A stretch of DNA of 64,000 bases from Dictyostelium discoideum (Eukaryota). Numbering within the stretch: the stretch's first letter is position 1; each line of letters begins with the position of its first letter. The DNA lies in NCBI GenBank assembly GCA_000004695.1, contig CM000153.2, forward strand, positions 3,584,001 through 3,648,000. Direction: 5' to 3'. The notes under the pieces were generated by a model that ran no database searches, had not been told where the DNA came from, and saw only the letters and a list, made by a program, of their open reading frames with translations. This document shows, piece after piece, positions 1 to 64,000 of this stretch. The position numbers were made by a program, and so were the translations under genes.

Positions 1-478
1 AAAAATAATATTAAAAAAAAATAAGTTGTACATGTGTTTTTCTTTTTATTTATTTAAACTTTGATTGCTTAATCAAAGATATAATTTTCCAAAAAAAAAA
101 AAAAAATCCAATTTTTTATTTAATTTTATTCCTTTAATTTTTATTTATTATTTGTTTTACTATTTTTTTTTTTTTTTTGATCCCAATATTTGATATTTTT
201 TTTTTTTTATTATTATATTCCAAGTTATTTATTTTTTTGTTTAATGTACAGTAAACTTAAGTCACATATTATCGATAATATCACACCATAAAAAAAAAAA
301 AAAAAAAAAAAAAAACTAATATTGATTTTCCCTAAACATAATTATTATAAATTGGAAGGTCAACACCAAATCTAGCGGTCATATATTTCATTATTATTGC
401 GCTAAAAATAAATAAATTAAGAAAAAGTATTTAATTAATATTATTGTTTTAAAATATATATATTTTTTTTTTATAACC

Positions 479-1281
<803 letters not shown>

Positions 1282-1314
1282 TATTATTTATTTTATATAT
1301 ATATATTATTATAA

Positions 1315-1352
<38 letters not shown>

Positions 1353-2012
1353 CTTTCTTCTTTATTTAAATTATACTTGATTATTTAATTTTAGTATTTA
1401 ATGATTATTAACGAAACCAACTTGTTTTTTTTTTTTTTTTGACGTTTTATATATTTATTTTTAGTATATGTGGTGTGTGAGTGTGTTTATGAAATTAATT
1501 TATATTTTTTTTTTTTTTGAAGAAATTTTAATTAAATTTTTTTATTTTTTTTTTATTTTTTTCTGAATTTTTTTATTTTTTATTTTTTTGAATTTAATTC
1601 TTTTAATTTATTGAAACATATGAAAATACAGGATATTTATATTTCCCTTTCCCAAAAAAGATTGAAATAAACAAATAAATAAAAACAACTAAGCAATTTT
1701 TTTTTTTTTAAAATAATATAAAAAATAAAAAATAAAAAATATTAAAAAAGTTTTTTAATTATTTTTATTTTTTAATTTTTTTTTTTTTTTTTTTTTTTTG
1801 TATAATTAAATCCAAAAAAAACTAAATAAAATTAGATTTACCATTATAAATTTTTATTTTTTATTTTTTTTTATTTTTTTTTATTTTTTTATTTTTTTTT
1901 AGACACAAGCCAAAATAACCTGAGTTTTAATATATTTTTTTTTTTTTTTTTTTTTTTTTTGATCAACTTTTTGTACAACCTATTTATACGCTTCTTCTCC
2001 CATTATTATATT

Positions 2013-4128
<2,116 letters not shown>

Positions 4129-4412
4129 TTTATGCTGTTCTATATATAAGGGATGATTTGGAATCTAAAGAAAAAAAAAAAAAAAATGAAAAAATTTAAT
4201 TTTTTAAAAAAAAAAAAAAAAAATTTCGCAAAAACTTAAAAAATTTAAAAAAAAAAAAAATGAACTTTTAAAACAAATAATTAAACTTTTTTTTTCTCAC
4301 TTATTTATTATTATTATTTTTTTTATTATTAATTTTTTTCTCACTTATTTATTATTATTATTTTTTTTTTTTTGGTTTTTGTTAAAAAAAAATGGGAAAT
4401 TTCCTATATTTT

Positions 4413-4455
<43 letters not shown>

Positions 4456-6064
4456 TCGATAATTTCTTATACTTGGTCTTTAATTGAATGTCAACTTATC
4501 AATTGTTGAATTAATTTTTTTTTATTTTTTTTTTATTTTTTTAATTTTTTTTATCATATCTTTTAATTATTAAATATTGTAAAATTATTAGAAAATGTCT
4601 AAACAAAAAAAAAAAAAATCTACCATCTTATTTTTACAATTTTAAAAATGAGGCAATTTTTTAAAATAATAATTTATTTTATCTATAATAACCTTTGATT
4701 TTTTGGTTTTGAACATTTTTTGTTATTTTTTTTATTTATTTTATTATATGATATATTATTTTTATTTCATTTATTTTTTTTAATTTATATAGCTTTTACC
4801 TAAAAACTTATTGAGCCTAAATAATTATTAAAGATAAAAAAAAATATTTATACAAAATATTTCATACTAAATTTTTTTTTTAATTTAATAATTTTAATTT
4901 TCTAATTTTTTTTATTTTTTTAAATTTTAATAATCCACATAAAGAATAGTTTTTATAAAAATAAAAATAAAATAAATAAATTAATTAAAAAAAACTTTCC
5001 AAACAACAAAAAAATCAGAGGCTTATTTATTTAGTAAATAAATAAATCAATTTAAAAATATTATAATAAAAAAAATTCTTATTTTTTTTTTTTTTTTTTT
5101 TTATATTTTTATTTTTATTTTTATTTTTGTTTTAGTTTTTTATTTTTAATAGATCTCTTGTAATAGATATAATGATTGTTATTTATTAATAAATATGCTT
5201 ATGATTAAAAATAATATAAAAATAGAAAAATAAAAAATAACTTCATTTACACTTTTATCTTTGCATTATTCCGTGTTAATTTTTTTTTATTTTTAGTTTG
5301 TTTTTTTTTATTTTTATTTTGATTCTTTTGGAACCGAATTATTCAAATTTAAAAATAAAAAAAAAAAAAAAAAAAAATAATAAAAAAAATCTTTTTCTCC
5401 TTTACGAAAATAATATCCAATTTTTGATATTTTTTGGTCGAAAAGGCACGAAATAAAAAATAACAAAAAAATTAAATTTTTCACTATCTTTTTTTAAAAA
5501 TAACCAGCTGGTTATGAGGATAGATTCAATGCGTTGTTTTGTAAAATATCAGTCCATTGAGGTTTTTTTTTTTTTTTTTCTTTATGCAATAAGTTTTTTT
5601 TTTTACTTTTTATTTTTCAAATAATACAAAAATAACAGTTTGCTGATTTTGAGGAATTTTTCCACCTTAACCATTTTGTTTGTGAATTAATTTTTATTTT
5701 TTATTTTTTTATTTTTTTTTTTTGTTGATGGTATTAAAATCAAAAACATAATTTTTTTTTTTCTTTTATTTTTTATTTTTTATATTTTTATTTAAAATTT
5801 TATTTTATTTTTAAAAAAATTCTTTTTATAGTTTTTTGTCTAACACACCCATTAACTAATCAACTTTTTTTTTTTATTTTTTTTAGCCTTATTTTTCTTT
5901 CCTTCTTTTTTTTTTTTTTTTTTTTTTTTTTTCACTGTAAATAACTTGTAAATAATATTGTATAAAATAATTAATTTAAAATAAAATAAAAAAAAAAAAA
6001 AAATAAAATAAAATAAAATTAAAAAAAAAGAAAATAAAATTAAAAAAAAAAGAAAGAAAGAGAA

Positions 6065-7549
6065 ATGGGTTATTCTTATGTTAAATATGATTCATTTACA
6101 ACATCTAACCCAGTAAATAAAGCGGTATTGGGATTATCTATTATAAGATTATTTATATTTTTTGTAATTTTCATATTAAATTTAAATCAAACGATTAAAG
6201 AAATTTTAATAGCAAAGAGAAAAAAAAAATTTATTTATAATGCACGTTTATTAACATATATTTCAATTACAATTTATCCATTTAGTAAGTAAATGAATAA
6301 TAATAATCTCAAAATTATTTTTATTATTAATATTTTTATTTTTTATAAAAAAATAATTAATAACATTGTTTTTATCAAATTAAAATTTTTTTAGCAAGAC
6401 TTGGAATGATTGGTGCATTTTTTTATGATAAGAACATTGATAACGGATCAATTACTGTGGCTATTAGTATTTGGGGAACTCTATTTCAGTACACAGAATG
6501 GGTAGGTTTTAAAGTTTTTTATTTTTATTTTTTTATTTTTTTTTAAAAAATAATATTAATTAACAAAAAAAATAAAATTAAATAATAATAATAAAATTAA
6601 TAAAAATAGGTTTTTATTGCTGGTTATTGGCTTAGTTTATTATATACCTTTTTTTTAAGTAAGGACATGGTGTTAGTAAATACAAAAAAAGCATGGCTAG
6701 TTTCTTATGGTATATTTGTAATTTTAGTTTTTTGGACAATTATTCAAACAGTTTTTAATTTTTATTATGTAGATTATATGGTAAATAATTTATTTTAAAA
6801 TTAATAATAATAATTATAGTTTTTTTTTTTTTTTTTTTTTTTTTTTCTTCTAACCATAATTTGTTTTTGTTTAAAAAAAAAAAAAAAAAAAAAAGAATGC
6901 AACATATGGTCCAGGTCAAATTGTTATTGTTTGTGGAATTGGTGGATTTTATTTTATAAATGGTGTTCTATTATTTAAATCAATGAAAAAATATGATCAA
7001 TCAGGAAATACTCAATTAGGAGAAAGATATAATAGAATTGTTAAAATGGTAGTTATATTATTAATTTTAGTAGTTAGCGTATTTTTAGTATACATAGTAC
7101 AATTTCCGATATTAGGATCAGAAGACCATCAAACATCAAATTATGCATTTTATTTAGTAAGTTGTTTATTAGAATTTATGCAATTACCAGTGGTTATGTA
7201 CTCTTTAGGTGGAGATTCTTTTAAACCTTATTTTAAATTCTTTAAATATGATGAAACTCTTAGCTCTAAAGGATATACAACAAGCGGTGGTGGTGCAGGT
7301 GGTGCAGGTTCTTCAGCTAATAAAAGTTGTGGTGAAATATCATTGGATGTCAATGATTCGTCGATGGTATCTAGAAATACAGAAACTACAATGACAGCAT
7401 CCACATTTAATAACACCTCAGCCTATTCACTAACATCTTCAAACATTACAAATAATACATCAACTTCAACATTTAATAATATTTCATCATCAACATTAAA
7501 CTCTTCAGCTGTTAATTTATCATTGTCCACAGAGTTAAATAAATATTAA
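6065..7549 (+). CDS. 7-TM membrane protein, paralogue A, about 383 aa; exons 6065..6284, 6395..6501, 6610..6780, 6896..7549
   Basis: Donors are A|GTAAGT, TGG|GTAGGT and ATG|GTAAAT; acceptors are tttttttag, aaaaatag and aaaaaaaag. 220+107+171+654 = 1152 nt = 384 codons. There are seven hydrophobic segments and a conserved motif MYSLGGDSFK before a Ser/Thr/Asn-rich tail. It is paralogous to genes at 7605..8945 and 12207..13379. Confidence 0.7.
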
Positions 7550-7604
7550 AAAAAAAAAAAAAGGGATAACAAATTTAAATTAAAAATAGATTTATTTTAA
7601 TATT

Positions 7605-8490
7605 TTAAACAGAATTTTCACTAGAATCTAAATTTGAACAACTAATATTTGGAGATTCACTGACATTACTAACATTTGATGAAGAAATATTTGAGATCAC
7701 ACTTGAATCTATTGATTTTTGAGTTTGAATGTTTTTTAATTTAATATTGTTATTATTATCATGTGCATCAGAGCTATAGTTACTATCAACAGTTGATGAA
7801 GATACACCACTATAATATTCACTCTTTGGATCTTCTGGTAATTTTTGATTATATAAAATTATATATCTTTTAAATGAATCACCACCCAATGAATACATTA
7901 CAATTGGTAATTGAGTAAATTCAATAAGTGAAGCTATTAAATAAAAAATATAATTTCCAGTTTCTTTTCCATTCCATTTTAAAATTAGTACTTGAACAAC
8001 AAACATAAATAATGCACCAAAAACTAATAATAAAAGTGCAAAAGATAAAAAAATAATTCTTTTATAACCTTTTTGAAAACTTTTAACTTTTCCTTTCTTT
8101 TTCATTTCTCTAATTAATAAAACACCATTAACAAAATAAAAAATACCAATACTAACAATTAAAATAACTTGTCCAACACCATATGTTCTATCCTAAATTT
8201 TTAAAATTTTTTAAATATTGTTTAAAATTTTTTAGTATAGATAATTATTTTTTTTTATTTTTTATGGTACAAAAAACTTACCATTAGTGGGAGATTGTAA
8301 AAATTAAAAACTGTTTGAACAATTGTCCAAATAATTAAAATAATTACAATTGACCAAGATGCAATCCAAACAATTTTAGTATTAGTTTTTACATAATCTT
8401 TGGTTAAAAAGAAAGTATATAAAAGACTCATCCAATAACAAGCAATAAAAACCTATATTTAATTTAAAAATAAAAAATAAATTTTATTAG

Positions 8491-8533
<43 letters not shown>

Positions 8534-8680
8534 CTTACCCATTCAAAATATTGAAACATAGTTGCCCAGATACTCATAACTGCCATAACTGAACCTCTAT
8601 AAATACTTTTATCATATCCCAAAAATTCACCAATCATTGCAGTTTTGACTAATTATTAAAAATTAAAAAAGAGTTTAATT

Positions 8681-8716
<36 letters not shown>

Positions 8717-8945
8717 CATACGTACTTAATGGGTAAATAGTAATACAGATATAAGTAACCAAACGTGCATTTGTAAAATAAACATTTCTTTTTCTTGCTG
8801 CAATGAATTCTCTAATTGATTGATTTAAGTTTAATAAAAAAAATAAAAAGAATATCAACATTCTAATAATGGACAAACCAAGGATTGCCTTATTAACAGG
8901 ATCAGACGTAGTAAATTCGTCCAAAACTTCATTCTTAAACACCAT
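7605..8945 (-). CDS. 7-TM membrane protein, paralogue B, about 362 aa; exons 8726..8945, 8539..8648, 8282..8452, 7605..8192
   Basis: Exon structure is the same as paralogue A: exon 1 is 220 nt in both and exon 3 is 171 nt in both. Donors are A|GTACGT, TGG|GTAAGA and ATG|GTAAGT. 220+110+171+588 = 1089 nt = 363 codons. Motif MYSLGGDSFK is present. Confidence 0.7.
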
Positions 8946-9583
8946 TCCTTTATTTTTACAAATTAAAAAATTTTAGAAATTTATCTCTTTTTTTCTATTT
9001 CTCTTTACTTTTTAGTGAGGTAGTTTTTGAAAATAAGTAAGACTGGAAGAATTTTTTTTGATACCCAACAAAATATAAAAAGACTTAAGGATTAAAAAAT
9101 TTATTCTAATAACCATTGTCATTGAAAGCCATATATTAATAAATTTTCAATTAAAAAAAAATGTGGAAATCTAAGATGGTTTGCTGAATAAAAAATTATG
9201 GCTTGTGGTTGGCCAATTTTTTTTTTTTTTTTATTTTTTTAATAATATCTCGGACGAATTTTGTTTTTTTTTTTTAGGACTAAATGTTAAATTAAAAAAT
9301 TGCACCAAAATGCATTCAAAAATAGATTTCGTTGTTCTTTTTTTTCTTTGGAAACTAAATTATTAGTATTAAAAAGAAAAAAAAAATAAAAAATTAATAG
9401 AAAGTCAACTTTTGCAATAACAAATCCAATTTATTTAATAATTTTTTTTTTTTTTTAAAACTTTCGCAGTTTGGTGAATGATATTTTTTATGAAAAAAAA
9501 AAAAATTATCTGCAAAGACATTGATTGTTTTTTTTTATATATTTTTTTTTTTTTTTTTCTTAACAAATATATTATTATTTTTA

Positions 9584-11429
9584 TTATAAATTTATAAGAG
9601 TGAAATAAAATAATGGTAATATTAAATTATCTATTTGAGTAGTGGATGCTTCCATTAAAGAGCAAGAGGTTGAAGTGACAATTATTTTTAAAATTGAAGA
9701 GATTGTCAAGGAGGAACCACTTGCAGAACAAAACCAATAAAGCAATAAAGAGGCAATAATAGTAAAAATGGAACCAGCTACAGTGCCTTCAATTGATTTT
9801 TGTGAACCAAACCATTTATTTCTACCATATTTTACACCGAAATAAGAAGCCATTGTATCACCAATACCAATTGTTAATATACCAGAGAATGGTGATAAGA
9901 AATGATAAGAATTTGATTGGATGCCACTACTACCAAGATGAATTAAATCCATAAAGAAAGTTAAAAACAAAGGTATTGAACAGCCTAGTAATAGATAAAT
10001 ATGGGTAGTTGTAATTAGTCCAGAATCACGGTCATCCAAGAATCTGTCCATGTAATGTCTAATTGGTAATGCTAATGGTGGTGCAAGTGAGTATTTTAAT
10101 AGTTCCAATAATATTAAAGCACTAATGGAAACTGAATAGCTTAAGACCATGAATTTATACATATCATCGTCACCTTCCAATAGTAGTGGTGGAGTAAACA
10201 TCACTATTGCCAGTATATGAAAATACTTTCTAGAGATAATCATTGGTATACTAGAATGAATGGTTGGTTGATATGAAAATATAGTGAATACCAATAATAC
10301 CATCCATAATCCAATTGTATACTTTATTCTATCACTTGATCCAATATATTCAAATACCCAAATAAATGGATTCTCACCATTCAATTGATATGATAATACT
10401 GGATAAATAATACCAACTATTATAAAAATTACTAAAAAATAAAATAAACTACTCTTTATTATTATATTCTTTATTAAATTATTATTATTATTATTATTAT
10501 TATAATCTGTCATTAATTTTCTTAAACTTTTTGCAACATTAAATAAACTATTTAAAAAAACAATAAATAATGAACCAACTATTAAACTATAAAAACAATA
10601 TAATATATTTATTCTAGAAAATTTATTAATACTATTATCATTATTATTATTATTATTATTGTTATTAATAAATAAATTATAAAAATATCTAATTGATTCT
10701 GATAATAGTATAGTAATAATTTGAGAAATAATTGAAGCTTCTCCTATTGTAAAACTATTTGGTAATTTATAGAGTAATTGTTTTGTTATTACTAAAAATA
10801 TAAAACTTAATAAAAATAAAAATAATGTTAACTTTAAATTATTAAAATTAATTTCATTGTCAAAGAATATTGTAAAAGAGATTATTAAAGTGATTAAAAA
10901 TATTATTATGAAATTTGTATATTCTTTTTTTGTTAAAGAAGGTTGGTGTGATGATGATGACGAAGGCTTCCATATTTTTGAATTTCTATATGTATTTATA
11001 TGATTAAATAAAAATAGTGGTGATATTATTGATAATGAAATTTGATATAATGATATTATTGTGAAATAGTTATTATTATTATTATTATTATTGTTATTTA
11101 ATGTTAATAAAATAACTAATAATATATTAGGTATTAATGATATTCCTAAACCTAATCCCCAATCTGATTGTTGTCTTTCTACTAATAATTTATTATCATC
11201 ATTATTATTTTTATGAGATCTTGAATGTAAATTTTTAGATGTAAAATTAAATTTAATAAAAAATTGATAACAAATGTTGATGGTGGTAGATAAAATTAAG
11301 AAACTATTTTTATAAAAATTTTCAATCAAGCTAATTTCATTGTTTTTATTAATGGTATTATATAATAATATTATTGATACTAATACTTGAAAAATGAATT
11401 CAAGTTTGCTATTATTATTATTATTTTTA

Positions 11430-11465
<36 letters not shown>

Positions 11466-11491
11466 GGGTTTCCTTTGACCTCAGAGAACAT
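9584..11491 (-). CDS. dolk: dolichol kinase (Sec59/DOLK-like), 635 aa, single exon
   Basis: Track ORF with a genuine ATG. There are many TM segments. The C-terminal motif GIGDTMASYFGVKYGRNKWFGSQKSIEGTVAGS is the CTP-dependent polyprenol kinase signature. The protein carries N-rich low-complexity inserts. Confidence 0.7.
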
Positions 11492-11502
11492 TTTTAGTTA
11501 GC

Positions 11503-11541
<39 letters not shown>

Positions 11542-11688
11542 CTTTTTTTTATTTTTTGCGAATTTCAGTGAAAAAAAAAAAAAAAGATTGGTAATACAAA
11601 AAACCTAGCTTACGGTCTAAAAGGAAAGTGTAGGAATTAAACATAAAAAAAATAGGTAATACAAACAAAATAACATTTTTATTTTTTT

Positions 11689-11720
<32 letters not shown>

Positions 11721-12206
11721 AGAAATAATATCTTTTTTTTTATATGAAAACACATGGTTAGGATTAATATTTTTTATTTTTTTATTTTTGTTTTTTTTTT
11801 TTTTTTTTGTCCAATAAATAAAAATGGTTTAAAATTTTTTTTTTTTTTAAACAAAAAGATAAGATTTTTTGATGTGATTTCATATTTGGATTTTTTTTTT
11901 TTCCCTCAAAAAGAATGGTGTTGGACAATTTTAAATGATTTCTATTTGACAGTTTTTGTTTTTTCTTTATTATACATAAAAAAAAAAAAAAAAAAAACTT
12001 ATTTTAAAAATCTAATCTCTGATAATATTTATTTAGGTTTTTGGGATAATTTATTTTGACTCCTTTTTATTTTTAAATATGATGAATAAAATTTTTTTTT
12101 TTTTTTGTTATGTCTTTTCTTTAATATTACATTATAAAAAAAAAAAAAAAAAAAAAAAAATAAAAGAAAGTAAAATAAAATAAATAATTATAAAATTTTT
12201 GATAAA

Positions 12207-12870
12207 ATGGGATATAAAGCAATAAAATTAGATGAATTTACATCAAATGAAACAATAAATAAAGCCATATTAGGATTATCAATAATTAGGTTATTTATTT
12301 TTTTAATATTTTTTATTTTATCTCTAAACCAAACTTTAAAAGAAATTAAAATTGAAAAAGAGAAATCAAAAAAATTTTATTTAAAAAATGCTAGAATTTA
12401 TTCATATGTCACAATTACATTATTTTCTTTAAGTAATATATTTTTTTTTTTATTTAATTATTTTTAAAACTATTTATTTATTTATTTTATATTTTTTTTT
12501 TATTTTTTTATTTTTTTTAAAATTAATTTTGGGAAATAAAAAAGTGAGAATGGCAATGATTGGAGTCTTTTTTTATGATAAATCAATTTATAATGGTTCA
12601 GTATGGTCAGCTATGAGTATTTGGGGTACGTTATTTCAATACTTACTTTGGGTATCAATTGCAGGATATTGGATGTCATTATTATATTCTTTTTTTTTAA
12701 GTAAGAATGTTGTAGCTAAAAATATAAATGCTGCTTGGAATGCTACATATTTAATTGGATTAGTTTTAATAATTTGGACTATTTCACAAACTATTTGTAA
12801 TTTTTATTATGTTAAATTAATGGTAAATTTTATTATAAATTAATAAACTAAAATTAATTAATTTATTAAA

Positions 12871-12901
<31 letters not shown>

Positions 12902-13379
12902 AATTTAGAATTTAATTTATGGTCCTGTTCAAGTTGTAATTATTAGTGGTATTGGTACATTTTATATAATAAATGGTTTTATATTAGTAAGAGGTATGAA
13001 AAGTCATGAAATGAATGGTAGTAAAATTGAAAAGTTAAAAGAACAATATAAAAGGGTTATTAGATTATGTATTTTATTATTTTTATTTGTTATTTTGGCA
13101 CTTGTATTATATTTAATACAATATCAAATTTTAAAACTTGAAGACTATGATAAAGAGAATTATATATTTTATATGTTTGTTTGTTTTTTAGAATTCTCTC
13201 AACTATTAATTATTATGTATTCTTTGGGTGGTGATAGTTTTAAAAATTATTTTATATTATATTCATTCAGTCCAATTCAAACAAAAAATGTAAATTATGG
13301 AATTAGTTCAAATATCTCTACAGCATCATCAACATCTTCTTCTTCAAAAAATGAAATTGAATTAAAAGTAAATGATTAA
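12207..13379 (+). CDS. 7-TM membrane protein, paralogue C, about 324 aa; exons 12207..12432, 12545..12822, 12909..13379
   Basis: The same phase-1 intron 1 as A and B (A|GTAATA ... aaaaag|TG) is present. The intron between the TM2 and TM3 exons that A and B carry is absent here, where the reading frame runs straight through. 226+278+471 = 975 nt = 325 codons. Motif MYSLGGDSFK is present. Confidence 0.7.
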
Positions 13380-13714
13380 AAAAAAAAAAAAAAAAAACAG
13401 TGTTTTAATAGTATTATCTTTTTTTAAGGTTATAAATTTTTTATTTATTTATCTTTTAATTGCCTATCAATTTTAACATAATAAAAAAAAAAAAAAAATA
13501 TATATACATAAAAAAATATAAAAAAGTAATTTTAAAATAACACTTTTTGTCAAAAATAAAATTAACATAATGCACTGTTGAGGTTGAAAATAAAAAATGA
13601 AATTAAAAAAACATTTTTTATTTTTTTATTTTTTTTATTTTTATTTTTTATTTTTTTTTTAATTTTTTTTTTTTTTTTTTTTTTTTTCATTAAACACCCA
13701 CCAACCTGATTGCC

Positions 13715-13897
13715 ATGATTAAAAATTTATTGTTTTCAAAAAATAATAAAAATACATTATTATTTTTATCATCGCCATTGTCATTAAAAAATAAATCTAT
13801 AACACCAATAATTTATAAAAATTATTTTTCAACAAAATTTATAAGCTATAAAAATGAATCACCAAAGTTAAAACCATTCTTTCCTAAAAATAATCAA

Positions 13898-13959
<62 letters not shown>

Positions 13960-16552
13960 TAATAACATTAATATAAATAATAATAATGATAGTAATAATA
14001 ATAACTCAAACCTTGAAAGTCCTTATTTTTTTTCAAAAAATGTTGATTTTACTTCCGAAATACCTGATTTTCTATCAAAAAAGTAAGTAAATTATTATTA
14101 TTATTTTTTTTTTAAAAAAAATATATATATATCTAAATATTTTTATTTTTATTATTATTATTATTATTATTAATATTATTATAGAGCTGTTAAAATAGTA
14201 ACAAATATTTTAAATTGTTCAGATATTGAATATATAAAAGAAGATATATGGTCATTACATTTATTAAAAATAAAACATTATTTAAGAATGCATTCAGTAT
14301 TTCAAAGATTATTTGAAAATATTGAAAATTCAACGAAAATGTTTGCGACAGATGAATCAAAAAAGAAAGAAGAGCTTCTTGAAGAAATAATGGATTATTT
14401 ATTTAGTAAAGATGAATTTAAAAATGATTTAGTCAATTGTTATTTTTATTCAATTGTAAATTATGATCTTGCTGGAAAGAATAAAATGGTGATTAAAATC
14501 TTTGAAAAAGTAATGAAAAAACAAAATTACAAAAAAAAGGATTTTATTACAAATGAAACCATAAAAGTTTTATTAGAATTTCGTCGTATTGATTTAGCTA
14601 TAAAAGTTTATAGATCTCGTTTTACTGAATTCGATATTGGTATAAACATGGATACCGTACTAGTATTCACAAATTATTTCGAAAAAAAACTAAAATATAA
14701 ATGGGCAAAAGTTTGGGGAAACCAAGATAGAGTAAAATATGAAGAGACCTATAATAAGAGATTAAATAAAAAAACAATTCGACCAATTAGAACTGACGCT
14801 TACCCAAGATTAGAAACGATCTATAAAGAGATTTATAGTTTCATTAATAATGAACTACCATCAACTATACCATGTGAACAACCGAATCCATTAAAAGGAC
14901 CAGACACTGATAGATATAGTGAAGAATATAAACAAGCTCAAAAAGAATTGAATATTAGTCTATTAAGAATTGATGCATTTGGTATTGTTAAAGTATTAGA
15001 CAGTTACTTTTTTAAATATGATCAGATTCCACACTTCAATACATTATTTATTTCATTTCAAGTCGTTAGTGACCATTATGGTGTTTATTGGATTGAACAA
15101 TTTAGAAATATGCCAAAATATATTTTTGATATTGTAAATTTTGGTAATGATGATAATCCACAATACCAACAAAAAAAAGAAAAACGACAACTAGAACGAC
15201 AACAACTAGAAGAACAACAACAACAAGAACAACAAGAACAACAAGAACAACAAGAACAACAAGAACCAAATGAACAAAATAATGAACAACAAATTCAAGA
15301 AAAAGAAAAAGAAAAAGAACAAGAAAAAGAAGAATTTTTAAATAATGAATTGGTACCAAATGAAAATGAATTGTTAGAAATTTTTAAAAAATTATTATCT
15401 CAACCAAAATTTGAATATCCAATTAGATTATTTAAAATGGTATCAGATTTGAAAATAGAGGTGAAATTTACAGATATGATAATTCATCAATTCTTGGGTT
15501 ATTTGAGATTTTATTATAATCAAATTAATCAACCAAGTTTAATTGAAGATTTATTTGAAAATCTTCAATATTATTCAACTACAGTTGGATATAATAATTT
15601 ATTATTAAATCATTTATTTGAAAATTTGAGAGCCATTGAAACCTCTGAAGAATATGAATCAACTTTGGATAGTTTATTAGATTTTTATTATAAAATTCCA
15701 AGAAAGGATTATGCTACCTTTGATATAATCTTGAGAATAGTTAATTTTAAAAATAGCATCTCACCTCATAGAACAAGTGCAGCCAAATTATACGGTAAAT
15801 TATTAATCAATGCTTCACTCTCGAATCAAACTGTTTTATTAAATAATAGAATCGTAAATTATCTAGTCGATTTCGTGCACGGAAACTTTGTTGAAGCTTT
15901 TATTGCTCAAGATCCAAACGTATGGAGAGATCTAGATACAGATATTGTCATTAAATATTTTAATCGTCTTCGTAGAACTGGTAAATTACAAAAAGTCTTG
16001 GAAAAGTTTAAGGAAAGAGAAATTTATTGCCCCTTTGTTGATCCAGAGTTATTCAATCTCATCTCTCATGCAAATAGAAATATTAAAGATCCTATAGTTT
16101 CAAATCTCTTATATATTCATTCTAAAAAGAATGCTGCCTTCTTTAAAAATAAACCTCAAGAAACAGTTCAACATAATGAAAAACATGATGATACAGTCCA
16201 ACAAGAAGAAGAAAAAGAAGATGATACAATTCAACATAAACAAACACATGATGATACAGTTCAACATAAAGAAAAAGATGATGATAAAGTTCAAGATGTT
16301 GATGATGATGATGTCATATTTGAATATGAAGATGATGATGCAATTCAATATGAAGAAGAAAAAGAAGAAGGTGATGATGCACTTCAATATGAAGAATATG
16401 AAACAAATCAATATAAAGGTGAAATTTTCTTTGAAAATCCTCTCGATCAATATCTTTATCAAAAAAATAGAGAACCATTTACACCTTCACAAATTGAAAC
16501 TTTAGAAAAAATTTTATCAATTAAAGATTATAACCCAGGTTCAAAACTTTAA
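13715..16552 (+). CDS. hypothetical protein, about 911 aa, with a basic/hydroxylated N-terminus that looks like a mitochondrial presequence, alpha-helical repeat content, and an acidic C-terminal DDTVQHxEK repeat region; exons 13715..14082 and 14185..16552
   Basis: The donor AA|GTAAGT overlaps the apparent stop of track ORF 13715..14086. The acceptor attatag|A at 14185 restores the frame into ORF 14288..16552. 368+2368 = 2736 nt = 912 codons. The function call is weak; a PPR/TPR-like fold is only a guess. Confidence 0.5.
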
Positions 16553-16763
16553 ATAAATAAATAATAAATAAATAAAATAAAATAAAATAAAATAAAATAA
16601 AATAAAATAAATAAATTATAATAATAAAATACCAAAAAAAAAAATAATATTTATTTTATAATTAATTTTATTTTGGTTTTTTTTTTTATTTTATTTTTAA
16701 TCATGGATGGATCTAATGATTTTAGTTTTATTTAAATTATTTTTTTTTTTTTTATTTATTTAT

Positions 16764-18200
16764 TTATTGGCAATAGTATTTAAGTAAAGGTTTATCAAGT
16801 GGTAAAAATTTATAGTCATGGGCTGTCATTAAAAGTTTAAGACTTTCTGGTGCCATATCATGTGTAAATGGATTGATTGTTTCACCTATTACGATATGGT
16901 TGATTGAATTTGGAAAAAGATCTTTGGATAATGGAAATTTATAAACAAGAAGTTCAAAAAACTCTAGTTCACTTGGGATTGATTCTTTAGTAAGTTTTTG
17001 GTCAATATCCTCTATTTTTAAATGACTCAATGATTCAGGATATTTAAATTTTGGATCCAGTTTCACTTTTATTAGAGATAATGAAAATATTGATTTTGGT
17101 AATTGATCATTTCCAATAACTTGAGAAACATTGCAAAGTACCAATTTATGAATACCATCAGTTGGGAAAAAGCTTGAATCAAATGGAAAATCTAAATTTT
17201 TTAAAGTTAACTCTCTGATTGAGCAATTTGATTTTGGCAAGGAAGTTTTATTAAAAATATGAGATTTGATACCATTAACAGTTAAACATCTAACATTACA
17301 AAATATATCTGGAGTAAGTTTATGGTTATAACCTCTTTCAAAATATAAATGTTGAACACTGATAGATGGCATTATATCTTTAGTAACAGCAAAATCTACC
17401 TGGCCAAAAACCATTTCCCGCACTTGTAAACCATATGAAAAGGGTGAAATTTTATGAGAGTATCCATTAAAAAACCTAACCTTTTCACCAAAGAAAATAT
17501 CTGGTACTGGATGGACAATATTACCAATTCCAACCGATCTTTCATAGTTATCAATCATCCAAGCATTCAATTTATGTTTGTACCCCCATCCAATATTTAC
17601 ACGATAATCTGTTGGTAAATCTTTAAATAGTTCTTTTGTAATTGGTTTGGAAATGTTTAGAATATTTATATCATGCTTTAGAGTACAAAATCCAAGTGGT
17701 GGAAACAATTTACTAATAACATTGAATTTGTAACCCTCACAAAAATAAATGCCTTTTGGGGAAATTGGTGGGTAAATTTTAAAAGGAGGTCTTAAACTAT
17801 TTTCATCCAAGGTGAATTTTGTTTTTATTATTAACAAAGAATCCAAATTGTCTATTATACTTTCATTTGTAATTTGATGAGAATAATTACCATCAAACAA
17901 TAAAGTTTTTATTGTGCCTTTTTCTAATAATTCTTTATTCAAAGGATAACCCATATCACCACCAACACCCAATTGATAAACGAAAGGTTGAACTATTTCC
18001 TTTGTAACTTGATTTTTATAGCCATTGAAACCCATAAATTTAATAGTATTTGGTATACTTTCACTGGTTAGTGCATAGGTAATATTAAAAAATATAGCAC
18101 CAATAACTGAACTTGGAATCATTTCTTTTTTAATATAATGTGCATAACCATCCAAAAAATAAATAAATTTAACATTTTTGTGAAAATTTATTTCATTCAA
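16764..18200 (-). CDS. hypothetical protein, 478 aa, with repeated F-x-G-Y-x-H-K / P-x-S-I motifs reminiscent of Dictyostelium FNIP repeats
   Basis: Track ORF. About 20-25-aa repeats with recurring FNGYSHKI, FDGNYSHQI and ERGYNHKL. The frame stays open about 90 nt upstream of the first ATG without another ATG, so an upstream exon is possible. Confidence 0.4.
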   Translation of the reverse strand: MNEINFHKNVKFIYFLDGYAHYIKKEMIPSSVIGAIFFNITYALTSESIPNTIKFMGFNGYKNQVTKEIVQPFVYQLGVGGDMGYPLNKELLEKGTIKTLLFDGNYSHQITNESIIDNLDSLLIIKTKFTLDENSLRPPFKIYPPISPKGIYFCEGYKFNVISKLFPPLGFCTLKHDINILNISKPITKELFKDLPTDYRVNIGWGYKHKLNAWMIDNYERSVGIGNIVHPVPDIFFGEKVRFFNGYSHKISPFSYGLQVREMVFGQVDFAVTKDIMPSISVQHLYFERGYNHKLTPDIFCNVRCLTVNGIKSHIFNKTSLPKSNCSIRELTLKNLDFPFDSSFFPTDGIHKLVLCNVSQVIGNDQLPKSIFSLSLIKVKLDPKFKYPESLSHLKIEDIDQKLTKESIPSELEFFELLVYKFPLSKDLFPNSINHIVIGETINPFTHDMAPESLKLLMTAHDYKFLPLDKPLLKYYCQ

Positions 18201-18865
18201 ATTTGGACTTTCACTTGATAATGCAACTCTTTCAAATGATTGTGGAACAACACCACCTTTTGTTAAATAAATAAAATCATCTTTTTCTATTAATTTTTAA
18301 AAAAATTAATATTATTAATATTTAAATCAATTTTTTTCCAAAAAATAAAAATTTAAAAACAAATCAATACAAACCTAAAAACAATTTTTCAGGAATAAAA
18401 AAATTATTATTAATCAAACTCATTTTTGAAATTATTATTCAAATAAAATGGATTTAAATTAAAAAATTAATAACAAATAATATTTAATAAAAATTAATAA
18501 TAATAATAATAATAATAATAAAAATAATAATAAAAATAATAAAAAAAAAATAAAAAAAAAAAAAAAAATTAAATAATTATAAATCAAAATTTAATAATAT
18601 AATTATTAATGGGCAATATAGATGATCATATACTAAATGGTGAGCAATTTATGATGATAATGAATAACAGTTTCCCAATGAGTAAAAATTTTAACGAGAT
18701 TTGGGGTGGATAATTTTTGTGATGTGGGCCAATAATTAATCAAATAATTTCTCATAAAATTATTAAAAATTATTCCAAATTTATTTAATAAATTTTTACC
18801 ACACCACTTTTGTATTTTTTTTTTTGTTGAATAGAAAAAAAAAAAAAAACAAATTAATAATACTT

Positions 18866-19001
18866 TTTTTTTTTTTTATGTATCGAAATATATAAATACC
18901 AAAAAAAAAAACAGTCACCACATGTGTAATTTTTTTTTTTTTTTTTTTTTTTATGTATCGAAATATATAAATACCAAAATAAAAAAACAGTCACCACATG
19001 T
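18866..19001. repeat. direct duplication of an about 48-nt element (T-run + tatgtatcgaaatatataaataccaaaa[a/t]aaaaaaacagtcaccacatgt), period about 74 nt
   Basis: Two near-identical copies read directly from the sequence (18866-18926 and 18930-19001), in the divergent intergenic region between the gene at 16764..18200 and the gene at 19409..20797. Confidence 0.75.
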
Positions 19002-19408
19002 TGTTGTTGGGCAATTATTTTATTGATATTCAAATATTGAATTAAAAATTTATTATTGCAAATAGTTTTTTTCATCTTGATAACAGATTTGGAAACTACA
19101 AACACTCGAGTTCTTTTTTCAAATTGGGGAGAAAAGAGTAAAAAAATAAAAATAAAAAAAAAATAAAAATTAAATTAAATTTGGTGAAAGTTGTTTGTAC
19201 AATCGATTGTATATTGAGATGTAAAAGCACATTTGAATAAAAAAAAAAAATAAAAAAAATAAATAAAATTAATTATTTTAATTGTTTTTATTATATGCTT
19301 CTTATATTTTTTTTTGAGTATAAAAGAGTTTTCTTTTTTTTTATTTTTTTTTTATTTTATTTTTATTTATAGAATCAATAATAATAATAAATAAGTAAAA
19401 ATAAAAAA

Positions 19409-20797
19409 ATGAAATTAATAAATCTTGTAATTTATTTTTTTCTTTTTGGAATAGTATATTCTCAACCACCACAACCACACTATGGTGTATTTGAATTATC
19501 AGCATTACGTGGTGGAGAAAATAAACTTCTGTATAGGGGTGCCAATCTAAAAGCTTTTTCTCAAACACCAGCTAGACCAGGAGTGATTGTTACTTTTTTC
19601 AGATACAATGGAGGTATTGACATTTACTATTCCCATAGGATACAAATTGTTGCAAATCTTGAAGAGTCAGCGCGTGTAATGACCCAAACTCCAAATAATA
19701 TGGCTACTAGTGGTAGAATTGTTTCATATGCTTATCAAGAGATATCTACCCAGGTTTTCAATGGACTAAATGTTGGCAATTTGAATGCTCTAATCAATGG
19801 ACCCAATTTAGTAACACCAGCTGGGCCATTTATTCCACATGGAAGGTTGATTAATGTCCTTGCACTTTTGGCGAGATGGATTAGATTAAATTTTTCAACA
19901 AATATACAAATCATTGAATTCATTGATGATCATCCAAGTTTTCCAAAACCTTCTGAAAGCTATGATAGCAATGGTGGTGGCTCTGGAGTTTCCAATGATT
20001 TAGAACTTGCTTTTTACCAAAAGAATCCAAATGGTAACTATTATCTTGAGGAAAGAAAACATATTAATGAAGAATCTGACAATCCTGCAGGATTATTGGG
20101 ATTAGTTAGTGAAGGTATTAAAGAGGCTGCCAACGGTGTTAAAGTCACTGGTGTAAATATTTGGAATAAAGCCAAAAGTATTTTCAGCCATGGTAAAGAA
20201 GCTGCCAGTAGTAAAACAAGTGCTGCCGTTGTAAAAGTTGAAAATGAAGGTAAAGCAGTTGTCAAAGCTGGTGAATCCGTTGTAAGTACTGTGAAAAATG
20301 ATGGTAAGGCAGTTGTCAATGCTGGCGAATCTGTTGTAACCTCTGTGAAAAATGAAGGTAAGGCAGTTGTCAATGCTGGTGAATCCGTTGTAACCTCTGT
20401 AAAAAATAATGGTAAGGCAGTTGTCAATGCTGGTGAATCCGTTGTAACCTCTGTGAAAAATGAAGGTAAGGCAGTTGTCAATGCTGGTGGATCTGTTGTA
20501 ACCTCTGTAAAAAATAATGGTAAGGCAGTTGTCAATGCTGGTGAAACTGTTGTTCAAACTGTGAAAAAAGAAGCCTCAGTCATTGTGAAAACTGGTGAAA
20601 CTGTTATTGATTCCACAAGAAAAGGAGGCGCTGCATTTGTTTCTGAAGGTGGTGCTGCAATTGCTGATATTGAAAAAAATGGTGCACAATTTGCAAGAGG
20701 TGTTGTAGAAATGGGTGAAGCAGCTGGTGATGTTGTTGAAGAAATGGCTGAAGTCTCAGCTGGTAGGTTAATAGTTGAAGTTCTTGAAATTGTATAA
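19409..20797 (+). CDS. secreted protein, 462 aa: signal peptide, an unknown N-terminal domain of about 200 aa, then seven 18-aa tandem repeats (KAVVNAGESVVTSVKNEG) and an acidic tail
   Basis: Track ORF with a genuine ATG. The hydrophobic N-terminus MKLINLVIYFFLFGIVYSQ looks like a signal peptide. The 54-nt DNA repeats are nearly identical. Confidence 0.65.
   Translation: MKLINLVIYFFLFGIVYSQPPQPHYGVFELSALRGGENKLLYRGANLKAFSQTPARPGVIVTFFRYNGGIDIYYSHRIQIVANLEESARVMTQTPNNMATSGRIVSYAYQEISTQVFNGLNVGNLNALINGPNLVTPAGPFIPHGRLINVLALLARWIRLNFSTNIQIIEFIDDHPSFPKPSESYDSNGGGSGVSNDLELAFYQKNPNGNYYLEERKHINEESDNPAGLLGLVSEGIKEAANGVKVTGVNIWNKAKSIFSHGKEAASSKTSAAVVKVENEGKAVVKAGESVVSTVKNDGKAVVNAGESVVTSVKNEGKAVVNAGESVVTSVKNNGKAVVNAGESVVTSVKNEGKAVVNAGGSVVTSVKNNGKAVVNAGETVVQTVKKEASVIVKTGETVIDSTRKGGAAFVSEGGAAIADIEKNGAQFARGVVEMGEAAGDVVEEMAEVSAGRLIVEVLEIV
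20252..20565 (+). repeat. tandem 54-nt coding repeats (about 6 units, several more than 95% identical) within the secreted-protein gene
   Basis: The unit ggtaaggcagttgtcaatgctggtgaatccgttgtaacctctgtgaaaaatgaa is repeated head to tail. The antisense track ORFs 20041..20557 are artefacts of this repeat. Confidence 0.85.
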
Positions 20798-21126
20798 ATT
20801 TTTATTTATAAAAAAAAAAAAAAAAAAAAAAAAAAGTGTAAATAATAAAACTATATAAAAATTAAAAACCATTTTTTATAATTATAGTTTGATTTAATTA
20901 AATCAACTTGGTGGTTTAAGTATATTATAAAAATAGAAAAATTAAAATTATTTTTTTTTTTTTCCAAATCTTTTCATTTTCATTTTTTTTTTTTTTCATT
21001 TTTTTTTTTTTTTTTTTTTTTTTCAATTTTTATTTTATAATTAATTTCACCCACCAAACACTTCAACATATAATTATATATATATATAATATTTATTTAT
21101 AATTGTATATATATATAATAATAATA

Positions 21127-22231
21127 ATGATTAAATCAAGTGATCCATTAATTCCACCATTTAGATTTGCAATAGTTGAAGAAGGGTTATTAAGGGGATC
21201 ATATCCAACAGATAGAAATTTTCGATTTTTAAAGAGACTAAAGTTAAAGACGATTGTATCATTAACACCAAAGCCACCAACTAAATCATTTTATACATTT
21301 TGTGAAAGATATAATACCACCACGAAACATTTTACAGTTAGCAAATTTAAAGATGATGTGACATTATCAGCAGCACAAGTAGCACAATTATTGGAAATGA
21401 TGATCGAACCTAACAATTTACCAATGTATATTCATTGTTTAGATGGTGCAAATGTAACAGGTACAATATTTATGTGTTTAAGAAAACTTCAAAACTGGAA
21501 TCTTTCATCAATATTTCAAGAATTCACAAGATTCACTAGAGGTGGTACAATCGCATCTTCGGAGGCTGAATTTGTTGAAACTTTCAAGGCTGAAATCGAT
21601 GTTTGTCCACATATTCCACCTTGGTTATGGCAAGGTATTAGAATGGTTAAACATCCAACTTTAAAATTAAGATTAGTAGGTGGTGATCAACAACCTGCAC
21701 TTTTAGCTTTAAATAATAATTCCTCCTCTTCAACAACAAATCCCAATGCAACATCTACTATAACTAATCCTTCATCAATAAGTACATCATCTTTGCCAAG
21801 TTCTTCAACGAATACCCCAAATAGATCAACTGTTGATGATACTGGTAATTTATTACAAAAACTAATAGAATTAAATTTAAATAATCAAAATAGTAATGAA
21901 AGTGGTATGCAGCTTGAAAATAACGATGATAATAATAATAGTGATAATAATAATTATAATAATAATAGTAATAATAATAATAGTAATAATAATAATAGTA
22001 ATAATAATAGTGATACAATCGATTATAAAAATTTAAATAAACCATTAAAAATTAGTTCAGAAGAAAGCGAAAAAGAAAAGAATACAAATGAGTCATTCTC
22101 TTCAACAATATATACGGTATCATCAACTACAATAATTAATAATAACGATAATAATAAAAATATTGATAATAATGATGGTAATAATAGTAATGATAATGAT
22201 AATGATAATAGTAATAATAATAATAATAATG

Positions 22232-22324
<93 letters not shown>

Positions 22325-22965
22325 GTATCAATAATAATGATAGCAACGAACCAAATGATAATAATAATAATAATAACAATAATAATAATAACGATAATAA
22401 TAACGATAATAATAGTAACACAACACCTTTAATTTCATCAATAACCTCAACAAGTATTTTGAACGTCTCATCTACAACTGTACAACCAATATCACAACCA
22501 CAACCAATATCACAACCACCACAAACACAACCAATATCACAACCACAACCACAACCCCAACCCCAACCACAACAATCAAGTACGCCAAATATATCAAGTA
22601 TTTTAACACAAAGTCCAAAAGTAACATCATCACCTTTAAATTCAAGTATTATATTACCAAGTGGCAGTGGTAGTGGTGGTAGTAGTAGTAGTGGAAGTAG
22701 TATTAGTAAAGATAAAAAGAAAAAAGATGATATTAAACTTCAATTTGATTCTGGTAAATTTTTAACACAAAAGGAATCTAGATCCATTGAAGCCTTATCA
22801 CTTGAAAGAACTGTAAAAAATGTAACACCATCCAACTCCAATACTTCCACAACAACAACAACTACCACTACAACAACTACTACTTTTACTTCACAATCAC
22901 AAAATCAATCACCAAAAAATTCACACAGAGCAATCTCTTCATCACAAAATCCAAATTTAAATTAA
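21127..22965 (+). CDS. Tyr_phosphatase_2 (Oca/Siw14, plant-and-fungi atypical DSP) family protein, probably catalytically inactive, with a long polyN/S/T/PQ low-complexity C-terminal half, about 612 aa
   Basis: FAIVEEGLLRGSYPTDRNFRFLKRLKLKTIVSL and IHCLDGANVTGTIFMCLRKLQNWNLSSIFQEFTRF match the family consensus (IHCKRGKHRTG...LRKLQ.W.L.SIF.EY.RF). The CX5R arginine is replaced, giving C-LDGANV-T-G. The start is taken at ATG 21127, in frame with track ORF 21103. Confidence 0.6.
22234..22323 (+). repeat. (AAT)n coding microsatellite (polyN) within the phosphatase-like gene
   Basis: 30 consecutive aat units. Track ORFs 22023..22421 (minus) and 22163..22432 (plus) are artefacts of the repeat. Confidence 0.9.
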
Positions 22966-23267
22966 AAAAAAAAAAAAATAAAATAAAATAAAATAATAAA
23001 AAAAAAATAAAAATAATAGTAAAAGAAAAGAGAGTAATAATAGTAATTAATATCTATAGATATTTTTCTTTTTCTTTTTTTTTTTTTATCTGATTTAATT
23101 TCTTTGAATTTTATATTTTTTTAATTAATTTTTGTGTGGTTTTTGAAAAGATATTTTTTTTTTTTTTTATTTTTTTTTTTATTTTTTTTTTTTTCCAATT
23201 TTCAACCATAAAAAAACAGTGTGCCCCTTTCTCAATAAACACACAAACACATAAAAATAAAAATAAA

Positions 23268-24449
23268 ATGGATATTGATAATGAAAAATCAAATAAAACT
23301 TATAAATTATATAAACAAGTATTTAATAATAAATTTTTATCAAATTCAATTTATAGAAATGTTTATAAATTTAATCAACAAATTACAGATTGTTATTCAC
23401 ATGGAAGATCATTGTTTAAATATTGTGTAAACTATCAAGAAGCAACACTTGATTGGATAATTTCAAATAAAAAATATTCATTATTATTTGATAAAATTAA
23501 ATCAAATCATTGTTTTAATAAAACTGAATTATCATTTGACCATTTAATAATAGTGATTAAACAAATAATGAATCTTGAAAATGATTGTAGTGCTAATAAT
23601 AATAATAATAATAATAATAGTGGTGAAAATGATAAAGAAAATAAAGAAACTAATTTAGAATTATTAAAACAATTTTTTAAAATTAATTCAAATAATTTAT
23701 TTAATATTAAATTAAATCATCCAAATTTAACATATTATAGAGATATTAATTTAATAGAATTTGCAATACATACACAATGTATTGAATTTTTAAAATTAGT
23801 TTATTATTATTCAAAAGATAATAAAATAATTTTTAAAAATAATGGTGGTGATAATGATGATGATGATTATTTAGATTTATCATTAAAAATTGGAAATTTA
23901 GAAATAATTAAATTTATTCATAAAGAAATGGGGATAACATGTTTTAAGGATAAATTAAAGGCATTACATTTTTCATTAATGTCTGAAAATAGAAATAAAG
24001 TAGTTGAATATCTATTAGATGAAATTAAATATCAACCACCAACACTTTATTCAGGTATTTTTGATAAATTCTTTGAAAACCTAATTCAACTTGAATTTAA
24101 ATTATTTAAAAGATTATATCAACTTGGTTCACCAATTTTATATCATAGTTATGCTATACCATATCTAATCAATGAAAAATTCAATGATACTTTAAATGAT
24201 TCAAAAATTAATTTTAAAAATAAATTACTTGATTTCATTCAATGTTCAATTTTCGTTTGTAGTTTAGGTTATTTTAATGATAAATTTAATAAAAATATTG
24301 ATTATAATTCATTATTATTAAAAATTGAAAAAATATTAAATTCAAATAATTTAGAAACTACATCATCTTCTTCATCATCATCATCCAGTACTATATTTTC
24401 AAAATTTAAAAATATATTTATTGATTCAACAAATAATAATAATAATAAA

Positions 24450-24480
<31 letters not shown>

Positions 24481-25916
24481 AAATTGATTATTTTATTGAA
24501 AAAGAAATAAAAAGAATATTTATTTTTGAATTTTTAGTACCATTAGATTTTATAAAAAGGGATGTACTTTGTATGAAGGTTATTGATTTTGCAAGAGAAT
24601 ATGGTGAATATAATTTGTTAACAAGTTCATTAGATAAATTTAAAAATCAAACTTCAATAGTTGATATATGTACTTCAATTTTAAAGATTGCAAATTTTAA
24701 TTCTGATTCAAAATTAATAAATTTTCTTGAAAATAATTATTTCAATCATAAAGAATTAGTATCATTTTTAAAAATTAATGACAAAGTTGATGAAGATACA
24801 TCATTAGTTTATTATATAAGTAATATTAATAATTATTATAATTTTGATAATAATAATAATAATAATACAAACATTAATAATAATAATAATAATAAATTTG
24901 AAAATTTATTTGATACAAAAAAAATTAAAATTCAAGATCAAATTCAATATTTATCAATAATTTTAAAAAATTCAATAAATTCTTTAATACCAAATAGAGT
25001 ATTATTACAACATATTTTATTAAATAATGAAATTGGAATTGTTTTTGAAAATATTGAACAAATAATGAATGTAATAAGTGGATATAATTCAAAAATATGG
25101 AATGAATTTTCAGAAATTTCAAAAAAGAATTTAAAGAGTGATAATTTTGAAATAGTAACCCCACCACTTGATAGGCTATTTAGTGCAGTTTTATTTGTTG
25201 GGAATAAAGAATTGTTTAAATTCATTTTTAGGAAATATAAAGATTATTTTAAATGGGATTCTCAAATTATTGGTATAAAAGTAGTAAGAAGTAATGATTT
25301 AGATTTCATTCAATTCCTATTTGATAATGATATTGGTAATTTAAAATTTTCAATTAATTTTTGTACAAATAGGGTATCGATTAAATATATGACTGAAACA
25401 TTGGGTCTATATTTTAGTGAGGATTTATTGGTTTCAATTTGTGAGAATCAAAATATTAATAATTGGAATTCAAATTATATTTTCAATTATATTTTAAATT
25501 TTAAAATTAATAATTTAAATCATTATCAATATGTCGTTATTCCTCAAACTATGAAAAATTATAAATATTGTAAATCAATTGAAATTAATATATGCAATGG
25601 TAGTTTATTATCAGAGAGAGTTAAAATAATTAATAATTCTACTCATTTCAATAGAGATACTATGGAAAAATGGTTTTTTGAAAATACTAGAAATATTGCA
25701 AAAATTATTGCACTTGGTAATTATTATCATTTAGTTGATTTACTCAATGAAATTGAACAATATTCAAACTCTTTTGTAGGTTGTAACCCAAAGTATATTT
25801 TTAAAAGATCTTATAATATTGCTCATGTAGGAATTGAATATAACCCAAAAATAAAAAATATTATAAAATCAATTTTAGAATCTTTAAATCAAATTTCTAA
25901 CATTCAATCCTGGTAA
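23268..25916 (+). CDS. large lineage-specific protein, paralogue X1, about 882 aa
   Basis: ATG 23268 is in frame with track ORF 23136..25916. The N-terminus MDIDNEKSNKTYKLYKQVFNNKFLSNSIYRNVYKFN and the blocks CVNYQEATLDWIISNKKYSLLFDKIKSN and LDLSLKIGNLEIIKFIHKEMGI...ALHFSLMSENRNKVVEYLLDEIKY are about 50% identical to the gene at 35487..38099. Confidence 0.6.
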
Positions 25917-26115
25917 AATAATAATAATAATAAAAAAAAAAAAAAATCAATAAAACCTAAGGGGAGTCACATGGAAAATAAAAAAATAAAATTAAAAAAA
26001 AAAAAAAGAGGCAACAAACCCAACGCTGCATAAAATTTCTTTTCACCACTTTAATGCTGAAATTTTTACATCCAACCTTAATAAAACCAATAATATATAA
26101 AATGACCGCATTCTG

Positions 26116-26118
<3 letters not shown>

Positions 26119-26163
<45 letters not shown>
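26119..26163. repeat. poly(T) run of about 45 nt
   Basis: Homopolymer read directly, about 200 nt downstream of the X1 stop. Confidence 0.9.
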
Positions 26164-26164
<1 letters not shown>

Positions 26165-26325
26165 ATAAAAGAGGATAGAATTTTTAAATAATTATTATTT
26201 ATTAATTAATTTATTTATTTAATTTTGTTAATCAATAAAATTGATTTTTTTTTTTATCTTTTATCTGATTAAAGTTAAAAAAATAATAATTTAAAAATTT
26301 AAATCTATCCTCTTTTATCATTTTA
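26164..26325. repeat. 15-bp perfect inverted repeat pair (gataaaagaggatag ... ctatcctcttttatc) flanking an about 120-bp AT-only spacer
   Basis: Exact reverse-complement arms at 26164-26178 and 26308-26322, immediately after the T45 run. Confidence 0.6.
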
Positions 26326-26715
26326 CTGATTATAGGAAAATAATTTTATTTAAAAAAAAAAAATAATAGAATATTAAAAAAAAAAAAAAAATTATTATTT
26401 TTTTTGTCCCAGTATAATTTTTCATATGACAAATTGATTTCTTTTAAACTTTTTTTTTTTTTTCAAATAAAAGATTCGAACATGAAAATATTAAAATTAA
26501 TTTAAATTTAATTTTTATTTTTTTTTTTTTTTAATTTTTTTTTTTTTTTTTTTTTTTTTTTCATTTTATTTTAAAAGTTATAAATTAATTTATTAATTAA
26601 TAAAAAAAAAAAAAAAAAAAAAAAAAAAAGAAAAAGTAGCAATTGTATTGTATAGGCGTGTTACTTTAAATTTTATTTATTTATTTTATAATATTTTATT
26701 TTATTTTCCAACCCA

Positions 26716-26745
26716 CACGTAAACCCACCCACCCTTCATATTTTT
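26716..26745 (+). promoter_or_regulatory. C/A-rich element (CAE-like; complement of a G-box for G-box binding factor) about 250 nt upstream of the hipA-like ATG
   Basis: ccaacccacacgtaaacccacccaccc stands out in about 85% AT surroundings. Similar C-rich patches sit just upstream of the ATGs at 13715 (acacccaccaacc), 21127 (cacccaccaaacac), 43427 (aacccacactcacagtcatagca) and 38848 (cacacacat). Confidence 0.35.
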
Positions 26746-26988
26746 TTTAATTTTTTCTTTTATTTTTTCTTTGTTTTTTTTTTTTTTTTTTTGTTTTTTT
26801 TATTTTTATTGTTAATTTAATATTTATTTATAATATATTTATCTATTTATTTATTTTTTTTTTTTTAAAAAAAAAAAAAAACCACACACATATACATCAA
26901 ATAAACTATATAGGTTTAAACTTTTTATTTATTTGTATAATAATAAAATCATAATAATCATAATAATAATTAATATAATATATCAATA

Positions 26989-27146
26989 ATGACAGAGTTT
27001 GAAGCAATTGTCCATAAAGCTACAAACTCTAAAATTACAGCGCCAAAAAGAAAACATGTCAGATGTAAATATATATATTTATATATATATTTTTTTTTCT
27101 CAAAAATTTTGGTATAATCATTAAATAAAATTTACTAATAATAATA

Positions 27147-27178
<32 letters not shown>

Positions 27179-27728
27179 TAGCAATTGTTTTAGAATGTTA
27201 TAATGAAAATAGTGCAAGAACATTTTATATGGAATTATATAGAAGACCATTAGATACTAGTGATGTTGTTTGTTGGAAATCATTGATTACAATTCATAAG
27301 GTTGTACAAGAGGGACCAAAGAATGTATTAAGTGATACAATTAGTAGAGTTGGATGGTTTGAGAATTTGAGAGATCATTGGGCACGTTTTGATAATAGAG
27401 GATTTGGTAGATTGGTAGCAGACTATTGTACATTAATCATTGATAAAATACGTTTTCATCAAGCACATCCAGAATTTGATGGTGGATTATCCTTGGAGAA
27501 CTATAGCAAGAATCATAGACCCGAGTCAATTGAAGTTGACAAAGGTTTACAAACTGTAAATCGTTTAATGGATTTAACTGATGCTGTCTTTAGAATGCAT
27601 AATTCAATCGTATCAGCAACACCTTATAATGATTGTAAAACTTCTGCTTTCATTCCATTAGTTTTAGAATCTTATGCTATCTATATTTTAGTTGTACATT
27701 TTTTAACAAATTTAATTGATAGTAATGT

Positions 27729-27770
<42 letters not shown>

Positions 27771-30073
27771 ATGGTTATTAATATTTAAAATTTTAAATTT
27801 TAACAGAGGTTGATAATAAAGAAGTTATGGATTTTTCAATTAAAAGATTTTATGGTCAATATCAAACATTGAGAAACTTTTTTTTAAATGCAAGTGCAAT
27901 TACAAGTGTATCTAGTGTTATTGCAGTACCAAATTTACCACCAGATCCTCCAAAGTTTATTAGAAAAGTTAGAGAGGCACCAAAGGCCAAACCACAGGCA
28001 ATTCCACCACCAGTTGTAAAGGAACCACCAACACCACCACCTGAACAAATTCCAGTTCCAGTACCAACACCTGTATTCATTCGTCAAACGGTACCAGTGG
28101 TTTATGGCGCACCTTATGGTATGCAACAACAACAACAAGATAATAGTATGTGGGGTCAGTTTGGTTCCAATCAACCATTTGATCCAAATTTACAATTACA
28201 ACAACAACAAGCTGCATTATTACAACAACAACAGCTACAACAACAACAACTTTTACAACAACAACAGCTACAGCAACAGCTACAACAACAACAATTATTA
28301 CAACAACAACAAGCTGCTGCTTTGGCTGCCGCTCAGCAACAACAGCAACAACAGCAATCACCACCTCAAATTTCACCTCAATCATCAGCTCAATGGGTAA
28401 CATTTGGTGATGATGCACCAACAAGACAACGTTCAACTAGTACACCACCAGCTTTGGAAAAGAAAGAAGCATCAGTTGATAAACCAGCTTCACCACCAAA
28501 ATCAACAACAGCCAGTTCCAATACTGATAGTCAAGGAAAAACTAGAGTTATCACTAAAATCATTACAAAGACTGTCAACAATACACAAGAGATCAATGCT
28601 CTCAAAGCAAGAATTGAGGAATTGGAAAGATTACTTCAAGAGGAACAAGATAAAAATAAAGCACTCACATTGAAATTATCGGAACGTGAAGCTATGATTC
28701 AAGAGGTAACATCAGCAAGAAAGAGATTACAAGATATGAGTTCAACCAATGATAATTACACTGCCGAAGTGGTTAAACAAAATGAACAATTACGTGAACA
28801 ACTCATTGCCATCAGAGATTGGACTGAACGTACAAGACTTCAAAGATTAGAGAAAGAGTTTGGTTTGGCTGCTGGTTCAATTCAACAATATCTCTCACAA
28901 TTGGATAATCCAAACAATATGGGTAATCAAGAGGCAACTCATCAATTGGTTATCGAGGATTTGGTTAATCATTTACAACAAGCTCAACGTTTATCCGATC
29001 TTTGTAATCAAGAGGGTGATGATTTAGAAATGGATATTTTCTCTGCGGTCAATACAGTTTCAAACTCTTTGAAGAGTTTATTCTTTGATGCCAAGGGTTC
29101 ATCAAGATTAATTTTAGATCCAGAGTCACAAAGTAAATTTATGGATGCCGCAAGAAAAATTGGTGCTCTCACTCAAAATCTTTTCGAATCAATTCGACTC
29201 CAAGGTGGTCAATGTAATGATGATGAAGATCGTAAGAGATTGGCAAACAATTTTGCTTCCCTTAAAACTGGTATCAATAATTTGGATGCATTGGCTCAAC
29301 AAGCTGACGCTGAAAGAATTGAAGCCGAGAAGAAATATTTAGAGAATGGTTTTGATTTGGATGATGTTGCTGAACGTGAACTATTGGCTGCCGCTAAAAC
29401 CATTGAAGATGCTGCAAACTCATTATTGGCCGCAAAATCAAAGAGAGCTCCAAAGAAGGAGGGTGATTCACCAGATGTTGCTGAGGCAATCCTTGAGGCT
29501 GCTATGGCAATCACTGGTGCTACTTCCACATTGGTTGGTGCCGCCACTTTAGCACAAAGAGAACGTGTCGAAAAGGGTAGAACAAGTGATGGTGGTCCAC
29601 TCTATAGAAAGGATCCAACTTGGGCTGAAGGTTTAATCTCTGCTGCAAAATCTGTTGCCCAAGCCACTAAAGCTTTGGTAGATAATGCCAACAAGACAGC
29701 ATCTGGTCAAGAGATCCCAGGTGGTACAGAAGAAGCTCTCATTGCAACTTCGATGGCTGTAACTGCTGCAACTTCTCAATTGGTCTCTGCTTGTAAATCT
29801 AAATCTGATATCAATAGTCCTTCTCAACATAAACTTTCAAATGCTGCCAAATCCGTATCCAATGCAACCAATCTTTTAGTGGCTGCAGCCAAAGCTGTCG
29901 CTGCTAAAGTCGCCTCTGAAGAGGATATCGATTTCGATAAACTCACTGTCACTGGTTATAAAGTTAAAGAAATGGAACAACAAATGGCAATTCTCAGATT
30001 AGAAAAAGAATTAGAAGTCGCTAGAAAAGGTTTAAGTGTTATTAGAAAGAAACAATATGACGAAAATCAATAA
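26989..30073 (+). CDS. hipA: huntingtin-interacting protein 1-related / Sla2 homologue (ANTH domain, coiled coil, C-terminal I/LWEQ talin-like actin-binding module), about 961 aa; exons 26989..27064, 27182..27726, 27809..30073
   Basis: The ANTH-like N-terminus MTEFEAIVHKATNSKITAPKRKHV..IVLECYNENSARTFYMELYRRPLDTSDVVCWKSLITIHKVVQEGP parallels Sla2/HIP1R ([24 protein letters not shown]..). The I/LWEQ-type C-terminus includes KVKEMEQQMAILRLEKELEVARKGLSVIRKKQY. Donors are T|GTAAAT and AAT|GTATTT; acceptors are aaaaatag and acagag. 76+545+2265 = 2886 nt = 962 codons. There is a Q-rich tract at 28130-28370. Confidence 0.8.
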
Positions 30074-31363
30074 AAAAAAAAAATAAATAAATAAAAAATA
30101 AAACCAAAAACAAATTTTAGTAAATAAAAATAATAAAATAATTTAAAATTTTAATTTATTAATAAAAATTATAATAATTTTATGTTTAGGAAATAAATAT
30201 ATATAATTTTTTTTTTTTTCTAATTCTCTAAACCTTTAATTTTCTAATTTTCTAAATCTCTTAGAAAAAGATCTTCCAAGAAAATTTCATTAAATTTAAA
30301 AATGATTTACAATGGGTTTATATTTCATCATCCAATAGGAACCCGACAACTCTTGAACTATTATTTAATATTAATTAGTGATATAATGTATCAGATTCTT
30401 TGTTTAATTTTATTCCTACAAGGTTAGAAACTTGTTTATAATTCAAAACATTCCTAATAAATAATCTTGAAAAATTGAATTATTTTGTTATTGGCTTTTT
30501 TTTTTCTGCTTGTTTTTAAAAAAAATAAATTTTAAAGGGTTTTAATTTTTTTTTAATAATTTAAGTGATATTATTTTTTGGACAATAAATCTATTTATAG
30601 CCTTGATGGTAACTTTTTTAAACCGATTTTTGTCGAAAAAAAAAAAAAAAATAAAAAAAAAAAAAAATAATATTTGTTGATACAATATTAAAAAAAAAAA
30701 AAAAATAGATATTTATTGAATATTTTTTTATTTATTAAAATTTAACTATTTTCAACATCTTAGATCGAGATTTCTCCGGAAAGTAAATGGTGAATTAATT
30801 GAAATTTTTATTTTTTTTATTTTTTTTCCTTGAAAAATTATAAATAATAATAAAAATTTATTATTTAAAGTTTTTTTTTTTCTAAAAATATTAGACCAAA
30901 AATATTAGACCAAAACAAAGTCCATATAAAATAAAATAAAATAAAATAAAAAAGGTAACATGTTTAAAATTCACTGAACATCTCAAAAAATTATAAAAAA
31001 AAAAAAATTTTAATAGTAAAAAAAAAAAAAAAAAAATTAAAAAAAAATTAATTTTTTTTTTTTATTTTTCATTTTTTTATTTTTTTATTTTTTTATTTTT
31101 TTTGTTTTATTGTTTATATAAAAAAAAGAAAACAAGAGACAGAAAATTCTTTTTATTTTCATTAGTTTCTTTAAATTTTATTGGTTTTTTTTTTTTTTGT
31201 AATAATAATAATATTTTAAAAACAAAACAAAACAAAATAAAAAAAAAAAAAAAAAAAAAAGAATAAAAAAAACAAAAACACACACAAACCGATTTTTATT
31301 TATTTATTTTTTTTAAATGCACACTTTTTTTTTATTATAATATTTAATAGTAATAAACTAAAA

Positions 31364-35240
<3,877 letters not shown>

Positions 35241-35486
35241 GAAAATAAATAAAAATAAAATAAAAATAAAAATTGATTATTCAAATAAAGAAATTAATCA
35301 CCAAATAAAATATTTTCACATTCTACCAATAATTATTCTACGAATAGGTGTTTGGTGTCGCCAAGATATTTTTTTTTTTTTTTTTTTATAATTTTTTTTT
35401 TTTTTTTGATGAAAAAAACCATCAATTTTTTTTTTTTTTTTTTTATTTATTTTTTTATTTTTACTAATTATTTTATTTTAACCAAA

Positions 35487-38099
35487 ATGGAAAACAATAA
35501 TTATAAACTTTATAAATCAGTTTTTGGTAATAAATATTTATCAAATGTAATATTTAAAAATGTTTATAAATTAAATGATCAATATTATGGTCAAAAAGAA
35601 TCATTCACAAGATGTGTAAATTATGAACAAGCATCACTTGAATGGATTTTAAAAAATCAAAAATATGAATTACTTTATGATAAAATTAAATCAAATTATA
35701 AGTTTAGTGAAAATGATGAAGGATTTTCTTTTGTATGGATAAAAAAATTGGTTCAATTATTAACAAGTGAAACTGAAAAAGAAAATAACAATTTTATATT
35801 ATTACAAAAATTTTATAAAAATAATTTAGATACTTTAAAAAAGGTTAAATTATTTCATAGCTCAACAAATTTTATCTGTATTGGTTTATTGGAATTTTCA
35901 ATTTACACTCAAAGTATTGATTTCTTAAAATTAGTTTATCTAGATTATCAAAATGATAATAAAACTAAATCAACTGAAAATGATAATATTTATAAATTTT
36001 TGGATTTATCATTGAAATTTGGGAATTTAGATATTATAAAATTTGTACATAGGGAAATGGGTATTGGTTTAAATGATAGAATTATGGCATTACATTTTTC
36101 AATGTTATCTGAAAATAGAACAGCTGTGGTATACTATTTACTAGATGAAATTAAATTTAAACTACCAACAGAAAAAAAATATCAAAATGAAATTTTATTT
36201 GATAAATTCTTTTTAAATATTATGAAATTAGAATTTGATTTATTTAAACGTCTTTATGAATTAGGTTCACCATTATTCTTTAATAAAATTTATTTAAAAA
36301 GTTTATCATGTTATTTCAATAATACATTCGACATAATTGAAGAAAATAAGAAAACATTTATTCAATTCTTAAATTTCTTTCAAAATTGTATTTTCTTATC
36401 AGCTATTTTATCAAAATCAAAATCAACCATAAAAAGAAATAGTTTATTATTAAAAAAAATAAAACATTTAATAAATTATAATAATAATAATAACAATAAT
36501 AATGAAAATGATAATAATAATAATAACAATAATAATAATAATGAAAATATAATTTATAATTTAGAACAAGATGAATATATAACTATTAAAGAAAATGAAG
36601 ATGAAAAAGCAAATGAGAAGGAAATTGAAAAAAAAGATTTATTTAAAAATGGAAATTGGTTTTCAAATTTTTTAAAATCAAAATCAAAGTCAACAACAAC
36701 AACAACAAGTACTTTTGGAAAATCAGATAAATTAATGGTTAATCCATCATCTAACTATGATAAATTTACAGAAATAAATTATAATAATTTTAATTTTGAA
36801 AGAGAGATTAAAAGAATTTATTTATTTGATTATTTAAAAGTAGAAAATGAAATTTTCATGACAAAAGATAGCTATATGTTGATGGCTCTAGAATTTAAAA
36901 GAAAATACCAAGAAAGTGAAGTTTTCAATGATGCTTCATTTTTAAATTCAACTGGTTTTTATGAATCATTATTTGTGGTATCAGTTCTTTATGCAGATTA
37001 TAAACTATTGGAATTTGATTCATTTGATATTCTTCAAAGAGATAGTCATCTTGAAAAATTAAAATCCTCCTTTAATACTTTCTTTTATAGGAAAAGAAGG
37101 TCAGATTTCCAAGCTTTCTTTTTAGTTTCAAAAGATATAGAGAAACAAATTGAATACATTGATTTTCTTTGCAAGTTAAATATATGTAAAATAGATTCAC
37201 TTTCAGAATTTGTTAGAGAAATAATTTTATCAAAATATTTTATAATACCACAACATGCAGATCTATTGGCAAATTTATTTAAAAAATATTTTTTTAATTC
37301 TAAGAAATCAAATGCTTTAGTTTTTGTTTATAATAGAGAACTATTCAAATATTTTTATAAAAACTATGTAGGACTTTTTGATTGGACATCAGAAATTATT
37401 GCAAATTTATTTGTTAAAAATGATGATATTGAACTCATTGAATTTTTACATGTCAATGGAATTAGTGATTTAAATTTAGCAATTGATTTTTCTCAAACTT
37501 TAAAGATGGCTGATTTTATGATTAAATTAGGTTATAATTTTTCAAAAAAATCTTTGGAAACTATTTCAAATATAGATAATAGTGACGAAACATTTTCATT
37601 ATTCCAATTAGCATTTAAATCATTACAAATGACTTTTTCTAAAGAGAATGATTATGTTGATGCTGAAGCTGATGCTGATGGTGAACCAGTCAATAGTGTT
37701 CAAAAGACTCAAAACTTAATACCAATTTATTTGGTTAGTAAAAATTATAGATGTTTAAAATTCTTGGAGGATAAGGTATTATTGGGTATTTTACATCCTT
37801 CAAAGGTTAATATTCTTTATTCATCACCAAAGAAAATAAATGTATTGACAATGGAAAAATTACTACCCTTTTTCAATCAATTGTATGTTATTAATAATGT
37901 TTTAGATACTTTTAACTATGATATTATTGATTCTTTCTTAAACGAATATAAAAGTAATGATGATAATAAAAATCAAAGTAAATATAAATTAGAAATCGAG
38001 AAATTAACTTTTGTAAAAATAATGAAACTTCATAAATCATCCAAAATTAGATCTCTCATTGAAGAAAATATAAATAATAATTGTTTATCTGTAAAATAA
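35487..38099 (+). CDS. large lineage-specific protein, paralogue X2, about 870 aa
   Basis: ATG 35487 is in frame with track ORF 35352..38099. The N-terminus MENNNYKLYKSVFGNKYLSNVIFKNVYKLN is colinear with X1 at 23268..25916 (see that feature). Confidence 0.6.
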   Translation: MENNNYKLYKSVFGNKYLSNVIFKNVYKLNDQYYGQKESFTRCVNYEQASLEWILKNQKYELLYDKIKSNYKFSENDEGFSFVWIKKLVQLLTSETEKENNNFILLQKFYKNNLDTLKKVKLFHSSTNFICIGLLEFSIYTQSIDFLKLVYLDYQNDNKTKSTENDNIYKFLDLSLKFGNLDIIKFVHREMGIGLNDRIMALHFSMLSENRTAVVYYLLDEIKFKLPTEKKYQNEILFDKFFLNIMKLEFDLFKRLYELGSPLFFNKIYLKSLSCYFNNTFDIIEENKKTFIQFLNFFQNCIFLSAILSKSKSTIKRNSLLLKKIKHLINYNNNNNNNNENDNNNNNNNNNNENIIYNLEQDEYITIKENEDEKANEKEIEKKDLFKNGNWFSNFLKSKSKSTTTTTSTFGKSDKLMVNPSSNYDKFTEINYNNFNFEREIKRIYLFDYLKVENEIFMTKDSYMLMALEFKRKYQESEVFNDASFLNSTGFYESLFVVSVLYADYKLLEFDSFDILQRDSHLEKLKSSFNTFFYRKRRSDFQAFFLVSKDIEKQIEYIDFLCKLNICKIDSLSEFVREIILSKYFIIPQHADLLANLFKKYFFNSKKSNALVFVYNRELFKYFYKNYVGLFDWTSEIIANLFVKNDDIELIEFLHVNGISDLNLAIDFSQTLKMADFMIKLGYNFSKKSLETISNIDNSDETFSLFQLAFKSLQMTFSKENDYVDAEADADGEPVNSVQKTQNLIPIYLVSKNYRCLKFLEDKVLLGILHPSKVNILYSSPKKINVLTMEKLLPFFNQLYVINNVLDTFNYDIIDSFLNEYKSNDDNKNQSKYKLEIEKLTFVKIMKLHKSSKIRSLIEENINNNCLSVK

Positions 38100-38144
38100 A
38101 ATAAACAAAATTAAATAAAAAAATAAAATTAAATGTATAATAAA

Positions 38145-38183
<39 letters not shown>

Positions 38184-38847
38184 CCTTGTGTTTTTATTAA
38201 GTACCTCCAAATATATCAAATAATTTGTTTTAAAATAATCAATAAATAAATTTATAAATCTTAATTAAAAACTAAGACACTTTTATTTATCAATTTACTT
38301 ATTTTTTTATTTATTTATTTTTTTATTTTTTTTTTTATTTTTTTTTTTTGACAAAAACAAAAACAAAAATAAACAACACATTTGAAAATAAAAAAAAAAA
38401 AAAAGAACTGTGTTGAGGTTCGCAAATAAATTAAAAAAAAACTCTAAGTAATTTTTTTTTTTAATTTTTTTTTTTTTTATATTATTTCTTTTATTTTTTT
38501 ATTTTTATTTTTTTTATTTTTGGTAATCTTAACCACCTTTATTCAAACACCGCGGTTGGGTATTGTTTTTTTTTTTTTTTTTTTATTTTTTTTTTTTTTT
38601 TTTTTAAGTTTCCTTTTAAAATTAGATTCGTTAAAAAAAAAAAAAAACGATATTTTTTTTTATTTTTTAAAAAAAAAAAAAAATTTTCAAAATTAAATTA
38701 ATCGAAAAACGAAACAAATTTTTTTTTTTTTTTTTTTTTTTTCTTTCGACAAAACCAACCAAAAGGTATACTCCTAAACAAGAACAAATAATATAAATAA
38801 TATATATTAATATATATATATACACACACATATAAATTCATATAAAA

Positions 38848-39276
38848 ATGGCAAATAATAATATTATGGGTATTGACTTTGGTACACATTTCGCATGTGT
38901 TGGTATTTTCAAGAATGAAAGAATTGAAATCTGTCCAAATCAACAAGGTAACAGAACTACTCCATCAGTTGTTTCATTCGTTGGTGACGATAAATTAGTT
39001 GGTGATGAAGCTAAAGCACAAATGGATAGAAATCCATTAAATACAATTTATGATGTTAAAAGATTATTAGGTAGAAAAACTACTGACGAATTATTTGATG
39101 TAAGTTTTACCGGAAAATAAAAAAATAAAAAAATAAAAATAAAAATAAAAAATAATAATAAAATTATCGATTTATAACAACTCACACACCATATAAAAAT
39201 AATTAAATTTAAATATATATTTATATTTTCTAATTATTCATTTTTTTTTTTTTCTCGGTTTTTTTTTTTTTTTTTC

Positions 39277-39309
<33 letters not shown>

Positions 39310-40630
39310 ATTATTATTATTATTATAGCATGAAGTTAAAAAATTATCATTTAAAGTTACAACATATGAAGATAATAATGAAAAGATTGAATTTCAAGTT
39401 AACTATAAATCAAATGTTGTTACATTAACACCAATTGAAATTGCAACCAGTATTTTAGAACAAATTAAACATACTGCAGAGACATTTATTGGTGGTGAAT
39501 CAATTAAGAAGGCCGTTATATCAGTACCAACAGATTTCACAGAGAAACAAAGAAACGATTTGAAAGAGGCAGCCACAGCAGCAGGTATTACAGTTGTTAG
39601 AATGATTCATGAACATTCAGCAGTTGCATTAGCATATGGTTATGATCAAGTTAAGGAATGTTCAGAGACAACTAATGAATCAAAGGAGAGCAATGTTATG
39701 GTATTCGATTTGGGTGGTAGTGGTGTATCAGCATCAATGATTAGAGTTAGATCTAAATTATTCGAAATGATTGGTAATGTCTCTGATCACACTGTAAGTG
39801 GTGAGCATTTCGACCATGTTTTAGTACAACATTTCACCCAAGAATTCAACAGAAAATATAGATGTGACTTGACAGACAATGCACGTTCAAAGGCCAAATT
39901 AAAGAGTGCCTGTGAAAAAGCCAAGAGAAACCTTTCAAATATGACCCAAGCCGCTTTGGAAATCGATTCACTCTATGATGGTCGTGATTTCTTTACAAAC
40001 ATCACCAGAGCTCGTTTCGAAGATATGGCAAGTGGTTTAATTAAAGGTTCAATCAATGCCGTCTCTCAACTCTTAGAGAAATGTAATATGACTAAAGAAC
40101 AAGTTGATAAGGTTTTATTGGTTGGTGGTGCTTCTCGTATTCCTTCCGTTCAAAATCAATTACTCAACTTCTTTGATAATAGACAAGACATCTTGGAGAG
40201 ATCAATGAATCAAGAGGAGGTCGTCGCCCATGGTACCACCATTCAAGCAACTATCCTTGCCGCCGATAAATCTAATCAATCTTTGACCTGTAATTCTTCA
40301 AATATCTCTATGGGTGCTCCATTCAGTGCTAAATTCACCCCTGTCACTATCGGTATCCAAGATTCAAATGGTAATTTAATCCCAATCATTCCTTCATCTT
40401 CCCTCATTCCATGCAAACGTACTTTCACTTTAAATACTTCCTCTGAAAATCAAGATAATCTTAATATGGCAGTCTATCAAGGTAGTGCACCACTCGCCAA
40501 AGATAATCAATTGGTTTCACGTTTCATCTTTAAATCTTCTCCAAATCCAATCGATGTCACTTTTGAAATTGATAATAACAATACTTTATTAATTAAATCC
40601 GAACAAGCAAATTATTCAATTAAATTTTAA
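38848..40630 (+). CDS. divergent Hsp70-family protein, HSPA14/Ssz1-like (ribosome-associated-complex type), about 517 aa; exons 38848..39099 and 39329..40630
   Basis: The N-terminus MANNNIMGIDFGTHFACVGIFKNERIEICPNQQGNRTTPSVVSFVGDDKLVGDEAKAQMDRNPLNTIYDVKRLLGRK has the Hsp70 actin-like ATPase fold with HSPA14-like substitutions. The length, about 510 aa, lacks a full C-terminal lid as in HSPA14. The donor is GAT|GTAAGT and the acceptor attattatag. 252+1302 = 1554 nt = 518 codons. Confidence 0.7.
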
Positions 40631-41409
40631 AAATTAAACTATTAAATATTATAAAAAAATTCAAATAATAATAATAATAATAATAATTAATAACAAATAA
40701 ATAAAAATAAAAATAAAAAAAAAATAAAAAAAAGTAATACACGGTAAATAATTTGATTTTCAAATTAAAAAATAGTATTAAAAAAAAAAAAAAAAATTAA
40801 AAAAAAAAAAAAAAATCTAAAAATAAACAATCTAAAAATAAACTTATATAATACGAATAGTATATAAGAAGATAAAAATATAATCATAAAAAAAAAAAAA
40901 AAAAAAAATAATAAAAATAATAAAAATAAAAAAAATAATAAAATTAAAAACAAGTATGATTGTGTGTTCACCATTTAAATAAAAAATTATTTCTATTAAT
41001 TTTTTTAAACACTATTTAAAAAATGGGTTTGTGTTTGTTAAAAAAAAAAAAAAAAAAAATGGATAATTATTTTGTTGATACATTATCTTTTTTTTATATA
41101 TTTATTTATTTTTTTTTTTGAAGATTTAGATAATTCCAGGGTTCACCAAAAAGGATATTTTTTTCAATTCCTATTTTTTTTTTTTTTTTTTTTTTATTAA
41201 TATCATTTATTTTATTTTTATTTTATTTTTTTATTTTTATTTTATTTTTATTTTTATTTTCTTTTTTTATTTCAAACCTTTTACACAAATATCTTTTTTT
41301 AAAAAAAAAAATCAAAAAATTTTTTTTTTTTGATCACCAGGTTGAGGTATTATTGGAATCAAAAAAAAAAAAAAAAATAAAAAAAAATAAAAAATTTCCT
41401 TCAATTGAA

Positions 41410-41450
<41 letters not shown>

Positions 41451-41721
41451 TTTTTATTTTATTTTTTTATATTTTTTTCTCTTATTCCCAACAAATATTA
41501 TTTTTATTTTTATTTTTATTTTTATTTTTATTAATCAAATTTAAAAACAAAACAAAAATAATAAAAAAAATAAAAAACAAAAATAAAAAATAAAAACAAA
41601 AAAAAAAAATAAAAAAAAAAAAATAAAAAAAAGCATTTTTGAAATAAAAAAAATAAAAACAAAAAAAAAAAAAAAACCGACATACAATATCTTGGTATCA
41701 AATAAATATATATTTATAAAT

Positions 41722-41901
41722 ATGGATACCACAACAATATCTGATATCAGAAATTCAAAAATATCAATTAATATAGCTGAAAATAGGGAACAATTTGGAA
41801 AGAAATTTACAGAATATATCATTGATATTACAAATTCAAATGGTCATGAATATACAATTGCAAGAAGATTTTCAGAATTTCATTCACTTTATGAATTGGT
41901 A

Positions 41902-41940
<39 letters not shown>

Positions 41941-42918
41941 AATTTAACTAACAATTATTTATTTTTTTACTTTTTATTTGTTGTTTTTTATTTTTAAATT
42001 TAGTTAGTTCATAATTATCAAATTCAATTCCCATTTCCACCTAAAAAATTAAATAAATTAAATGTTAATATTATAGAGATTAGAAAGAAGGCATTACAAG
42101 ACTTTTTAAAATTTTTAGTTATCCATCCATCGGCATCCGTAAGAAAATCTGATGATGTAATTAGATTTTTGGATCAAAATACAGCAAGTTTTAATAATAG
42201 TTTGTATCAAATTTTATTTTTTTATTTATTTATTTTATATTAACATATTTAAAATCTATTTTCACCTTTTTTTTTTTTATTATTTTTTTATTGAAAAAAA
42301 GAATTAATTAAAGAGAAATTAACATTCGAACAAGTTAATCAAAAAAAGAAATCAGTTAAATTAGAAGTATCAATTGTGGAGGGTAAAGAATTTAGATTAC
42401 AAAAGAAATCAATGTGGGATATAGTTTCATATTGTATTTTCGATGTTGGACATGAACCTATTGATGGTCAAAAATCAACTAAAAAAACATCAATCATTGC
42501 AGGTCCATATCCAAGATGGAGTTATAAAACAAAAGTTACAATTAAATCAAGCGAACCACAAAAAACATTATACTTTAAAGTATTTAATCAAGAATCAACT
42601 TTATCAATAACTCCTTCAGGTGGTAGTAGTGGTAGTGGTAGTGGTAGTAGTGGTAGTAATAATATAAATAATAATATAAATAATAATAACAGCAATAATA
42701 ATAATAGTAATATAAATAACGGTGGTAGTGGTATTTTAGATGATAATAATAGTGGTAGTGTTACAATTAACACCAAAGATTGTAAAGTAGATTTAATTGG
42801 ATCTTGTTCTGTTGATATCGATAAATTACAAATTACAAATCAATCTCCAACTTTGCATGTATTACATTTAGAACCTGAAGGTTCTGGTGAAATCTTAATT
42901 TCATTATTATTATTGTAA
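41722..42918 (+). CDS. PX-domain plus C2-like-domain protein, about 325 aa; exons 41722..41898, 42004..42187, 42302..42918
   Basis: The PX signature is GHEYTIARRFSEFHSLYEL|LVHNYQIQFPFPPKKL...IRKKALQDFLKFLVIHP. The C-terminal beta-rich region VSIVEGKEFRLQKKSMWDIVSYCIFDVGHEP...KVFNQES is C2-like. Donors are TTG|GTAATT and A|GTTTTA. 177+184+617 = 978 nt = 326 codons. Confidence 0.6.
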
Positions 42919-43362
42919 AAAAAACAGGAAAAAAAAAAAACAGGAAAAAAAAAAAAAAAAGGAAAAAAAGGGAAAACTTGAATTCAAATTGATAAAAATA
43001 AATCTCTTTAATTTTATTTTTTTCATATTTTTTGGGATTAAAAATAAAATAAAATAAAATAAAATAAAATAAAATGAAATAAATTAAAATAAAATAAAAA
43101 TTAAAAATAAAATTGTATATATTTTTTAAAATTTATTTTGTTTTATTTTATTTTTATAAAAAAAAAAAGGGTTCGATGCTATGATTTAATTTTATTTTTT
43201 ATTAATATGAATTTAGTATTATAAAAATAGAGCACTAAAAAATACACAAAATGATATAAAATATTAAAAAAATGAATGTAACCATTCTGTTTTTTTAAAT
43301 TCAATTTATTTTTTTTAATTTTTTTTTTAATTTATTTTTTTATTTTTTTTTATTTTTGGAAA

Positions 43363-43399
<37 letters not shown>

Positions 43400-43426
43400 C
43401 AAAAACCCACACTCACAGTCATAGCA

Positions 43427-44657
43427 ATGGATAAATATAATATTGAAGCATTAATTGGTGAGGGTACATATGGTGTTGTTTCAAGAGCAACAGTAAAAGC
43501 AACAGGTCAAATTGTTGCAATAAAGAAAATTAGGAAGATATTAATTCAAAATCAAACTGATGATGGTATAAATTTCTCTGCCATTAGGGAAATTAAAATA
43601 TTACAAGAGTTAAAACATGATAATGTAGTTAATGTATGTTTTATTATTTTTATTATTTTTATTATTATTTTTTATTTTTACTAAAAAAAAAAAAAAAATT
43701 TAAAAGTTACTTGATATTTTTGCACATAAAAGTAATGTTTATTTAGTATTTGAATTAATGCAATGGGATTTACAAGAAGTTATTGAAGATAAAAGTATCA
43801 TTTTAAAACCAGCAGATATTAAAAGTTATATGAAAATGTTATTACAAGGTATTGAAGCATGCCATAGGAATTGGGTATTACATCGTGATCTTAAACCAAA
43901 CAATCTTTTGATGTCAATAAATGGTGATTTGAAATTGGCGGATTTTGGTTTAGCAAGACAATATGGTAGTCCTAATAAAGTTTTCTCACCACAAGCCGTA
44001 ACAATGTATGTACATCAAATCGTTATTATTATTATTTCTATTTTTATTATTAACATTAATAATAATATTAATATTAATACCCCTATGAAATAAATAGTTT
44101 TTACAGAGCACCAGAACTTTTATTTGGAGCAAAATCATATGGACCATCAGTTGATATTTGGTCAATTGGTTGTATATTTGCAGAACTTATGTTAAGAACT
44201 CCATATCTACCAGGTACTGGTGAAATTGATCAATTAAGAAAGATTTGTTCTGCTTTGGGCACTCCAAATGAATCAAATTGGCCAGTATGTTATTTTATTT
44301 TTATTATAATATTTAAATAATGGGAAATTAATAATATTAACAAAAACAATAATTAAAATTTTAATTAATTAGGGTGTAACATGTTTACCAAATTATATTA
44401 AATTTACAGATCACCCAGCAACACCATTCAAACAATTATTTACAGCAGCAAGCGATGAAGCAATTGACTTAATTAGTAAAATGTTGTTATTTAATCCTTC
44501 AAATAGAATTTCAGCTGCTGATGCTTTAAATCATCCATATTTCACATCTGGTGTAAAACATACTAATCCTGCTGATTTACCAGTACCATTTGCTAAAAAA
44601 GCATCATTATTACAACAACGTCAAGTTTTAGCTCAAGTTCAACAACAATTATTACAA

Positions 44658-44693
<36 letters not shown>

Positions 44694-44762
44694 ATTCAAT
44701 CACAACCAGAGCCAATTCAAGTTGACAATGTAGAACAAACCCAACAAGCCCAACAAGTTTAA
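43427..44762 (+). CDS. cdk7: cyclin-dependent kinase 7 (CAK catalytic subunit), 360 aa; exons 43427..43633, 43707..44005, 44098..44284, 44373..44762
   Basis: [32 protein letters not shown] and [14 protein letters not shown] are colinear with human CDK7 (GEGQFATVYKA.., [48 protein letters not shown]). Donors are AAT|GTATGT, AT|GTATGT and CCA|GTATGT. 207+299+187+390 = 1083 nt = 361 codons. The tail is polyQ-rich. Confidence 0.85.
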
Positions 44763-45116
44763 AAAAAAAAAAAATAACTCAAAAAAACAACTCAAAAAAA
44801 AAAAAAGAAAAAGAAAAAAAAAACCAACACAAGAAACAATTAATTTTATATTCTTGGATTTTTTTTTTCTTTGTAATTTAAATAATTAATCCGGCTATAA
44901 AAAAAAAAAAAAAAAATAAATAAATTAATTTTTTTTTTCCCAAAAATAAAAATAAAAATAAAAAAAAAAAAAAAAAAAAAAAAAAACCAAAAATAAATTT
45001 GGTGATCAAATTGAAATTTAATTTATATAAATAAAAACGTGAACATATGATTTTACATGAAATTTTATAATTAGTAATAAAAAAAAAAAAAAAAAAAAGT
45101 TATAGATAAATAAATA

Positions 45117-46074
45117 ATGTTTCAACAAAATAAACATCACCAACAACAACAACAGCAACAGCAACAACAAGGTGTAGTTCAATCAGGTGTTGCATCAGCA
45201 ACAGTTAATAATCCATCAGAATCAATAGTTGCAGGTAATATATATGAATGTAGTTTACATGGTATTCTATCAACTCCATCATCAACATTTATACAAAGAG
45301 CAAAGGGTATGATGAGATGTGAACATCCTGTATCCTACAAAGAGATGGTATTCAAATCAACTGTGCAAAGTGCAGGTCCAAGTTGGGCTGAGGGATCAAT
45401 TTTACCATCAGAGATCCATGTAAGATATGAAAAGAATACTGTATACGTTAGATATGTTGGTGTACCTCAAATTAAAGATAATATAAATGCAATGATTAGA
45501 AATGTAGTTGATATAAAATCTTCTGAAACATTTTTTATATATTTAGAGAATTTAGGTTATGTGTAATGTATCTTTTTTTATTTATTTAAAATTCTTTTTT
45601 TTTTTTTCATTATTAACTAATTGAAAATTAAAATTTATTTTAATAATTTTAGAAAGGATTATGAATATTTTGTAGATGGTTATCAATATAGTACGTATAA
45701 TTTATCACTTTTTTTAGTTAATCATAGAAGAGTATTAAATGTATGTAGAATTTTATATAAATAGTGAACTTTAAATAAATAAAAAAAAAAAAACTTTTAT
45801 TAATTGATAATTGTTTATATATATATTAACCATTATAAAAAAAAAAAAAAAGGATGGAACAAAGGGTGAACTATTAAATAAACACAGTATGGTAGAGTTA
45901 CAATGTTTGTCAGGTGAAGAAGGGTTTGTGGCAGCAGCAGAATATTTAAATACATATGCAGAATATTTATATCCATTCGTAGAGTTAATCAAATTTGACC
46001 ATAGGTTATTAACAGCCGAAAATAGTAATACTCCAACCACCAATGTAAATGTAGTTGGTGGATATAATAGGTAG
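45117..46074 (+). CDS. med18: Mediator complex subunit 18 (Srb5) homologue, about 221 aa; exons 45117..45560 and 45853..46074
   Basis: HVRYEKNTVYVRYVGVPQIKDNINAMIRNVVDIKSSETFFIYLENLGY resembles human MED18 WHLRYLGQPEMGDKNRHALVRNCVDIATSENLTDFLMEMGF (recalled from memory). The N-terminal polyQ is typical. The donor is TAT|GTGTAA and the acceptor aaaaaaaaaaag|GAT. 444+222 = 666 nt = 222 codons. Confidence 0.6.
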
Positions 46075-46132
46075 AAAACTTTAAACTAAATAAAATAAAT
46101 GTACAAATTAAAAAAAACTTTATTTATCTCAT

Positions 46133-47005
46133 TTATTTTTTTTTTGAAGAGATTTGACCACCACTATACTTTAAATATGAAAATGTAGATAGTTCATTAT
46201 TATCATTTGATGATGTTGAATTCTGATTTCTTAAAATATCCTCTTTTTTTCTTTCATTTTGTTCTCTTTCAATTCTTTCTTTTCTTAATTGTTCTATTGT
46301 TTTTTTGGTTGAAGAGGAAGATGATGCAGAGGTTTTAGATATGGAAGAGGAAGAAGAGGAGGAAGAAGTTAACCTTTTTTCTTTTCCTAGTGCCTTATCA
46401 ACTATATGAATTGGATCCTCTTTTTCTTTTATCCAATTTTCTCTTTTTTGTTTTTTCCATTCTTTTCTATCTTTTCTATAATCTTCTGAACCTTTATTGC
46501 TTTTATCATAATCGTTATTTGTTTCTAATTCCCAAAATGGTTTTTGTCTATTATATTCATATGAACTTTCACCTAATTTAATGTTTGAAATTCTATTGGG
46601 GTCAATAGGTTCTTTATTTAGATTACCATTTTTAAATTTACCACTTATAAAAACCACATCTTGAATACCTTCAAAAATATTCATTAATGAGGCATTATTA
46701 TTATTGTTATTATTATCACTATTATTATTATTATTATTATTATTATTTATAGTTTTATTAATTTCATTTTTTACATCTTTATCGTTGTTATTATTATTAT
46801 TATATTGATTTTCTTCATCATTTTCAATTGATTTTCTTTTCTTTGATTCATCTTTTAAATGTTTATATCTTAATTCACTTTGAATCTCTTGTTGCCTTTT
46901 TCTTTCTTTTTCTAATTTCTCTTGATGTTCTCTTTCATCTCTTTGAACTTTTTCTTTATTTTTTGCATTATAAACATTCCATGATTTTTTAGGTAATAAA
47001 TTCAT
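46133..47005 (-). CDS. Cir_N-domain protein (CWC25/LENG1-like, probably a pre-mRNA-splicing-associated factor), about 290 aa
   Basis: The N-terminus from the internal ATG at 47005 is MNLLPKKSWNVYNAKNKEKVQRDEREHQEKLEKERKRQ, which matches the Cir_N consensus (MNxLPKKSWHV.N..N...V.RDE). The track ORF start at 47095 lies in a poly(A)-encoded K-run and is rejected. The rest is K/E/R-rich with Ser tracts. Confidence 0.6.
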   Translation of the reverse strand: MNLLPKKSWNVYNAKNKEKVQRDEREHQEKLEKERKRQQEIQSELRYKHLKDESKKRKSIENDEENQYNNNNNNDKDVKNEINKTINNNNNNNNNSDNNNNNNNASLMNIFEGIQDVVFISGKFKNGNLNKEPIDPNRISNIKLGESSYEYNRQKPFWELETNNDYDKSNKGSEDYRKDRKEWKKQKRENWIKEKEDPIHIVDKALGKEKRLTSSSSSSSSISKTSASSSSSTKKTIEQLRKERIEREQNERKKEDILRNQNSTSSNDNNELSTFSYLKYSGGQISSKKK

Positions 47006-47210
47006 ATTAATTATATTTAATGTTGTTGTGTGTGTGTTGGGGAAATGAATAAATAATAATTTTTTTTTTTTTTTTTTATTTTTTTTTTTTTTCAATGTGT
47101 TGAAAAAATGTTAAAGTGAAAATTTTTATGTGAGAAAATGTAAAAAATAAACTTGGACTTGATTTGTTTATGTTTTACTTTTTTATTTTTTATTTTTTTT
47201 ATTTTTTGAT

Positions 47211-47876
47211 TTAAAATTTATCTTTCAAAGATCTAATGAAACCTAAAACATCAATTGGAGAAGGTGGATTAATTGAATTTGGATTTTCTTTTAAGTAATG
47301 ATTGTAAATTGATGGTAAATGGCATCTCATGAATGGATTAATTAATTTTTCTTGAGCAATAGAGGAAGGTACAGTGAATTCACCATTTGCAAGTTTCTCT
47401 TTACATTGATCATAGAAATTATATAATTCTTTATTTTCATTTTCAGATTCTAAGGTTTTTGCAAATTCTAAATTCTTTAAAGTATATTCATGACCAACAT
47501 AAACTAAGGTATTGTCAGGTAGTTTACCAATTACATTGTAAAGTGCATTATACATTTGTTCTGGATTACCTTCGAATAAACGACCACATCCACCAATGAA
47601 TAATGTATCACCAGTGAATAAAGACTTTACTTGATTGGGTTCATTCTCATCTTCAATTAAATATAAAACATGAGAGCTTGTATGTGCTGGTGCATCTAAA
47701 GTCTTAATCTTTAATGAACCAATCTTTAAAACTTCATTATTCTCTAACTTTTTTGTTATACCTTCAAATCTTTCATCTCTACCATAAACATTGATATCTT
47801 TAATTATTGTTTTTATTAAATTATTACCACCTGCATGATCCCTATTAATTATTATTATTTTTATTAGTATTTCACA

Positions 47877-47913
<37 letters not shown>

Positions 47914-48172
47914 AGTACCAATGATGATGAGTTGTAAAAACAGAGTTAATTTTAATATCACTTGAGATTGAAGATAATGATGAAATTACTTTATTTGGTT
48001 CACATGGATCAATTGCTATTGCTACTTTATTCTTTTCATCGATTACTAAATAACTATAGTTATCTTTGTTTACTAATACTGGTTGAACTTTCATTTTATT
48101 TATATTATTATTTTTAAAATAAAATCTTTTTAAATTATTGGTGCTTTTAAAGTTTGAAAATATTTTGGACAT
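47211..48172 (-). CDS. gloB: hydroxyacylglutathione hydrolase (glyoxalase II, metallo-beta-lactamase fold), about 290 aa; exons about 47919..48172 and 47211..47842 (plus or minus 1-2 nt)
   Basis: Exon 1 ends ...VFTTHHHW and exon 2 begins DHAGGNNLIK..., reconstituting the THHHWDHAGGN metal-binding motif across a GTACTT...aattaatag intron that spans an A29 run. Downstream motifs GDTLFIGGCGRLFEG and VYVGHEYT are class-B3-like GloB signatures. My nucleotide indexing around the homopolymer disagrees by 1 nt with the track ORF frame. Confidence 0.8.
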
Positions 48173-48344
48173 GGGAAAAATTTTTTTAATTTTTTTTTTA
48201 TTTTTTATTATTTTTTTTTGTGTTCACATTTTTTAAATTAATCTTTTTAATTTTTTATTTTTTTTTTTTTTTATTTTTTTTTTTTATTTTTTTTTTTTTT
48301 TTAAAGTTAATTGGAATAAAAAAAATCTTTTCTTTTATTTCAAA

Positions 48345-48535
48345 ACACCAATCAGAGCCACATGATTGCTGCACACCAGGTAACCAATGCTTCCCAGAAA
48401 AAAGGAAATTCAAAACAAAGTGTAGACACTCGTCATGCAATAAGTTCCTAATTACCAATCACCTCAGAAGACATGAGGAGTGCTTGTCTCATAAAAATAA
48501 TAAATGTAAAGACCAATTTTGCTAAATCATTATCT
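48345..48535. other. GC-enriched island (about 40-45% GC against about 15% background) with overlapping short ORFs on both strands; candidate small ncRNA or small Cys-rich protein gene
   Basis: caccaatcagagccacatgattgctgcacaccaggtaaccaatgcttcccag ... acctcagaagacatgaggagtgcttgtctc contains a 5-bp stem CCTCA/TGAGG and a Sm-like AATTTTG. Track ORFs 48220..48525 (plus) and 48255..48458 (minus) overlap in different frames. Confidence 0.3.
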
Positions 48536-48779
48536 AATTTGAAATATTTGCCATGTTGTATGTTTTGTAGAGACTATCCAATAAAACTTTAAATTCTGCT
48601 TCTTGATGTTGTTGTTGTTGTTCTACTTCTTCCATTATTTGTTTAATATAATATTTGTTTACGCTTGTTTAATGTTTAAAAATAATGAATTTTTATTTTT
48701 AAAAAAAAAAACTCTTTTACAACGATTTAAATACATTTTTTTTTTATTTTTTTATTTTCACAATTATATTCAATTAAAA

Positions 48780-48992
48780 ATGGAAAATATGAACATGAAT
48801 AAAGAATTAATACAACAACAAACAGATAAACTCGAATACTACTATAATTTAATGTTGGAGAAACTATGCAATATGGTTATCGCTTCAAATGCATCCGAAG
48901 TTCATGAAATTACTAGATCTTTTTGTGAAGTTTTATCCGATTATAAAAAATATACAGATGGTAAAAACATATTCAATAGTTACACGGAATAG
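48780..48992 (+). CDS. small hypothetical ORF, 70 aa (MENMNMNKELIQQQTDKLEYYYNLMLEKLCNMVIASNASEVHEITRSFCEVLSDYKKYTDGKNIFNSYTE)
   Basis: An ATG-initiated ORF inside track ORF 48603..48992, with non-repetitive composition. No homologue recognised. Confidence 0.25.
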   Translation: MENMNMNKELIQQQTDKLEYYYNLMLEKLCNMVIASNASEVHEITRSFCEVLSDYKKYTDGKNIFNSYTE

Positions 48993-49397
48993 TAGAAAAA
49001 GATAAAAATAAAATTTTTTACACTCTCTATTATAAAAAATCTATAAATAGCACACACATGCCCTGTTTGGCATTTTACAAAATAAAAAATTTTTAAAAAA
49101 TTTTTAAAAAAATTAAAATTAAAAAAAAAAATTAAAATTAAAATTTGGATATAAAATATTTTTTTTTTTTGAAATAATATACTAAATCCATATTAAATAT
49201 AAATAAAATTAAATCATTGTTTTAAAAATAAATGAAAAATGAAAATTAAAATATAATGGATTCAATTTTTTTTTTTTTTTATTTTTTTTATTTTTTTTTT
49301 TTTTTTATTACTATTATTATTTTTCTTTTTTCATTTTTTTTCTTATTTATTATTTTATTATTTTTTCACTATTATTATGGTTTTTAAATAATATTTT

Positions 49398-51701
49398 TTA
49401 ATACATAATTTGATTCTTTTTAATAAATTTTAAAAGTGAGACATTGTTTGAATTCTCCTCGAAATTAATATTTTTGTCAAATGGTAACAATAAATCTTGA
49501 GTAAAGAATAAAAACATATCGATACTACCTGTGTTTATAATAAATTTATACATCTGAGATAATTGCAAATTAGAGGATATAATTGAAGGTTCATTTTTTG
49601 AAGAATCGGTTTCACTAATATTGAATACCCAAGGATAATTTTGTTTTAAATATTTGAATATATGTAATTTACCAGAACAAATTACATTTGTAAATAGTTG
49701 ACTTAAATAGAATTGTTTTTCAACATTTTGAGATTTATCTTTGAAATAATTTGACATTAAATATTCTAATTGATCTACATCATTTAAAACTCTATTCAAA
49801 ATAAAAGAGATTGAAACCGATTCAATTGGCGCACCAATTGGAAGTGCTTCTTGAATTGATTGGTTAAATGTTGAAAATCTCATTCTTTGTTGATTGGTTA
49901 AAATGAATTTCTTCAATTGTGGATCATTGGATTTTTCTACCATTGAGTTATGGTTCATTACAAATTCCAATAAAACATTTTCATCTTCAATTCCCATAGT
50001 TTTATCCCAATGGTTAACATCGATCTTGACTAATGGAGTTTCATTAATTAAGTATTTCAAATCATCAATTCCATAAAGGTCCATGATTCCCCATTGTTTA
50101 TAATTATTGAAAAAACATGATTGAAATTCGGTATAGTTTGAATATAAATATTTAAAACCTTTTAATGTAGTTGTATGATGATAATAATTCATTGGTTTCA
50201 TCTTTTCAATTGTTTGTGAGCCAAATTGATATTCTAAGAATTCTCCATAATAAGTTTCATCATCATTTGTTTTAAATACTAAATGTTTAAAGCATTCATC
50301 ATACAATTCTCTATGATTTGATTTAAAATTTTCAAGTAATTCAATTCTTCCAGTTTTTACCAATCTTTTGATAATATTATGTAAAGGTGTTGTTTTCTTT
50401 AAATATTCAATATCGATGAATTGTAAAATGTATTCAAATATTTCATTTGATTTTACATAATCAATAAAATCGATTGGAATTTGATTTTTACCATTTACAA
50501 ATAATCCTTGATGAACCATTTTAAGATAATCTAAATTATCATAATCGACCATTAAATTGAAAAATGTATCTGGTGATAATGTTTTTCTAAGTTTAATTTC
50601 ATTTGATTTTTTAGATAATTCATCAACTGATAAAGTGGTTAAATTACTTGATGGTTGATTTAATTTTTCAATTAATAAATTAATAAATGAAATTTGTCTA
50701 TCTTTATCAGATTTAATAAAATTAAAAATTTGATTATTTGGTTTTCTATTTTTAACAAGATTAAAATCTAATACACCAAATTCCAATGGATCAATATCTA
50801 AATTTACATGTTCAGATTCTAATTTGATTTTTGAATATTTATATTGATAAGAGGTAAAATTCTCACTATATCCATATTGACCTGAAAATGGTAAAATCAT
50901 TCTAATTAAATTTTCAACTCTTTCATCATTTATACTAAAAGAACCAACCAATTGTTTTAATTCCTGATCGGTAAAGTTCATTTCACTCAACTCTTCTTTT
51001 GATAATAATTTAAATGGTTTCTCTAATGATGTTAAATAATTATAATATTTTAAAAGTGAAACAACATCAAAGTTTAACTCTTGTTTATCTTCAATGGTTT
51101 TATTTGTACCATTTGATAAATCATTCATAAAGTTTATGAAACCATTCAATTGATTTGAAAATTCAACAATTTTACAACAAGTTGTAAATAATGTTGATAA
51201 TGAAATTTTAAATAAATTTCTATGACTGATTAATATTGGTACAATTGAAATTGAATTTAAATCAGTTGTGATGATTTTACTTGCTTTACCATCTTCGTTA
51301 AAGAATTTAACTAAATCAGTGGTAATTGATTTATGATTTTCATTTAAATAATCTGAAATTTTGAATTTTGAATTTTTAATTGAATCAATTAAATAGCTTG
51401 GTGTTGGTTGATAATTAAATTCATTAATTAAAACTTTTAATGCAATTACATTTTCAAATGTTAAAATTTTATTTTCAGCTGTTGAATCTTTGGAAAATAA
51501 AAAATCGTTTGGATAGTTTTTAAATAAATTCTTATAGAATTCATAATCAAACTCGTCTCTTTGATTAAAAATTGAATATATATTTTGAGTTTCTTTAAAA
51601 AATAAATAATCACCATTATTAACTTTATTTTTTAATAATTCAATCTCTCCATTTTTAATCATTGACTCTACTGAAAAGTTTTGGTTGATATTTTTTGTCA
51701 T
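49398..51701 (-). CDS. large lineage-specific hypothetical protein, 767 aa, single exon
   Basis: Track ORF with a genuine ATG. Sequence complexity is moderate and N/K/F-rich. No domain recognised. It may be distantly related to X1/X2 but I could not confirm this by eye. Confidence 0.5.
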   Translation of the reverse strand: MTKNINQNFSVESMIKNGEIELLKNKVNNGDYLFFKETQNIYSIFNQRDEFDYEFYKNLFKNYPNDFLFSKDSTAENKILTFENVIALKVLINEFNYQPTPSYLIDSIKNSKFKISDYLNENHKSITTDLVKFFNEDGKASKIITTDLNSISIVPILISHRNLFKISLSTLFTTCCKIVEFSNQLNGFINFMNDLSNGTNKTIEDKQELNFDVVSLLKYYNYLTSLEKPFKLLSKEELSEMNFTDQELKQLVGSFSINDERVENLIRMILPFSGQYGYSENFTSYQYKYSKIKLESEHVNLDIDPLEFGVLDFNLVKNRKPNNQIFNFIKSDKDRQISFINLLIEKLNQPSSNLTTLSVDELSKKSNEIKLRKTLSPDTFFNLMVDYDNLDYLKMVHQGLFVNGKNQIPIDFIDYVKSNEIFEYILQFIDIEYLKKTTPLHNIIKRLVKTGRIELLENFKSNHRELYDECFKHLVFKTNDDETYYGEFLEYQFGSQTIEKMKPMNYYHHTTTLKGFKYLYSNYTEFQSCFFNNYKQWGIMDLYGIDDLKYLINETPLVKIDVNHWDKTMGIEDENVLLEFVMNHNSMVEKSNDPQLKKFILTNQQRMRFSTFNQSIQEALPIGAPIESVSISFILNRVLNDVDQLEYLMSNYFKDKSQNVEKQFYLSQLFTNVICSGKLHIFKYLKQNYPWVFNISETDSSKNEPSIISSNLQLSQMYKFIINTGSIDMFLFFTQDLLLPFDKNINFEENSNNVSLLKFIKKNQIMY

Positions 51702-51959
51702 TTTTGTGTTTTTTTGATTTGATCTTTTTTGAAAAAAATAATAATAAAAATGTGTTTTTTTTTTTTAATAAAATATAAAATAAATAATATTGTATTTGTA
51801 AATAATAATTTTTTGATTTTGATTTGGAATGATTAAAAAAAAAAAAAAAAATTCTTTTATAGCTGGATTTGTTCAAATTTTTGGGTTGGAATTTTGTAAT
51901 TTTTATGACGTGCTGAGGTGGGAAAAAAAAAATTTCAAAAAATAAAAAAAATTAAATAA

Positions 51960-52060
51960 ATTTAAAAATGTGGGTCCACATCTTTATGTGAAATCCACGT
52001 GGAGGCTCGGTGAAGTTCATTGAAATTAATCAATACGATATTGATTACGTGGAAAAAAAA
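51960..52060. promoter_or_regulatory. cluster of three perfect palindromes in a divergent promoter: ATGTGGGTCCACAT, TCCACGTGGA (CACGTG core) and AATCAATA-cga-TATTGATT
   Basis: Read directly. It lies between the ATG of the minus-strand gene at 51701 and the ATG of deoxyhypusine synthase at 52502. A GT-rich G-box-like patch gggtgcgtgagtgtaatggtgaaagtgggg lies at 52168-52197. Confidence 0.45.
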
Positions 52061-52501
52061 AAAATAATAAATAAAACAAAAAAAAAAAAAAGTAAGAGAA
52101 AATAAAGAAAATAAAAATAAATATTGATTTTTAATTTCCACTTTTTTCATAAAAATTAAAAATTTTGGGTGCGTGAGTGTAATGGTGAAAGTGGGGATAT
52201 TTTTATTTTTCAAACACAAATATAAATATCAAAATGATCTAATCATTTAAAATTAAAAATAAAACCACGTTTAAAAAAATAATAACAAAAATAATAATAA
52301 AAATAATAATAAAAACAATAATAAAAAACAAAGATTTAACTGTACTATTTTTTATTATTTTAATTTTCTCAAAAAAAAAAAATAAATAAAAAAAAAAATA
52401 AAAAAAAAAAAAAAAAAATTTTTGGGAACCGTCGGTTTTTTTTTTTTTTTTTTTTTTTTTTCTAATCAATTTCTTTTGGTAAATTTAATAAAAAAAAAAA
52501 A

Positions 52502-53632
52502 ATGAGCACAAATACAACAACAACAAATGCAACACCAGAATTAGCAAAAGAATCAGTATTTTTTCAATCAAATCATGAAGATTTAAAGAATAGACCAAAA
52601 GTTAGAGGTTATGATTTTAATGAAGGAGTTGATTTTAGTAAATTATTTGAAACATATAAGACGATTGGTTATCAAGCATCAGCAGTTGGAGAAGCAATAG
52701 ATGAAATTAATAGAATGATTTCATGGCGTTTAGTTGATGAACCATTAAAAGAAGGTGAAGATGATGACGAAGAAAGAAAAGTAACCAGATGTAAAATCTT
52801 TTTAGGATATACAAGTAATTTAGTATCTTCAGGTGTTAGAGAGATCATTAGATATTTGGTACAACATTCAATGGTTGATGTTATTGTTTCAACAGCAGGT
52901 GGTGTTGAAGAGGATTTCATTAAATGTTTAGCACCAACCTATATGGGTGAATTCCATTTAGAGGGTGAAAAACTTCGTAGAAAAGGGTTGAATAGAATTG
53001 GTAATCTTTTAGTTCCAAATGATAACTATTGCAAATTTGAAGATTGGATTATGCCAATTTTAGACCAAATGGTTGAAGAACAAAAAACCAAAGGTACCGT
53101 TTGGACACCATCTCGTGTTATCAATAGATTGGGTAAAGAAATCAATCATGAAGATTCAATTTATTATTGGGCTTGGAAGAATGATATCCCAGTTTACAGT
53201 CCAGCTCTTACCGATGGTAGCATTGGTGATATGATGTATTTCCATAGTTACAATACTCCAGGTTTAGTATTAGATATCATTAGTGATATTCGTGCAATCA
53301 ATAATCATGCTGTCTATAGTAAAAAAAGTGGTATGATCATTTTAGGTGGTGGTGTAATTAAACATCATATCTGTAATGCTAATCTCTTTAGAAATGGTGC
53401 TGACTATTCCGTTTTTGTAAACACTGGTAATGAATTTGATGGTAGTGACAGTGGTGCTCGTCCTGATGAAGCCGTCTCTTGGGGTAAAATTAAATTAGAT
53501 GCTAAACCAGTAAAAGTTTACTCTGAAGCTTCAATTGTTTTCCCAATTTTAGTTGCTGAAACTTTTGCTAAAACTTTTAAAAAGAAATCACCAGAAGAAT
53601 TAAAATTAAATAAAAGATCAATTTTTGATTAA
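52502..53632 (+). CDS. dhps: deoxyhypusine synthase, 376 aa, single exon
   Basis: Colinear with the deoxyhypusine synthase family: [62 protein letters not shown] and [13 protein letters not shown]. Confidence 0.9.
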
Positions 53633-53933
53633 ATTTAATAGGATTTCAAAAGAAAAAAAAATTAAAAAAAATAAAAAAATAAAAATTAGATATAATTCAT
53701 TTTTTAATAAAATAATTTAAAATTAATAATTATCTCTTATTTTTAGAATTATTTAGTAGATATATTATTTATTTATTTTTTGAACATGCGAATAATTTCT
53801 AGAAATATTTCTTAACAAAATATTTTTTTTTTTTTTTATCTGAAAAATAGATATTTTTTTTGATGGTTATTTTTAGGTTTTTTTTTTTCACAGTGGCACA
53901 AATTTTAGAAACAAAGATATTTAAAAAAAAAAT

Positions 53934-53964
<31 letters not shown>

Positions 53965-54133
53965 TGATGACTTTCGTTTTTGAATTTTTTTTTTTTTTTT
54001 TTTATTTTTTTTATTTTTCAATCATCACCAAAATATAAAAAAATAAAATATAAAAGTATAAAAAAATAAAATAAAAAAAAAAAAAAAAGAAATTGCATAT
54101 TTGCAATTTTATTTGTATAATAAAAAAAAAAAA

Positions 54134-54595
54134 ATGGATAATAATAAACAATTCTCAAACTTATGGATAAAAATTAAAAAAGCTTCAATAAATATTTCAA
54201 ATTTAGGATTATCAATTAATCAATTCCATGGTGGTGGATTATTAAATCAATTATTAAAAGATATTTTATCATTGTTAAGATTAAATAATGTTTCATTATT
54301 ATTCTCCACACAAGTGAAATTGATTTTACTAGATTGTTTTCAATACATTATAAAACAATTACATACTAGTAATCATGTGCAAAATTATTTAGATTCTTAT
54401 TTTAAATCAATTGATAATGAATCAATCATTGGTTCATTAGATCATTCTTCAAATAATTATCCATTTTTATCTTTATTATTTTTATTATCAAGATATCAAG
54501 GGTAAATAAAATTTAATTTATTATTTTCTTTTTTTTTATTTTTTTTTTATTATTGAAATATTTTATTAACATATTTGTTTTAAATTAATTTCCAA

Positions 54596-54645
<50 letters not shown>

Positions 54646-55604
54646 TAGATTTATAAATAATTTAAATAGTAGTGATAATCAAAATGAACAAAATAGAATT
54701 ATAATTATAAAAACAGAAAATTATTTAAATTTATTATTAGTAAATTATTTAAAGAGTGGATATATTGGTAATACTAGAAGAGGTAGTAGCACTAGTGGTG
54801 GAGGTGGTGGTAGCGCAAGTAGTAGAGGTGGTGGTAGTGGTTTTACAGATGAGGAACAGTTTGTTTTATCAGAAGATGATGATGAAATGATGAGTAGTGG
54901 TAGTGGTGGAAGTGGAGCTAATCAACAAAATCAAAAATTAAAAATTTTAGAGAATGAATTATTAGTAAATGTATTTTTTAAATTCTTTTCAATAATTGTT
55001 GAGAATAATAATTTAGCAATCTCATCATCACCATCATTATCTCGTTCTTCATCTTTAACAAATGTTTCAACTGCAACAACAGCAACAACAATAAATACCT
55101 CATCATCATCATCATCATCGTTACAATTGGTTAATATTAATAATAATTCAAAAAAAATTTTAAATGGTATGGATATTAAAATTTTAATATCATTATTTTG
55201 TATTGAACTTTCAAATAGCGCAACAGAGGTTTCATTAGTATCACCATTATCATTGGATTCCGTAAAGGTATTTGTGGATTACTCTTTAAAATTTTTAAAC
55301 CAATTATCAGAATTAGATTTCAATACCTTAGTCTCATATTATCAATTATTAAACCATAAGTTCATTTTCTTTAAATATTATTTAAAGTCAAATGAAAATG
55401 TAAGTTGTAATTATTAGTTTTTATAATATTTCCTAAAATTGGAAATTTTTTTTTTTTTCTAAAAATAGAAAAAAACAAAAGTGTGTGGTGGTAAAAAAAA
55501 AAAAGTGTTTAGATAAATACTAATTTTTATTTTTATTTTTAAATTGTCTTTTTTTTTTTTTTTTTATACTACTTTAATTTTTTTTTTAAATACATTGTTA
55601 ATTT

Positions 55605-55672
<68 letters not shown>

Positions 55673-56595
55673 CATATATATTTTATGTGTTTATTTTTAT
55701 TTTTATTTTTTTTTTTTATTTTTTTTTTGTATCTTTAATTTTTATATATATTATTATTTATTTTAGGTATATTTATCGACAAAATCAAGAGTAATATCAA
55801 TTTTAAATGTATCAAATCAACCAATATTACAATTAGAATTAGTTGAAATCTTAATTGAATGTTTATTCAATGATTATGGTAATAGTGATGGTGATAATGA
55901 AGATATTGAAATATTGAAATTTATTATTGATATTGTTAGTGGTGTACAATATATTTCCGATACATCCAAATCAAAGATTGGAAATGAAATCTTTGAAAGA
56001 TTCTTTAAATCTGACCAAAATCAAAGACCATTAGTAAATTACTTTTTACAAGAATTTACTCAAAGAAATAAAAAACAATTAACAACATTATTTCAAAATC
56101 ATATGAATTCAATTCTAACACCTGTATTTCATAAAAATTCAAATTTATTTAGTTTAAAATATTTTAAAACGTAAGTAATTATTAATAATAATAAAAAAAA
56201 AAAAAAAAAAATTATTTTATTTTATTTACTAATAAATAAATTTTTATTTTTTATTTTTTTTATTTTTCTTTTATTTTTTTTATTATAGTTTTATAACAAG
56301 TCCAGAATTTAAATTATTAATATCAGAAAGTGAAATATTTTTAAATCAAATTACAGTAATTCCAAATGAATTAAATGTATTGGAATATTATGATATCCTT
56401 TGTAAAGTATCATCAATTAAATTAACACAGCAAATTTTATGTGACCTTTCTTTAAATGATTTATTAGATTTTTCAATTAAACAAGATTTATTACATTTAA
56501 ATCCAATTGGTTTTAGATTTGCTTTAAAAAATGTATGTTTTTTTTTAATTTTTTTTTTTTTTTTTTTATCCATAATTAATATTAACATAAATTTG

Positions 56596-56641
<46 letters not shown>

Positions 56642-57544
56642 TAAAGCAAATTGATAAATATGATAAAAATAAATTAGATGAAACTATTTTTAAAGAAATT
56701 ATAAATTTTGAAGAAAAAAGAGTAAATGTTGAATTTTCAATTGAAAATAATTTAAAAGGTGGATTAATTCAATATAAATCAATTTGTCAAACATTGGTTG
56801 ATATTATAATTGGTAGTAGTTCATGGTTAGATATTTCAAAAGCAGATAACATTAAATCAAATTCATTAGTTTGGGTATTATTTATTAATCAATATATTGA
56901 ATATCAAATTTCAAAGATATTAGAATACGAATATCGTTTTAATAATTTATCAACACCAGAGGAGAAATCAACATTTACTTTTTCCATCTCCTTTGAAAAA
57001 TTATTTTCACCAATTTTAAAATTAAATTCTTTAAAAGAGTTTATAAAAAAACGTACAAATACAACTGATGATAATGATAATTTTGAATTAATTGAAAATA
57101 ATAATAATAATAATATTAATAATAATAATCAAATTATTATAATCTCACCAGATTTAAATAATAATGATAATAATAATGAAACAACAAAGAATTTATGGGA
57201 AAATGAATTCAGAGTATTAAATTCATTAATATTTAAAATTAAAGATTATTTAATGAATAGAGTTAAATATTTAGAAGAAATGTATGAACCAACTTTTACA
57301 AATGAATATCAAAATGTAATTCAATTATTAAAAGATTTCTATAAAGTTAATACAACCGATTTGTTCTCAGAGATATCAGAATTAGAATATAATTATCATA
57401 ATGATAAGAAACTTTATCCATTATTTAAAAAGTATACTGAATATATGAAAAGATTTGGTTTCAACATTAAAGATTTAAATATTGAACCTAGAAAATTAAA
57501 TTATCAAATTATATCTTATTCAAATTTATTTAAAAAGAAAACTT

Positions 57545-57590
<46 letters not shown>

Positions 57591-58854
57591 TGATGATACA
57601 AGTTATATAATTGGTAATACAAATTCTGTAAAAAGTAAACAATCTTTAATAAATCAATCAATAATTTCAAAATCAACTAGTAATAGTAGTGCTAATAATT
57701 GTAATATAAGTAATAATAGTAATAGTAGTAATAATAGTAATAGCAGTAATAATAGTAATAGTGGTAATAATAGTAGTAATGGTAGTAATGAAGGTTCAGA
57801 AGAAGAAGAAATTAATAATAATAATAATAATAATAATCAAAGTACAAATATCAATAATGTAAATCTTTTAAGTGTAAATCAAAATCGTAATAATAATAAT
57901 ATTAATAATAATATTAATAACAATAATAAACAACAACAAGAATTTTATAGACAAAAATATAATATTGATGAAATGATTGAAATGATAAAATTTATTGGTT
58001 ATTTTAGAATGAATAGAGTAACAATATTTAGTTTATTATTTGAAGAGTTTTCATTAGAAGAGAAATCATTAAATAAAGTAGTAGAAATGATTAAAGACTA
58101 TTTTAAACAATTAGTACCAATATCAAATATAGATTTAATAAAAGTACCAATTAATTCATTACTTGATAGAGTAATAAATGATCATTCAATTGATTTCAAA
58201 AGAGAGATTTTATTAATTTATGAATTCCTTTATCCATCAACTATAACAATAACAACAACAGCAACAAAAGAAAAAGAGTTTAGTAGAAATCCATTATCAA
58301 TGTCAAGAGTATTTAATCAAGATACAATTAATGAAGAAGAAGAAGAAGAAGAAGGGGAACAAGAAGAAGAATCAGATTTTTCAATAGTTTATCAAGAGAT
58401 TTCTAAATTATTTGAAAATTGTAAAAGATATTTTATATTTCAAAGAGATATTCAACATTTTATTGATTTTATTTATAGAGAATCAGATTATATTGAAATT
58501 TCAAATTTAACATCATTTAATCAAGAGTTGGAATCATTAAAACAAGAGAAATGGACAACTGTGAAATTATCTGTAGATATTGAAAATAGAATTCAACAAT
58601 TAATTGGTACAAATTCAATTTATCATCTTCAACTATTTCAAGGTATCAATAGACAATTAATGGATTGGTTCTCAAAGTTTAGTGATATTCAAAATTTCGT
58701 TAGTCAATGTCAAATGATTAATGATAGAATTTCAATGGAATTAGATAGATCAGAGAATAGTAATTTAATTAATAATGCTGATTATGCATTTAAATCAATT
58801 CATAGATTCGTTAAATATTATAAAACTTATAAAAAATCTTTAAAAGATAATCAA

Positions 58855-58926
<72 letters not shown>

Positions 58927-59295
58927 CAAAATAATAATCAAAATAATAATAATAATATTATTAAATCAAAATTTGAAAATGTTTATCAATTCTTTGAAAG
59001 TAGTTTTTGTAATGATTCACCATCATCATTTAATATATTAGTAAAAGTTTTTAAGAATATTGATAAGATAAAAGTAATTTTCGAATCATATACATTAGAT
59101 GATTCAAAAAATATTGCAAAGATTGCACAATTAATTGTAAAAGAGAAATCTAAATTCATTTCTTATTCAAGTAAAAGTTTAAATGGTATTGGTTGGATGG
59201 TACAAGCAAATGGTTCAACTGTTAAATATGGTCAAGATTTAATTGATGATCTTTACCGTGGTTTAGAATTAGGTCAAGAGCAACAACAAAAGGAA

Positions 59296-59336
<41 letters not shown>

Positions 59337-60610
59337 ACAAAAACAACAACAAACTGAAAATAATGAAATTGAAAAAATACAACCAATTTGGATTGAGCAA
59401 TTCCGTAAACTTTATAGAAATATTAAAAAAGTTCATAAAATTCATCAACAATTAGATCAAATGCATCATCCAGGTTATCCAAATGGTGAGATTGAAGTTT
59501 TAATTGAATGTTTATTAGATGATTCAAATCCATTATCATTGTATCAAAAGATTTTATCATTGAAAGCAGATTGTAAAGATTGGAAAAATAAAATGAAAGA
59601 TTTACCACGTCAATTATTATTATTAAAGAGTAAAGGTATTTCATCATTTTATTCAAAAATTGATAAATTCTTAAAATCACCAGAGATCATTAATCAAGAT
59701 AACATGTTATCAAGAGATAGTGTAATTGTATTATGTTCTTTAATTTATCCATATGTTAAATACTGTTTCCCTCTAATTGAAATCGATGAACAATTAATAT
59801 TTACAACTATAAATAAGAATTTATTATTAAAATCTACAAAGAGAACTTTTGAATTTTTAAAAGTATTTTTTAATTTTTTACAACCAGAATTAAAATTAAA
59901 ATTTAATTTTGATTTATCAAATTTATCAATTTCTTCAAATCAATTAATTTTAAATAATAATAATAATAATAATACTTCAGTGTCATTTTCACCATCTTCA
60001 ACATCAACAATTAATTCTCAAATTATAATTTTAAAATGTGAAAATTTTGAAAATGTTTACAATTCATTATTTTTAGCAAATGATAAAAAGGCACCACATC
60101 CATCGCAAATATTTTATTCATCAAGTAATGAAACATTTGATTTTCAACATTTTAATGAAATTCAAAATTTAGGTTTATCTTTAAATTATTTCTTAATTGG
60201 ATTACCACAAAATAAAGATGAATTATTTAAATGGATTTCAAAAAAATATATTAATAACAATAACAATAATAATAATAATATAAATAATAATAATAATAAT
60301 AATAGTAAAATATTTTTAGTAACAACAGAGAATAGAGAATTAATTGAAATATTTAATAATGTTAAACAATTAGAAGTTAAAGATGCAGATTGGAGTCAAT
60401 TTAAAAGTTATTGGTCATCAATTCATAATAGTATTGGTATTGGTTCAATTTCAATTTTAACAGGTAATGGTAAAACTCATTACGTTAAATCTGAAATGAA
60501 TGAAAAGCAAATTAAACAAGGTATACCATCAATTTCAATTCATATTAGACCAAATTGGGATTGTAATACAATAGTTTCAAATCTTTCAAAATATTTAATT
60601 AATGGAAAGC

Positions 60611-60705
<95 letters not shown>

Positions 60706-63700
60706 AGAGTTTCATTATATTTCTTTATTTCAAGTTATTATGATTATAATCAATTTAATCAATTCATTTATCCATTAGTAACTTATGGTTTCATTGTTAG
60801 TGATAATGGTGAAATATTTAATTTATCAAATGGTTTATTATTGGATATTTATATTGAAATTGGTTCATTTATTGAAAATGATAATATTAATATTAATAAT
60901 TTAAAGAATAATAATAATAATAATATTCAAATTAATCACAATGAATTAAAATATATAAAATCAATTATACCATTTTTATATAATATTGGTAATGTTATAG
61001 ATTCAAGTAAACCATGGGAATGTGATAATTTAATTGAAAAGAAATGTTTCCGTTATTTATATTATATTAAAGAGTATAATTATGATTATGAAAATTCAAT
61101 TGAATTTTATCAAAAACCACAACAAGTTAATACTAGTAATATGGAGAAAGAAGGTTATGGAATGAATGAATTCATTCAAGATGTTAGATTATTATTAAGA
61201 AAACAATTTCCAAGTGATTGGGAGAAAACTATAATTCCCTATTCAGATTTCCTCGGTATAAAGAATCAATATCTTCACGAAAGAAAGAATTTCTTTGCAT
61301 TACTTTCAGAGAAATTAGATTATATGGATGTTTATATTGATAATTCACTTAATCATTGTTCAAATATTGGTAATCTTTTACCATGGATTCTATTGGAATG
61401 TTTAGTATTGACATGTCCAGATTTTTCAAATCAATCAAGTAAACAACTTTGGTCAAATCCACCAACAATTTCAAAGACTCATTTGGATTATTGTAAAAAG
61501 AATAGATTAGGTATACCAACCGATGCTCATCCTTTAGAATTTATAGATTTCAATGATAATATGAAAACTTATTCAAAACTTATTAATAAATATTCAACAT
61601 TAAATTTAGTAGATAATGAATGGATACGTGGGAATCATATTTTCAATTTAGAATCATCAGTGCTTAAAAAGAGGGAATTCTATAAATTGGTTGCAAAATT
61701 CTTTAAAATCTATGATTCAAATAATAGTATGATCATTGAAAAGTTGTGTTTGGACTCAGGTTATATTCTAACACCAGAGTTTTCACTACGTTTAATTATT
61801 TTACATGACCGTCTAAGATATCAAAAATCCGTTGTAATGGTTGGCGGTACTGGTGTTGGTAAAACTAAATTACTTTATTTCTATTCAATCATTTTAAATT
61901 TTCAATATGTAGAGGAGGCTCAAAAAGAATTCAATGCAAAATTAATTGAAGAAATTAATAGAATCATTGATAAACGTGAATCTGCAACTCATAAAATTAA
62001 ATCATTAGCTCATATTCATAGGATTACAGAGGTGATTGAAGATCTTGCTAAAGAACGTCCAATTGCAACTAAAGATTTCTTAAATGGTTTGGTTGAATTT
62101 ATATTAAAACAATTATCAAAGAATCATTTAGTACATAAGGATCATCCACAATTGGAATATTATCGTCAAAAACATCTCTATAAAGCAATCACTTTAGATG
62201 ATGCAAAAATATTTTCAAAATTAGCTTGTAATCAATTAAATTATATTAAAGTTTATCATAGATTTGTAATGCATTTGAAATTCACTTCAATCATTTTTAA
62301 ACAAACTTTACAATCAATCTTTTTAGATGCAAATCATCTTTTATCCTTAAAAAGTGATATCAAAATTTTAGTATTCCTTGATGAATTCAATTGTTGTCCA
62401 ACTGATACCCTAAGTTTAATTAATGAAATTTTCATGGATAAAACAATTGATGGTATACCAATTCCAACTAATATTTATTGGATTGGTGCAATGAATCCAT
62501 TAACAAAATTATCAAAACAACCACCAATAACAATAGCAACATCAAATATTATTGGTAAACATAATTTAAAGACAAGTTCAAATTCATTACCAACAACAAC
62601 AACAACTACAACAAATAATAATGATATTATTGATAATAATAATAATAATAATAATAATGAATTAATAAAATCAAAATCAGTATTATTAGATTTTACAGGT
62701 GTTGAAGAAAATGATAATTTAAGAGATCATGTATTTTTAGTTCAACCAACACCACCATCAATGAATAAGATAGTTTTTAATTTTGGTGAATTTAAACAAG
62801 ATAATGAAAAACCATTTTTAGAATGTTTATTTGAAATTAAGCATTCAGATTTAGATGTAAACTTTAGTAGAAATTTAATAACGGTAATTAATGAATGTCA
62901 AGACTTTTTAAGAAATCCAATAATAATCAATAGTAAAATTCATCCATCAATTCGTGATATAATGAGAGCTTCGAAATTATATGATTTCTTTACAACCAAT
63001 TCAATTGGTGTTCAAATTTTAATTTCAAGTGGTTTCTTTTCTGATGAAGAAAGACAATTGTTTTATTCGGAAAAGAATAAACAACAAAATTTAAATTTAT
63101 CATTATCAACTTCTTCCTCTGGTATTGGTATTGCTCAACAAATAGTTCCAACTCATCTTTTAAATAAAGATGTTTTACATTGGTGTTCAATTATTACTAC
63201 AGTTTTCGTTGCTTATTATTTAAGAGTACCAGTAGCTTATCGTAAATTATTTAAAGAGAAATTACAGCAATGTTTTGATAAAATTTTAAAACCAAATATT
63301 TTTCAATTTAAATCATCATCATCATCATCATCTTCATCTTCATCAAATTTAAATAAATCCTATGATAATAATAATAATAATAATAGTAATATTAACAACA
63401 AACCAATCACATTTAGTAAAGTTTATAAAGAAATTTTAAGATCATTTTCAGAGAAAATTAAATCAAAAATTCCAAAAGGTGTTGCATTAACTCAATCATT
63501 ACAATTGAATATTTTCACAATGATAATTTCAATTAATGTTGGTATTGGTTTATTAATTGTTGGTCCACCAGGATCTTCAAAAACTATTAGTTTAGGTATT
63601 GTTATTGATATTATGAATGATAATAATGTTGTTAATCAATATTCTTCTTCATCATCGTCATCATCATCATCATCATCGTCTGTTGATAATGGAAATAATA

Positions 63701-64000
63701 ATAATAATGGTAGGTTAAATAAATCTAATATACCAATTACAGCATCAACTAATAATATTAATAAATCACAAAATAATAATGGTATTATTGGTAATAATGG
63801 TGGTGGAACAAATAATAATAATAATAGAAATAAACAAATTGATTATAATAATGGATTTTTTGATATGGCAAATATTTATACAACAAAGTATTGTTGTACA
63901 CCACATACATCAGATGAGGAGATTAAAGCTAAATATGCTCAAGCAATACGTCATCAAGATTTCTTCCAAATGACAAAACATGTTGTATTTTTAGATGAGG
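54134..64000 (+). CDS. giant protein (more than 3040 codons in-window, 3-prime end beyond the window) with at least two P-loop AAA+-type NTPase modules, RNF213/midasin/dynein-related; exons 54134..54501, 54649..55399, 55767..56170, 56289..56532 and 56647..beyond 64000
   Basis: Donors are GG|GTAAAT, AAT|GTAAGT, AC|GTAAGT and AAT|GTATGT. The first four exons sum to 1767 nt = 589 codons. The last exon is open for 7354 nt to the window edge in the same frame (63781 minus 56647 is divisible by 3). Walker A VVMVGGTGVGKTKL (about 61831-61866) with Walker B ILVFLDEFNCC (about 62366-62398) and AMNP. A second Walker A LIVGPPGSSKT (about 63559-63588) with a Walker B-like VVFLDE at 63979-63996. A coding (CAA)31 lies at 60610-60704. 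Confidence 0.65.
55607..55672. repeat. poly(T) run of about 66 nt inside intron 2 of the giant gene
   Basis: Homopolymer read directly. Confidence 0.9.
60610..60704 (+). repeat. (CAA)n coding microsatellite (about 31 units, polyQ) in the giant AAA+ gene
   Basis: Read directly. Confidence 0.9.

What the first reader, a model, noticed from the sequence alone, without database searches (positions are those of the whole stretch)
19409..20797. Secreted protein with almost identical 54-nt tandem repeats encoding amphipathic 18-mers
After a signal peptide and a non-repetitive domain of about 200 aa, the protein contains 7 consecutive 18-aa units (G-K-A-V-V-N-A-G-E-S-V-V-T-S-V-K-N-E). Several units are more than 95% identical at the DNA level. 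This implies very recent expansion or concerted evolution. The periodicity and composition (K/E at fixed positions with small hydrophobics) suggest an amphipathic helical repeat of the kind seen in LEA-, apolipoprotein- or perilipin-like proteins, or a coat/matrix protein. A 48-nt element is also duplicated in the upstream intergenic region (18866..19001).
Basis: seen in the sequence. Interest (0 to 1): 0.55.

Follow-up and report, generated by a model that had tools for sequence, protein, structure and literature searches.

The report
Secreted amoeba protein with 18-residue repeats

Summary
ORF 19409..20797 (+) is D. discoideum AX4 gene DDB_G0285697, annotated as a hypothetical protein of 462 aa in one exon. 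It encodes a signal peptide, a roughly 200-aa domain with no detectable relatives, and a proline-free, cysteine-free C-terminal half built from 18-residue units. Six units are near-identical (80-96% DNA identity) and degenerate units flank them.

Seven orthologues exist, all in close Dictyostelium relatives. Array length runs from 65 to 158 aa, and different unit variants were expanded and homogenised in different lineages, which indicates concerted evolution. The upstream duplication of about 62 nt is also real.

A published study found this to be the most strongly Mef2A-dependent gene at 16 h of development (451-fold).

The fold is unresolved:
- The conserved hydrophobic positions cannot all be buried in such a rung, yet they fall in one 120-degree helical stripe. 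The amphipathic strength equals that of alpha-synuclein and perilipins.

I favour a self-associating solenoid rod (about 0.4) over a surface-induced amphipathic helix (about 0.33). No known family's membership test is met.

The parts
18802..19003 (+). Upstream region holding three copies of a CA-rich motif, CACCAC(A/T)T(G/T)T, at 18802, 18916 and 18992. It lies about 400-600 nt before the ATG.
   Evidence: The motif copies are conserved in the four genomes of the D. discoideum complex (alignment A3). The longer pattern occurs nowhere else in the 64-kb window. Any link to the CA-rich elements of prespore promoters comes from memory and was not tested.
18864..18925 (+). Copy 1 of the tandemly duplicated intergenic element of about 62 nt. 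In this near-identical form it is seen only in AX4.
   Evidence: families D2 and D8. In alignment A3 the other strains lack the ATGTATCGAAATATATAAATACC part at this position.
18939..19001 (+). Copy 2 of the duplicated element. This is the ancestral copy: AAATAAATACCAAAATAAAAA..ACAGTCACCACATGT is conserved in four genomes.
19066..19139 (+). Conserved non-coding block TTTTTTTCATCTTGATAACAGATTTGGAAACTACAAACACTCGAGTTC...GGGGAGAAAAGAGT, a candidate regulatory element that contains a TGATAA motif.
   Evidence: Alignment A3: nearly invariant in the four D. discoideum-complex genomes and largely kept in D. citrinum, within otherwise AT-rich DNA that aligns poorly.
19183..19239 (+). Second conserved promoter block (GGTGAAAGTTGTTTGTACAATCGATTG...GAGATGTAAAAGCACATTTGAATA).
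   Evidence: Alignment A3.
19319..19326 (+). TATA box TATAAAAG, 83-90 nt before the ATG and followed by an oligo-T stretch.
   Evidence: Sequence. GAGTATAAAAGAG is conserved in all six aligned loci. The combination of TATA box and T-run as the usual Dictyostelium core promoter is general knowledge.
19363..19372 (+). Mef2-like site TTATTTATAG. It differs from CTA(A/T)4TAG only in the first C.
   Evidence: PMC3640940 marks this gene as having a 'Mef2-related' promoter sequence. This is weak evidence, because the degenerate pattern occurs 146 times in the window.
19409..20797 (+). Complete coding sequence of DDB_G0285697 (462 codons plus stop), single exon.
19409..19462 (+). Signal peptide, aa 1-18 (MKLINLVIYFFLFGIVYS, then QPP).
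   Evidence: This is the most hydrophobic 19-residue window of the protein, with a Kyte-Doolittle mean of 1.52. No other window exceeds 1.05, so there is no second membrane segment and no GPI-type tail. The V-x-S (or A-x-S) motif at -3/-1 is conserved in 7 orthologues. This is rule-based; SignalP was not available.
19463..20053 (+). N-terminal domain with no detectable relatives, about aa 19-215. It includes the invariant stretch PSESYDS-GGGSG-SNDL..YQKNPNG-YY and one N-x-S sequon at N161.
   Evidence: Mean column identity is 80% among 6 orthologues. A profile search of 1.84 billion representative proteins found no relative outside the clade. There was no Pfam, NCBIfam or PDB sequence match. 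AF2 pLDDT is about 25, so no fold is known.
20087..20248 (+). Transition region, aa 227-280. It holds degenerate units and a predicted short amphipathic helix (NIWNKAKSIFS), and ends in the anchor AAVVKVENE.
   Evidence: helix at fragment residues 24-34; first strands at fragment residues 46-51.
20249..20572 (+). Six near-identical 54-nt / 18-aa units (aa 281-388), consensus GKAVVNAGESVVTSVKNE.
20573..20680 (+). Two degenerate units of older type (aa 389-424): ASVIVKTGETVIDSTRKG and GAAFVSEGGAAIADIEKN. Both are conserved in all orthologues.
20681..20794 (+). Conserved acidic, Gly-rich C-terminal tail (aa 425-462; GAQFARG..EEMGEAAG..AGR.IV.VLE..). It is predicted as two helices at low confidence.

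Best explanation
DDB_G0285697 is a genuine gene restricted to the D. discoideum clade. It is switched on during multicellular development under almost complete dependence on the MADS-box factor Mef2A.

The product enters the secretory pathway: the signal peptide is cut after Ser18, and there is no other membrane segment and no cysteine. It consists of a roughly 200-aa domain with no detectable relatives, followed by a proline-free array of 18-residue units. Each unit reads as two similar heptads plus four residues: [G-charged-small-V-V-polar-small] x2 + V-K-N-E.

I think the array most likely stacks one unit per rung into a narrow beta-solenoid: strand KAVV, arc NAGE, strand SVVTSV, arc KNEG. 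That would give about 9 rungs, or roughly 4 nm, in AX4 and about half that in D. citrinum and D. firmibasis.

Five positions per unit are conserved as Val/Ile, and no strand register can bury them all. At least one ladder of valines (V-T-V or V/V) must therefore stay exposed along the rod. I infer that the rod is sticky. It would either self-associate or lie on an apolar surface, so the protein would serve as a building block of an extracellular matrix, coat or adhesion layer laid down by developing cells, probably of the prespore lineage.

The array gains and loses whole units by unequal recombination and is homogenised within each lineage.

Shown: the gene, the repeats, their evolution, the Mef2A dependence, and the absence of relatives. 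Inferred: secretion, the fold, the exposed apolar stripe, and the matrix or coat role.
For: Gene and expression:
- establish the gene.
- PMC3640940 reports 2256 reads in wild type against 5 in the mef2A mutant at 16 h, a 451-fold difference and the largest in its table. It also reports qRT-PCR confirmation at all stages tested.

Secretion:
-.

Fold:
- AF2 on aa 227-462 with 6 orthologues gives pLDDT 78-93 over residues 50-200 and pTM 0.67, with alternating 4- and 6-residue strands in every unit, including the degenerate ones. The full-length run gives the same strand pattern.
- The native sequence hits only beta-helix adhesin repeats in the PDB (TibA 1e-7, Ag43 3e-5, AidA-I type 1.4e-3) and in NCBIfam (AIDA-I 3e-6, Ag43 1e-4). 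A reversed copy and two within-unit permutations never hit them.
- Gly8 is present in 34 of 35 distinct units and Gly1 in 28 of 35. Both follow an N/K-x motif, as expected for beta-arcs.
- The period-9 harmonic is strong (0.335), meaning two hydrophobic blocks per unit.
- There is no proline in 143-236 residues in any of the 7 orthologues, which argues for regular structure rather than a floppy linker.

Evolution:
-.
Against: [quoted passage not shown] Exposed hydrophobic residues and buried charges are the warning signs (PMC11795689).
- Only 2 of the 5 AF2 models were confident (68, 64, 48, 47, 44).
- Every strand register leaves 2-3 of the conserved Val/Ile positions (4, 5, 11, 12, 15) exposed. 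It also buries position 13 (31% charged across units) or position 14 (20% charged).
- The strongest harmonic of the hydrophobicity profile is 100 degrees, which is alpha-helical.
- Irregular units in orthologues are 11, 11 and 14 residues long. These lengths keep helical phase but would break a stack of 18-residue rungs.
- The adhesin hits carry heavy composition bias, need one gap per unit, and disappear for the non-expanded orthologues. One permuted control produced an unrelated hit of 4e-9, so E-values for such queries are unreliable.
- Foldseek E-values were all above 0.08.
- Cell type, localisation and function are not shown by any data I could reach.
Confidence: 0.4

Rival explanations
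1. Surface-induced amphipathic helix. The array would be unfolded in solution and fold into one long helix of about 150 residues (roughly 22 nm) on an apolar interface such as a membrane outer leaflet, lipid, the spore or sorus surface, or during drying. Since 18 residues make exactly 5 turns, the valine stripe would run straight along the helix. The protein would act as a coat, surfactant or desiccation protectant in the manner of perilipin-4, alpha-synuclein, apolipoproteins or LEA proteins.
For: - All five conserved big-hydrophobic positions (4, 5, 11, 12, 15), together with Gly1 and Gly8, occupy seven adjacent slots of the 18-slot helical wheel (280 to 40 degrees). Every position that tolerates charge lies outside that arc.
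- The 100-degree harmonic is the strongest in AX4 (0.43) and also in the non-expanded D. citrinum, D. firmibasis and D. dimigraforme arrays (0.34-0.40), where the beta signal is only 0.06-0.14.
- Permutation tests give p = 0.014-0.023.
- On the Heliquest scale muH is 0.32-0.34, within the range of proven long amphipathic helices. The composition is of the same kind as the Plin4 helix: 28% Val, 12% Gly, about 21% charged, no aromatic residues and no Pro. Plin4 is enriched in Thr/Gly/Val, nearly free of aromatics, and unfolded in solution (PMC5889406).
- Irregular unit lengths of 11, 11 and 14 residues shift the helical phase by 40 degrees or less.
- In D. dimigraforme the Val-to-Ala changes occur at positions 4 and 11, which are neighbours on the helix.
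Against: - AF2 did not choose a helix in the best-ranked model of either run.
- The unit is poor in helix formers, and its most conserved residue is a glycine in the middle of the apolar face.
- After correction for testing three periodicities, the permutation p is only 0.10. In an 18-periodic sequence, 100 degrees is simply the fifth harmonic.
- There is no match to the Perilipin, Synuclein, Apolipoprotein or LEA_4 models even at E<=10.
- The period is 18, not 11.
- The known Val/Thr/Gly-rich examples are cytosolic, whereas this protein has a signal peptide and no extracellular lipid partner is known.
Confidence: 0.33
2. The array has no defined structure. It would be a flexible, rapidly evolving spacer or low-complexity tail, its length would be selectively neutral, and all function would reside in the N-terminal domain.
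For: - Copy number and unit type vary freely between close lineages.
- No family membership was found.
- AF2 may be over-predicting structure here (PMC11795689).
Against: - No proline in any orthologue's C-terminal part, against 5-7% in the N-terminal part.
- Val makes up 28% of the repeat.
- The position-specific pattern is strict across 35 distinct units from 7 species, with G8 at 97% and positions 5 and 12 at 97% Val/Ile.
- The degenerate units and the C-terminal tail are conserved across the clade.
- Indels come as whole units or as 7-, 4- or 11-residue sub-units.
Confidence: 0.12
3. The repeat domain is a true homologue of the passenger repeats of bacterial self-associating autotransporters (AIDA-I, Ag43, TibA), acquired from bacteria eaten by the amoeba.
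For: - PDB and NCBIfam hits go only to this group.
Against: - Scores are 20-25 bits against curated cut-offs of 1200 bits.
- The period is 18 residues rather than 19, so every unit needs a gap.
- The hits vanish for D. citrinum and D. dimigraforme, whose units are closer to the ancestral form.
- There is no autotransporter barrel or any other bacterial domain.
- A profile search of 5.8 billion proteins returned only Dictyostelium orthologues.
- A permuted control shows that such E-values arise by chance.
Confidence: 0.03
4. The near-identical repeats are an assembly collapse or expansion artefact, or the ORF is not a real gene.
For: None found.
Against: - Independent assemblies of other strains and species have the same architecture, with their own variants.
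- The annotated protein is identical to the ORF.
- Transcripts were measured by RNA-seq and qRT-PCR (PMC3640940).
- The units differ by diagnostic substitutions, so reads can be placed.
Confidence: 0.01

Closest known systems
Passenger-domain repeats of self-associating autotransporter adhesins (TibA, Antigen 43, AIDA-I)
   Different: Their period is 19 residues with three strands per rung and alternating inward residues; here it is 18 with Val-Val doublets. Scores fall far below family cut-offs. There is no beta-barrel translocator. This protein is eukaryotic, with a signal peptide and an unrelated N-terminal domain. The similarity is absent in orthologues with older unit types, so convergence is the better reading.
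Weakly hydrophobic repetitive amphipathic helices built on 11-residue repeats: perilipin-4 (33-mers made of three 11-mers) and alpha-synuclein (11-mers)
   Same: All are long, highly repetitive, Pro-free, nearly free of aromatics and rich in Val/Gly/Thr(Ser)/Lys. The hydrophobic moment is comparable (0.32-0.34 here, against 0.257-0.35). The apolar face is made of small and beta-branched residues. In Plin4, length determines binding strength, which gives a rationale for copy-number change here.
   Different: Their period is 11/33 residues (the 3-11 helix); here it is 18 (7+7+4, giving 3.6 residues per turn). They are cytosolic and lipid-droplet or vesicle associated, whereas this protein has a signal peptide. 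No sequence or profile similarity was detected. AF2 predicts strands here.
Two-sheet beta-solenoid ice-binding proteins and functional amyloids (Lolium perenne IBP, Marinomonas MpAFP, curli CsgA)
   Different: No sequence relationship was found. No Ca-binding motif was identified (not specifically searched for), and no Gln/Asn ladder motifs like those of curli. Neither ice binding nor amyloid formation has been tested.
Dictyostelium spore-coat and prespore-vesicle proteins (CotA-E, PsB)
   Same: Both are secreted, developmentally induced and repeat-containing. Other prespore genes also fall in the mef2A mutant (PMC3640940).
   Different: From memory, Cot proteins are Cys-rich with EGF/follistatin-like modules and mucin repeats. 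This protein has no cysteine at all and gives no Pfam hit.

Membership tests
Self-associating autotransporter adhesins (AIDA-I / Ag43 / TibA) | Score above the curated family threshold (NCBIfam auto_AIDA-I and auto_Ag43, cut-off 1200 bits) | tested here: not met
   24.8 and 20.2 bits, and only for the AX4 protein. There is no hit for the D. citrinum or D. dimigraforme orthologues.
Self-associating autotransporter adhesins (AIDA-I / Ag43 / TibA) | 19-residue imperfect repeat | tested here: not met
   The period is exactly 18 aa / 54 nt. The alignments to TibA need one gap per unit.
Self-associating autotransporter adhesins (AIDA-I / Ag43 / TibA) | C-terminal beta-barrel translocator domain | tested here: not met
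   No Pfam domain at E<=1. The protein ends 38 aa after the array.
Self-associating autotransporter adhesins (AIDA-I / Ag43 / TibA) | Right-handed beta-helix fold | tested here: inconclusive
Amphipathic-helix repeat proteins built on 11-residue repeats (perilipins, synucleins, exchangeable apolipoproteins, LEA_4) | Match to the family profile (Pfam Perilipin, Synuclein, Apolipoprotein, LEA_4) | tested here: not met
   None of these appears even at E<=10, for the AX4 protein or for the C-terminal regions of six orthologues. A PDB sequence search at E<=10 returned no synuclein or apolipoprotein.
Amphipathic-helix repeat proteins built on 11-residue repeats (perilipins, synucleins, exchangeable apolipoproteins, LEA_4) | 11-residue (3-11 helix) periodicity | tested here: not met
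   The period is 18. The moment at 98.2 degrees collapses over the long array (0.12-0.20), while at 100 degrees it stays at 0.32-0.34. Two orthologues do have one 11-residue unit.
Amphipathic-helix repeat proteins built on 11-residue repeats (perilipins, synucleins, exchangeable apolipoproteins, LEA_4) | Segregation of apolar and polar residues on a helical wheel, with a moment in the range of known members | tested here: met
   compared with Table 1 of PMC5889406.
Amphipathic-helix repeat proteins built on 11-residue repeats (perilipins, synucleins, exchangeable apolipoproteins, LEA_4) | Coil-to-helix transition on lipid or on drying | not testable with these tools
   Needs circular dichroism or NMR of the purified array.
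Left-handed beta-helix (hexapeptide-repeat) proteins, 18 residues per rung | Six-residue periodicity [LIV]-G-x-x-[STAV]-x | tested here: not met
   The period-6 harmonic of the hydrophobicity profile is among the weakest (0.042). There is no Hexapep Pfam hit.
Beta-solenoid ice-binding proteins | Flat, regular Thr/Ser/Val ladder on one solvent-exposed sheet, and ice-binding activity | not testable with these tools
Dictyostelium spore-coat (Cot) proteins | Cys-rich EGF/follistatin-like repeats | tested here: not met
   The AX4 protein has no cysteine, and the seven orthologues have at most one between them. No Pfam domain was found.
Secretory proteins with a cleavable signal peptide | Charged n-region, hydrophobic core of 7-15 residues, and small residues at -3/-1 | tested here: met
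   K2, then L3-Y17, then V16-Y-S18 before Q19. The pattern is conserved in 7 orthologues. This rests on rules only, with no SignalP run and no experiment.

The most novel reading that the evidence does not exclude
The protein is an extracellular amphipathic coat former, which would be a kind not described in social amoebae. On this reading it is a functional analogue of fungal hydrophobins, Streptomyces chaplins or perilipin-4. Its continuous valine stripe would assemble at the surface of spores or of the spore droplet. Alternatively, as a flat Ser/Thr/Val solenoid face, it would bind ice. Its length would be tuned by rapid gain and loss of units. If it is helical, it would also be the first natural long amphipathic helix built on an 18-residue, 5-turn repeat instead of 11-residue repeats.
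Probability: 0.12. Interest if true: 0.7.

Novelty: new variant of a known kind. Interest (0 to 1): 0.35.

Why it matters
The gene is the single strongest read-out of Mef2A activity reported in Dictyostelium development, yet nothing is known about its product.

If the array is a self-associating or surface-binding rod, the protein becomes a candidate structural component of the fruiting body. It arose recently, within one subclade of group 4, and is evolving by whole-unit changes. That makes it a compact case for two questions: how new extracellular matrix proteins originate, and how repeat number maps to function.

It is also a good natural test case for the known weakness of AlphaFold2 on near-perfect repeats. 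The same 18-residue unit satisfies a helical amphipathic pattern and is predicted as a solenoid, and the orthologues with diverged units allow the two to be separated experimentally.

None of this overturns existing ideas, so the overall interest is modest.

Tried and rejected
- Family assignment failed. Pfam on the whole protein and on six C-terminal regions gave nothing. NCBIfam gave only sub-threshold adhesin hits. The PDB sequence search with the N-domain profile gave only chance-level hits to LDL-receptor EGF modules at E>=0.035, and the domain has no cysteines.
- Distant relatives were not found. An exhaustive profile search of 1.84 billion representatives with the N-domain found nothing outside the clade. 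The one extra hit, P0007, is a repeated cadherin-like motif matching the linker. A profile search with the C-terminal region found only one more orthologue, from D. dimigraforme.
- The N-domain fold could not be predicted. AF2 pLDDT was about 25 with six close orthologues.
- The afdb50 fold library was unavailable.
- Foldseek gave no significant E-values, although all of its hits were solenoids.
- The hexapeptide left-handed beta-helix is rejected because there is no period-6 signal.
- Processing into peptides at dibasic sites is rejected. KK[DE] ends the older units, but the expanded D. discoideum units have KN[END].
- A GPI anchor or second transmembrane segment is rejected.
- Spore-coat family membership is rejected because there are no cysteines.
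- The Mef2 site search is uninformative in this AT-rich DNA, with 146 matches per 64 kb.
- I searched for cell-type or proteome data in the supplements of PMC6198379, PMC2864575, PMC12821622 and PMC3640940. The gene identifier was not found or the files were not held.
Full report
**Source and gene.** The window is AT-rich, with 13-30% G+C in most 2-kb bins. ORF 19409..20797 (+) encodes 462 aa. It is identical over its full length to 'hypothetical protein DDB_G0285697 [Dictyostelium discoideum AX4]' on a 5.45-Mb contig. The finding therefore concerns an annotated but uncharacterised single-exon gene of the social amoeba.

**The repeats are real.**
- Tandem Repeats Finder reports a 54-nt period at 20241..20553 with 5.8 copies, 90% matches and score 500.
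- The repeat finder places seven in-register copies exactly 54 nt apart between 20187 and 20672.
- In protein register there are six units beginning GKAVV (aa 281-388). Two degenerate units follow (ASVIVKTGETVIDSTRKG and GAAFVSEGGAAIADIEKN), and at least one precedes them.
- Core units are 80-96% identical in DNA. Two pairs reach 96%, and KNE- and KNN-ending units alternate, which points to a recent duplication of a two-unit block.
- The two long antisense ORFs across the array are a by-product of the repeat.

**The upstream duplication is also real.** There are two copies of about 62 nt, at 18864-18925 and 18939-19001, that are 96-98% identical. Comparison with five orthologous loci shows that the second copy is the conserved one and that the near-identical first copy is seen only in AX4.

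**Orthologues and evolution.**
- Only seven proteins in 5.8 billion are related. Four come from genomes of the D. discoideum complex, and one each from D. citrinum, D. firmibasis and D. dimigraforme.
- Gene order is conserved: an FNIP-repeat gene lies upstream on the other strand and a tyrosine-phosphatase-like gene lies downstream.
- Measured between the anchor VKVExE and the tail GxQFARG, the array is 144, 144, 144 and 158 aa in the D. discoideum complex, 72 aa in D. citrinum, 65 aa in D. firmibasis and 119 aa in D. dimigraforme. These lengths are multiples of 18, plus one 14- or 11-residue unit in three of the seven arrays.
- Different unit variants were amplified in different lineages: GKAVVNAGESVVTSVKNE in AX4 and a second D. 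discoideum strain, GKAVVNAGQSVVTSVKND in a third genome, ASIVVKTGETAVDTVKKE in a fourth, and GTAAINAGKSAVTSVKNE in D. dimigraforme.
- In the third genome all six units share CAA at codon 9 and the synonymous AAA at codon 2. Each inner unit there is closer to a neighbour in its own array (91-96%) than to any AX4 unit (87-93%). This is concerted evolution at the DNA level.
- Because independent assemblies agree, an assembly artefact is ruled out.

**Expression.** One paper names the gene. In Galardi-Castilla et al. 2013 (PMC3640940) it had 2256 reads in wild type and 5 in the mef2A mutant at 16 h, a 451-fold difference and the largest in the table. The paper states that qRT-PCR confirmed near-total Mef2A dependence at all stages. 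The authors listed it as a putative membrane protein with a Mef2-related promoter sequence. I find a Mef2-like TTATTTATAG at 19363, but the pattern is too common in this DNA to mean much. The promoter also has:
- a conserved TATA box at 19319;
- two conserved blocks, at 19066-19139 and 19183-19239;
- three CACCAC(A/T)T(G/T)T motifs.

**Protein anatomy.**
- *Signal peptide.* Residues 1-18 look like a classical cleavable signal peptide. The V/A-x-S motif before the cleavage site is kept in all seven orthologues; one orthologue's gene model simply starts 14 codons too late.
- *Membrane segments and cysteines.* There is no second hydrophobic segment, no GPI-like tail, no cysteine, and only one N-glycosylation sequon.
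- *N-terminal domain.* Residues 19-215 form a well-conserved domain with no relatives. A profile search of 1.84 billion representative proteins found nothing outside the clade. Pfam, NCBIfam and PDB sequence searches found nothing credible. AlphaFold2 gave pLDDT of about 25.
- *C-terminal half.* It contains no proline in any orthologue, against 5-7% in the N-terminal part.

**What the unit looks like.** I compared 35 distinct units from seven species.
- Positions 4, 5, 11, 12 and 15 are Val/Ile-type (63-97%).
- Gly8 is present in 97% of units and Gly1 in 80%.
- Position 16 is always charged, and positions 18, 9, 17, 6, 2, 13 and 14 are often charged.
- The unit reads as two similar heptads plus four residues: G-K-A-V-V-N-A, then G-E-S-V-V-T-S, then V-K-N-E.

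**Evidence for a beta-solenoid.**
- AlphaFold2 on aa 227-462 gives pLDDT 78-93 across the array and pTM 0.67, with a 4-residue and a 6-residue strand in every unit. The full-length run shows the same pattern.
- The native sequence hits only TibA, Ag43 and AidA-I-type adhesins in the PDB, down to E = 1e-7, and AIDA-I and Ag43 in NCBIfam. A reversed copy and two within-unit permutations never hit these proteins.
- From standard residue propensities (my own knowledge, not a tool run), the N/K-x-G motifs look like turns and SVVTSV looks like a strand.

**Evidence against the solenoid and for an amphipathic helix.**
- Pratt et al. 2025 (PMC11795689) showed that AlphaFold2 gives confident but unrealistic solenoids for 41% of random perfect repeats, with exposed hydrophobic residues and buried charges as tell-tale signs. 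Only two of five models here were confident.
- In any strand register, 2-3 of the five conserved Val/Ile positions point outward. Position 13 (31% charged) or position 14 (20% charged) points inward.
- On a helical wheel, the five hydrophobic positions and the two glycines fill seven adjacent slots, and all charge-tolerant positions lie outside that arc.
- The 100-degree harmonic is the strongest in AX4 and in the non-expanded orthologues.
- The Heliquest-scale moment is 0.32-0.34 over 108-150 residues. Published values are 0.30 for alpha-synuclein, 0.35 for Plin3, 0.257 for Plin4 and 0.39 for ApoA-I (PMC5889406).
- Plin4's helix is likewise Val/Gly/Thr-rich, nearly free of aromatics, and unfolded until it meets a lipid surface.
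- Irregular units of 11, 11 and 14 residues keep helical phase within 40 degrees.
- The statistics are modest. The permutation p is 0.014-0.023 for the 100-degree term alone and 0.10 after allowing for three periodicities. The adhesin E-values are also unreliable, because one permuted control gave 4e-9 to an unrelated repetitive protein.

**Verdict on mechanism.** Both readings give an elongated rod with a continuous valine stripe flanked by Lys/Glu, and its length changes in whole units. I put a beta-solenoid-like stack that self-associates or adheres through its exposed valine ladder at about 0.4. I put a surface-induced amphipathic helix at about 0.33, an unstructured spacer at about 0.12, and true homology to bacterial autotransporters at about 0.03. 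Secretion, cell type and function are inferred, not shown.

**Comparison with known families.** No membership test is met:
- For autotransporter adhesins, the scores are 20-25 bits against cut-offs of 1200, the period is 18 rather than 19, there is no barrel, and the hits are lost in orthologues with older unit types.
- For the amphipathic-helix families built on 11-residue repeats, there is no profile match, the period is different, and this protein has a signal peptide.
- Hexapeptide beta-helices are excluded by the lack of period-6 signal.
- Spore-coat proteins are excluded by the absence of cysteines.

The protein works like one of these classes but belongs to none. I file it as a new variant of a known kind, namely secreted tandem-repeat rod proteins. 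Interest is modest: the repeat observation and its evolution are solid, the Mef2A link gives it a biological handle, and the alpha-versus-beta ambiguity is a neat test case. A specialist would not be greatly surprised by any of it.

Noticed in passing
window 20303..20538 and 20747..20768: The forward qRT-PCR primer used for this gene in PMC3640940 (GGTAAGGCAGTTGTCAATGC) matches five repeat units perfectly and a sixth with 2 mismatches. With the single reverse site it should therefore give a ladder of amplicons 54 nt apart. The reverse primer differs from the AX4 sequence at its 5' base.
   Followed up: yes
L004 2959..3000 (orthologous locus of a D. cf. discoideum genome): The deposited gene model for P0004 starts at an internal Met. 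The in-frame upstream ATG restores a normal signal peptide, MKLIYLIIYFFLFGMVHS.
   Followed up: yes
L004 4075..4116 (aa 359-372 of P0004): One unit in the middle of this orthologue's array is 14 residues long instead of 18 (ASIIVKTGETVKKE). The 12-nt deletion lies between two ACTG direct repeats. D. firmibasis and D. dimigraforme each have an 11-residue first unit.
   Followed up: partly
window 20041..20557, minus strand: Two long antisense ORFs (164 and 151 aa) run through the repeat array. They exist because the repeated unit lacks stop codons in those frames, and they are not independent genes.
   Followed up: partly
window 19066..19139 and 19183..19239: Two intergenic blocks are almost invariant across the D. 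discoideum complex and recognisable in D. citrinum, in a region that otherwise aligns poorly. The first contains TGATAA. They are candidate regulatory elements of the Mef2A-dependent promoter.
   Followed up: partly
window 16764..18200 (-) and 21103..22965 (+): The neighbours are an FNIP-repeat-like protein, transcribed divergently, and a Y_phosphatase2-type protein with very long Asn and Thr runs. The Pfam assignments come from the orthologous genes at the related loci, not from the window ORFs themselves. This gene order is conserved in all five orthologous loci fetched.
   Followed up: partly
window 27229..30073 (+): The only G+C-rich stretch of the window (0.395 in 28001-30000) coincides with two adjacent ORFs of 180 and 748 aa. 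They look like two exons of one gene, with a Gln-rich middle and an Ala-rich C-terminal domain. I did not identify it.
   Followed up: no
(control search): A within-unit permutation of the repeat region gave a PDB hit of 4.4e-9 to an unrelated repetitive protein (9e5c_0q). This shows how unreliable phmmer E-values are for repetitive queries.
   Followed up: yes

Follow-up and report, generated by a model that had tools for sequence, protein, structure and literature searches.

In Cys-based protein tyrosine phosphatases (PTPs), the Arg of the CX5R motif binds the phosphoryl oxygens and stabilizes the transition state, so that kcat falls by orders of magnitude when it is mutated. In STYX, the Cys is replaced instead (by Gly) while the Arg is kept, and phospho-ligands are bound. 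Siw14 and AtPFA-DSP1, relatives of the protein reported here, are active inositol 5-pyrophosphate phosphatases (6byf, 7mok, and 1xri). Dictyostelium presumably has an active Siw14-type paralog of its own, the DG1060 protein. The related OCA proteins, whose original phylogeny is reportedly that of Roma-Mateo et al. (2011), include yeast Oca1, Oca2, and Oca4, which are of the same family, are also predicted to be inactive, and have deletion phenotypes in common with siw14. Their lesions differ. Oca1 reads CCGMGRHR (His lost, Arg kept), Oca2 reads HSNKGKHR (Cys lost, Arg kept), and the motif is deleted in Oca4; among the OCA types, only OCA6 loses the Arg while keeping the His-Cys pair. S. cerevisiae Oca6 (P-loop HCTNGELI) already figures in reviews, along with the OCA clade, as a predicted pseudophosphatase with a genetic link to SIW14, HCxxGxHR being given as the signature of active PFA-DSPs; in the papers covered, ScOca1 is the only OCA protein reported inactive. 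Deletions of siw14 and of the oca genes share sensitivity to caffeine and rapamycin, the caffeine sensitivity of oca1, oca2, oca4, and oca6 deletions is suppressed when SIW14 is overexpressed, and los1Δ is synthetic sick with deletion of each of the same four genes. The concept of STYX-type animal pseudophosphatases, in which a PTP fold has one catalytic residue substituted and acts by binding, has been proposed in a review for the OCA proteins.

Within the window, a stretch of 64,000 nucleotides of Dictyostelium discoideum DNA, positions 21127..22965 of the + strand hold a complete, single-exon coding sequence for an OCA6-type protein of 612 residues, as read from the sequence and the open reading frame listing. 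The frame is open from 21103, the start ATG lies at 21127, and a TAA stop occupies 22963-22965. The choice of start agrees with the N-termini of orthologs, that of D. firmibasis beginning MIRSSDPLIPP. The exact protein is absent from the protein collection searched, where the nearest entry is that of D. firmibasis, which is 98% identical in the domain; this ortholog, KAK5580566, is also encoded by a single exon and is collinear with the 612-residue protein over its full length. A decaying pseudogene or a mis-called reading frame, to which we give virtually no credence, might be suggested by the absence of the Arg and by the abundance of low-complexity sequence, and by nothing more. The 612 codons run uninterrupted in a genome of 78% A+T, and all indels relative to D. 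firmibasis are in frame. The domain shows a dN/dS of 0.02 at a dS of 0.42 in the same comparison, which together with conserved synteny rules out a pseudogene or artefact. Strong purifying selection acts on the gene.

The first-pass annotation had placed the N-terminal part of the protein in the Oca/Siw14 (PFA-DSP) family, and profile and structure searches bear this out. The Pfam model PF03162 (Y_phosphatase2) matches residues 8-169 (21148..21633, + strand) over profile positions 1-162 of 165, scoring 148 bits where the gathering threshold is 27 (E=2.4e-43). A phmmer search of the PDB returns AtPFA-DSP1 (7mok, E=8e-25) and Siw14 (6byf, E=5e-21). An AF2 model of residues 1-208 (mean pLDDT 93.1, pTM 0.86) predicts the PTP/DSP α/β fold, the P-loop having the central strand on one side and helix α4 on the other, and the model of a 69%-identical ortholog (P0002) matches 7mom, 6byf, and 1xri at about 33% identity (probability 1.00, target TM of 0.8-0.89, rmsd of about 2.0-2.2 Å). 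Besides the fold, the protein has in common with Siw14 and AtPFA-DSP1 the His-Cys and Thr-Gly pairs, the LRKLQxW helix, Arg23 of the FRS/LRG motif, Glu132, and P164/W166. The last two residues belong to a domain extension, IPPWLWQGIRMVKHPTLKL (residues 163-181; 21613..21669, + strand), recognized from conservation in the MAFFT alignment and from the AF2 model, where it appears as two strands with pLDDT of 96-98. While P164 and W166 are common to the OCA6 and Siw14 clades, the LW..G....KHPTLK part of the extension is OCA6-specific, corresponding to a gap in the Siw14 clade. Residues 166-181 of the Dictyostelium protein, WLWQGIRMVKHPTLKL, carry this clade-specific part. Its conservation within the OCA6 clade is 87% for L167, 79% for both W168 and G170, 72% for H176, and 73% for P177.

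Assignment to OCA6 itself comes from a comparison of clade models. An HMM built from 187 OCA6-clade sequences, from which the dictyostelids and close amoebozoans had been removed, scores the protein at 282.0 bits, versus 101.5 bits with the Siw14-clade HMM. For a held-out OCA6 protein from Yarrowia, the corresponding scores are 137.6 and 50.2 bits. Homologs are named OCA6 in their source records, and the KEGG-style name of the orthogroup is 'tyrosine-protein phosphatase OCA6'. From these names, from the published ScOca6 P-loop, and from the Yarrowia protein as a proxy, the gene is assigned by sequence as the Dictyostelium ortholog of OCA6 (YDR067C in S. cerevisiae). OCA6 and the Siw14/PFA-DSP inositol-pyrophosphate phosphatases are ancient paralogs, and the OCA6 clade is distributed over Amoebozoa, fungi, oomycetes, Histomonas, and Acrasis. 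The members share a pattern in which His-Cys is kept, Asp or Asn stands at C+2, and a hydrophobic or neutral residue takes the place of the Arg, as in ScOca6 (HCTNGELI), Yarrowia (HCLNGSEV), and Dictyostelium (HCLDGANV), all of them predicted pseudophosphatases. The Dictyostelium P-loop corresponds to the ancestral consensus, while the Saccharomycotina sequences are divergent. We also scanned ten long homologs for domain fusions that might serve as a functional clue, and dropped this line, since only isolated cases occur (one PHD finger and one response-regulator receiver) and these are probably merged gene models.

The P-loop itself, HCLDGANVTG (residues 103-112; 21433..21462, + strand), matches HCKRGKHRTG of AtPFA-DSP1 and Siw14 position for position, with no gap, in both phmmer and MAFFT. 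His103, Cys104, Thr111, and Gly112 are present, so that the His-Cys and Thr-Gly scaffold is retained, while codon 110 (gta, 21454-21456) places Val110 at the position of the CX5R Arg. The complete HCxxGxHR signature is absent, Val110 standing for Arg156 and Asn109 for His155 of AtPFA-DSP1. The original reading of a retained Cys and a missing Arg is thus correct, and correct gap placement restores no Arg: re-gapping is ruled out by the two ungapped alignments and by the IHC...TG...LRKLQ.W blocks, which flank the site collinearly. The nearest arginines are Arg119, in the LRKLQ shared by both clades, and Arg135/Arg138. The remaining substitutions, judged against the substrate-contact residues of the AtPFA-DSP1 crystal complexes and in its numbering, are K151→L, R152→D, K154→A, H155→N, R156→V, and R188→G/A, the query equivalents of the basic P-loop residues 151, 152, and 154 being Leu105, Asp106, and Ala108; D191 is not conserved. 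The Lys186 column is possibly filled by Arg138, a point on which phmmer and MAFFT disagree, and holds Arg or Lys in about 64% of the OCA6 clade. The GNKEPF loop, which is the WPD-loop equivalent (G118-N119-K120-E121-P122-F123) and is 99-100% conserved in the active clade, is also lost, the query reading KFKDD-. In all, the protein lacks the Siw14-clade Arg156, Lys/Asn151, Arg152, Lys154, His155, Arg188, Asp191, Pro185, and the GNKEPF loop, and the Siw14-type residues lost are 85-100% conserved in 115 active-clade sequences.

None of this is peculiar to Dictyostelium. The CX5R Arg occurs in 0 of 227 OCA6-clade P-loops, and the sequence fits the general OCA6 pattern HC-[LR]-[DN]-G-x-x-[VINT]-T-G. 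HCLDGANVTG is the modal P-loop of the clade, 44 of 221 members being identical over HCLDGANVT. By contrast with the Arg, the Cys is found in 221 of 227 members (97%), the His in 221 of 224, and the Thr/Gly in about 90%; Asp occupies C+2 in 204 of 221 P-loops. The clade-specific residues comprise this Asp106 (93%), Arg13 (95%; Asn in 97% of the Siw14 clade), Cys59 (88%), and Glu146 (86%). Net charge of the P-loop averages -0.83, or about -1, in the OCA6 clade versus +3.0 in the Siw14 clade. Loss of the Arg is a fixed signature of an ancient orthogroup and not a local degeneration, and the replacement of the other basic P-loop residues and the loss of the Arg188/Asp191 pair and the GNKEPF loop are likewise fixed throughout the clade. 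No stretch of the domain is better conserved than the P-loop (3.3 bits versus a mean of 2.35 bits), so the pocket looks re-purposed and not decayed. We infer loss of catalysis in OCA6 proteins from the motif, and the label of probable pseudophosphatase, proposed earlier for this gene, coincides with the literature prediction for the clade based on ScOca6.

The first reading treated the whole of the C-terminal 400 residues as low-complexity sequence, a description that fits residues 191-522 but passes over a conserved segment beyond them. The linker formed by residues 191-522 (21697..22692, + strand) is 35% Asn and 18% Ser. TRF detects (AAT)n arrays at 21929-22009 and 22131-22418, and an ACAACC array, coding for Pro/Gln, at 22482-22573. 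Against D. firmibasis the linker shows 135 indel positions and a dN/dS of 0.49; with other dictyostelids most positions do not align, and those that do are 20-29% identical; the median linker in non-dictyostelid homologs is about 94 residues. The linker is fast-evolving and hypervariable, and is derived from trinucleotide and hexanucleotide repeat arrays. Residues 523-568 (22693..22830, + strand) are, in contrast, 57-96% identical to dictyostelid orthologs, with a dN/dS of 0.07. This segment contains a basic cluster, KDKKKK (22708-22725), the sequence IKLQFDSGKF, and SRSIEALSLE (residues 551-560; 22777-22806), which is the local copy of a clade-wide motif, Φ-S-R-x-L-x-A-L-x-L-E-G (Φ, hydrophobic). 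Its core, [LIVM]xA[LIVM]x[LIVM], is found in 132 of 177 OCA6-clade tails, versus 15.5±3.7 in shuffled tails and in 0 of 120 Siw14-clade proteins; Ser precedes at -3 in 105 of 118 copies and Ala stands at +2 in all 118. The Yarrowia OCA6 tail has no clear copy. Both this motif and the LW..G....KHPTLK extension, which are absent in the active Siw14 clade, are features defined in this analysis, without literature precedent. It would be a helix-type docking motif. Intramolecular docking was considered and set aside, as AF2 leaves the motif at pLDDT of 52-62 with no confident contact to the domain. The protein closes with a Thr/Ser/Asn-rich end (residues 569-612; 22831..22962, + strand; 32% Thr, 23% Ser) containing ACN repeat arrays at 22843-22884 and conserved only with the closest species. 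In comparison with yeast Oca6, only the Dictyostelium protein carries the ~330-residue repeat-derived linker and the Thr/Ser tail.

How such a protein might act can be framed by what its pocket has lost. Without the CX5R Arg and with an acidic P-loop, it would not bind or hydrolyze inositol pyrophosphates or other phosphate esters in the canonical manner; because this canonical chemistry would be excluded, an OCA6 protein is better pictured as a regulator or adaptor, not a phosphatase, that would share the stress/TOR/PP-InsP pathway with the active enzyme. Two conserved surfaces would do the work, the re-modelled Cys-containing pocket and the C-terminal helix-type docking motif, while the ~330-residue Asn/Ser/Pro-Gln stretch would serve as a flexible spacer that arose, as is typical in Dictyostelium, through expansion of repeats and has no sequence-specific role. 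We consider it probable, if by no great measure, that the Dictyostelium OCA6 ortholog is a regulator or adaptor in the PP-InsP pathway that works through this pocket and motif. Such a role would match yeast genetics, with its shared oca and siw14 phenotypes and the suppression of oca deletions by SIW14 overexpression. A purely dead scaffold, on the other hand, would not obviously need a Cys conserved at 97% and a P-loop that is the most constrained part of the domain, which counts against the regulator or adaptor role. Physical interactions are known among Oca1, Oca2, and Oca4, whereas yeast Oca6 has no recorded interaction with other yeast OCA proteins, which weakens a model of Oca6 as a subunit of the OCA complex. 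The substrate trap of the first-pass proposal, in which the domain would still bind and sequester inositol pyrophosphates or phosphoproteins in its old pocket, we judge very improbable. The fold and the P-loop backbone, with its amide anion hole, are intact and basic Arg138 may persist at the Lys186-equivalent column, but none is left of the five basic or His P-loop side chains with which AtPFA-DSP1 contacts 5-InsP7, Arg188 is missing too, Asp has become fixed at C+2, and the loop carries a net charge of -1. STYX-type traps moreover keep the Arg and lose the Cys; with this pattern inverted and the pocket acidic, binding of phospho-ligands is not expected.

The conservation of the P-loop might also mean that OCA6 proteins are still enzymes, with a low-pKa Cys104 (His103 and Thr111 being kept) acting on a non-polyanionic substrate or helped by a compensating basic residue elsewhere, for which clade-specific Arg13, Arg135, or Arg138 in the α5-α6 loop are candidates. 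The high conservation of the Cys, His, and Thr/Gly, the Arg or Lys frequent at the Lys186-equivalent column, and the clade-specific Arg13, Asp106, Cys59, and Glu146, whose conservation is not that of random drift, all point in this direction. General PTP enzymology nevertheless attaches the heavy cost in kcat noted above to loss of the Arg, and we know of no alternative substrate, so that residual enzymatic activity seems unlikely. Less likely again is a redox sensor, in which the reactive Cys is oxidized under oxidative stress and switches the interactions of the protein. It would link to the oxidant-induced cell-cycle-arrest phenotype for which the OCA genes are named, and the OCA/SIW14 genes are required in the oxidative stress response. 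The protein still has the Cys, together with the His and Thr that lower its pKa, Cys59 offers a second, clade-specific Cys, PFA-DSPs are inhibited by oxidation, and Cys150 of AtPFA-DSP1 is able to form a disulfide with a second Cys. That partner, however, is Cys92, with which Cys59 does not align, the Dictyostelium protein having Thr47 there. A broader suggestion, about as doubtful as residual catalysis, is that OCA6 proteins are a class dating from the last eukaryotic common ancestor, in which a PTP pocket has been adapted to a non-phosphate ligand, other Cys chemistry, or redox sensing, and is coupled to a universally conserved docking or export-type motif at the C-terminus that recruits a partner. 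This suggestion draws on the reactive His-Cys that is kept, the Asp fixed at C+2, and the inverted charge. The C-terminal motif fits the class 1a NES spacing Φx3Φx2ΦxΦ.

The observation of an Arg-less P-loop, while correct, is ordinary. The Arg-less OCA6 P-loop and the pseudophosphatase label are known already from yeast, and the OCA clade is known to include protists; the main finding matters little in itself. More is to be gained from the comparative detail. No part of the protein is better conserved than the supposedly dead active site, where 97% of members, drawn from five major eukaryotic lineages, keep the nucleophile, and amoebae, oomycetes, and fungi also have a short C-terminal motif in common. 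Because Dictyostelium combines very high PP-InsP levels with easy genetics, it is a good system in which to study OCA6 function, and C104S, D106R/V110R, and deletion of the motif would provide handles on the role of OCA6 in inositol-pyrophosphate/TOR stress signaling.

The first-pass annotation placed the 612-aa product of the ORF at 21127-22965 in the Oca/Siw14 family, an assignment borne out by a strong Pfam match to Y_phosphatase2 (PF03162; aa 8-169, E=2.4e-43; score 148 bits, cut-off 27). The top sequence matches of solved structure are AtPFA-DSP1 (7mok/1xri, E ~1e-24) and yeast Siw14 (6byf, E=5e-21), with no OCA-clade structure among the PDB sequence matches of the query. An AlphaFold2 model of aa 1-208 has a mean pLDDT of 93.1, rising to 98-99 around the P-loop, and for an ortholog with 69% identity the model overlays 7mom, 6byf and 1xri at target TM scores of 0.8-0.89 and an rmsd of about 2.0-2.2 Å. 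Homologs were collected in two ways, by a word-indexed search with 107 hits and by searching exhaustively with HMMER (2433 hits at E<=1e-3; 233 at E<=1e-30). Taken together, the two yield a single coherent group whose named members are labelled OCA6, and which spans Amoebozoa (Dictyostelium, Acanthamoeba), fungi (Rhizophagus, chytrids, Mucoromycota, Zoopagomycota, Yarrowia), oomycetes, Histomonas and Acrasis. When scored against an HMM of 187 OCA6-clade members, from which dictyostelids and other close relatives had been removed, the query reached 282 bits, versus 101.5 bits for an HMM of 113 Siw14-clade sequences. A held-out Yarrowia OCA6 behaves likewise (138 versus 50 bits), and AtPFA-DSP1 and Siw14 show the reverse preference. 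We are therefore highly confident that the window protein is an OCA6 ortholog. Two homologs carry additional domains: the dictyostelid ortholog P0110 (672 aa) has a response-regulator receiver domain at its C-terminal end, and in an unrelated homolog, P0140 (764 aa), PHD fingers precede the OCA6 domain. Each combination was seen once, and probably reflects a merged gene model, not a true fusion.

Sequence alignments with AtPFA-DSP1 and Siw14 pair the P-loop of the window protein, HCLDGANVTG (aa 103-112), with HCKRGKHRTG and show no gap in the vicinity, and the same register recurs in a MAFFT alignment of 318 family members. As a result, Val110 (gta, nt 21454-21456) occupies the CX5R arginine position, and rescue of an arginine by re-gapping is ruled out; the earlier reading of a retained Cys and a missing Arg thus stands. 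The loss is fixed, with Arg found at this position in 0 of 227 readable OCA6-clade P-loops. Among the 221 with a standard H-[CS]-x-x-G frame, the residue is Val in 141, Asn in 35, Ile in 21 and Thr in 14, others being rare, and C+2 is Asp in 204. The modal clade sequence, HCLDGANVT, is identical to that of the window protein.

The remainder of the basic pocket has also been lost. In crystal complexes of AtPFA-DSP1, Lys151, Arg152, Lys154, His155, Arg156 and Lys186 contact 5-InsP7 and the metaphosphate-like intermediate, Arg188 and Asp191 support His155, and Gly118, Asn119 and Lys120 of the WPD-equivalent loop also contact the ligand. These positions are 85-100% conserved among 115 sequences of the active (Siw14/PFA-DSP) clade. 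In the OCA6 clade, by AtPFA-DSP1 numbering, 151 is Leu, 152 Asp, 154 Ala/Ser/Gly, 155 Asn/His, 156 (the CX5R Arg) Val/Asn/Ile, 186 Arg/Lys/Gln (basic in about 64%) and 188 Gly/Asn/Ser; 191 is not conserved, and the GNKEPF loop is lost. The net charge (Lys/Arg minus Asp/Glu) of the six residues past the Cys is -0.83 in the OCA6 clade versus +3.0 in the active clade. The clade has conserved residues of its own, including Arg13 (95%; Asn in 97% of active enzymes at the same position), Gly24, Tyr26, Ser45, Cys59 (88%), Asp106 (93%) and Glu146 (86%), together with an LW..G....KHPTLK extension modelled by AlphaFold2 as two confident strands.

The gene lies on the + strand as a single ORF (open from 21103 to 22965, with TAA at 22963-22965) in a window of about 20% G+C with long Asn-coding repeats, and its start ATG at 21127 agrees with the N-termini of orthologs. 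Its product is most closely related to proteins of Dictyostelium, with 98% identity over the N-terminal 197 aa to KAK5580566 of D. firmibasis and about 91% to D. purpureum. The D. firmibasis ortholog, annotated as a single exon, can be aligned from first to last residue with all indels in frame, and gene order is shared with D. firmibasis chromosome CM069766.1 (FNIP-repeat gene, repeat ORF, OCA6-type gene, ~900-aa ORF, Sla2/Hip1R-like gene). Between these two species, dN/dS is 0.02 for the domain (aa 1-190; dS 0.42), 0.49 for the linker (aa 191-522; 135 indel positions) and 0.07 for a C-terminal segment (aa 523-568). The gene is clearly functional and under purifying selection, and a pseudogene is excluded.

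Among the neighbours, the gene for an FNIP-repeat protein (16764-18200, - strand; Pfam FNIP, E=3e-8), of a family expanded in Dictyostelium, is syntenic in D. firmibasis. A 462-aa ORF immediately upstream (19409-20797, +) has a signal-peptide-like N-terminus and no Pfam match, and at 20241-20553 it repeats a 54-nt (18-aa) unit, GKAVVNAGESVVTSVKNE, 5.8 times in tandem with 90% identity; since its syntenic D. firmibasis counterpart has only 382 aa, copy number probably varies. The ORF directly downstream (23262-25916, +) has a 972-aa syntenic counterpart in D. firmibasis and, like the other long Asn-rich ORFs at 35352-38099, 49398-51701 and 31596-32846, no Pfam match at E<=1e-3. The ORF at 27827-30073 (+), with 35-45% G+C versus about 20% around it, encodes two domains, I/LWEQ (E=7e-48) and Talin_IBS2B, along with a long polyGln/Leu tract; because the syntenic D. 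firmibasis gene carries an ANTH domain as well, this ORF represents the final exon of a Sla2/Hip1R-like gene. Deoxyhypusine synthase is encoded by an apparently intact single ORF at 52502-53632 (+; Pfam DS, E=7e-125).

The C-terminal two thirds of the window protein are of low complexity. The description of this tail in the first-pass annotation fits the linker, which is 35% Asn and 18% Ser and is encoded by AAT arrays (21929-22009 and 22131-22418) and an ACAACC array (22482-22573), but not the conserved segment beyond it. In more distant dictyostelid orthologs, identity is 77-86% in the domain, 57-71% in aa 523-568 (53% over 38 alignable positions in P0110) and 20-29% in the linker, where no more than a minority of positions is alignable and to which this last figure applies. 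Change in the linker proceeds through gain and loss of repeats. One linker island, TSSLPSSSTNTPNRSTVDDTGNLLQKLIELNLNN (21790-21900, aa ~222-258), is near-identical in D. firmibasis. This short stretch could be a second functional element, or the resemblance could simply reflect recent common ancestry.

Set apart from the domain by this hypervariable linker, the sequence K-D-K-K-K-K..IKLQFDSGKF....ESRS[IL]EALSLER lies near the C-terminus and is common to all four of the dictyostelid orthologs recovered (D. firmibasis and three more distant). Tails across the OCA6 clade close with a motif of consensus Φ-S-R-x-L-x-A-L-x-L-E-G-Φ (Φ, hydrophobic). Its core, [LIVM]xA[LIVM]x[LIVM], is carried by 132 of 177 OCA6-clade proteins with at least 30 aa past the domain, versus 15.5±3.7 in shuffled tails, and in 0 of 120 Siw14-clade proteins; Ser at -3 occurs in 105 of 118 and Ala at +2 in all 118. 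The motif usually lies about 9 residues before the C-terminus, and the linker ahead of it has a median length of about 94 aa; the motif of the window protein, SRSIEALSLE (aa 551-560, nt 22777-22806, +), is 366 residues into the tail. AlphaFold2 places a short helix here, undocked on the domain (pLDDT 52-62). The hydrophobic spacing fits that of a class 1a nuclear export signal (Φx3Φx2ΦxΦ). Such a signal does not require the invariant Ser, Ala, Glu and Gly, and at the first Φ position the dictyostelid copies carry Glu or Gln.

A 2026 review treats the OCA clade, found in fungi and protists and missing from animals and land plants, as the sister of the PFA-DSP clade, with a common fold and active-site substitutions (ScOca6 HCTNGELI, ScOca1 CCGMGRHR, ScOca2 HSNKGKHR, ScOca4 without the motif). 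According to the same review, recombinant ScOca1 is inactive, sensitivity to caffeine and rapamycin is common to SIW14 and OCA1/2/4/6 deletions, and oca deletions are suppressed by SIW14 overexpression. A genetic-interaction study found oca1, oca2, oca4 and oca6 deletions each synthetic sick with los1Δ, and evidence that OCA proteins, "except for Oca6", interact physically. We found no published study in which an OCA6 protein had been assayed for activity.

Judging by PTP enzymology and the structures of AtPFA-DSP1, the window protein would neither process inositol pyrophosphates nor bind them tightly via the canonical pocket, and yeast genetics would place it in the same pathway as an active Siw14-type enzyme, where its role would most simply be that of a regulator or adaptor. 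We hold this combined statement with moderate confidence, and a non-catalytic regulatory mechanism as such a shade less firmly. The strongest rival is that the conserved Cys pocket still performs chemistry or sensing on a ligand that is not phosphate-rich. The P-loop Cys is kept in 221 of 227 clade members, His-Cys-Thr-Gly is retained, and, over ten-residue windows, conservation within the domain peaks at the P-loop and next helix (3.3-3.4 bits versus a mean of 2.35); even so, we regard this rival as doubtful, and its redox-switch version as distinctly improbable. As for substrate trapping, one option suggested in the first-pass annotation, a phospho-ligand trap is very unlikely with the basic pocket residues lost across the clade.

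An OCA6 P-loop lacking the arginine has already been published, together with its interpretation, given the reported ScOca6 motif and the classing of Oca1, Oca2, Oca4 and Oca6 as pseudophosphatases in a fungal pseudophosphatome survey. The feature is an ordinary, known property of an ancient orthogroup, whose Dictyostelium member carries a species-typical low-complexity insertion. Two details, of which we found no earlier mention in the literature consulted (the original 2011 phylogeny not among it), may be new: a "dead" P-loop that is extremely conserved and inverted in charge, and the clade-wide C-terminal motif.

Follow-up and report, generated by a model that had tools for sequence, protein, structure and literature searches.

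The Mriyaviricetes, exemplified by yaravirus and the gamadviruses, are relatives of the giant viruses of 35–45 kb that encode MCP, an ATPase, VLTF2 and VLTF3, RuvC and an HUH endonuclease, and have no polymerases (PMC11253617). VLTF3 is undetected outside the Nucleocytoviricota (Yutin et al., 2024, PMC11253617). Endogenous fragments related to the Nucleocytoviricota are present in protists, as in the insertions of Acanthamoeba (Maumus and Blanc, 2016, PMC5203793), and Polintons have been mentioned in D. fasciculatum and P. pallidum (PMC3671162). A search of the literature on virus-like elements in Dictyostelium found no report. We are aware of no described virus of this organism.

We have studied a short GC-rich island in D. 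discoideum, at positions 48345–48535 of the window, by which we mean the whole 64,000-nucleotide stretch of DNA that was analysed. The island has a GC content of 36.6%, compared with a mean of 21.95% for the window. In 100-bp steps the flanking DNA has 5–9% GC on the left (48200–48349) and 13–14% on the right (48650–48799). The tripling of the local GC content claimed in an earlier note holds against these immediate flanks, but against the window mean the excess is only 1.7-fold; among 191-bp windows the island ranks near the 94th percentile, comparable to many exons. It was correctly placed upstream of glyoxalase II, lying 5′ of that gene, which is on the minus strand (ATG at 48095, or an in-frame upstream ATG at 48172; stop at 47211; intron at ~47850–47920). 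The Cys-rich frame described on the plus strand is indeed open through the entire island, ending at the TAA of 48523–48525. It is, however, the only one of the six frames that is stop-free across the island, which had been described as open in several frames on both strands, with a minus frame equally open. Over 48331–48535 the three minus frames contain 3, 4 and 6 stops, and the two remaining plus frames have 9 stops and a single stop in mid-island. In shuffled sequences the chance of one stop-free frame among six over 205 nt is about 0.04.

Does this frame correspond to a protein? The 62-aa peptide of the plus frame (48337–48522) was searched exhaustively with phmmer against 1.84 billion representatives, giving four matches in total. 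The closest is P0121, a protein of 133 aa, with E = 2.3e-23 and 77% identity across 62/62 query residues; P0124, of 164 aa, matched with E = 1.2e-6 and 45–47% identity. Both were confirmed by profile search. Two repetitive metagenomic proteins matched short stretches only (query residues 7–42 and 18–54) and were regarded as spurious. In another assembly of D. discoideum (GCA_054859385.1), P0121 is a hypothetical protein encoded on a contig of 47,163 bp (JBTAPF010000023.1; locus L005). P0124 and two near-identical members of its cluster come from D. cf. discoideum, in which there are several copies of the gene. Among the ~15 billion proteins searched, the P0121 family was restricted to the D. 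discoideum species complex. In DNA (blastn), 48330–48522 aligns with L005 10057–10249 at 85.5% identity over 193 nt, ungapped. Since protein homologues exist, the plus frame is the one in which the ancestral gene was read. The earlier suggestion of a small Cys-rich protein was right to this extent; what is present here is a truncated, startless pseudogene fragment. From these comparisons the island is very probably the middle of a zinc-finger-like gene of a virus-like element, an eroded relic of which is integrated upstream of glyoxalase II.

All 13 of the Cys and His residues that are invariant in the family are kept in the window fragment, and a hand calculation gives a chance of ~0.02 that 14 replacements would all miss these residues. 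A finger-like motif C-x4-C-x11-H-x5-H (KCRHSSCNKFLITNHLRRHEECLSH) is read from the translation at 48421–48492 on the plus strand. It resembles the C2H2 fingers of the TFIIIA type in its C-x4-C and H-x5-H elements and in having F and L positions, and differs from the consensus C-x2-4-C-x12-H-x3-5-H in that 11 residues, not 12, separate the second Cys from the first His. The first finger of P0124, Y/F-x-C-x4-C-x3-F-x5-L-x2-H-x3-5-H, is also of TFIIIA-type form, and its sole sequence matches in the PDB are the C2H2 fingers of TFIIIA and GLI (E = 0.28–4.3), which suggest a C2H2-like zinc finger. An AF2 model of P0124 based on a five-row alignment has strand-strand-helix at the equivalent residues, at low confidence (pLDDT 46.8). 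Pfam found nothing significant in any of the island peptides, with no match to zf-C2H2 even at E ≤ 10. Further conserved cysteines (CC...C and C...C..C) suggest additional metal sites.

The differences between the fragment and P0121 fall on the three codon positions in the ratio 7:11:10; of the codons that differ, 7 are changed synonymously and 14 non-synonymously. So even a spread fits a fast-evolving gene, in which most of the divergence would be older than a recent insertion. The intact Cys and His residues and the open frame are best explained by the insertion being young, although a domain still in use would look alike. The parent gene has a GC content of 37–38%, compared with 29–34% for other genes of the element and 22% for the host. 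The island would be GC-rich because its parent gene is so, and because there has been too little time for decay to the host composition.

The gene piece in the window, defined by homology to P0121 and P0124 and extending over 48331–48522 of the plus strand, is truncated at both ends. It corresponds to residues ~20–83 of the 133-aa P0121 and ~22–83 of the 164-aa P0124. The first ~19 codons of P0121, comprising the ATG and first finger, have no counterpart in the window, and at the other end the fragment is without CxPCYKPET, a C-terminal segment conserved in both homologues. There is no ATG in frame with the Cys-rich peptide; upstream there is a run of poly-T back to a GTG at 48220. Because the start codon is missing and only 62 of 133–164 residues are covered, the fragment most likely gives rise to neither a protein nor a dedicated RNA, and would be without function.

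Clear homology to L005 stops at 48522, and tblastx suggests weak residual homology to 48544. From the alignments with L005, the TAA and a deletion scar together occupy 48523–48555. At the scar ~700 bp of the parent arrangement has been lost (roughly L005 10250/10271–10983), a segment that would hold the 3′ parts of both of two convergent genes. The second of these is represented in the window by a 33-aa ORF (MEEVEQQQQHQEAEFKVLLD...) on the minus strand at 48534–48635, of which ~25 N-terminal codons are homologous to a 103-aa gene of the element. In L005 this gene is likewise on the minus strand and begins MEEIEQQQQYQEAEFKVLLD, with a local DNA alignment extending from L005 11060 downward; the window ORF is its first quarter to third, ending in the scar. 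A further ~60 bp upstream of the 33-aa ORF also aligns with L005. The zinc-finger piece and the 33-aa ORF match two adjacent L005 genes, with order and orientation kept.

An element-derived, AT-rich spacer or promoter at 48636–48779, aligning with L005 ~11061 to ~11190, separates the 33-aa ORF from a divergent small ORF of 70 aa (MENMNMNKELIQQQ...) on the plus strand at 48780–48992, within the inserted block. The 70-aa ORF has no counterpart in 20 kb of the parent contig L005, where there are 31-bp tandem repeats at that position. Its best Pfam score is sub-threshold (Tho2, 17 bits against a cut-off of 23.1), and as a called gene it is recorded on two short Logan contigs only. The codon usage of the 33- and 70-aa ORFs is that of host-like coding sequence, and that of the Cys-rich frame is not host-like. 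At 49034–49093 of the plus strand there is a TATA-containing motif of 50–60 bp (AAAAATCTATAAATAGCACAnnCATGCCC...TTTGGCAnTTTACAAAA) that is shared with the parent, where it lies upstream of a 105-aa gene. It occurs once in the window (0 expected) and once in L005, at 11402–11414. The whole block is collinear with L005 10057–11633 (~1.5 kb), with internal losses.

Other readings of the open frames and of the Cys/His motif were tried and rejected. A frameshifted or intron-containing gene assembled from three minus-strand ORFs gives a conceptual 112-aa join that has no homologues and no paralogues in the window, and a 62-aa join of the first two has no similarity to the 70-aa ORF; the second and third minus ORFs arise from reading the plus-strand gene piece in antisense or out of frame. 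The 5′-truncated end of a non-LTR retrotransposon, which the Cys/His motif had suggested, was dropped after the homologues were found. Insertion of a tRNA-targeted TRE retrotransposon was tested by a tRNA scan of the window, which found zero tRNA genes.

The comparison set for the locus comprised two sister genomes, both from D. cf. discoideum, and one other sample of D. discoideum. In the first sister genome (L002) the flanks align at 90.0% identity (44001–48272) and 91.0% identity (49194–52785), and the intervening 922 bp of the window is replaced by 286 bp of unrelated AT-rich DNA. The second (L003) contains nothing resembling the island; host homology with it can be followed to ~48330 (ttggaataaa...aatcttt), and the left junction is read by eye at ~48326–48331. 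The glyoxalase II orthologues are 96% identical in two D. cf. discoideum assemblies and 67% identical in D. purpureum, in which the locus is not syntenic. With flanks that are ~90–91% identical, neither D. cf. discoideum genome has the block, which, at ~860 bp (~48331–49193), is thus confined to the D. discoideum lineage. Its neighbours are, on one side, the 3′ end of an upstream host gene on the minus strand and, on the other, the promoter of glyoxalase II. In the independent D. discoideum sample (Logan contig L001) the block is present with zero substitutions and with indels in microsatellites and homopolymers only; the 33-aa ORF of L001 differs by an in-frame CAA indel.

What, then, surrounds the complete homologues? 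We read 16–20 kb at each of four loci: L005 in D. discoideum, and L006, L007 and L008 around P0124 in D. cf. discoideum. Virus hallmark genes are found beside the homologues, with matches that are all near threshold, either at or just below the Pfam cut-offs or weak in the PDB. A 470-aa protein in L006 matches Pfam Pox_VLTF3 (PF04947) with E = 1.4e-5 and 25.4 bits against a cut-off of 25. Its L005 homologue, 47% identical, scores 25.0 bits against the same cut-off of 25, and the VLTF3 profile found no match in the PDB. A 414-aa protein scores 23.3 bits with Capsid_N (PF16903; E = 5.3e-5), just under the cut-off of 24. Its best match in the PDB, and the only one obtained by profile, is PBCV-1 MCPv3, in a C-terminal jelly-roll motif. 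For a 362-aa protein there is a weak precomputed match to Pox_A32, with Walker-B and RH-type motifs visible in the sequence. A 190-aa protein starting MIIIGIDPGIVNFA has the RuvC-family resolvase Ydc2 (1kcf) as its only PDB match (E = 0.18), and HUH-like motifs I–III (FHLTINT, HSHTLIE and YIKK) are read by eye in L006 2028–2591.

L005 and the D. cf. discoideum loci have in common VLTF3, the zinc-finger gene, the capsid homologue (30% identity) and a large gene further downstream, with amino-acid identities of 29–55%. Within D. cf. discoideum, the three copies match one another at 100% or 99.8% in their capsid genes, which points to recent multiplication and suggests recent or ongoing activity. 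Relatives of the parent element were sought in pattern-limited scans. None was found in IMG/VR, using the capsid protein and its alignment, the VLTF3 alignment and a 21-mer common to the island and L005, nor in the JGI metagenomes, using the capsid alignment and the same 21-mer.

Four other accounts of the island have to be weighed against that of a virus-like relic. The earlier note leaned towards a structured RNA or constrained regulatory DNA. In the sharp contrast of GC between island and flanks the locus does look like a small non-coding RNA gene of Dictyostelium (snRNA, Class I RNA or box C/D snoRNA), that is, a short GC-raised island in AT-rich intergenic DNA, and a 5-bp hairpin and a site resembling AAUUUUG are present in it. 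Every test that was run was negative. The Rfam scan that the note had proposed matched no family: at gathering thresholds Rfam 15 gave 0 matches in the whole window, U1, U2, U4, U5, U6, snoRNAs, SRP and RNase P/MRP included, and at E ≤ 10 over 48100–48800 the sole match was to a structureless lncRNA model, at 13 bits and E = 2.5, which we attribute to chance. Folding of the island is indistinguishable from that of dinucleotide shuffles on either strand (z = −0.24 for plus and +0.55 for minus). The inverted repeats that had been pointed out are present, as a hairpin CCTCA-n7-TGAGG, but not beyond chance, with 4 perfect 5-bp stems in the island against 1.4 expected (P = 0.07); the Sm-like AATTTTG is also present, yet unremarkable, with 47 copies in the window. 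In the 85%-identical homologue in L005 the hairpin arm TGAGG has become CGAGG with no compensating change, and AATTTTG has become AAAATTG, so that the homologue carries CCAAAATTGC at the Sm-like site. An upstream element of snRNA and Class I RNA genes, the DUSE, is said to have been described by Hinas and colleagues in 2006 as [AT]CCCA[CT]AA, at a distance of some 60 nt before the start of transcription. With this consensus there is none within 9 kb of the island, the closest being at 38864 and 57193; the window contains 4 matches, below the 9.8 expected by chance. Conservation in sister species, put forward as a further check, failed too, the island being missing from the orthologous locus of both D. 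cf. discoideum genomes. In lacking a covariance-model match, a stable fold, an upstream DUSE and conservation the island differs from the known small RNA genes, and protein homology accounts for its sequence as coding DNA. We give very little credence to a structured non-coding RNA gene, of snRNA-, snoRNA- or Class I-like type, or to strongly constrained regulatory DNA. That the plus strand instead carries a functional gene for a small Cys-rich, zinc-binding protein is also very improbable. The open frame and the full set of invariant Cys and His residues, including a complete C-x4-C-x11-H-x5-H unit, are what such a gene would have, but it would have to work with poly-T in place of an in-frame ATG, without the first finger and the CxPCYKPET segment, and with a codon usage unlike that of the host. 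Its differences from P0121 are spread evenly over the codon positions, and the glyoxalase II gene, directly upstream on the opposite strand, leaves no space for a 5′ exon.

Might the relic have been put to use by the host? The element promoter at 48636–48779 could drive a minus-strand transcript, with the 33-aa ORF followed by the antisense of the island as a long 3′ UTR, or the block, placed 160–250 bp ahead of the start codons of glyoxalase II, could alter the activity of that gene's promoter. The 33- and 70-aa ORFs have start codons and host-like coding usage, and the promoter-like spacer and TATA motif are retained. Nevertheless, the 33-aa ORF is merely the beginning of the 103-aa gene, running into the scar, the minus strand of 48320–48650 folds less stably than shuffled sequence (z = +2.56), and glyoxalase II is expressed in sister lineages that lack the block. 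Exaptation is unlikely, though more probable than the other three accounts. There is also the question of direction. If transfer had been the reverse, or from host to host, the window copy would be either a decayed paralogue arising by segmental duplication or the source captured by the element, and the restriction of the P0121 family to the D. discoideum species complex would accord with this. Against it, the 45%-identical P0124 is found at the corresponding place in the divergent element of D. cf. discoideum, with homologues of the 616- and 332-aa genes upstream of it and VLTF3-like and capsid genes in its cluster, which makes the zinc-finger gene an old resident of the element family; moreover, it is the window copy that is truncated, and the sister genomes have an empty locus. 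Transfer in this sense is hardly probable at all. Given a gene position conserved between two divergent lineages of the element, a truncated copy in the window and empty sites in the sister genomes, transfer is likely to have been from element to host.

In the course of events that we propose, the spacer upstream of glyoxalase II would have received a virus-like DNA element, either as a piece or in full with erosion by deletion afterwards. Integration would have occurred in the D. discoideum lineage, after its split from the D. cf. discoideum lineages. The survivors of erosion would be the ~860 bp now seen, with the middle of the zinc-finger gene, the scar, ~25 codons and the promoter of the convergent neighbour, the 70-aa ORF and the TATA-like motif, and the GC content of the island would have been inherited from the parent gene. 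As a dead gene fragment the island is in itself ordinary; its odd composition is explained, and a false candidate for a non-coding RNA is removed. Its wider interest is as a link between the D. discoideum genome and a family of integrated elements, seen in recently deposited assemblies of the species complex, that have genes for a capsid protein, a packaging ATPase and VLTF3. This parent family seems to be undescribed. The island may be the footprint of small viruses akin to mriyaviruses, related to the Nucleocytoviricota, that integrate into social-amoeba chromosomes and form a lineage not described before; we regard this proposition as evenly balanced. Close relatives may persist, judging from the 47-kb contig of another D. 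discoideum isolate and from D. cf. discoideum, which has at least three copies. Host-pathogen biology has in Dictyostelium one of its major models. If the elements are virus-derived and recently active, the amoeba would provide a tractable host for small relatives of the giant viruses and a route to studying their integration.

How does the locus compare with the systems described at the outset? Like the Nucleocytoviricota-related fragments endogenous in protists, such as the insertions in Acanthamoeba (Maumus and Blanc, 2016, PMC5203793), the block is lineage-specific and compositionally atypical. It is truncated and startless, it is missing from the orthologous locus of relatives, and its gene is found elsewhere beside capsid, packaging-ATPase and VLTF3 genes. 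It differs from them in being very small (~860 bp, with parts of two or three genes) and in containing no hallmark gene, so that homologues from other assemblies are the only sign of a viral origin. On whether the parent belongs with the relatives of giant viruses the island fragment itself is uninformative. In contrast to the mriyaviruses, the Dictyostelium elements are integrated and multi-copy, lying in a host contig of 2–3 Mb, and an integrated state is unmentioned in the account of that group (PMC11253617). VLTF2, SF3 helicases, a PDDEXK nuclease and a minor capsid protein were not identified in the 16–20 kb read per locus. Otherwise, the Dictyostelium elements resemble the mriyavirus gene set. 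The parent clusters encode a short capsid protein of DJR type (414 aa), an A32-like ATPase and VLTF3, together with a RuvC-like protein (GIDPG... N-terminus) and a small HUH-motif protein, both of which are weak assignments; there is no polymerase in the 20 kb read, and the D. discoideum contig, at 47 kb, is of similar size.

The genome of Dictyostelium cf. discoideum contains a virus-like gene cluster of more than 20 kb, present in at least three copies. Two of these (L006 and L007, each 1-20495) are carried by contig JBTAPH010000036.1 of GCA_054859205.1, separated by about 630 kb, and the third (L008, 1-16416) is located at the end of contig JBTAPH010000039.1. VLTF3-like, capsid-like, A32-like ATPase and RuvC-like genes are found in every copy, and the 414-aa capsid-like gene is 100% or 99.8% identical among them. 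Almost all the remaining genes of the clusters lack a match in Pfam. The clusters resemble an integrated virus that is related to the Nucleocytoviricota and has multiplied recently.

A divergent relative of this element is found in an isolate of D. discoideum itself, at the locus carrying the closest homologue of the GC-rich island (L005, 1-20402 of contig JBTAPF010000023.1, 47,163 bp, GCA_054859385.1). It encodes a VLTF3-like ORF (5728-6318, minus strand), an AlkB-like 2OG-Fe(II) oxygenase (16152-16730, E = 4e-18), a GRF zinc-ribbon protein and a capsid homologue (16778-17557, minus strand) of only 259 aa, which may be truncated.

Within L005 a 31-bp unit (GTAGATATTTTCAACCTAAATTTTTAAGTGG) is repeated in 3.5 tandem copies at 11277-11387, forming palindromes of the type TTCAACC...GGGT(T/A)GA, directly upstream of a TATA-like motif common to L005 and the window. 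The array could correspond to iterons, an origin or a regulatory array. It takes the slot that is occupied in the window by a 70-aa ORF (48780-48992, plus strand), lying within the inserted block. The codon usage of this ORF resembles that of host coding sequences, and its ATG lies in a favourable context. No homologue was detectable, it was not found in D. cf. discoideum or in L005 1-20402, and its sole Pfam match, to Tho2, is below threshold. It may be an orphan gene carried in by the element.

The GC content of the window peaks, at up to 49%, at 27827-30073 (plus strand), in a long, ordinary host ORF whose 748-aa product is rich in Gln, Ala and Pro, and thus GC islands of the size of that at 48345-48535 are usually exons here. 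Two highly repetitive ENA metagenome proteins (P0122 and P0123) matched the island peptide with E ~ 1e-8. The similarity is limited to short stretches (...PHQSGTPGNQ... and ...CRSFLTNPVQKH.LCLSH...); these matches were treated as spurious, and the proteins are probably translated repeats.

In the glyoxalase II gene (minus strand), a second in-frame ATG precedes the annotated-type start by 78 bases (26 codons; window 48095-48172), and initiation there would add MSKIFSNFKSTNNLKRFYFKNNNINK to the N terminus. A similar in-frame extension is present in one D. cf. discoideum genome (L002), and is interrupted in another (L003). The upstream ATG could serve as an alternative start, or the added residues could be a targeting peptide.

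A 187-aa ORF of L006 (2028-2591, minus strand) without a Pfam match contains FHLTINT, HSHTLIE and YIKK, recognized by eye only, in the motif order typical of HUH rolling-circle endonucleases. The clusters of D. cf. discoideum are possibly mriyavirus-like. The 47,163-bp contig of D. discoideum, of which L005 1-20402 was examined, is close in size to mriyavirus genomes.

Follow-up and report, generated by a model that had tools for sequence, protein, structure and literature searches.

The gene at the end of the analysed window, a 64,000-nt stretch of Dictyostelium discoideum DNA (contig CM000153.2, positions 3,584,001 to 3,648,000), very probably encodes a protein of ~5,500 aa that is centred on a dynein-like ring of the RNF213 type, made up of non-equivalent AAA+ units, and carries an effector half of unrecognised type. 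RNF213 is a human immune and moyamoya-disease protein. The window holds the 5' ~55% of this RNF213-like giant AAA+ gene of ~5,500 codons, with the 3' part lying beyond it. The order in the window is a ~1,400-aa fast-evolving arm, a helical region, AAA1-like, AAA2-like and AAA3-like modules and the start of an AAA4-like module; the orthologues continue with AAA5 and then the start of AAA6. Statements on the effector half rest on orthologues of 69% and 57% identity, the gene's own C-terminal ~2,460 residues being outside the window.

Gene structure

Five exons, as proposed in the first-pass annotation, were confirmed, all on the plus strand of the window like every other feature described here. 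Exon 1 (54134..54501, 368 nt) begins with the ATG at 54134 and ends in phase 2, with no stop in the spliced translation. It is followed by exon 2 (54649..55399), exon 3 (55767..56170), exon 4 (56289..56532) and exon 5 (56647..64000; 7,353 nt, 2,451 codons), which is in frame after intron 4 and open to the window end. The four introns read from the sequence are 114-367 nt long with canonical GT..AG borders and 4-9% GC, i.e., intron 1 (54502-54648, GTAAAT..AG, 5% GC), intron 2 (55400-55766, GTAAGT..AG, 9% GC), intron 3 (56171-56288, GTAAGT..AG, 4% GC) and intron 4 (56533-56646, GTATGT..AG, 6% GC). For exon 2, an alternative acceptor at 54670 is equally possible, and the frame is kept with either. 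Spliced together, the exons give 9,120 nt, or 3,040 codons, with zero stops in translation. The claim of an uninterrupted 7.35-kb last exon was also borne out: at 78% A+T, ~244 stops would be expected in exon 5 by composition and none was observed (log10 P of none = -111). Each of the five remaining frames contains 152-498 stops over this stretch. GC by codon position in the open frame is 31/25/10%.

The BLASTP alignment with the orthologue from Polysphondylium violaceum (P0003; residues 332-674, E 5e-24) passes without a break from exon 2 through exons 3 and 4 into exon 5; residues 332-373, within exon 2, are part of it, and it spans both junctions of exon 3 and of exon 4. Residues 1-330 have no match at all. 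Residues 1-123, encoded by exon 1, are covered by no homologue, so that exon 1 is the weakest-supported of the five. The same gene is called in GCA_054883475.1, which is 99.7% identical to the window, with a 5,536-aa product. That call begins 1,632 bases past the first base of the adjoining deoxyhypusine synthase gene, an offset that maps to window position 54134 on the assumption of no intervening indel. An FNIP-repeat protein gene was also found among the neighbours. One single gene is called in 3 independent NCBI assemblies (94-99.7% identical), and the products of 5,498-5,536 aa, compared with the 3,040 codons here, agree with the earlier statement that the gene runs off the window. From its splice sites, the 0 stops vs 244 expected, the codon-position GC and the gene calls in three assemblies, this is a real, intact, intron-containing gene.

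Homology of the ATPase core

Judged by its sequence, the ATPase core is clearly related to RNF213. In searches of PDB sequences, RNF213 was the only significant match of the window fragment (E 1.7e-11, five collinear pieces) and of the orthologue from D. purpureum (F0ZAD4, the best relative at 69% identity; E 5.6e-31, construct residues 2024-2817). A four-sequence dictyostelid profile matched RNF213 at E 8e-67 in one stretch corresponding to mouse residues 2437-3264, and no other protein at E 0.01 or better. Neither dynein nor midasin was found at E 0.01 with the fragment, the orthologue or the profile. Of the RNF213, midasin or dynein-related group that had been suggested, only the RNF213 part was thus retained.

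Collinearity with RNF213 holds from the AAA3 Walker A onwards, across AAA4 and AAA5, and extends into AAA6. The D. purpureum alignment extends ~400 residues past the window's AAA4 end into AAA5, and the orthologue alignments reach mouse residue 3264, the RNF213 core ending at 3405; AAA5 and part of AAA6 are therefore covered in the orthologues only. Further AAA modules downstream, which the first-pass annotation had anticipated, are present in the orthologue, to construct residue 2817 for D. purpureum alone and to mouse residue 3264 for the profile. A vertebrate RNF213 fragment matched nearly all of the relatives listed below at ~1e-30 to 1e-60, and identity to Polypterus RNF213 is 28% over 653 conserved columns. 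Pfam gave no above-threshold AAA match in the window protein, and AAA_5, AAA_7 and AAA matches in the D. purpureum orthologue were all sub-threshold.

Units of the ring and the N-terminal arm

The AAA3-like module (61750..63300, ends approximate) has a complete set of motifs. Its Walker A GGTGVGKT (61843-61866, residue 2322 of ~5,500), Walker B ILVFLDEF (62365-62388), GAMNP (62485-62499) and SIRDIMRA (62947-62970) align to RNF213 GETGCGKT, ILFFDEAN, AACNP and SLRDVERC, respectively. The first part of the AAA4-like module (63400..64000, cut by the window end) contains the Walker A VGPPGSSKT (63559-63585), aligned to RNF213 LFLVGKPGSSKS, and the Walker B VVFLDE (63982-63999, the window's last six complete codons), aligned to RNF213 VVVLD. 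AAA3 matches its RNF213 counterpart in both Walker motifs and the sensor motifs, and AAA4 does so in both Walker motifs, its sensor stretch being outside the window. The motifs quoted for both modules in the first-pass annotation, with AMNP and the edge VVFLDE among them, were each found in place.

Two more units lie upstream. The AAA1-like alpha/beta module (residues ~1715-1849, 60022..60426) is degenerate, without Walker A and with no GK[ST]. The AAA2-like module (residues ~1854-2279, 60439..61716) carries a third, shortened P-loop, ILTGNGKT (60454-60477), ~460 residues upstream of AAA3, which the first-pass annotation does not list. A poly-Q insert separates it from the Walker B position, SLYFFISSYYD (60712-60744), where there is no D-E acid pair. 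In the structural model, strand, P-loop and helix occupy model residues 475-501, and another strand lies at 563-571; G485 and K486 of the P-loop (model numbering) are invariant across 25 and 16 aligned relatives. An AAA2 HMM placed the module ~350-450 residues before the Walker A of AAA3 in almost all the full-length relatives that it matched. Relative to the paralogues, the P-loop of the orthologue group is shorter by four residues and has another residue in place of the first glycine. This makes it uncertain whether AAA2 binds nucleotide, and the P-loop is regarded as a putative nucleotide-binding site.

The AlphaFold2 model of residues 1380-2290 (pLDDT 73, pTM 0.65) gave RNF213 as its top three Foldseek matches (E 7e-10 to 8e-8), with dynein next at ~1e-3; global TM-scores to RNF213 were low (0.34-0.37) at 10-11% identity. 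Dynein motor domains and Mdn1 were also among the fold matches. As Foldseek gives no aligned ranges, AAA1 and AAA2 were each assigned by position and motifs. The helical stretch that precedes the ring (residues ~1380-1714, 59017..60021), modelled mostly as long helices with a few short strands (pLDDT 70-94), may correspond to the linker of RNF213 and dynein, a label that we infer for the same reason. The N-terminal region proper (residues 1-1379, 54134..59016) consists of fast-evolving, helical sequence with many N, S and Q residues. It had no Pfam match and only low-complexity matches in the PDB sequence search, and conservation of residues 1-1070 is confined to the D. purpureum and P. violaceum orthologues. 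The description of the N-terminal 2000 aa as domain-less thus holds for Pfam and fails at the fold level for residues 1380-2290, with AAA+ folds at residues ~1715-2280. The RNF213 N-arm contains a CBM20 carbohydrate-binding domain (PMC11549300); no CBM20 was found here by Pfam and PDB sequence search of residues 1-2040.

In mouse RNF213, AAA1 is inactive, AAA2 binds nucleotide without Walker B catalytic residues, and AAA3 and AAA4 are competent (PMC7311170). Going by motifs, the same pattern is seen here at all four units, AAA1 to AAA4. By analogy with RNF213, for which a switch model was proposed (PMC7311170), the protein would be neither a processive motor nor an unfoldase but a nucleotide-state switch. 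ATP held in AAA2 would glue that unit to AAA3, the ring would open and close as AAA3 and AAA4 bind and hydrolyse ATP, and these movements could control the large helical C-terminal module.

The C-terminal half

The first-pass annotation had also raised the prospect of E3 domains downstream, and none was found. Pfam detected neither RING nor RZ in the whole D. purpureum orthologue at E 0.1 or better, and the scan that gave this result recovered, as a positive control, the RZ finger of the Diphylleia relative (P0124) at E 5e-14. Neither finger was detected by Pfam in the P. violaceum orthologue at E 1 or better, over its last 900 residues. A C3HC4-type RING pattern occurred in none of 150 relatives and the RZ-like C..GH.[YFW] pattern in four, only that of Diphylleia being a clear RZ finger. 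After the ring, the D. purpureum orthologue has ~1,900 residues, of which 2821-4020 were modelled with low confidence (pLDDT 60.7, pTM 0.39). In Foldseek this model matched generic alpha-solenoids only, with no RNF213 and nothing at E 1e-3 or better, a result that is not taken as a true negative given the weakness of the model. Between the flanking aligned blocks, the post-ring gap is 390 residues in this orthologue group vs 716 in the dictyostelid paralogues, and a ~480-residue region of the paralogues was not detected by BLAST in the group. RNF213 has an RZ finger with a catalytic Cys/His pair, and its E3 activity is activated by ATP (PMC12075652). Since the closest full-length orthologue lacks RING and RZ, the output would be something other than ubiquitin ligation or would proceed through an unrecognised catalytic element.

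Comparison with known systems and alternative explanations

The protein resembles RNF213 in being a single chain of ~5,000-5,500 residues with a central ring, in the collinear homology that runs from the Walker A of AAA3 into AAA6 (E 8e-67 for the family profile), in the dead AAA1, P-loop-only AAA2 and complete AAA3 and AAA4, in the long and poorly conserved N-terminal arm, and in RNF213 being the best fold match of the region upstream of AAA3. It differs in the missing RING and RZ finger of the closest full-length orthologue, in the lack of detected similarity to the E3 module, C-terminal domain, N-arm or CBM20, in the shortened AAA2 P-loop, and in long poly-N, poly-Q and poly-S inserts. The host also is an amoebozoan, whereas RNF213 has been described as a protein of all vertebrates (PMC7311170).

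These likenesses could be taken to indicate a full functional RNF213 orthologue, that is, an ATP-activated transthiolating E3 with a catalytic zinc finger that is unseen or too diverged. Human RNF213 has 5,207 residues with the AAA3 Walker A at roughly 2420, close in size and ring position to 2322 of ~5,500 here. The ~1,900 post-ring residues of the D. purpureum orthologue are similar in extent to the RNF213 hinge, E3 module and C-terminal domain together (PMC7311170), a true RZ finger is kept in at least one non-animal relative (Diphylleia), and Cys-rich clusters occur near the same region in others. However, profile and single-sequence PDB matches alike end within the AAA core, the post-ring model, although of low confidence, resembled solenoids only, the 390-residue gap is short, and RING and RZ are missing by Pfam from the whole D. 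purpureum orthologue and the P. violaceum tail (last 900 residues) and by pattern, but for the four RZ-like ones, from the 150 relatives. We consider this explanation rather unlikely.

It is far less probable still that the gene model is an artefact, with the upstream exons part of another, small gene or with a decaying pseudogene at the locus. The absence of homologue support for exon 1 and of any match for residues 1-330 would fit such a case, but the stop-free 9,120 nt spread over five canonically spliced exons, the continuous orthologue alignment over three junctions, the single gene called in all three assemblies and the intact catalytic motifs all speak against it. Least credible of all is a relationship to midasin (Rea1/Mdn1) or to the dynein heavy chain instead of RNF213. 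The sub-threshold AAA_5 and AAA_7 matches are dynein-related, and dynein and Mdn1 are among the fold matches of the AAA1/AAA2 model, but RNF213 is ahead of dynein by about six orders of magnitude in Foldseek and reaches 8e-67 in the PDB sequence searches, in which the other two stay short of E 0.01. Dynein was rejected as there is no P-loop in the first unit here, while dynein AAA1 is the main motor site (PMC7311170), no stalk-sized or microtubule-binding insert in the orthologue AAA4-AAA5 stretch as aligned to RNF213, and no N-terminal (DHC) domain by Pfam. Midasin was rejected as the orthologue has no MIDAS/VWA domain by Pfam and the ring lies mid-protein, vs near the N-terminus in midasin.

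Relatives and wider meaning

Uncharacterised giant relatives of this RNF213-type protein were found in Polysphondylium, Acytostelium, Heterostelium, Protostelium, Mastigamoeba and Pelomyxa besides D. purpureum, and also in Diphylleia, Chromera, Picozoa, the choanoflagellate Mylnosiga and the sponges Oscarella and Sycon. They have the AAA2-AAA3-AAA4 core in common and mostly measure 4,000-6,000 aa. Their C-terminal halves vary by lineage, with the RZ finger in Diphylleia and Cys-rich clusters, IBR-like by eye, in the Picozoa and Chrysophaeum relatives. Tentatively, the RNF213-type ring could be an ancient, pre-animal ATP-switch chassis with lineage-specific output modules, the one in Dictyostelia being helical and without RING/RZ. 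If so, animals and Diphylleia would have an RZ finger and Picozoa and Chrysophaeum other Cys-rich fingers on the same chassis, and the dictyostelid module would be an undescribed catalytic element or serve a non-ligase function, e.g., ATP-dependent assembly of a coat or scaffold on membranes or bacteria. Dictyostelia are professional phagocytes and a standard model for cell-autonomous defence against bacteria. In the databases the relatives are named hypothetical, uncharacterised, AAA+ ATPase or, in one case, VWFA-domain protein, and none RNF213-like; their cluster representatives number 574 at E 1e-3 or better, 156 of them at 1e-10 or better.

Structure of the giant gene

The gene that begins at 54134 on the forward strand and runs off the end of the window was confirmed as a giant multi-AAA+ gene. 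The exon model implied by the first-pass annotation and built from the sequence places its exons at 54134-54501, 54649-55399, 55767-56170, 56289-56532 and 56647 onward (+). When spliced, it gave 9,120 nt, i.e., 3,040 codons with no stop, bearing out five exons and more than 9 kb of coding sequence. The introns were 114-367 nt long, bounded by GT..AG and 4-9% in G+C. The last exon was indeed uninterrupted, with 2,451 stop-free codons against about 244 stops predicted from base composition; each of the five remaining frames of the same stretch contained 152-498 stops, and G+C at codon positions 1, 2 and 3 was 31, 25 and 10%, respectively. An unbroken alignment to the Polysphondylium violaceum orthologue spanned three of the four exon junctions, and the gene called by NCBI, located by its offset from the deoxyhypusine synthase gene and assuming no indel between the two, also starts at 54134. 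The Walker and other motifs that the annotation had quoted were all found in place.

Exon 1 was without any homologue support, and exon 2 had an alternative in-frame acceptor at 54670. Intron 4 (56533-56646) is in frame and free of stops, so that a plain ORF scan reads through it and reports a 2,588-codon frame from 56236. This intron was betrayed solely by its GT..AG ends, its 6% G+C and its poly-F translation.

Assignment to the RNF213 family

The first-pass annotation had left the family among RNF213, midasin and dynein. The window protein gave nothing above threshold in Pfam, and no Pfam hit was on record for the products of the gene in three assemblies. When the last 1,000 window residues were compared with the sequences of solved structures, RNF213 chains alone were significant (E 1.7e-11), the next match being HslU (E 0.6). 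The RNF213 match consisted of five collinear pieces, i.e., the AAA3 Walker A, the Walker B with sensor 1, the sensor 2 region, the AAA4 Walker A and the AAA4 Walker B. The D. purpureum orthologue matched RNF213 at E 5.6e-31 (construct residues 2024-2817), and a profile of four dictyostelid sequences did so at E 8e-67 in one stretch corresponding to mouse residues 2437-3264; apart from RNF213, no protein of solved structure reached E 0.01 with this profile. At the level of sequence, the comparison with solved structures is decisive for the RNF213 family. RNF213 was the only significant sequence match of the three proposed families, midasin and dynein being absent from the sequence searches.

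When 1.8 billion cluster representatives were searched exhaustively with HMMER, 574 relatives scored E 1e-3 or better. The best were the "hypothetical protein" F0ZAD4 of D. purpureum (69% identity) and a protein of Polysphondylium violaceum (57%), followed by dictyostelid paralogues (34-40%). Further relatives came from Protostelium, Mastigamoeba, Pelomyxa, Diphylleia, Chromera, Picozoa, a choanoflagellate and sponges, and included vertebrate RNF213. Nearly all of the listed relatives were matched by a vertebrate RNF213 fragment, at about 1e-30 to 1e-60. The window protein shared 28% identity with Polypterus RNF213 across 653 conserved columns, which placed the Polypterus sequence about as close to it as the non-dictyostelid amoebozoans were. 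In the source databases the relatives were named hypothetical, uncharacterised, AAA+ ATPase or VWFA-domain proteins.

In a word-indexed protein search, an 800-aa query returned a vertebrate RNF213 fragment as its sole match, and a 271-aa query without low-complexity tracts returned none. These nulls were uninformative because the same search missed the 69%-identical D. purpureum protein found by the exhaustive one. For eukaryotic proteins that are AT-rich and low in complexity, a null from the word-indexed search is not to be relied on.

The AAA ring upstream of AAA3

The N-terminal 2000 residues had been regarded as lacking any recognisable domain. This held as far as Pfam was concerned, which found nothing there, whereas structure prediction pointed to an RNF213-like AAA fold in residues 1380-2290. 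The prediction was made from a 16-sequence alignment with AAA3 excluded (mean pLDDT 73, pTM 0.65), and the model showed in order a largely helical region, an alpha/beta module without a P-loop, and a module with a strand, a P-loop and a helix. In the Foldseek comparison of this model with the PDB, the top three matches were RNF213 (E 6.9e-10 to 7.5e-8, about 930 aligned columns), and dynein motor domains ranked after them at about 1e-3. Residues 1-1070 were conserved only within the orthologue group and had no other match.

The alignment of relatives revealed a conserved module about 350-450 residues N-terminal to the AAA3 Walker A, with the P-loop consensus G-x-SG-x-GKT. In the giant gene (60454-60477) and its two orthologues, the corresponding AAA2-like P-loop was four residues shorter than in all paralogues and other relatives, reading ILTGNGKT in D. 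discoideum, ILIGNGKT in D. purpureum and ILTGKGKT in P. violaceum. Its G and K were invariant (25 and 16 aligned sequences), and the AAA2-like Walker B strand read SLYFFISSYYD, with no D-E pair. The shortened loop raises the question of whether ATP could be bound at this putative site. In mouse RNF213, competence is confined to AAA3 and AAA4: AAA1 is inactive, and AAA2 holds ATP but has neither Walker B nor sensor I (PMC7311170). The AAA1/AAA2 pattern of the giant gene reproduces that of the mouse protein.

RING and RZ fingers in the effector half

The putative ligase half of the giant protein, on which its function would turn, lies beyond the window end, and the tests were therefore run on orthologues. 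The full-length D. purpureum protein contained no RING and no RZ finger in Pfam at E 0.1 or better; in the same scan a Diphylleia relative, as positive control, gave ZnF_RZ-type at 5e-14. In the Polysphondylium orthologue, Pfam gave nothing at E 1 or better over the C-terminal 900 residues. RING patterns were found in none of 150 relatives, and in the pattern search of relatives a clear RZ finger was present in Diphylleia alone. Sequence similarity to RNF213 ended inside the AAA core. A model of D. purpureum residues 2821-4020, built to compare the fold with the E3 module of RNF213, was all-helical and of too low confidence (pLDDT 60.7, pTM 0.39) for its Foldseek matches, which were generic, chance-like solenoids, to count against such a fold. 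Between flanking aligned blocks behind the ring, 390 residues were present in the orthologue group of the giant gene compared with 716 in the dictyostelid paralogues.

A decayed RZ finger in these paralogues (motif FPAC-D-x-GH-x-FRD-[YC]-GM) was considered and dropped. An iterated HMM of about 480 residues around the FPAC motif spread to 39 relatives; it reached neither the Diphylleia RZ protein nor the orthologues of the giant gene, in which this region of the other paralogue group was not detectable. In Picozoa, a Cys-rich cluster fell outside the aligned block. Domains resembling USP and SAM by eye, at the C-termini of paralogues and orthologues, were likewise rejected, with no Pfam hit at E 1 or better.

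RNF213 needs the RZ domain's Cys/His pair to act as a ligase, and this activity is switched on when the ring binds ATP (PMC12075652). Because of this dependence, and because neither RING nor RZ was found in the orthologues, the giant gene is not filed as an RNF213 E3 ligase; it is classed as an AAA core of the RNF213 type that is joined to an effector module of unrecognised kind. It is intriguing that neither finger turned up in the orthologues, and the homology to RNF213 is solid.

Possible mechanism and significance

The giant protein has a single-chain ring in the RNF213 order; two of its sites are complete and one has only a P-loop. By analogy with RNF213, this ring would act as a nucleotide-state switch and not as a processive motor. 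ATP at AAA2 would be structural, and the ring may open and close as AAA3 and AAA4 bind and hydrolyse ATP, and may in this way control the C-terminal module. As a speculative output, the protein might assemble on membranes or bacteria in an ATP-dependent manner, a reasonable guess given that Dictyostelium feeds by phagocytosing bacteria.

RNF213 is the moyamoya disease gene and a ligase that ubiquitylates bacterial LPS, and to our knowledge it has been studied almost entirely in mammals. The paper on its structure presents it as common to all vertebrates (PMC7311170). In the full-text literature searched, which covered RNF213 (mysterin) in Dictyostelium, Amoebozoa, protists, choanoflagellates and unicellular eukaryotes in general, a homologue outside animals was nowhere described. 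One preprint traces the RZ domain of ZNFX1 back to choanoflagellates (10.1101/2025.10.14.682297). The giant gene has long been public as a hypothetical protein and its family link is easy to find by standard searches; the link may already be present in domain-database annotation. A relative in Dictyostelium would allow a test of whether the ring was connected with the surveillance of pathogens or membranes before the RZ and RING parts arose. Since Dictyostelium is haploid, genetically tractable and phagocytic, it offers a simple system for the role of the ATPase ring alone.

Paralogues, other assemblies and neighbouring genes

At least two paralogue groups of the giant protein were present in dictyostelids (P0008 and P0009 in Acytostelium; P0003 and P0012 in Polysphondylium). 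One relative, P0018, carried two copies of the post-ring region of about 480 residues (residues 2899-3380 and 4112-4600), so that a segment of about 1,200 residues is duplicated internally. Some non-amoebozoan relatives, from Chrysophaeum (P0107) and Picozoa (P0137) and including P0090, had post-ring Cys-rich clusters that were IBR/RBR-like by eye, e.g., CPRCGQAFVDFQNCFALTCSRAGCGCGFCAYC. This suggests that one AAA chassis may carry different ligase fingers.

Assembly GCA_054883475.1 and the window shared 99.7% identity over 21 kb. In this assembly the giant gene begins near 1,898,659 on the minus strand of CM142510.1 and is expected to reach to about 1,881,000. The loci that contain the neighbouring synthase gene extended to about window 63,630-63,760. 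Two other assemblies, about 94-95% identical across the locus, are diverged strains or sibling species. In all three of three assemblies a single gene was called downstream of deoxyhypusine synthase, and its length varied (5,536 residues, compared with 5,498 and 5,505 in the 94-95% assemblies). The intron-less deoxyhypusine synthase gene (52502-53632, +; 376 aa; Pfam DS) adjoins the giant gene upstream, and an exact-protein look-up found the identical protein in three NCBI assemblies and one Logan read-set assembly.

G+C was about 20% across the window, the sole G+C-rich stretch being 28001-30000 (39.5%). This stretch is spanned by a 758-codon open frame (27797-30070, +) for a talin/Sla2-like I/LWEQ protein with talin IBS2B and I/LWEQ domains, and just upstream of it an ANTH/ENTH-like frame was called by eye at 27148-27768. 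Other Dictyostelium-type genes in the window encode an FNIP-repeat protein, an Hsp70-like protein and a Y_phosphatase2 protein. When the full 64 kb was scanned for tRNAs and Rfam families, no match was obtained. A long trinucleotide repeat at 32081-32238 was 98-100% identical, in many registers, to positions 17959-18075 within the giant gene of L001, one of the 94-95% assemblies.
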